DNA of 24,000 nucleotides from Wenzhouxiangella sp. 15190 (GCF_003417465.1 NZ_QVMV01000020.1:24098-48097), one strand, 5' to 3'; counted from the stretch's first letter, positions 1 through 24,000 are shown. Notes: generated from the sequence alone by a model not told the origin. Program-made: numbers and translations.

Positions 1-2328
1 ATGCCCAGCGACTCGCTCGATACGCTTCTCGACGCACTTTGCAGCCAGCTTAGTGGCTGTGCCAGTACCCCGGATGCAGTGGAGGCGCCGGCGGCAATCC
101 TCTGGACCGATCCGGAAGGTTTCTGGCGCAGCCTGGTTCCCCAATTGCTGGAAATTTTGCCGGAGTTACTCGTTTTGGGGGAGTATGACCCGGAGCGTCG
201 CACCGGCCCCGCGGTCTGGTTGCGATGTGTGGTCGATGGTGGCATTTCGCTGGATGCGGAAACCGAGGGCCGAACCCCGATCCTCTACTTACCCGGCGTG
301 GGTCGCCAGGACTTGCGCAGGGGTGACGAAGTGCCGTGGAAACTCAGTCCGTTGGTAGAACTGCAGTTTCGGGGGACGATGTGGCTGAACAAGGGCCAAG
401 ACTGGACGGTGACGGCCTTTCTCAGTTCATCCCGTACGCTAGACTTGGAGCTTGGCCGTCATGAAACCACACGCCAAGCTTTGCTGCGCGCCTTGCCAGA
501 GCTTGCCGTAACCTCGATCTCGTCGCTGAAGGGCCGGCGGCTGACGGCCGATGATTTCGATCGCCTGCTGAGCAGCGATACCATTCGCGATCTGCTGCGG
601 TGGATGGGAGAGCCCGAACTGACTCAAACCCGCATGGGTAGGGAAACCTGGGCCGCCTTTTGCAGCCAGGTTCAGGAAAAGTTCGGTCTGGATCCGGCCA
701 CGGACGATGTCACCACGGCTGGGGAATTACTCGGCCGTGCCGATGGGGCCTGGGAATCGGTGTGGGAACGCTTCGCTGAGGCACCCCAGGCCTATAAGGG
801 CATTCCCGAATTGCTGGCGCGCAGTCAGCCCAATGAGCTGCTGCTCGACGGCTCCCGTTGGCCCGGCGTCAATCGGGATCGTGAGGAAGAACTGAGGAAG
901 GAACTGGAGGCACTTGCAGACCTGCCCCATGCCGAGGCCTGTGAGCGCCTGCTGGAGCTCGAGCGCAAACATGGTGGGCGCCGCGGATGGGTGTGGGCTG
1001 CGCTCGATCAGAGCCCGATGGCAAAGGTGCTGACTCCCCTCGCCACGGTCGCCCAATTCTGTCAACAAGTCCCTACCGCCCAGTCGCCCGATGAGTTGGC
1101 AGGCAAGTATGTTGATGGGCTGTGGCAGGCGGACCAGGCAGCTTGGCAGGCCATGGTGATTAGCGGCGTGACTGATGACCAGGTGGTGCATGCGGCACTG
1201 CGCGCCCTGCTGGAACCATGGCTGGAGTCTACTGCCCGGTTGCTACAAGAACTGACCCACGATCATCCGCTGCCTCTGGCCGGCGAGCAGGAATTAGTGG
1301 CTGTGGCGCCCGGAGAATGCCTGGTCTTCGTCGATGGGCTCCGTTTTGATATTGGCATGAGCCTTGTCGACCGATTGCGCGATGAAGGCTGCGAGGCCGA
1401 GGTAAGACATCGTTGGTCGGCGTTGCCATCGGTTACCGCCACCGGCAAGCCCGCGGTGACTCCGGCAGCGAAAGGTATCCGTGGCGCCGAACTCGGCGAG
1501 GACTTTGCGCCGAACTTCGTCGACGGCGAGAAGTCAGTTGTCGCGCGAAATCTGCGGGCCGATCTGGAGACGCGCGGTTACCAGATACTGAGTGACGAGG
1601 ACGCATCGTCACCAGCGGATGATCACACTCGCGGATGGCTGGAAACCGCCAATATCGACAAGTTGGGCCACAAGCTGGAAGCAGACCTGGCTCGACAGCT
1701 TCCCAGTGAACTCGAGCGACTCGCCAATCGCATCCGAAAACTGTTCGATGCCGGCTGGAAAAAGGTACGGATCGTGACCGATCACGGCTGGCTTCTGTTG
1801 CCCGGCGGGCTACCCAAAGCACATCTCCCCAAACACCTGACACAGAGCCGCTGGGCGCGTTGTGCGGCCATATCCGGCGCCTCGGAGCCGGACGCGCCAA
1901 CCGCCCCCTGGTACTGGAACCGGGAAGCCCGATTTGCCTACGCACCTGGCATCAGCTGCTTCAACGCGGCGCCAGCGTATGCACACGGCGGCGTGAGCCT
2001 GCAGGAGTGCGTCATTCCGGATATTGCGGTTACTCGCGACTCGGCAGTCGGTCAGCCGGACGTGCGCCTGGAATCGATCAGCTGGCACGGTTTGCGCTGT
2101 TTCATCGAAGCCGCGAGTGCCGGCGGCAATGTCACGGCCGACTTGCGTTTGGGCCGAGTCAATGGAGTATCTGTGGCTAATACTCCCAAAAAGCTGGACG
2201 AAGAGGGCACTGCAAGCCTGCTGCTGCCGGACGACGAGCACGAGGACGCCGATTTGGTCGTAGTGCTGCTGGATGAAGACGAGCAGGTTCTGGCCCACAA
2301 GCATACAAAGGTAGGACACGCTGGATGA
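1..2328 (+). CDS. pglZ: BREX PglZ (BrxZ) alkaline-phosphatase-superfamily protein, possibly 5'-truncated by the window edge
   Basis: The frame is open from nt 1. PglZ-type motifs VFVDGLRFD and RIVTDHGWLLLPGG are present. The stop overlaps the start of a BrxL-like gene (ATGA at 2325-2328), which is the canonical terminal gene order of type 1 BREX. Confidence 0.85.
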   Translation: MPSDSLDTLLDALCSQLSGCASTPDAVEAPAAILWTDPEGFWRSLVPQLLEILPELLVLGEYDPERRTGPAVWLRCVVDGGISLDAETEGRTPILYLPGVGRQDLRRGDEVPWKLSPLVELQFRGTMWLNKGQDWTVTAFLSSSRTLDLELGRHETTRQALLRALPELAVTSISSLKGRRLTADDFDRLLSSDTIRDLLRWMGEPELTQTRMGRETWAAFCSQVQEKFGLDPATDDVTTAGELLGRADGAWESVWERFAEAPQAYKGIPELLARSQPNELLLDGSRWPGVNRDREEELRKELEALADLPHAEACERLLELERKHGGRRGWVWAALDQSPMAKVLTPLATVAQFCQQVPTAQSPDELAGKYVDGLWQADQAAWQAMVISGVTDDQVVHAALRALLEPWLESTARLLQELTHDHPLPLAGEQELVAVAPGECLVFVDGLRFDIGMSLVDRLRDEGCEAEVRHRWSALPSVTATGKPAVTPAAKGIRGAELGEDFAPNFVDGEKSVVARNLRADLETRGYQILSDEDASSPADDHTRGWLETANIDKLGHKLEADLARQLPSELERLANRIRKLFDAGWKKVRIVTDHGWLLLPGGLPKAHLPKHLTQSRWARCAAISGASEPDAPTAPWYWNREARFAYAPGISCFNAAPAYAHGGVSLQECVIPDIAVTRDSAVGQPDVRLESISWHGLRCFIEAASAGGNVTADLRLGRVNGVSVANTPKKLDEEGTASLLLPDDEHEDADLVVVLLDEDEQVLAHKHTKVGHAG

Positions 2329-4382
2329 ATACCGTCACAGAGATGGACCACCTGGACCGCATCGCGGCGGAAGCCTTCGAAGGCTACCTTGTGCGCAAGG
2401 ACCTGGTACGAAGGTATTCACAGCAGTACCCGGTGCCGACCTACGTGGTCGAGTTCCTGCTGGGACGATACTGCGCCAGTATCGATGATGAAGAAATTGC
2501 GGAAGGCATCTCCGTCGTCGAGAAACAGCTGGATGGCAAGACCGTGCGAACCGGCACGGAGGAGTTGTTCAAATCCAAGGCCAGGGAAGTTGGCTCAGTC
2601 CGCGTGATCGATATCGTTCGCGCCAAACTGGACGCCAAGAATGACTGCTACGTCGCCGAACTACCAAGCCTGGCCCTCAAGGATGTGGAAATTGCCGATT
2701 CACTGGTCCGGGACAACGAGCGGATGCTTACCGACGGCTTCTATGCCGAAGTAACGGTGGAGTATGACCCCTTGGTTGCGCAGGAAAAGAATGGGCGCCC
2801 ATTCAGAATTTCCATGCTGCGCCCTATCCAGATGTCGCAGCCCAAGGTACTCGAGACGCTCGCCAAGGGTCGCGAAAAGTTCACGACCCAGGAGTGGGTC
2901 GATTTCCTGATTCGCTCCGTCGGCCTGGAGCCATCCTCGATGGATGACCGCGCCAAGCAGGTTGTACTGCTCCGAATGGTCCCCTTCGTTGAAAACAACT
3001 ACAACCTTGTGGAGCTCGGCCCTCGCGGAACCGGCAAGAGCCATATCTACCAGCAGATCTCGCCCTACTCACACCTTATTTCCGGCGGGAAGGCGACGGT
3101 CGCCAAGATGTTCGTCAACATGGCCAACGGCCAGCGCGGTCTGGTGTGCCAGTACGACGTGGTCTGTTTCGACGAGGTGGCTGGTATCTCGTTTGACCAG
3201 AAAGACGGCGTCAACATCATGAAAGGCTACATGGCCTCGGGGGAGTTCAGCCGAGGCAAGGAAAGCATCCGAGGGGAAGGCGGCATTGTCATGGTGGGCA
3301 ATTTCGATGTGGACGTTGAGCAGCAACAGCGGATCGGCCATCTGCTCAGCCCTCTGCCGAAGGAAATGCGAGATGACACTGCCTTCCACGATCGAATTCA
3401 CGCTTACGCACCGGGGTGGGATTTCCCCAAGCTCAACCCCAACCAGCACCTCACCAACCATTTCGGGATGGTCAGCGACTTCCTGAGTGAATGCTGGAGC
3501 CAGTCACGGAGCCTCAGTCGGGTCTCTGCCTTGCAGAACCGAGTTTTCTGGGGCGGCGCGCTGAGCGGCCGTGACATCGAGGCCGTTCACAAGACCGTAA
3601 GCGGTCTCATCAAGCTGACCTTCCCCGATCCGGAAATGCCAATACCGGATGAAGAACTGGAATGGATTGTGCGCCTGGCTCTGGAGTCACGCCGGCGCGT
3701 GAAGGAGCAGCAAAAGCGCTGCATGAAGAGCGAGTTCCGAAACACCCACTTCAGCTTCACCTTGGGCGTGGATGGCATAGAGCAGTTCGTTGCCACCCCG
3801 GAGCTTCACAGCGACGAAGCCATTGACGGTGACCCTTTGCCGCCCGGCCAAGTCTGGGCAGTCACACCTGGCGCGGAGGGCGGCCCGGGCCTGTGCCGAA
3901 TCGAAGTCACGATCGGTCCGGGAAGCGGTGTAAAGATCCTGAACCACCCGGTGCCGCCGGCATTCCGGGAAAGCGTTCGAGTTGGGGAGCAGAACCTCTA
4001 TACCCGGGCCGAGGAATTGGTCGGCAACCGCAGCCCCCGCGACCACGAATTCTCGATCCAGCTCCGCTCACTGGACAATGACAAATCCGGCACAGGTCTC
4101 GGAATGGGTGTAGTAGTCGCCCTGGCCGGCGCATTGCTCGAACGAAACTCCCGCGGCGCCACACTAGTCGTCGGCTCATTGAATCTGGGCGGTTCAGTCG
4201 AAATGCTCACCAACCCGGTTTCCATCGCAGAACTGGCCGTCGAGAAGCAGGCCAACACCCTGCTCATGCCAGTTTCGGCCCGGCGGGCACTCAATGACCT
4301 GCCGGACGAGATGTGGACGAAGATCAAGATCGAATTCTATGCGGACGCGGCAGATGCTGTTTTCAAGGCGCTAGAGGACTAG
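2325..4382 (+). CDS. brxL: BREX Lon-like ATPase/protease BrxL
   Basis: 685 aa, the typical BrxL size. It has a Walker A motif GPRGTGKSH and a Walker B-like VVCFDEV, plus a C-terminal Lon-protease-like region (GLGMGVVVALAGALL). It lies directly after pglZ with start/stop overlap. Confidence 0.85.
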   Translation: MNTVTEMDHLDRIAAEAFEGYLVRKDLVRRYSQQYPVPTYVVEFLLGRYCASIDDEEIAEGISVVEKQLDGKTVRTGTEELFKSKAREVGSVRVIDIVRAKLDAKNDCYVAELPSLALKDVEIADSLVRDNERMLTDGFYAEVTVEYDPLVAQEKNGRPFRISMLRPIQMSQPKVLETLAKGREKFTTQEWVDFLIRSVGLEPSSMDDRAKQVVLLRMVPFVENNYNLVELGPRGTGKSHIYQQISPYSHLISGGKATVAKMFVNMANGQRGLVCQYDVVCFDEVAGISFDQKDGVNIMKGYMASGEFSRGKESIRGEGGIVMVGNFDVDVEQQQRIGHLLSPLPKEMRDDTAFHDRIHAYAPGWDFPKLNPNQHLTNHFGMVSDFLSECWSQSRSLSRVSALQNRVFWGGALSGRDIEAVHKTVSGLIKLTFPDPEMPIPDEELEWIVRLALESRRRVKEQQKRCMKSEFRNTHFSFTLGVDGIEQFVATPELHSDEAIDGDPLPPGQVWAVTPGAEGGPGLCRIEVTIGPGSGVKILNHPVPPAFRESVRVGEQNLYTRAEELVGNRSPRDHEFSIQLRSLDNDKSGTGLGMGVVVALAGALLERNSRGATLVVGSLNLGGSVEMLTNPVSIAELAVEKQANTLLMPVSARRALNDLPDEMWTKIKIEFYADAADAVFKALED

Positions 4383-4415
4383 CGCCCGAGGGTATCTCTC
4401 AGTCAGGAGGGCGCT

Positions 4416-5201
4416 ATGGTCTTTTCACGGGAGTTTATCCAGAATCTTCCTGAAGACGAATTTTCTGCTCGCGAGAAACGACACCTAGAACGTAAGTTCT
4501 TTCCCCCGCCGTCAGAACCTCCTTGGCAGAAAGACTTGCGGGCAGGGTGGGAGGAGAACAAGCGCTGGCATGAAATTCTGGAAGCCCCACCCGAGCACGC
4601 AGAGCGAGAGCCGTACCGGATCACCCCAGCAGAACTGCTGCGAAGGGCAGAGGCCCGTCCACCAAAGAAAACCGGAAACACGGTTTCGTCCTTTACCGGT
4701 TGGATTTATTCGCTTTACCAGTCTCGTGCGCGTTCCTCGAGCCTTGAACAGGGTAAGCAGCTGGAGCGCCGACTCGCACAGCTAGATCAGCCCAAACCTC
4801 CAAAAGGAGTCTGGGATCTCCTGTATGTAGGCTACGGGCCCGAGGCACAGTCATCAAAGTCAATTTCCTCGCTTCTGGTTGAAGGAAAGTCGCTTTGGGG
4901 AAAGCCAGATATCGTCTTCAGAGAAAGGGCCACAGGGAGGATTCTGATCGTAGAGCTGAAGTGGTCGCGGGCCACACTGCCATCAGACTGTTGGCCGAAC
5001 GTAAGGGCTCAGCTCTGGGCTTACAGCAAAATCGACGATTTCTCAGATTCTCCAGAGATAATCTTGGCTTGTGAAGCTTGGGGAATGGGGGTAGATGGGC
5101 TTAAACCTCGGGGCTGGTGGCGCTGGCACGCCCGGCGCGAAAGGTGGGAAAAGTATCATGAGGCTCTGTTTTCGTACTTCGGGGGCGAAACGGTATCGTA
5201 A
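4416..5201 (+). CDS. Hypothetical protein with a RecB/Cas4-like PD-(D/E)xK nuclease motif set
   Basis: An AGGAGG Shine-Dalgarno lies 5-6 nt before ATG 4416. The motifs are GKPD165IVF ... ILIVE180LK182 ... AQ199LWAY203, i.e. D...ExK...QxxxY (nt 4908-5024). The gene is on the same strand as brxL and starts 34 nt downstream of it. Confidence 0.7.
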   Translation: MVFSREFIQNLPEDEFSAREKRHLERKFFPPPSEPPWQKDLRAGWEENKRWHEILEAPPEHAEREPYRITPAELLRRAEARPPKKTGNTVSSFTGWIYSLYQSRARSSSLEQGKQLERRLAQLDQPKPPKGVWDLLYVGYGPEAQSSKSISSLLVEGKSLWGKPDIVFRERATGRILIVELKWSRATLPSDCWPNVRAQLWAYSKIDDFSDSPEIILACEAWGMGVDGLKPRGWWRWHARRERWEKYHEALFSYFGGETVS

Positions 5202-5301
5202 GTCACTTAAGAATCACGAAATCCGTCCTCGGGGCGTTTTTCCGACACCTGGAGTACTAGCGATTCGTGGGCAATTCATGCCGGTTCGAGGCGCCTCTTA
5301 G

Positions 5302-5706
5302 GTGGGGCGATCACAGGAACGGTATTGCGTAAAGTGCACAGTGCGCGACGATTTACTGGAAATCACAACTCTCACCGATGAGATTGGAGGACCAGTGAGC
5401 ACAGAAGACAATCGACTTCATGGCATTGTTAAATCAGGGAAGGTAATAGAATTCTTATCTAGCGCGGATAAGGAATTCGAGGAAATTCAGTGGACGGTAT
5501 TTGGTGCCATCGAGACTAACGAAGTCATCGTTCGTGCCTCTGTCGGTGGGAAACACTTCTATCACGCTGCGCCTAGTCCCCTTGCTGTGCCGGTCATGGC
5601 AGATCGAAGATTTGGCATAGATGTGGCTGACAGTGCTCTTGCTGAGAAATTGTCGAACGAGCTATGGGCGCGCGATGGGGCAGCGATGGTAGCGTTACTC
5701 CAGTGA
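5302..5706 (+). CDS. Hypothetical protein (134 aa, GTG start)
   Basis: This is the only sizeable ORF in this interval. It has a non-ATG start, no clear SD and no recognisable motifs. Confidence 0.35.
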   Translation: MGRSQERYCVKCTVRDDLLEITTLTDEIGGPVSTEDNRLHGIVKSGKVIEFLSSADKEFEEIQWTVFGAIETNEVIVRASVGGKHFYHAAPSPLAVPVMADRRFGIDVADSALAEKLSNELWARDGAAMVALLQ

Positions 5707-5935
5707 CTCAGGCGGCATTCCTCTTAAGCGGTTTGTCGTCTATTCCGCGGGCGGGCAGTCTGCCCACGGTGGGAGTGGTCAGGTTGGTTGTCTAAGAATT
5801 CTTACATCCCGAATAGGGAATTTCCTACAGACACCGTTGGCTCCCACCACCACAATTTGTCCCGATAGGTCGACCACCTGAGTCAGAGTGCAGCCAGAGG
5901 CTCAGTGAACTCGATGACGGCGGCGCCTTCTCGAT

Positions 5936-5965
5936 CCGCCCAGGGACTGCCTGGGCGGATTTCTT
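5936..5965 (+). terminator. Rho-independent terminator-like hairpin
   Basis: A 9-bp GC-rich stem, CCGCCCAGG (5936-5944) / CCTGGGCGG (5950-5958), with a 5-nt loop, followed by ATTTCTT. It sits between convergent genes. Confidence 0.45.
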
Positions 5966-5980
5966 ATGGAGCTGGCGGCA

Positions 5981-6355
5981 TTATCCGGTGGTTTCCCGAC
6001 TTCTAAACGCAAGTTTGGCAGGCCGACCACCAAGTCCCTTTCCTGGCACTCCGGTGCGATGGCGCCACGGCCCATTCAGTCGGGGCCGCCAGTCGGGCCA
6101 TTTCCCCAGCGCCGCCAGTACAGCGCGGATAGTCCTCCAATGATCGTATCGTGTCGCTGGCGCTAAATCCCGGCATGCTACCTCCAAGTACCACCGAACA
6201 TGCTTCAGCTTCCAGTGATAGGGGTGCGAGCGGCCGGCACCCCAGCGGGCGCCGATCGCCTCAGAAATTTGTCGAGCGCGAGAGATGTGACCTCTGACGG
6301 CACCAGAGGAACCCGGCTGGGACCGGCGAAGAATCTGTTCAATGCTTGTCCTCAT
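5981..6355 (-). CDS. Hypothetical protein co-transcribed with the upstream tyrosine recombinase
   Basis: 124-aa ORF whose ATG overlaps the stop of the 6352-7314 gene (ATGA-type overlap at 6352-6355). It is basic and W/R-rich. Function was not recognised. Confidence 0.5.
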   Translation of the reverse strand: MRTSIEQILRRSQPGSSGAVRGHISRARQISEAIGARWGAGRSHPYHWKLKHVRWYLEVACRDLAPATRYDHWRTIRAVLAALGKWPDWRPRLNGPWRHRTGVPGKGLGGRPAKLAFRSRETTG

Positions 6356-7314
6356 TTGACGCCTCCTATGTAATTGCCAACGACATCGACACGGACGTGG
6401 CCCAATTCCTGCGAAATCTCCGCCCGAGCGGTCATGTCTAGGTCTCGAGGGGCTATTCGGCTTCCAGTCACTACAGGAGCCTCATGTCCGGTCAGCTGCG
6501 TATAGCGCTCGCATGCATATGCGGCTCGACAATCGTGGTAGCCGGCAATCCCAGCCGCTTTGAGTTCCTGGCGCCCCTCTCGGAGCTCGCCATCGACAAA
6601 TTTGCGATAGGATTCGCCGGCAGCGAGGAGATTTCTGCTGCCTTCCGGGCTCGTGTCCAGTGCCGTTCGGAGTGCCTTATAGGCCTCCTGGGAGACCGGC
6701 ACCAGCCGATCTGCGGTCCGGCCGCCTTTGGCTCCCTCCTGGATGTTCACTACACCCGTCTCTCGGGCTTCCCTTTCCAGTCGCGGAAGGTCGGCCAACG
6801 TCGCCTCGCGCTCTCTCAGACCTAGCTCTCGAGCCAATTCGACCACCGAGGCAGCGCGGTCACGGCCAGCAGCGCGCATGCTGGCGGCAGCTTTCGCCGC
6901 TTGGGCTCGATCGAGGCTGCCGGGTCTATCCTTACGGACATTGCTGCGAGATCCGCAGTAGTCCGAAGGGCTGACCTTGATCCCGCTGTCCCCTGTCATT
7001 GCGCGCAGGACAACCTGCGCACTGGAGATCAGGTTCTGTCCGTAGGCGACAGCTAGGTTCTTGGAAGACACCTGCTGGCCCACGTATTCGGAGAAATCCC
7101 GCAGAAGTCTCTCCGGATCGTTTCGCGCGAGGTCGCGGATTCCCTGCTCCCTCGCCCATTCCGAAAACTGGCCGAATCGACTTGCATGTGTGGCAACGGT
7201 CGCGAAATGACCGTCGCCGTAGTAGTCAATCAGGGCCTCTCGACCCGCATACGCCAGATCTCGGCCGTACCCGAAATTGCGGCTCGACCCGGCCGCGCTG
7301 TATTTCCCAGCCAT
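6352..7314 (-). CDS. Tyrosine recombinase (phage-integrase-fold protein)
   Basis: The catalytic signature appears in order: GLREREATL (Arg), KGGRTADRLVPV (Lys), YHDCRAAYA (HxxR), LGHVRVDVVGNYIG (His...Tyr). I place the start at ATG 7314, which has a GGAGG SD 6 nt upstream, rather than at the ORF-track start 7404. Confidence 0.7.
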   Translation of the reverse strand: MAGKYSAAGSSRNFGYGRDLAYAGREALIDYYGDGHFATVATHASRFGQFSEWAREQGIRDLARNDPERLLRDFSEYVGQQVSSKNLAVAYGQNLISSAQVVLRAMTGDSGIKVSPSDYCGSRSNVRKDRPGSLDRAQAAKAAASMRAAGRDRAASVVELARELGLREREATLADLPRLEREARETGVVNIQEGAKGGRTADRLVPVSQEAYKALRTALDTSPEGSRNLLAAGESYRKFVDGELREGRQELKAAGIAGYHDCRAAYACERYTQLTGHEAPVVTGSRIAPRDLDMTARAEISQELGHVRVDVVGNYIGGVK

Positions 7315-7756
7315 TGCAGGCCTCCAGAACATTGAGAGTGGACCTGTGGCGTAGAAGGTCACTACGCCGCGACATCGATCGTGCAGCCAGGGCAAGCACC
7401 TCATTCTCCCGCCAGGAGTTGGTAAGTGATAACTGGGCTTGCGGTGCCAGCGACCGATGAGGTGCCATGATGCCGCCCATGGCTGCGTCGACAGGTGTGT
7501 ACTGGGGACCTGTCAGCCCCGTTGTGACGCTTCGTCCATCTCCACGACTGTGTCTCCGGTGCTCCGGATGGCGGGGGTCGCGTGCAGTGCAGTGGCCGGC
7601 ACTGCGTGGATGGGTGCGTATTCCGCTTCGCATATCGGCGTTGCGGGTTGCTTTGACAGTGGCGAGGGGCGGCTCGGAGGGAGCAGATGTCTGCCGAGAT
7701 GCCAGGCTCGGGGGCATTCTGATGCCACATTCTGCTGTTGAGCGCGCCGCAACTGG

Positions 7757-7798
7757 CAGCAGGTGACAGCACCTGCTGTCACCTGCTGCCCCCTGCTG
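7757..7798. repeat. 13-bp inverted repeat overlapping three tandem 10-bp repeats (iteron-like)
   Basis: CAGCAGGTGACAG (7757-7769) is the reverse complement of CTGTCACCTGCTG (7776-7788). ACCTGCTGTC / ACCTGCTGCC / CCCTGCTGTC occupy 7771-7780, 7781-7790 and 7791-7800, i.e. CCTGCTG occurs every 10 bp. Confidence 0.7.
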
Positions 7799-7816
7799 TC
7801 GACGCAGGGCCGTTGA

Positions 7817-7842
7817 AACAGGGCCTCCAGGCCCTGTTTTCT
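7817..7842 (+). terminator. Terminator-like hairpin in non-coding DNA
   Basis: AACAGGGCC (7817-7825) / GGCCCTGTT (7830-7838) with a 4-nt loop, followed by TTCT. The T-tail is present only on the + strand. Confidence 0.35.
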
Positions 7843-7878
7843 CGCCACACATTGCGCCGCATCCATGCGGCACAAGTG

Positions 7879-7903
7879 GTTTTCGCGCGCAGTTTTCGCG
7901 CGC
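7879..7903. repeat. Tandem 12-mer GTTTTCGCGCGC x2
   Basis: Exact copies lie at 7879-7890 and 7892-7903, separated by one A. Confidence 0.7.
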
Positions 7904-7906
7904 GGC

Positions 7907-7993
7907 GAATGCCCGGAAACATTGAGTCTCCGGGCATTCGCGTGCGACACGTGTCGCCCGTCTCTTTGCACTCGCGCGCAAAAGAGACGGGCG
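7907..7993. repeat. Cluster of long perfect inverted repeats (hairpins/palindrome)
   Basis: An 11-bp stem, GAATGCCCGGA (7907-7917) / TCCGGGCATTC (7929-7939). A 14-bp perfect palindrome, GCGACACGTGTCGC (7944-7957). A 13-bp stem, CGCCCGTCTCTTT (7955-7967) / AAAGAGACGGGCG (7981-7993). Confidence 0.75.
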
Positions 7994-8493
7994 AACACCA
8001 CGGGGCGTCCTGCACCTGCAGTCCGCCCAAGTGTCGCTTTTGGGGTATTGACCGAGTCAATACGCGACCGTGCCGAAGAACAAGCTTCAGGCCTAGGCCA
8101 TTTGAAAACCCCGTGCGGGGCATGGGAAGGCTCGCGAGTAGCGAGCATGGAAAGACCAGCCGAGGCCGGTCAATTCGAAGGTCAGCAACTAATCAGATGA
8201 TCGCCGCAGAGATTTCTGATCGGCGAGGTGGTTGCTTCCCGGAAAGTTACGGATTCGCAAGTTATACCAATCCTGTGCGCCTCGGGCCCGTCGTTTTTTG
8301 GTTGGCCCTATCGCGTGGGCGAGATTTACGCAGCTCCCGCCTAGCTGATCACCACATTGCCAAGAAGCCCCCTCTCTGTCAAGTAGCCGCACTCCGGTTG
8401 AAAATCAGCCAACGGGGTGGAGGTCCTGATTGTTCCCCGTGAGCATATTTGGACACCAGTCCAGGACCACAAACCCACGGAGTAGCTCCGTGC

Positions 8494-9020
8494 GCGCCAC
8501 TGCATCCGATTGGGCAAGTCTGCCCGCAGAGCTGCAGGGATGAGGGAATCGAGAGCGAATGAAGTTGGAGCACGACGCCTGGCGGGCCTTGCGGATCGAC
8601 ATTCGTAGCCGAAGGTGGAGATTCATTCGCACCGAGCACCCAAGATGGAGTACATCACGGAACAAGACATGGGCCTTGTCGAAAGACTGCGAATCTCCGA
8701 CCAGCTCGCAAGCCAGATCGTCCAGCATGGTCAACTACACGCGGAGCCGCGCGTTCTCAGCCGTGTTTTGGACAGCGACGGATCAACCGTGCACTCCGTG
8801 CTCAAGAACTGGATTTTCGCTCTCATCGAGGCCGAGCCGGAGCGGTTTCAGAACCTGGAGGAAGCGGAGCGGTTTGCTACACGCGCCCTGACAGAGAGCA
8901 TGCTCGAGGCTTTTCCAGGCGCCTGCGAACTGTAAGTCTGCATGCGTGGGTGCTCAGAATTACCCGCTCTTGGCCCGGCGTCCGTCACTCTCCCGCCTTG
9001 GTTGCCCCGAAGGAAAGGTC
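8494..9020 (+). repeat. Copy A of a roughly 0.5 kb diverged direct repeat (module containing a 96-aa ORF)
   Basis: By hand alignment it matches 16033-16560. The match covers about 150 bp of conserved leader, the ORF, and about 85 bp downstream. The right-hand end of the homology is approximate. Confidence 0.7.
8645..8935 (+). CDS. Conserved hypothetical 96-aa protein (paralog A)
   Basis: 77 of 96 residues are identical to the product of 16185-16475 by my hand alignment. Differences are mostly conservative, and both proteins end in EAFPGACEL. I chose the start at the ATG conserved in both copies. Confidence 0.6.
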   Translation: MEYITEQDMGLVERLRISDQLASQIVQHGQLHAEPRVLSRVLDSDGSTVHSVLKNWIFALIEAEPERFQNLEEAERFATRALTESMLEAFPGACEL

Positions 9021-9284
9021 CGTGGCATATTGCCTACTAGAAACGGCTGGAGCGCGCCAACACGTAGGCGCACTCCCCGAAGTAGGAGGTTTCAGGACTA
9101 TATGAACTATCCGCGCATAGCAACATGCCCGAAAATCTAGAAATCGCGTCAACTAATAGACTAGTGATCAGGAGACCAAAAACTAGAGATTTAGGGAGCG
9201 GAATCAAAGTTTCTCTCACTAAAATCCATTTCTCAATCCAAGTTTTCAGATAGAACCCGATCGACCAGTAGGGGGATCTTGCCG

Positions 9285-9989
9285 ATGAATTTGAATGATG
9301 CGCGTAAAAGTATCTCTGAGCATGTAAAAGACCTGATTGACCAGTGCCCTCATTGCGGCGCGAAGTCTCATATCGAGGCCCAGTGGAATGAATGCCATAA
9401 GTACCGCAACGGCGATGCCGAGTTTTACGTGATATTCAGATGTCGGCCATGTAGAAAATTGATATTAAAGACACTCTACTTTGAGCAAAATCGGTATAGC
9501 CAACAAGAAAATCTAACGATGAGAGGGTGGAAAGACACTTTCCCCATGATTTTAGACGAGCATCTAGGTCCTGATGAAAAAGAGCATGTCCCTACTGAGG
9601 TGCTGGAGGACTATGAGGAGGCGTTGCGCTGCAAGTCCGTTGGCGCGGATAAAGCAAGTTGTGCAATGTTCCGGCGTGCGCTTCAGTCAGCTCTAGTCCT
9701 ATTAGGCGCAAAAGCGAAAGAAAACCTAATTAGCCAGATTGATTCGCTTTATAGCTTGCCGGCGGATATCAGGGACTGGTCGCACCAAATACGAATATTT
9801 GGCAATTGGGGAGCCCACCCTGATCAGGATCAATTGAAGAACGTAGATCGAGATGATGTCCTAGAAGTTCACGACTTTTTCTCCAAATTTTTAGTTTACA
9901 CATTCATCATGCCTGCAAAGGTGCGAGCATCGAGGGAACGTCGCGAAGCAAGAACACAACCTGAAAATGATTCAGGCAGTGAAGCGTAG
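9285..9989 (+). CDS. Zn-ribbon + DUF4145-like domain protein
   Basis: Two CxxC pairs are present (CPHC from 9345, CRPC from 9441). The C-terminal half matches the DUF4145 pattern as I remember it (YEEALRC...ASCAMFRRALQSAL...IRDWSHQIRIFGNWGAHPD). ATG 9285 has a GGGGGA SD-like run 8 nt upstream. Confidence 0.75.
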   Translation: MNLNDARKSISEHVKDLIDQCPHCGAKSHIEAQWNECHKYRNGDAEFYVIFRCRPCRKLILKTLYFEQNRYSQQENLTMRGWKDTFPMILDEHLGPDEKEHVPTEVLEDYEEALRCKSVGADKASCAMFRRALQSALVLLGAKAKENLISQIDSLYSLPADIRDWSHQIRIFGNWGAHPDQDQLKNVDRDDVLEVHDFFSKFLVYTFIMPAKVRASRERREARTQPENDSGSEA

Positions 9990-10095
9990 AAACTGATTCG
10001 CGCTTTAACAACAGCGCTATCTCCGACCGACATTCCATGTGGCGCTCCACGGCCGCGTTTATGTTACTCACTAGGGCTCGCAATTCAAAATATGG

Positions 10096-10113
10096 CACAT
10101 ATTAAGATATGTG
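10096..10113. promoter_or_regulatory. Operator-like inverted repeat in an AT-rich putative promoter
   Basis: CACATAT (10096-10102) TAAG ATATGTG (10107-10113). It is embedded in TTCAAAATATGGCACATATTAAGATATGTG, just upstream of the small ORF/ATPase pair. Confidence 0.3.
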
Positions 10114-10138
10114 TATCTACAACGATGGTTCGATTGTT

Positions 10139-10351
10139 ATGCCAGAAACAAATGAACAGCTGATCGAGAAGACAATTTCGCTTCTAGAAGGTGATGACAA
10201 GACAGATTCCTCATTACTAAAGGTGCTGTCCGCACACATTGTAAGGCTCAACCCCAAAAGCACTGCGGTGAGCGACGCCGTGCGGGAAATTGAAGAGATT
10301 GCCGAGAAGAGATCTGAGGAGCCTGAAGATGGCCATGCCGATCACGATTGA
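10139..10351 (+). CDS. Small, strongly acidic hypothetical protein (about 70 aa)
   Basis: ORF 10109-10351, with an internal ATG at 10139 (MPETNEQ...). Its 3' end overlaps the ATPase start and contains the ATPase SD. The start is uncertain. Confidence 0.4.
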   Translation: MPETNEQLIEKTISLLEGDDKTDSSLLKVLSAHIVRLNPKSTAVSDAVREIEEIAEKRSEEPEDGHADHD

Positions 10352-12830
10352 GGCCCTCAGGCTTGAAGGCTTCCGAGCATACCTTCAGCCGCAAACCATA
10401 ACTCTTTGCCGCGGAAAGGCATCGCTCAGCCTTGCTGTGTTCGCACCAAATGCCAAAGGCAAGTCAAGCCTAGTGGACGCCTTCGAGTACTATTTTTCTG
10501 AAGACGCGACGCTGGCCCGACTAGGTAGGCGTCAAGCACAGACTCATGCAGGCCCCCTTGCGATGGAGCATGTCCATGCGGAGAAATACGGGGTCACACC
10601 GGGTGTCCATCTCTGGTTCAAGCAAGGTGGTGACAAGTTCGACGAAGCTCGGCATGTTTCTAAATCCGTAAAAACAGCTCCTCCCTTACCGGATTCAGCC
10701 AAGCGCGTTCTATCTAATACAAAGCTTCCTTTCATTATTCGGGGATACGAGCTACGAGGATTCGTTGAAAAGTATACGCCGGAAGACCGGTACAAAGATG
10801 TTGCCTCCTGGTTTGCGCTTGATCCGCTTTTACGCATTCAGAAGAATCTTCGCGCCCTGCGGCGGGACGTTAAAAAGATAGCCGAGTCGAAGACGGAGGA
10901 AAATGAACGACTCCGGGATCTAAAACAGATCACAAATAATGCTATCACTGCCTGGGATGAGGCCAAAATCTGCAGTTGGTTTAATACTTTGCTTGCCCAC
11001 TTAGATGAAGGCCTGTCGCTGGCCGAGCTTTCTGAGGCAGATACCGGTTACCAGGAACTGGTCAACCGAAAAGCCGCCGAGGATGAACGGCTTGGGCTTG
11101 GCGTGCTCAAGCAGCTGTCCGCTCGCATTGAAGGGCTCTTCTTGGCTCCGGTAAAAGAAGGGGAAAAACCAAAAGGTAATATTTTCGCCTTTGAAAGCGC
11201 CGTCTCAGGTTACACGACCGCTGTCGCGCGCGAATCCGAGGAACGATCTAAGGCGAGCCAGGCAGTCTTTAATGAATTGTGGGTGTCTGCTAAGAAAGTA
11301 TTCGAAAACGAGGAAACCAACTTTCAGAGCTGTCCTGTCTGTGACACGGCACTCACGTCTAGCCCCCACGGCTCACGAGAGAAAATCCTTTCCGGCCTGG
11401 AAGCCAAGCTTGCTGACTTGGGCGCGTACCGTGCCGCTGAAATGGATCTGCAAAAGGCTACCAAGGTCCTCCAAGATGCTTTGCGCGACGTAAAAGTCAA
11501 ACTTGAAAGTGCGATTTCTAGCTTGAAGGATGCGGGCTATGAGGGCAAAGCGAAACGGATCGCTGCCTATCTAGATAAACTTAAGTCCTGGAAGGTTGGA
11601 GACAAAGCGCCACCCTCTGAGAAGGTGGTGACGGAACTGACTGTTTTGCTTACGTCAGTTTCCCGGGAACAAGAGCGTATCAAGAAGCGACAAGGGGAAC
11701 ACACATACGCCAGCACCCTCAAGGTCGCCGACGAGCTCATTCGAATCAAATCCCACCTGGAGAGGATTCAGCGGGTCAAGGCCGAGCTAGAGACACTTCA
11801 GCTGAATCTCAGCAGGCAAGCCCTGGTCATTAACAAAGCGATCGTTGAGCACGTCCAAGACCTCATCGGAACGCTCCAGAGGAGTGTGGATGACCTTTAC
11901 AAGGACATTCAGGGCGGTGGTGGGAACGCACCGCCCATCCGTTTCGAGCTTCCGGGAGAAGATGATCTCAATCAGCAACGCATTCAACTTCTCATCGACT
12001 TCTCAGAGAACCGGAAGGGTGTGGTCCCGAGCGGCTATCTTAGCGATTCCCAGATCCATACACTGGCATTGGCGTTACGTTTGTCCGCTATTCGCATGTT
12101 CAACGATGGGGCCCGCATTATCGTTCTCGACGATGTGGTGACGTCGTATGATGCAGATCACCGCAAGAACATTGCGGCGGTCTTGGCAAAGCACTTTAAT
12201 GACTTCCAAATTATTCTCGCCACTCACGATGAACAGTTTTTTAACCTTCTACAGGACCACCTTTCCACGGCAAAATGGTTGTTCCGCAGAATCACAAAGG
12301 TCGAACCCAACTTTGGCCCCCAATTTCACGACCACCGGACATCGGATGAAGCCATTCAGGCCAAGTTTGATGCAAATGAAAGTGCCGCAAGCCTTATGCG
12401 GCAGGCTGAAGAGGAGTGGTTGCTCGACATTTGCAGGGGCTTCGGCGTGAAGGTCGTCATTCGACCCGTCCATCGGCCTTACCAGTTTGAGCGTGGCGAA
12501 ATGGCAGCTGCCCTCGCCAGCTTCTTGAAGGGCGTCGGCATCCTTCCGCCAGAAGTCCCTGGTATGTCCAATACTTTTATCAGTAGTCTTCAAAAAGGTG
12601 TAGTTGAAAATTTCGCCAGTCATTTCTCCGACAATCCCTACAAGAATGCGTCAATCGGCGATGAAATGGCGAGGTGGGAGGAGTTTCAGTATTTCCGCGA
12701 CCAGTTTGCCTGTCCCTCCTGTGGCAAGCGCCGGTTCAAGAGGCCACCGAGTCTTAGTAAGCCGGTGTGTACCAAGTGCGAAACGCCCTTTGCGTTCACG
12801 CAATCCCAAAAGGCCGAGAGAAGTGGGTAA
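10329..12830 (+). CDS. Rad50/SbcC/SMC-like ABC ATPase with a central zinc hook and a C-terminal Zn-ribbon extension
   Basis: GAGGAG lies 7 nt before ATG 10329. The N-terminus, IEALRLEGFRAY, is typical of SMC-type heads. Motifs: Walker A APNAKGKS (aa 39-46), long helical/charged middle region, CPVC (aa 335-338, nt 11331-11342), signature-like LSDSQ (aa 571-575), Walker B IIVLDD (aa 597-602), LATHD (H633), and CPSC...CTKC (nt 12711-12779). Confidence 0.85.
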   Translation: MAMPITIEALRLEGFRAYLQPQTITLCRGKASLSLAVFAPNAKGKSSLVDAFEYYFSEDATLARLGRRQAQTHAGPLAMEHVHAEKYGVTPGVHLWFKQGGDKFDEARHVSKSVKTAPPLPDSAKRVLSNTKLPFIIRGYELRGFVEKYTPEDRYKDVASWFALDPLLRIQKNLRALRRDVKKIAESKTEENERLRDLKQITNNAITAWDEAKICSWFNTLLAHLDEGLSLAELSEADTGYQELVNRKAAEDERLGLGVLKQLSARIEGLFLAPVKEGEKPKGNIFAFESAVSGYTTAVARESEERSKASQAVFNELWVSAKKVFENEETNFQSCPVCDTALTSSPHGSREKILSGLEAKLADLGAYRAAEMDLQKATKVLQDALRDVKVKLESAISSLKDAGYEGKAKRIAAYLDKLKSWKVGDKAPPSEKVVTELTVLLTSVSREQERIKKRQGEHTYASTLKVADELIRIKSHLERIQRVKAELETLQLNLSRQALVINKAIVEHVQDLIGTLQRSVDDLYKDIQGGGGNAPPIRFELPGEDDLNQQRIQLLIDFSENRKGVVPSGYLSDSQIHTLALALRLSAIRMFNDGARIIVLDDVVTSYDADHRKNIAAVLAKHFNDFQIILATHDEQFFNLLQDHLSTAKWLFRRITKVEPNFGPQFHDHRTSDEAIQAKFDANESAASLMRQAEEEWLLDICRGFGVKVVIRPVHRPYQFERGEMAAALASFLKGVGILPPEVPGMSNTFISSLQKGVVENFASHFSDNPYKNASIGDEMARWEEFQYFRDQFACPSCGKRRFKRPPSLSKPVCTKCETPFAFTQSQKAERSG

Positions 12831-13071
12831 TGAAAGGATCAATACACTATGTAAGCGGTAATTGCCCTAACGAGGCGCTCCACTGGGTTCTGCCCCGACA
12901 GCACGGTGGCTTTCGGTAAGACCTTTTCCTCTGCCACTGGCGCGGGCTTAGATCGCACCTGAATGGAAGAAAAAGTCTTAACAAGAGTGTCCGCCAGGTC
13001 GGGGTGGAACCCGTCTCGGGACCTTGATCTAAGTCTCTCGACTTGTTTAGAGTTAGGGGAGCGGTTCCGGG

Positions 13072-13491
13072 ATGAGAGAAATGCCTTCGACGCCACGGAG
13101 TAATAAGCAGCGCTTCTATGGGCTCGTTACGAGCAAGGGAAAGAAGAAGGCTGTTTCGGGTACGAAATCAGAGCAACTACTGCTCGCGGGTGCAAGAATG
13201 CGAGTATTCCACTCGGAGAAAGATCTGTATGAGTGGCTAAGAAAACCGTTGATTCTCCCCGAGACAACGCACTCGTCGCCAGACTGGAAGACCTGCCCAA
13301 CCTGCGGAGTGCATGTTAAAAAGGTTAACTATAAGAAGCACCAACAGCGCGTCCATAAGAATGCGGAGAAGGACCGGAGTCAAGCGAAGCGTGATCCGTA
13401 TGGCCCGGAATACGATGACCCTCCTGATTTTCTAGACCTGCCAAATGTCGTTTCCGGGGGCGGCTTCGGCGTTGGCAAAAAGAAGAAATAG
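13072..13491 (+). CDS. Small basic protein with a C2H2-like zinc-finger motif
   Basis: CPTCGVHVKKVNYKKHQQRVH (Cx2Cx11Hx4H). It has lysine-rich termini. The start codon is uncertain. Confidence 0.45.
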   Translation: MREMPSTPRSNKQRFYGLVTSKGKKKAVSGTKSEQLLLAGARMRVFHSEKDLYEWLRKPLILPETTHSSPDWKTCPTCGVHVKKVNYKKHQQRVHKNAEKDRSQAKRDPYGPEYDDPPDFLDLPNVVSGGGFGVGKKKK

Positions 13492-13513
13492 AGAGAGAGG
13501 CCGGCCAAAACGG

Positions 13514-13540
13514 GGGCTATCTTATAGCCCGCGCTTTTCT
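13514..13540 (+). terminator. Possible rho-independent terminator
   Basis: GGGCTAT (13514-13520) CTT ATAGCCC (13524-13530), followed by GCGCTTTTCT. Confidence 0.4.
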
Positions 13541-13676
13541 CCACTAGTCAGCGGGGCGCTAGCTAGGGCGATTGCAGCGATTTGATTTATAGAGTAGGGT
13601 CCACGATGGATAGGCGATACCTAGTCCGTCTTGCCCATTGCGGCTTAGGAAAGTCCTATCCGGACTGGAGGGGTTT

Positions 13677-14474
13677 ATGAAGTTATTTCTTGCTTTACTT
13701 GTCTTTGTTCTTGCTGCATGCGCCGGGTCGCCCGAGATTCAAGATTCGTTTCCAAGCTATAGCGGAGAGGTGCTCCCTATGCGGACAGAAATTGATCCTA
13801 CTCTATCTCCAAATTCACGATTAGTGAAGACGGGCGGAAAGTTTCAGATGAGAGAGGGTGGCCACTTCGAGACCCTGGAGTGGGAGGTGGAGTATAGAGA
13901 GACGCTGGAGCGTGGCCTTGACGGAAATATTTCTGCTACGGCAGATATTCTCACATACCTGATAAATGGCCAAGGCTTTGAATCGAATGAATCGATTATA
14001 TCGACCGCATGGGACGCGTCGGAGGATGGTGTCCCCTCTAATGTGCAGTTGGACATTACTGAGCTGCCGAACGAATATCGCCAGCAGTGGTTTATTGAAG
14101 CATTCACTGAAGAAGCGAGAGGCTTGGCGCGGACCTTGGAGCTACCTAATGGATCCGTAAAAACTGGTTCTACGTGGGTGCCACCAGATTTTTCGATTCC
14201 GGATGAAATCAAAGAATTGCAAGATTTTGAGATTGAAAGCGAAGTGAAAGGGTGGAGCTTCGTGAACGGTGAAAGAGTCATTGTGGTGGAAACCTTTTTA
14301 GATGCACCTCCCGGGTCGGCAAACCATAATCTCTCCACTATGGGGCGGGGGTATACGCTTTATGATCCAATTTCCTTTGTGCCTGTAGAGTCCCGTTTTT
14401 CGGCAATTATGAATTTTACAAGGAATGGCGAACGTGTTACGGCGAGGGCGGATCAATATCGTACGTCGAGGTAG
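13677..14474 (+). CDS. Putative lipoprotein
   Basis: A GGAGG SD lies 5 nt before ATG 13677. The signal peptide is MKLFLALLVFVLAAC with a lipobox L-A-A-C. No other motif was recognised. Confidence 0.7.
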   Translation: MKLFLALLVFVLAACAGSPEIQDSFPSYSGEVLPMRTEIDPTLSPNSRLVKTGGKFQMREGGHFETLEWEVEYRETLERGLDGNISATADILTYLINGQGFESNESIISTAWDASEDGVPSNVQLDITELPNEYRQQWFIEAFTEEARGLARTLELPNGSVKTGSTWVPPDFSIPDEIKELQDFEIESEVKGWSFVNGERVIVVETFLDAPPGSANHNLSTMGRGYTLYDPISFVPVESRFSAIMNFTRNGERVTARADQYRTSR

Positions 14475-14674
14475 AAGAAAAAAACGATGGGAAGTCACAA
14501 TGTTGTTCGTTTCCTGAGCTCCAGAGTGTCTAGAGGATGCTGGGCGATTCAGACTGAATCGACCCGGATTTCGTAGGCACCTCGGGTAGGCTGGTGCCTC
14601 GCCAGCAAAGCTAAGCCAGGGCTCGAGATAATAGGTTTAGTCGTCCTAGGTGAGTCCAGGTGATTTGTTTCGAC

Positions 14675-15616
14675 CTAGTACTCGTTAGGAAAAAGAAGTG
14701 GCCTTAGCTTTTCCGATCTACTTGGATGCCGTAACTTTCTAAGCGCCTTCATCATTGCCTCTTCGTCAAACGCATCATCGAGATCGTTCACATCGAAAAA
14801 ATATTGAATAAGAGGAGTGCGAAACTCCGCCTCAAGTGAAGATAGAACCTCCGCAACAGTGGATTTCATTTTCGCTTTTAAGTCACTCGAGGAATCCTTT
14901 GTGTAGTGAGGCTCGGTGTCTGTTCTACCAAAAACAGCATCGAGTAGACGCACGCAGCCCGGGGCATGAAGCCGCGAAAGTGTGTTCAGAATATCTGAGG
15001 TCGAGCCCTCTGACTCTCCGGGGGCCTCTTGTGGGATGTTGAGTTCGCCTGACGTACCGCCGTCGTTAGATGCATCTATCGGTCGAACCTGATCTTCTGC
15101 TGATAATTGCGCTAGCATTTCACTGTAGAAGGATGGGTCACCAAGAAGGGAATTGTCATCGGGGGACAGCAACTGTTCGCCTAGCTCGTGGACACGGACT
15201 ATCGCTCCAACCAACAAGAGGTCGCGTGTGCGTGTGGGGTTGTTGTTGGGATGGTGCTGATGGCTATTTCGATATTCCAGAAGCAGCGAGCAAAGGGAGC
15301 ACATTTCGCCCCATGCTGCAGCCGATTGGGGATCAACAGCCCTAAGTTGTCTCAAGTGTTGACGTGGTCGGAGTTGGAGAGGTCTGTCTCCAGGTGCAAG
15401 AAATCGTGCGATCGTAAAGCGATTGAGGCTCACGCCCAGATCGCCTTCCGGGGATCTATCAAGCTCCGACAGCATAAATACGAAATCATCGACGTCTTCG
15501 CCAGTCTCGTGTTCGATGAGTGAATTGAGGAACAAGCGAAACAAGCGGTCGACGACCGATGAGAGGTGCTCACGGCTAGCTTGCCCAAAGACTAAGTCGG
15601 CAAAGTTATTCTTCAT
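14675..15616 (-). CDS. Hypothetical protein with a HEPN-type RNxxxH motif
   Basis: I place the start at ATG 15616 (GGAGAG SD about 7 nt upstream) rather than at TTG 15640. R116-N-S-H-Q-H121 (nt 15254-15271) follows a hydrophobic helix-like segment, CSLCSLLLEY. Confidence 0.6.
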   Translation of the reverse strand: MKNNFADLVFGQASREHLSSVVDRLFRLFLNSLIEHETGEDVDDFVFMLSELDRSPEGDLGVSLNRFTIARFLAPGDRPLQLRPRQHLRQLRAVDPQSAAAWGEMCSLCSLLLEYRNSHQHHPNNNPTRTRDLLLVGAIVRVHELGEQLLSPDDNSLLGDPSFYSEMLAQLSAEDQVRPIDASNDGGTSGELNIPQEAPGESEGSTSDILNTLSRLHAPGCVRLLDAVFGRTDTEPHYTKDSSSDLKAKMKSTVAEVLSSLEAEFRTPLIQYFFDVNDLDDAFDEEAMMKALRKLRHPSRSEKLRPLLFPNEY

Positions 15617-16032
15617 AAATGCTCTCTCCGCAGGCCGCAATTCGCGGCTGCCATGTTAATCGATGAAGCGACCATTGCCAACTTTCCCAAAGCCAGCGCC
15701 GTCGAGGTAAGGTCAAGTGCTCGACTGACCCCCCGCTCGCTTAGCGCAACGCGCTCTGCGGGAAAATCTAGGATCCTAAGTCAATACACATCTAAGAGTC
15801 ACAACTTTTTTCTGCCTTGCACACTGGCCCTTTGTATGATGACGCCTACGGCAATTGATCACTCCCAACCTTTTGGCACATTTCCCCGAATAGCTCCCAC
15901 TGCGTTACCGGCTCTGAACGGGGCACAGCCCACTGCTCCCTGATCTGAATTCCGCCACGCACCTGCACCCCCTAGAGCGCCTGTCTCGCCCGCCGCTTAC
16001 CATGGAGAAAGATCCAGGGAGCCGCCCTTTGA

Positions 16033-16560
16033 GCGCCGCTGCATCCGGTTGGGCCATTGCGAAAACAAACATTGAAGGGATGAGGGGCTCAAGAGCAACT
16101 GAAGTTGGATCACGGCGCGTGGTGAGCCTTGTATATCCACAATCGTGGCCGATGGTGAAGATTAATCAACACCGAGAAACCAAGATGGACCACGTCACGG
16201 AACAAGTCATCGGTCTTGTCGATAGACTGCGAATCTCCGATCAGCTCGCAAGCCAGATCGTCCAGCAGGGCCAACTACACGCGGAGCCTCGTGTCCTGAG
16301 AGGTGTCCTGAACAGCGACGGATCAACCGTGCACGCAGTACTCAGGAACTGGATTTTCGGTCTCATCGAGACCCAGCCGGAGCTGTTTCAGAACCTGGAA
16401 GAAGCGGAGTGCTTTGTCACACGCGCCTTGACAGAAAGGATGCTTGAAGCTTTTCCAGGAGCCTGCGAACTGTAGGTCTGTAAGCGTGGGTGATCAGAAT
16501 CACCCACCTTTGGCGTGGCTTCTGTCGCTTTTCCACTGACTCCAAGTTCCAAAGGAGATA
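16033..16560 (+). repeat. Copy B of the roughly 0.5 kb diverged direct repeat
   Basis: It aligns with 8494-9020. The ATG offset from the repeat start is 152 nt here and 151 nt in copy A. Confidence 0.7.
16185..16475 (+). CDS. Conserved hypothetical 96-aa protein (paralog B)
   Basis: About 80% amino-acid identity to the 8645-8935 product. It is followed by a hairpin, GGGTGAT (16488-16494) / ATCACCC (16499-16505). Confidence 0.6.
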   Translation: MDHVTEQVIGLVDRLRISDQLASQIVQQGQLHAEPRVLRGVLNSDGSTVHAVLRNWIFGLIETQPELFQNLEEAECFVTRALTERMLEAFPGACEL

Positions 16561-17026
16561 CGAGAGTATTGGCTGTTCTCGCAGCTATGTGAGCCCGAGC
16601 TTCCCCAAACGCCATTAAACCACTGCTGGCCCAGGTCTGCAGCATTCGGCCTTGGCGCCTCGGAAGATCCGAGCGCCGAGTGATAGCGGTTCTTGGTCCC
16701 TTGGGCGCGCCTGATTCACTGGCGGGCTAATGGACTACGTTTCGGAGCCCCTCAGGAGACCTCTCATTGGCTGCGGACAGTTAGCCTTGGGGTACGGTCA
16801 CTTGAACCAAGAATCCTCCCAAAGATGGACAGTATATTAGGCTGTCTTCAATTGACACGGGGCGCTTTGCTGCCGTATTATTTGATGCGAGGGGATAGGC
16901 TCAATTCCAACATCTTACCGTCTTCCAAGTAATTTCTTAATTTGCCGTTCCCAAGAATTGGATTAGTGACGAAATCGGCCGACGGCCGTCTCAATCGCTG
17001 AAGACAGTGCATAATCGAGTGGGGGT

Positions 17027-17827
17027 ATGCGCATGAAACGAACGATGTTTATGCTGAACTGCGCTGCACTGATTGCAGGGAGCTTTTCGTGCGCGATAGC
17101 AACAGGACAAACCGCATGGGTTGAGCGCGCCCACCTCGCATTCGCCACGGCCAAAAGCACGTCACTTGGCGCGCTCGGCAGACAGCAGATCTTCGTTAAA
17201 CACGATTCAGGTTCCATGCATATCGTCGACCTGGGCCTGTCGCAACGCATTCCCATATCAGCACTATCCATCGATGGAGATGATACTTATTTTTCCACTG
17301 CAGTGATGTGGCGAATGAATGATGCTCTGGTCACCCCTAGGGACATTGTAAAGCTTGCAGCTGACGGTAGCCGAGAAGTATTTTTGCATGGCGAAAATAT
17401 CGGTCTTGATGAAAAAGCGCGCATCTCTGGGCTGTCTGTTGATAACGGAGAAATTCTGATTGCGCTGGATATGCACGCGGAAATCGCAGGGGTAAAGGTC
17501 AAGCATTCGGATATTCTAGAAGTGGATTCAGGGGTAGTATCTGTCCTTCACTCACTCAGCGAGCATGGGCTTCCGGATGCAATGCGAGTTGCAGCAGTAG
17601 ATCGCACAGAGACGGGAACTATTTATCTAACTTTTTCATCCGGAGGCGTTGTTGATGGCATTTCTGCCATGCCTGGTGATGTAATCGAGTTCATTCCAAA
17701 CAGCGACTCATGGAGCACGGCCATTAGGCGCGACCAACTAGGACTTGAATGCAATCCATGTGATGTAAATGCACTTGCACTTGAAACGTCGATGGATACG
17801 ATTTTTAAAGACTACTTTCGCAACTGA
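17027..17827 (+). CDS. Secreted hypothetical protein
   Basis: N-terminal signal-peptide-like segment KRTMFMLNCAALIAGSFSCAIATGQ. It lies 15 nt upstream of the next gene on the same strand. Confidence 0.6.
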   Translation: MRMKRTMFMLNCAALIAGSFSCAIATGQTAWVERAHLAFATAKSTSLGALGRQQIFVKHDSGSMHIVDLGLSQRIPISALSIDGDDTYFSTAVMWRMNDALVTPRDIVKLAADGSREVFLHGENIGLDEKARISGLSVDNGEILIALDMHAEIAGVKVKHSDILEVDSGVVSVLHSLSEHGLPDAMRVAAVDRTETGTIYLTFSSGGVVDGISAMPGDVIEFIPNSDSWSTAIRRDQLGLECNPCDVNALALETSMDTIFKDYFRN

Positions 17828-17842
17828 CTGTCGAGGTGTGAA

Positions 17843-18799
17843 ATGCAATACCAAAGATCCATACTAGTACTAATCCTGATTTTGATCGTACCAATGGCGT
17901 CAGTGGCGGATAGTGGAAGCTATGAGATCAATCAGGCGTGCGTGGAAGACGGATGTTTTGAAGGAGACAGTTCGGGGTTTCCCATTGAAATTTCATCATC
18001 AGGTAATTATTCCCTGACTAGCAGCATCAACGTTGCTGACACTGATACCCATGCAATCCACATTTTAGTAGACAATGTCCGACTGGATTTGGGAGGTAAT
18101 ACGATTCAGGGGCCAAATGTGTGTGATATGGAAACCGAAACATGCAGTCCGGGTGGCGGGGGTCGCGGGATCAAGCTTGCGGACTTTGCAGATCGAAAGG
18201 GGATTCATATCGCCAACGGACAGATCGATGGGTTCGGCAACTATTGCATGAGTGTTGGATTCGCGGGATATGGGGCCGATCTAACGCTTTCAAATTGTTT
18301 TGCCGGTACGGGTGCTGGTCGAGGTGCGGTACTAGAAAGAGTAAGAAGCTATAACAATCGCTATGGGATCGATATAACTGGTGAAGCAATATTGAGACAC
18401 TCAACGTCTGTGGATAATATAGTTAATGGCGTTCAAGTCAATACGGATGATCGCCGGGTGATTATGGAGCGTAACCAGATTCATGACAACGGTTCCAGTG
18501 GCATCCATGCCAATGGGCCATTGCTTGCAAAGGACAATTTCATTTCCGACAACTCCATTGGTATCCGATTAGGTGGCGATGCTGCTGGCAGCAGCCTGGA
18601 AGGCAATGTGATCCGGAAAAATAGCAGTCAAGGTATTTATATTTCGAATCTAAATGGGTCTGCTGGAGTGGCTATTTCGAGTAATGCATTGAGCGGGAAC
18701 GGATCTTCGGATACCTCGCCTCAAATATCTGGACCTGACTCCACACGAGTCATAGAATTGACACCTAACATGTGCAATAACTCGACCACATGTTTGTAG
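17843..18799 (+). CDS. Secreted right-handed parallel beta-helix repeat protein
   Basis: Signal peptide (ILVLILILIVPMASVADS). Repeated units of about 22 aa carry N/G-rich turns (IHDNGSSGIHANG, ISDNSIGIRLGG, IRKNSSQGIYISN, LSGNGSS), typical of PbH1/NosD-like beta-helices. A GAGGTG SD is present. Confidence 0.7.
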   Translation: MQYQRSILVLILILIVPMASVADSGSYEINQACVEDGCFEGDSSGFPIEISSSGNYSLTSSINVADTDTHAIHILVDNVRLDLGGNTIQGPNVCDMETETCSPGGGGRGIKLADFADRKGIHIANGQIDGFGNYCMSVGFAGYGADLTLSNCFAGTGAGRGAVLERVRSYNNRYGIDITGEAILRHSTSVDNIVNGVQVNTDDRRVIMERNQIHDNGSSGIHANGPLLAKDNFISDNSIGIRLGGDAAGSSLEGNVIRKNSSQGIYISNLNGSAGVAISSNALSGNGSSDTSPQISGPDSTRVIELTPNMCNNSTTCL

Positions 18800-18918
18800 C
18801 GTGCTTGGCTTTAGTGGCTCCAAGTCGGTTGTTCAGATTACTCGTTATATATATCAAGACAGATGCTTAGAGTAATGCTATACGATTAGCATTTTGAGAC
18901 TCACCAATTGGATGATCT

Positions 18919-19116
18919 ATGCAACTATCAGAAGCCTTGTTCCATAATATTCAAAAGCTTAGTGATCAAGCAGCTGAACTTCGAGAACGAGAAGAAGAGA
19001 TTAGAAAAAGTGGGAGCAACGCTCAAACGACGATTGATCTACTTGTGAGCACGTGTGAAGAAATCGGTCGTTTAAATGACGCGCTAAAAAGGGAACTTGA
19101 TGGTCTTCGAGCGTGA
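18919..19116 (+). CDS. Small coiled-coil-like hypothetical protein (65 aa)
   Basis: The ORF has a charged heptad-like composition. The SD is weak and no homolog was recognised. Confidence 0.3.
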   Translation: MQLSEALFHNIQKLSDQAAELREREEEIRKSGSNAQTTIDLLVSTCEEIGRLNDALKRELDGLRA

Positions 19117-19446
19117 TAGGCCAAGACACCCTGCGTACAGGTTGAGTAACAGAAATATATAGGATATCGTGAAATCACTCGCCCACGATGTACAAGTGTA
19201 CAAGTTGGGTAATTACCCGACGGTCGGGGTCTCTGAGAGCTCTGATTGCGCCGCCTCTGCAACCTCGGGTGTGGGCTCCTTCGGAACGATCGGCGGCAAC
19301 TTAGTTCGGTCCACTACATCACGCAGTGCTTGAGCCGGCGTTCGATCTTTCAGGCGATATTCCTGATGCGCCCGCAGGCTTCTCCGCTAACGACATTTCG
19401 AGAAAGTGCAGATGTCTGTGACATCTTGGATGCCTATCTAGATGGG

Positions 19447-20751
19447 TTAAGATTTAGTTTTGTGTTCGCTATAGCTCGTCATCAGGTTGCGGAGTGTCGT
19501 TAGTGCTGAGAGCTTTTCCGCGTAGTAGTCGTGGCGGTTATAGTGGCGCCATTGAACACCTGAGAGACCATGGCTCTGAAGCTGGGCGAGCGTGTCGGAG
19601 TGCAGTCCCGCGGCTGCGAGCCGAGTTTCCACGGTTCGGCGCAAATCCCCCAGGGAAAACGGGGCCGCCAGTTCTCCTTCGGTTAGCATCCGCGCAGATA
19701 ATTTCCTAATTAGCTTTCCGACCCGACTTGGGTCGGCCGGGCTCTCCCCGTGAGTAAACGTAAACAGGTACGGTCCCATGTTCGCGCCGCGCATTTCGTC
19801 GATCGCCATTTGCGCCTCGAGCAGAACTGGGACCATGTGCCGTCGGGGCTGTTGTCGCTTTCCTTTCCGGTCCCACAGAGTCAACTGGCCGTCGGCTATG
19901 TCGTCGATCGTCGCCCGGCGAAGTTGCGCCAATCTCTGCCCTCCTAGGAGCAAGTGGGCCCGTAGTAGCGGCCCAGCGGGTTCGTCCGGCAAGCTGATTC
20001 GTCGCCACAGCGCCTGTAGCTCGCCCAGGCTCAGGTGGCGCTCACGTGGTTTGCTCGCTCCCTCGATGGTTGCAACGTCGGCTGCCGGATTGTGGTCGAT
20101 GCCAAACTGGCGGTATCCGCTGGCTTGGGCGCTGGTCCGTGAGCGGAGGGCCAGTGCGTAGGCTCGACGAATATAGGCTCTCACCTTTCGAGCAGTCGTC
20201 AGCTTTCCCGATGTGGTCAGCGGCTCCAGGATTTCCAGACAGTCATCGAGAGACAGTTCGGCGGCGGGTTTCTGCCAGATCGCGATGTGGGGAGCAATGT
20301 GGTTTTCCACTGTGTTTTCTACATCGTCAGCACTGGCCTTGCCGGCTGACTGCAGCTCTCTGACGTAAGTTTCCATCAGAGCGCCGAAGGTTCTGGCTCG
20401 GGAGTCTTCGTCTGGCTCAGAGTTGTTGCGCCGAGCTGCCTCCTGGCGCTCTCTCTCCAGTACTTCGGCAAGATCCTTGCCTTCGGCGTGCAACTCGAGA
20501 TAGCGGGACGAGAGCTGACGTGCGACTTTCCGGGCCTCGGCCAGGCTCAACGGGAGGCCCTCCGAGTCGTACATTGGAAGTGGAATTCTCCGCTGGGGTG
20601 TTCCATAGCGGTAGTAGAAGCGTGGCCCCTTCTTTGTGCCCCTGGCTTGAAGTGCGCCCGCGCCGTAGCCCAATGGCTCGTTGAGTGCCCGGCCTGGCTT
20701 CAGGCTCTCCAGCTGGCGAACGGTAATGGTGGTAGCTTGTCTTCTGGGCAT
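19447..20751 (-). CDS. P4-type tyrosine integrase
   Basis: The N-terminal arm-binding-like region is TVRQLESLKPG...RFYYRY. The core has LLLGGQRLAQLRR (Arg box), GDLRRTVETRL (xxxR box) and SHGLSGVQWRHYNRHDYYAEK (His...Tyr). It is adjacent to the tRNA remnant. Confidence 0.9.
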   Translation of the reverse strand: MPRRQATTITVRQLESLKPGRALNEPLGYGAGALQARGTKKGPRFYYRYGTPQRRIPLPMYDSEGLPLSLAEARKVARQLSSRYLELHAEGKDLAEVLERERQEAARRNNSEPDEDSRARTFGALMETYVRELQSAGKASADDVENTVENHIAPHIAIWQKPAAELSLDDCLEILEPLTTSGKLTTARKVRAYIRRAYALALRSRTSAQASGYRQFGIDHNPAADVATIEGASKPRERHLSLGELQALWRRISLPDEPAGPLLRAHLLLGGQRLAQLRRATIDDIADGQLTLWDRKGKRQQPRRHMVPVLLEAQMAIDEMRGANMGPYLFTFTHGESPADPSRVGKLIRKLSARMLTEGELAAPFSLGDLRRTVETRLAAAGLHSDTLAQLQSHGLSGVQWRHYNRHDYYAEKLSALTTLRNLMTSYSEHKTKS

Positions 20752-20765
20752 GGCGTTGGGCAGAC

Positions 20766-20836
20766 GGTCTACTTTGGTCTAATTCTGGTCTACTTTGCGC
20801 CGGCTTGCAATGGTCCTTGGTAGACCTTGTTAGACT
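20766..20836. promoter_or_regulatory. Five phased GGTCTA(C/A) repeats between the integrase start and the att/tRNA remnant (putative arm-type or operator sites)
   Basis: Direct copies begin at 20766, 20776 and 20787 (GGTCTAC, GGTCTAA, GGTCTAC). Inverted copies are GTAGACC at 20820-20826 and TTAGAC at 20830-20835. Spacings are 10-11 bp. The first copy lies 15 bp upstream of the int ATG. Confidence 0.5.
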
Positions 20837-20911
20837 GCTTACGCAGCATAATCAGTGAGATGCGAAAAAAGATAGATTTCTTCGGATTGTGCTGGACACT
20901 GCTGAACGGGA

Positions 20912-20956
20912 TTTGTAATCAGAGGGTCGGGGGTTCGACTCCCTCAGCCGGCACCA
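20912..20956 (+). other. 3' portion of a tRNA-Thr(UGU) gene (anticodon loop to CCA), a putative att core / displaced tRNA end
   Basis: The elements in order are: loop TTTGTAA (anticodon TGT), stem strand TCAGA, variable GGGTC, T-arm GGGGG/TTCGACT/CCCTC, acceptor strand AGCCGGC, discriminator A, and CCA. The complementary 5' strands (TCTGA, GCCGGCT) and a D-arm are absent from the 35 nt upstream, so this is not an intact tRNA. Confidence 0.7.
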
Positions 20957-21029
20957 CCTCCCTTCCCCTGAAGCTTCCTTCACGGTCCAGGCGCTACGTT
21001 TCGCAGCACTCGTGGAACGGAGCATCGCA

Positions 21030-21581
21030 ATGAGACATTTATTCGGCACGATCGCGCTGCTGGCGCTGTCGGGTTGCGCCATGATGCGCGGCGGGCCGCC
21101 GCTGGAGACGGTCGAGCGGGTCGATCTCGAACGCTACATGGGCGAGTGGTACGTGATCGCCAATATTCCGTATTTCGGCGAGCGCGGCAATGTGGCCGGC
21201 CGGGCGATCTATCGCATGCGTGACGACGGTCGCATCGATGATATCTATCGGTACCGGGACGCCAGCTTTGATGCCCCTGTGGAAGAAATGACCGGTGTGG
21301 CCTGGGTGGTCGACACCGAGACCAACGCCGAGTGGAAAGTCCAGTTCTATTGGCCGATCCGCTTCGGTTATTACATCATCGCGCTCGACGACGATTATCA
21401 ATGGACCGTGGTGGGGCATCCTTCGCGGGAGTATGCCTGGATCATGGCGCGCGAGCGCGAGCTTTCCGATGAGCGCTACGCAGCTTTGCTCTGTATGCTC
21501 GAGGCGCGCGGATTCGATGCCTCCCTTCTCGAGAAGGTGCCGCAACGCCCGGAGCAGGTCGGAAAGCCGGGGTTCCAGTGA
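21030..21581 (+). CDS. blc: Outer-membrane lipocalin lipoprotein Blc
   Basis: Start at ATG 21030 (GGAG 7 nt upstream). Lipobox LALSGC. Lipocalin motifs YMGEWYVIANIPYFGE and YIIALDDDYQWTVVGHPSREYAWIMAR are co-linear with E. coli Blc as I recall it. Confidence 0.85.
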   Translation: MRHLFGTIALLALSGCAMMRGGPPLETVERVDLERYMGEWYVIANIPYFGERGNVAGRAIYRMRDDGRIDDIYRYRDASFDAPVEEMTGVAWVVDTETNAEWKVQFYWPIRFGYYIIALDDDYQWTVVGHPSREYAWIMARERELSDERYAALLCMLEARGFDASLLEKVPQRPEQVGKPGFQ

Positions 21582-21583
21582 TG

Positions 21584-23443
21584 TCAGGGCCTCCAGTCGG
21601 GATCGCGCCGGCGCCAGCGCTCGATGAAGCGTTCGGGAGCGAATGATGCCATGACTTCGGTATCGATGGCCGCCGGGTGGCCGGAGAGTCGGTCGGCGAT
21701 GAGGTCCGCGCACAGTGGTGTGTGGGTCAATCCCCGCGAGCCATGGGCGATGTTGAGCCAGATGCGTTCGTCGAGGGTGTACGGATTGCTCGACGGATCC
21801 GGGCAGGGGCCTACCAGGGGAAGCCAGTCACCTGATTGGCAGCGGAGACCGGCGTGATGACCGACCACTTCGATCGCGCTGCCGCCGAGATCCTCCCAAA
21901 GCGACGGAACATTGCGCTGCAGTTCGGACAGATTCCGCTCGTCGTCGATGGGGTCGATCACTGGAGACTGGCGCTGGCGATCAAAGGTGGCACCGACGCA
22001 ATGAACCCCGTCGAACGCCGGGGTGACGTAACCGGCGTGACAGTGCGCCTCGCGCCAGCGGCTGCTGGCTTCGGTCGCGCGACAGAAAGTGACCTGGCCG
22101 CGAACGAGGCGAAGCGGCAGCCAGCCCAGGCCGCTGAACCGGCTGGTGGCGCCGGCGGTACACAAGACGGCGGCGTCGGCCTCGAGCGTATCGCCTGATT
22201 CCAGTTCCAGTACGGCCGACTTCCCGCCGCTGATCGACCCGACCCGATCGGCCGTTGCCGTGATGTCGGGATGATCGAGCAGAAAGCGGCACCAGTGGCT
22301 CGGCCGCAGACAGCCAGCGCCCTCGATACGAACCCGATTGCCCCCTTCCGAAGACAGCAACTCCTGCGGCCAGGTGCCGGTGTCCATCGCCTGCCGTGTC
22401 TTCTCGGCCACTCGCCCATCGACTAGGTGTTGAATGACGCCGTCGAGGTGGCCCTCGGATGCGTTGCGCGGAAAACCCAGGTCTTCGAGCCAACGTTGTG
22501 CGTGAAGCAGGGCCCCGAGATAGAAACGGTTTTGCGCGTTGAGATGGTGACTGGCCGTGGCATAGAGCACGGCCGCCAGTTCGGGCGGCGCCGGCCGGGC
22601 CAGCATGGGGTCGACGACGTGGACGTGCCAGCCGCGTTCTGCCAGTGCCCTGGCCGTGGCGCAGCCGGCGAATCCCGCACCGACCACGACGGCCCTGCCT
22701 CGCTTGAGCCGTTGCGGTTTCCAGCGGCCGGGTATGCCGCCGGAAAGCCGATGGCGCTTGTCTCCGAATCCCTGGCGGCGCTCGACGGCAAATCCCGCGG
22801 CCGAGAGGCCGCGCCGAACCGCACCGGCGGCGGTGAATGTCGCAACGCTCGTTCCGGGTCGGGAACGGGCGGCCATTGTTTCGAACAAACCGTTGGTCCA
22901 GAGGTCCGGGTTGCGCGACGGTGCGAAGCCGTCGAGGAACCAGGCGTCGACCCCGTGGGGTCCGGCATGCCACAGTGTTGCCGCGTCGCCGAACATCAGC
23001 GTGAACTCGATGCGATCGCTCAGGCGGATGCGATGGAAGCCCGGCGCGGGCAGGGGCCAGGCTTCGAGCAGGCGACGCCCGTATGGCTCCAGTTCGGGCC
23101 AGTGCGACAGCCCCCGGGCGAGGTCTTCCCTCGGAAGCGGGTGCAGCTCGGCCGAATAAAAATGCAGATGCGCGGTCGCCGGGGCATGACGCGCAAAACA
23201 CTCGGCCGTCAGAAGCGCGTTCAGCCCCGTGCCGAATCCGGTCTCCCCGACCACGAACACACCGTCGCCGGGCAGGGCGACGAAGCGGCGGGCAAGGTCG
23301 CTGGCCTCGATGAAAACGGCGCGACTTTCGGCCATGCCATGGCCGGGCATGAAGTAGCTGTCACCATACGGCGATGCATGGGGCGTATCGCCTTGCCAGT
23401 CGATCTGCGCCGGCTCGATCGCCGATAGGGTGAAGTCGCTCAT
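21584..23443 (-). CDS. mnmC: Bifunctional tRNA (mnm5s2U34) methyltransferase / FAD-dependent cmnm5s2U34 oxidoreductase MnmC
   Basis: The N-terminal methyltransferase domain has GETGFGTGLN and DAWFLDGFAPSRNPDLW. The C-terminal FAD domain has VVVGAGFAGCATA. At 619 aa it is co-linear with E. coli MnmC. Confidence 0.9.
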   Translation of the reverse strand: MSDFTLSAIEPAQIDWQGDTPHASPYGDSYFMPGHGMAESRAVFIEASDLARRFVALPGDGVFVVGETGFGTGLNALLTAECFARHAPATAHLHFYSAELHPLPREDLARGLSHWPELEPYGRRLLEAWPLPAPGFHRIRLSDRIEFTLMFGDAATLWHAGPHGVDAWFLDGFAPSRNPDLWTNGLFETMAARSRPGTSVATFTAAGAVRRGLSAAGFAVERRQGFGDKRHRLSGGIPGRWKPQRLKRGRAVVVGAGFAGCATARALAERGWHVHVVDPMLARPAPPELAAVLYATASHHLNAQNRFYLGALLHAQRWLEDLGFPRNASEGHLDGVIQHLVDGRVAEKTRQAMDTGTWPQELLSSEGGNRVRIEGAGCLRPSHWCRFLLDHPDITATADRVGSISGGKSAVLELESGDTLEADAAVLCTAGATSRFSGLGWLPLRLVRGQVTFCRATEASSRWREAHCHAGYVTPAFDGVHCVGATFDRQRQSPVIDPIDDERNLSELQRNVPSLWEDLGGSAIEVVGHHAGLRCQSGDWLPLVGPCPDPSSNPYTLDERIWLNIAHGSRGLTHTPLCADLIADRLSGHPAAIDTEVMASFAPERFIERWRRRDPDWRP

Positions 23444-23573
23444 GCGCCCCTGGGTGGAAAAGCCGCCATTCTATACACGGGTTCACCGTGAACCAAAAAT
23501 GTTATATCATACGCTTTTCAGGCAATCCTCGACCGTGACCATGGCCGCAGTTTTCAAATCCCCGGAGCGGAGT

Positions 23574-23966
23574 ATGGCAGCCAGCCTGCTGGATCGGGCC
23601 GGTATCTGCGTGTCCGTGCTGTGCTTGCTGCAATGCCTGGCCCTGAGTCTGGTGATCGTGCTTGCTCCCGTGGTTTCGTTGGGTATCTTTGGCAGCGACC
23701 TGTTCCATCGACTTCTGCTCTCGGTCATCCTGCCGATCGGTGTGGCCGCCTTCTGGCTGGGCTATCGCCGTCACGGCAGCCTGGGTCTGCTGCTGACCGG
23801 CCTGGCCGGGCTCGCCCTGGTGCTGGCAGCCGCCGTACTCGAGGCGACGGTGCTCTCGCCGCTGGCTGCATCGGCGGTAACCTCGGTGGGCGGGGTGACC
23901 CTGGTCGTCGGGCACTGGCTCAATCTGCGGCGTGGACGCGGGGTCTGTCTACAGCCTGCCCCGTAA
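23574..23966 (+). CDS. MerC-like small integral membrane protein
   Basis: There are four hydrophobic segments. The N-terminus, DRAGICVSVLCLLQC, resembles the MerC-family Cys-containing first helix. I chose the start at ATG 23574, after GGAGCGGAG. The ORF-track start 23430 would overlap mnmC. Confidence 0.55.
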   Translation: MAASLLDRAGICVSVLCLLQCLALSLVIVLAPVVSLGIFGSDLFHRLLLSVILPIGVAAFWLGYRRHGSLGLLLTGLAGLALVLAAAVLEATVLSPLAASAVTSVGGVTLVVGHWLNLRRGRGVCLQPAP

Positions 23967-24000
23967 CTGGTTCGCGCGGCTCGGCAGGCCGCGGATTTGC

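Follow-up and report, generated by a model that had tools for sequence, protein, structure and literature searches.

RloC joins an anticodon nuclease to an ABC ATPase with a zinc hook; it is a relative of PrrC and belongs to Pfam AAA_13. The catalytic triad of RloC and PrrC has the form Arg-X3-Glu-X36-52-(Ser)His, and the triad residues of Geobacillus RloC include R692/E696 (PMC2610378). Lamassu (LmuA-LmuC-LmuB), also called ABC-3C or DdmABC, has LmuA effectors that include proteases. PD-T7-4, from the E. coli pangenome, is a validated single-gene defence system made of a HEPN domain and a zinc finger. The domain DUF4145 has been placed in the HEPN superfamily (PMC3710099).

We analysed a window of 24,000 nucleotides, the whole stretch of DNA at hand, from Wenzhouxiangella sp. 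15190. An earlier note had described three same-strand genes in it as a single defence cassette, with a DUF4145 protein as effector. The three ORFs and their motifs are present as described (234 aa for gene 1 and 833 aa for gene 3). Related loci, compared by sequence, show the interval to be two independent defence-type modules: gene 1 alone (module A) and the pair of gene 2 and gene 3 (module B). The layout is as follows.

9285..9989, + strand: gene 1 (module A), 234 aa, zinc ribbon plus DUF4145 (HEPN), PD-T7-4-like
9990..10108: spacer of 119 nt separating modules A and B
10109..10351, + strand: gene 2 (module B), most likely 80 aa, small acidic helical protein
10329..12830, + strand: gene 3 (module B), 833 aa, SMC/Rad50-like ABC ATPase with zinc hook

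The setting agrees with that reported earlier, an AT-richer block about 5 kb downstream of a BREX locus in an integrase-bearing island. The GC content of the block is 0.46-0.54, compared with 0.57-0.69 in the flanks. PglZ (1-2328) and BrxL (2325-4382) lie upstream, with the BREX genes stopping 4.9 kb before gene 1, and integrase-like genes are found in the window at 6352-7404 and 19447-20751. The defence-island setting holds; the three genes as one unit do not. As had also been claimed, Pfam and PADLOC profile searches found no TOPRIM, HNH, SbcD or methyltransferase partner adjacent to the trio, and no Mre11/SbcD phosphoesterase partner lies within the window. The trio falls outside the named systems, as the earlier note had supposed, in that none of them matches the whole set.

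The zinc-hook ATPase and its C-terminal domain

The following features of gene 3 bear on its function.

10443..10466, + strand: Walker A motif APNAKGKS, residue 39 onward, with the P-loop lysine K45
11331..11342, + strand: zinc hook CPVC (C335, C338), residues 335-338, at the coiled-coil apex
12039..12230, + strand: C-lobe ABC motifs, LSDSQ (571-575), IIVLDD (597-602), SYD and THD (632-634)
12330..12827, + strand: family-specific C-terminal domain, residues about 668-833, helical part plus Cys4 ribbon
12399..12623, + strand: candidate catalytic constellation, R691-x3-E695 (12399-12413) and N761-x2-S764-H765 (12609-12623)
12711-12779, + strand: terminal Cys4 zinc ribbon (C795, C798, C814, C817)

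Profile and fold matches show gene 3 to encode an SMC/Rad50-like ABC ATPase with an apical CPVC zinc hook, as had been recognised earlier; the P-loop lysine is K45, however, and not K44 as first numbered. The protein matched Pfam SMC_N (3e-13) and, weakly, Rad50_zn_hook (0.011), and its best profile was PADLOC LmuB (PDLC03859, 3.7e-27; PDLC03865, 2.7e-21). The PADLOC PrrC model matched residues 595-652, from Walker B to the H-loop (9e-6). A Foldseek search of the AF2 model (pLDDT 82) against the PDB returned Rad50 at the top (7zr1, 4.5e-12), with LmuB chains below it (9hqx_B, 6.4e-9; 9uxh_F, 1.1e-8). The suggested Pfam check bore out DUF4145 and SMC_N but not AAA_13, for which gene 3 scored 13.1 bits against a gathering cut-off of 36. 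Nine of 35 close ATPase relatives matched AAA_13, and these only below threshold; among distant relatives, one passed (L021, 47.9 bits) and another reached 34.1 bits (L019).

The family has at least 228 homologues. In an alignment of 35 of them, N41, G44 and K45, the hook residues C335, P336 and C338, and D573, S574, Q575, D602, S606, Y607 and D608 are invariant, and H633 is kept in at least 90%. The coiled coil spans about 160-180 residues per arm, and in the AF2 model the long antiparallel helices 165-326 and 350-528 flank the zinc hook. Walker B carries an Asp where the catalytic Glu is usual, which may make the turnover of ATP slow or unusual.

Pfam and PDB sequence searches with the C-terminal domain yielded only generic zinc ribbons; Foldseek returned no similar fold from the PDB or from BFVD, and neither HEPN, RloC nor any other family was matched significantly by profile or by fold. 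An exhaustive search for it recovered 146 cluster representatives, and in every full-length one the domain lies at the C terminus of a protein of about 770-860 aa. Conservation among 62 full-length representatives is high for R691 (61/62), E695 (59/62), N761 (60/62), S764 (53/62) and H765 (61/62); relatives at 22-25% identity retain R691, E695, N761 and H765, with S764 replaced by Val in two. This R-x3-E ... N-x2-S-H pattern echoes the RloC catalytic triad, although the putative Glu-to-His spacing of 65-69 residues (69 in gene 3) falls outside 36-52. The catalytic-loop region of the AF2 model is of low confidence.

Only the zinc ribbon of this domain is recognisable, and the domain matches no nuclease by fold or by profile, so genes 2 and 3 might instead form a sensor or DNA-manipulating complex that lacks an enzymatic effector of its own; the C-terminal domain would then bind DNA or regulate the heads, and the complex would kill or exclude by clamping DNA in an ATP-dependent way or through effectors recruited in trans, variable neighbours among them. 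Genes downstream of the ATPase are variable and often effector-like (nSTAND3/PDC-S73, TIR, HamC), one variant (P0013) has a trypsin-like domain added at the same C-terminal end, and Lamassu is reported to include a clade that lacks an effector domain. We nevertheless consider this explanation rather unlikely: conservation in the domain is highest at residues of a polar or catalytic kind (R, E, N, S, H, D), which do not make up a basic, DNA-binding patch, and no downstream neighbour of the ATPase was conserved across the loci compared. The reading that we prefer for module B is that the C-terminal domain is a built-in effector; besides the RloC-like residues, the trypsin-like domain of P0013 speaks for it, proteases being among the LmuA effectors.

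The small acidic protein encoded by gene 2

One further feature joins genes 2 and 3.

10316..10321, + strand: GAGGAG, within the coding sequence of gene 2, Shine-Dalgarno of gene 3, read directly

Gene 2 ends at 10351 and could start at 10109 (80 aa) or at 10139 (70 aa). The start at 10109 is the most likely because the N terminus then aligns with homologues at two other loci (L008 and L009) and because one gene caller reports 80 aa. A very acidic protein of about 70 aa had been described, and the acidity (pI 4.5) was borne out but the length is most likely 80 aa. Gene 2 overlaps gene 3 by 23 nt (10329-10351) and carries its GAGGAG, both as previously described; its protein is shown by this layout to be made, as predicted from the DNA, in translational coupling with the ATPase.

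For comparison we used 16 other loci encoding ATPase relatives of 22-83% identity. In every close-family locus a gene 2 homologue (66-86 aa, 31-71% identity) lies immediately 5' of the ATPase gene, and at distant loci divergent small acidic ORFs occupy the same position. Overall, at 15 of the 16 loci the gene for a small acidic protein (53-86 aa, pI about 4-4.8) runs over the start of the ATPase gene, with overlaps of 4-23 nt kept across loci; at the sole exception, L025, the small protein and the ATPase may be fused into one. None of the 53 members of the gene 2 family carries a name or a Pfam domain, and 13 further small-protein matches lie on contigs equal in length to contigs with ATPase matches. 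Gene 2 matched no PADLOC LmuC model, and no similarity to SbcD was found. From synteny, charge and coupling, we infer that it is a partner of the ATPase.

Genes 2 and 3 form a conserved, apparently unnamed two-gene unit, which moves jointly through defence islands and plasmids. Module B is found in defence and mobile-element surroundings, with neighbours such as AbiL, a type III methyltransferase, an Mrr nuclease, TIR proteins, a caspase, HamC (its start overlapping the stop of the ATPase gene), PDC-S73/nSTAND3, AbiE, MmeI, a Tn7-like transposon, integrases and plasmids. A small acidic 5' gene overlapping a larger one is also the classic antitoxin-toxin layout. Several copies sit on plasmids, adjoining rep/par or conjugation genes, and NCBI attaches the GO term double-strand break repair to relatives, all of which would suit an addiction module of the toxin-antitoxin kind, or a factor for DNA repair or plasmid maintenance that mobile elements carry, with no role in immunity. 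We give such explanations little chance, because most loci are chromosomal islands full of recognised defence genes and no SbcD/Mre11 partner is conserved alongside the ATPase (at L019 and L020, the SbcD genes are part of SbcCD operons that lie apart and have their own SbcC). The ATPase is, moreover, 65% identical between a gammaproteobacterium and an actinobacterial MAG, and such a patchy, horizontally spread distribution is typical of defence genes. A role for the pair in defence therefore remains the reading that we favour.

Gene 1 and the division of the interval

Gene 1 has three features that set its type.

9345..9452, + strand: N-terminal Cys4 zinc ribbon, CPHC (21-24) and CRPC (53-56)
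9615..9881, + strand: DUF4145/HEPN domain, Pfam DUF4145 2.4e-17, residues 111-199
9786-9824, + strand: motif QIRIFGNWGAHPD, from residue 168, within the DUF4145/HEPN domain

The two CxxC pairs followed by DUF4145 are those seen originally. Across 27 aligned homologues, the ribbon cysteines C21, C24, C53 and C56 and the HEPN residues R170, G173, N174 and H178 are invariant. Residues 20-186 matched PADLOC PD-T7-4 (PDLC04109; 1.6e-11, 42 bits) over only 148 of the 211 model positions (15-162), and the full length matched phrog_1305 (3.6e-32); no PADLOC LmuA model matched. The family comprises at least 188 homologues of about 230-240 aa. Those at about 60% identity, from three lineages (L011-L018), stand alone with no ATPase alongside, and similar genes occur singly in temperate phages. 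These homologues have the length of gene 1, with no additional docking domain. Gene 1 encodes a stand-alone zinc-ribbon/HEPN protein resembling PD-T7-4, at some distance from it.

Searches by tblastn and by profile HMM over six-frame ORFs found no DUF4145 gene at any of the 16 other ATPase loci, not even where the ATPase is 83% identical, and genes 1 and 3 occurred together nowhere else among the loci examined. This absence, the gene 1 homologues without an ATPase and the difference in GC3 between gene 1 (0.48) and gene 3 (0.58) argue that the modules are independent. The spacer holds a single weak terminator-like hairpin (10037-10058), which counts neither for nor against the split, since such sites are not enriched in the sequence (8 observed, 5.9 expected after shuffling).

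The idea of one cassette with a DUF4145 effector is contradicted by this synteny, an outcome that the earlier note had itself named as its refutation, and it also sits poorly with the fact that HEPN plus a zinc finger is already known as the single-gene PD-T7-4. Its Lamassu type II form, in which the DUF4145 protein, the small protein and the ATPase would stand for LmuA, LmuC and LmuB, draws on the shared strand, the order of effector, small protein and SMC, the LmuB match of the ATPase, the 5' position of LmuC and the great variety of Lamassu effectors, but we hold it to be highly improbable given the loci without gene 1, its solitary homologues of equal length, the lack of any LmuA or LmuC profile match, and the 119-nt gap and GC3 difference that separate it from module B. 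The likeness to Lamassu that had been pointed out stands for the ATPase; it does not extend to gene 1, and for gene 2 it is one of position, with no LmuC profile match.

Proposed mechanism and comparison with known systems

We put at about an even chance a joint reading in which module A is PD-T7-4-like and module B pairs a small protein, as obligate partner, with a RloC/Lamassu-like ATPase that senses DNA and carries its own effector domain. In module A, the zinc ribbon would sense or bind nucleic acid or a phage cue, and the HEPN domain (R170, N174, H178) would form a dimeric RNase, whose activity arrests the infected cell. In module B, the zinc hook would dimerise the gene 3 protein, and the heads, like those of Rad50, LmuB and RloC, would engage DNA in an ATP-dependent manner, recognising the ends of foreign DNA or replication structures. 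The signal might then be relayed to the fused C-terminal domain, where the R-x3-E ... N-x2-S-H residues and the Cys4 ribbon could constitute a RloC/PrrC-like (HEPN-type) RNase or a nucleic-acid-binding effector, with RNA or tRNA cleavage leading to abortive infection. The gene 2 protein would be an obligate, stoichiometric partner of the ATPase, either as an inhibitor or antitoxin that silences the ATPase-effector or as a LmuC-like adaptor, its gene placed ahead of the ATPase as LmuC is ahead of LmuB and the SbcD C-terminal domain ahead of SbcC.

The gene 3 protein resembles RloC in its size of about 800 aa, in an ABC head split by a CxxC zinc-hook coiled coil and followed by a C-terminal domain, and in the near-equal numbering of R691/E695 and Geobacillus R692/E696. 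The PrrC match at residues 595-652 and the relative at L021 that passes AAA_13 point the same way. It differs from RloC in its AAA_13 score (13 bits against 36), in a Glu-to-His distance of 69 residues when set against the published triad pattern of 36-52, in a C-terminal domain that no profile recognises and that ends in an additional Cys4 ribbon, and in the small acidic protein encoded upstream, putatively an obligate partner, for which RloC has no described equivalent.

The likeness to Lamassu lies in LmuB, the best profile of gene 3 and one of its structural neighbours, in the short coiled coils with a zinc hook, in the location in defence islands, and in a small gene directly 5' of the SMC-like gene, the position of LmuC, at 16 of 17 loci. 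By contrast, no separate LmuA effector gene is conserved at the ATPase loci, nor any other neighbouring gene in its place, and the small acidic protein (66-86 aa) matches no LmuC model. Gene 3 is also longer by a domain of about 170 aa, for which LmuB, at about 650 aa, has no counterpart, and its Walker B reads DD, unlike the E-to-Q variants described for LmuB. With Rad50-Mre11 and SbcCD, gene 3 shares the zinc-hook coiled-coil design and the top fold match (Rad50, 7zr1), but it has no Mre11/SbcD partner, a much shorter coiled coil and an added C-terminal domain.

Like PD-T7-4, gene 1 joins a zinc finger to a HEPN domain within a single protein of about 230 aa that stands alone, and the profile match spans both domains, although at 42 bits over model positions 15-162 of 211 it is distant; Ishtar, with an N-terminal HEPN and a beta-rich C-terminal domain, has a layout unlike that of gene 1. 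A zinc finger with HEPN as single-gene defence is thus already known from PD-T7-4, whereas the pairing of a small acidic protein with a Rad50/RloC-like zinc-hook ATPase is apparently unnamed.

Three reading frames and their island

The earlier note had proposed a defence cassette of three genes on the same strand, and all three were present in the sequence as described.

Gene 1: 9285-9989 (+), 234 aa, zinc-ribbon and DUF4145 protein with two CxxC pairs (CPHC at residues 21-24, CRPC at 53-56)
Gene 2: ending at 10351 (+), small acidic protein, pI 4.5
Gene 3: 10329-12830 (+), 833 aa, SMC/Rad50-like zinc-hook ATPase with a Pfam SMC_N match (3e-13)

Gene 2 probably starts at 10109, giving 80 aa, because from this start its N terminus aligns with those of close homologues and the members of its family are 66-86 aa long. 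Its overlap with gene 3 is 23 nt, and the GAGGAG ribosome-binding site that had been assigned to gene 3 lies within it, at 10316-10321. The gene 3 protein carries Walker A (APNAKGKS), an invariant CPVC at residues 335-338, a signature motif (LSDSQ), Walker B (IIVLDD) and an H-loop (THD). The Walker A motif was correctly recognized from the start, with its lysine misnumbered: the P-loop lysine is K45, not K44.

Composition confirmed that the block is richer in AT than its flanks. The surrounding island is also as proposed, with PglZ and BrxL genes of a BREX locus ending at 4382, an Integrase_1 gene at 6352-7404 and a second, phage-type integrase at 19447-20751 (-; phrog_1, 8e-29). GC content climbs back to about 0.6-0.69 at this second integrase, which is adjoined by a Blc lipocalin gene (21012-21581, +) and mnmC (21584-23443, -); the island probably has its right border here. 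The window contains no tRNA gene. Directly after brxL, a 261-aa ORF (4416-5201, +) had weak PD-(D/E)XK/Cas4-like matches in PADLOC (DruK, 0.0022; Cas4, 0.0045) and may encode a nuclease accessory to the BREX locus. The GC-rich stretch at about 7400-9000 (0.58-0.64), which separates the integrase-like gene from the AT-rich block, is full of overlapping ORFs in all frames, none of which matched a family; it could be decayed or non-coding DNA at an island junction. A promoter and terminator scan of 8900-13700 returned counts at or below those expected from shuffled sequence, and therefore does not define transcription units.

Gene 1 and the ATPase in other genomes

We gathered 16 other loci with relatives of the ATPase, 11 from the close family and 5 distant, and obtained their contexts through exact-protein look-ups and plasmid matches; a scan of the genome collection with a single protein as query recovered only one of them (L001). 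The close-family loci (L001, L002, L004, L006-L010, L019, L020 and L022; 44-83% identity) came from metagenomes, a Nitrosomonadaceae MAG, a Nitriliruptoraceae MAG and Bradyrhizobium plasmids, and the distant relatives (L021 and L024-L027; 22-25% identity) from plasmids. Searches by tblastn, and with a profile HMM of the gene 1 family over all six-frame ORFs, found a DUF4145 gene at none of the 16 loci, not even where the ATPase was 83% identical. Conversely, no ATPase lies near the homologues of gene 1 with about 60% identity, which occur as isolated genes in Saccharophagus degradans and two further lineages. GC3 was 0.48 for gene 1 versus 0.58 for gene 3. Genes 1 and 3 do not co-occur at the other loci compared, the result that the earlier note had itself named as refuting a single three-gene cassette, and on these comparisons such a cassette is not supported. 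As a set, the three genes match no named system. BREX genes, nearby in the window, were found near none of the other loci, and their proximity here is incidental island stacking. A plausible Lamassu-like trio falls apart when related loci are compared; adjacency on the same strand is no evidence of an operon, which calls for caution in annotating defence islands.

The DUF4145 domain claimed for gene 1 was confirmed by a Pfam match (2.4e-17) over residues 111-199, which include QIRIFGNWGAHPD. DUF4145 is a HEPN family for which zinc-ribbon fusions have been reported (PMC3710099). The PADLOC model of PD-T7-4, a known defence protein with HEPN and zinc-finger domains (bioRxiv 10.1101/2025.01.08.631726), matched gene 1 across the ribbon and HEPN part (1.6e-11), and phrog_1305 matched it over its full length (3.6e-32). 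Across 27 homologues, the four cysteines are invariant, as are R170, G173, N174 and H178. Because of these matches, the HEPN and ribbon make-up and the invariant residues, we class gene 1 as a new, distant member of the single-gene PD-T7-4 type. The protein would act as a HEPN RNase gated by its zinc ribbon. More distant full-length relatives are carried as single genes by temperate phages of Escherichia, Klebsiella, Burkholderia, Gordonia and Streptococcus.

A small acidic protein paired with the ATPase

At 15 of the 16 other loci, a small ORF overlaps the start of the ATPase gene by 4-23 nt. The small proteins are all acidic (pI 4.0-4.8), those of the close family align with 31-71% identity, and 13 further matches lie on contigs of the same size as contigs with ATPase matches. 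We found no similarity of the small protein to SbcD. The distant 915-aa relative on Rhizobium rhododendri pTi6.2 (L025, 1810-4557) lacks a separate small ORF as well as the C-terminal ribbon cysteines; its N terminus is instead extended by about 97 aa, attached through an Ala/Pro/Thr-rich linker, and this extension may be the small partner fused to the ATPase.

The pair occurs in Proteobacteria, in one actinobacterial MAG and on plasmids, in at least 146 sequence clusters. The ATPase family has a patchy distribution and has spread horizontally: copies in a gammaproteobacterium and in the actinobacterial MAG are 65% identical. It was not found in the phage genome collection. Around the pair lie, among others, AbiLi/AbiLii, a type III methyltransferase accompanied by a ResIII helicase, an Mrr nuclease, PDC-S73/nSTAND3, TIR proteins, caspase, HamC/DUF3223, AbiE, MmeI, a UvrD-PD-(D/E)XK cluster, a Prok-E2/JAB/ThiF cluster, Tn7-like transposition genes and integrases; none recurred among the loci compared. 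On Bradyrhizobium plasmid p195_2 (L019, 8484-9203), a HamC/DUF3223 ('DCL family') gene with a strong PADLOC HamC match (2.6e-54) begins at the ATPase stop codon and is missing from the sister locus, L020. The cluster beside the pair in L006 (8721-13158; Prok-E2, Prok-JAB, ThiF and Prok_Ub) is reminiscent of defence systems based on ubiquitin-like conjugation. In the window, a short distance after the ATPase gene comes a 139-aa ORF (13072-13491, +) that encodes a CxxC...HxxxH C2H2-like finger and a Gly/Lys-rich tail; it matched no family, and the closest relative (L022) has a different downstream gene.

The ATPase, its C-terminal domain and known systems

The best profile match of the ATPase was PADLOC LmuB (3.7e-27), followed by mad3 (1e-14) and PrrC (9e-6), the last over the stretch from Walker B to the H-loop only. 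A PDB sequence search returned only the heads of Rad50, SMC and RecF. In a full-length AF2 model (pLDDT 82), there are an ABC head and two long helices that join at the CPVC loop, and after these an extra C-terminal domain; Foldseek placed Rad50 first (4.5e-12) and Lamassu LmuB chains 14th and 18th. Walker B has Asp602 in place of the catalytic Glu usual in ABC ATPases, and PrrC-type proteins likewise have DD at this position. Behind the Walker A helix, the family has an insertion of its own (residues 62-90, RLGRRQAQTHAGPLAMEHVHA), in which R64, L65, G66, G75 and H81 are invariant and residues 66-73 are modelled with pLDDT <50; it could contact a DNA end or a partner.

Searched exhaustively with a profile of the C-terminal domain (about residues 668-833), 1.84 billion representatives yielded 146 clusters that contain it. 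In the 61 near-full-length clusters it lies at the C terminus of proteins of about 770-860 aa, and the shorter matches look like fragments. Pfam searches, including those with individual members, returned generic zinc ribbons only; there was no PDB sequence match beyond these and no Foldseek match in PDB or BFVD. As far as these searches reach, the domain is family-specific. We also considered whether it is a copy of the DUF4145/HEPN domain. Alignment with the gene 1 family by hhalign was confined to the zinc ribbons (probability 7%), and a domain common to genes 1 and 3 was therefore rejected.

Among 62 full-length representatives, the best-conserved residues of the domain are R691 (61/62), E695 (59/62), N761 (60/62), S764 (53/62) and H765 (61/62), together with G777-D778 and the four ribbon cysteines. 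R-x3-E and N-x3-H are kept in the relatives with 22-25% identity, two of which have Val for the Ser before His. The anticodon-nuclease triad of RloC and PrrC is Arg-X3-Glu-X36-52-His, often with Ser before His, and Geobacillus RloC, of 804 aa, has R692, E696, H737 and a CxxC zinc hook (Davidov and Kaufmann, PMC2610378). Set against this published description of RloC, gene 3 is strikingly similar in architecture, size and motif, whereas the spacing of 36-52 residues in RloC/PrrC compares with 65-69 in the gene 3 family.

Gene 3 scored 13 bits on Pfam AAA_13, below the cut-off of 36; AAA_13 is the Pfam family to which PrrC and RloC belong. A distant relative with both the small partner and the C-terminal domain (L021) exceeded the cut-off with 47.9 bits, L019 scored 34.1 bits, and 9 of 35 close members gave sub-threshold matches. 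None of ten divergent C-terminal-domain representatives reached the threshold; the bridge appeared only through plasmid relatives. One close homologue, P0013 (1040 aa; L010, 338-3460), shows 73% identity over residues 1-793, carries a Trypsin_2 domain instead of the terminal zinc ribbon and is followed by a TIR_2 gene (3516-4703). It suggests, weakly because it comes from a single assembled Logan contig that could hold a fusion artefact, that the C terminus of the ATPase is an attachment site for effectors.

Genes 2 and 3 form an overlapping, conserved pair in a defence-island setting, with intact ABC motifs, a zinc hook and a conserved polar constellation in the fused domain. We propose that the gene 3 protein would dimerize through the zinc hook, sense DNA ends or structures, as Lamassu (PMC12663957) and RloC do, and pass the signal to a putative RloC-like RNase or nucleic-acid-binding effector. 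The gene 2 product could be an inhibitor or antitoxin, or an LmuC-like adaptor. In Lamassu, LmuC stands before LmuB as the C-terminal domain of SbcD does before SbcC, and in some clades LmuC or the effector domain has been lost (PMC12663957); these observations, like the P0013 variant, are hints in favour of the proposed scheme. On that scheme, the pair would add a small acidic regulator.

As a set, the pair matched none of the PADLOC models tested, and the literature searched gave no name for it; an earlier description is possible. One speculative reading, doubtful as a whole, is that genes 2 and 3 are an unnamed mobile two-gene immune system, an evolutionary intermediate between Lamassu and RloC/PrrC, in which an RloC-like ATPase with a new type of C-terminal nuclease (R-x3-E ... 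N-x2-S-H and a Cys4 ribbon) is checked or aimed by the small partner, a DNA-mimic-like antitoxin or minimal LmuC analogue. The pair is a clean two-gene candidate unit that is worth testing, and if active it would join two known immune uses of SMC-like ATPases, that of Lamassu with a separate effector and that of RloC with a fused anticodon nuclease. With Lamassu it shares an LmuB-like ATPase and a small upstream partner, but it lacks LmuA and a profile match to LmuC; with RloC it shares a zinc hook and a fused, putative effector, but its AAA_13 score lies below the cut-off. In its working, the pair would thus resemble a hybrid of the RloC and Lamassu types.
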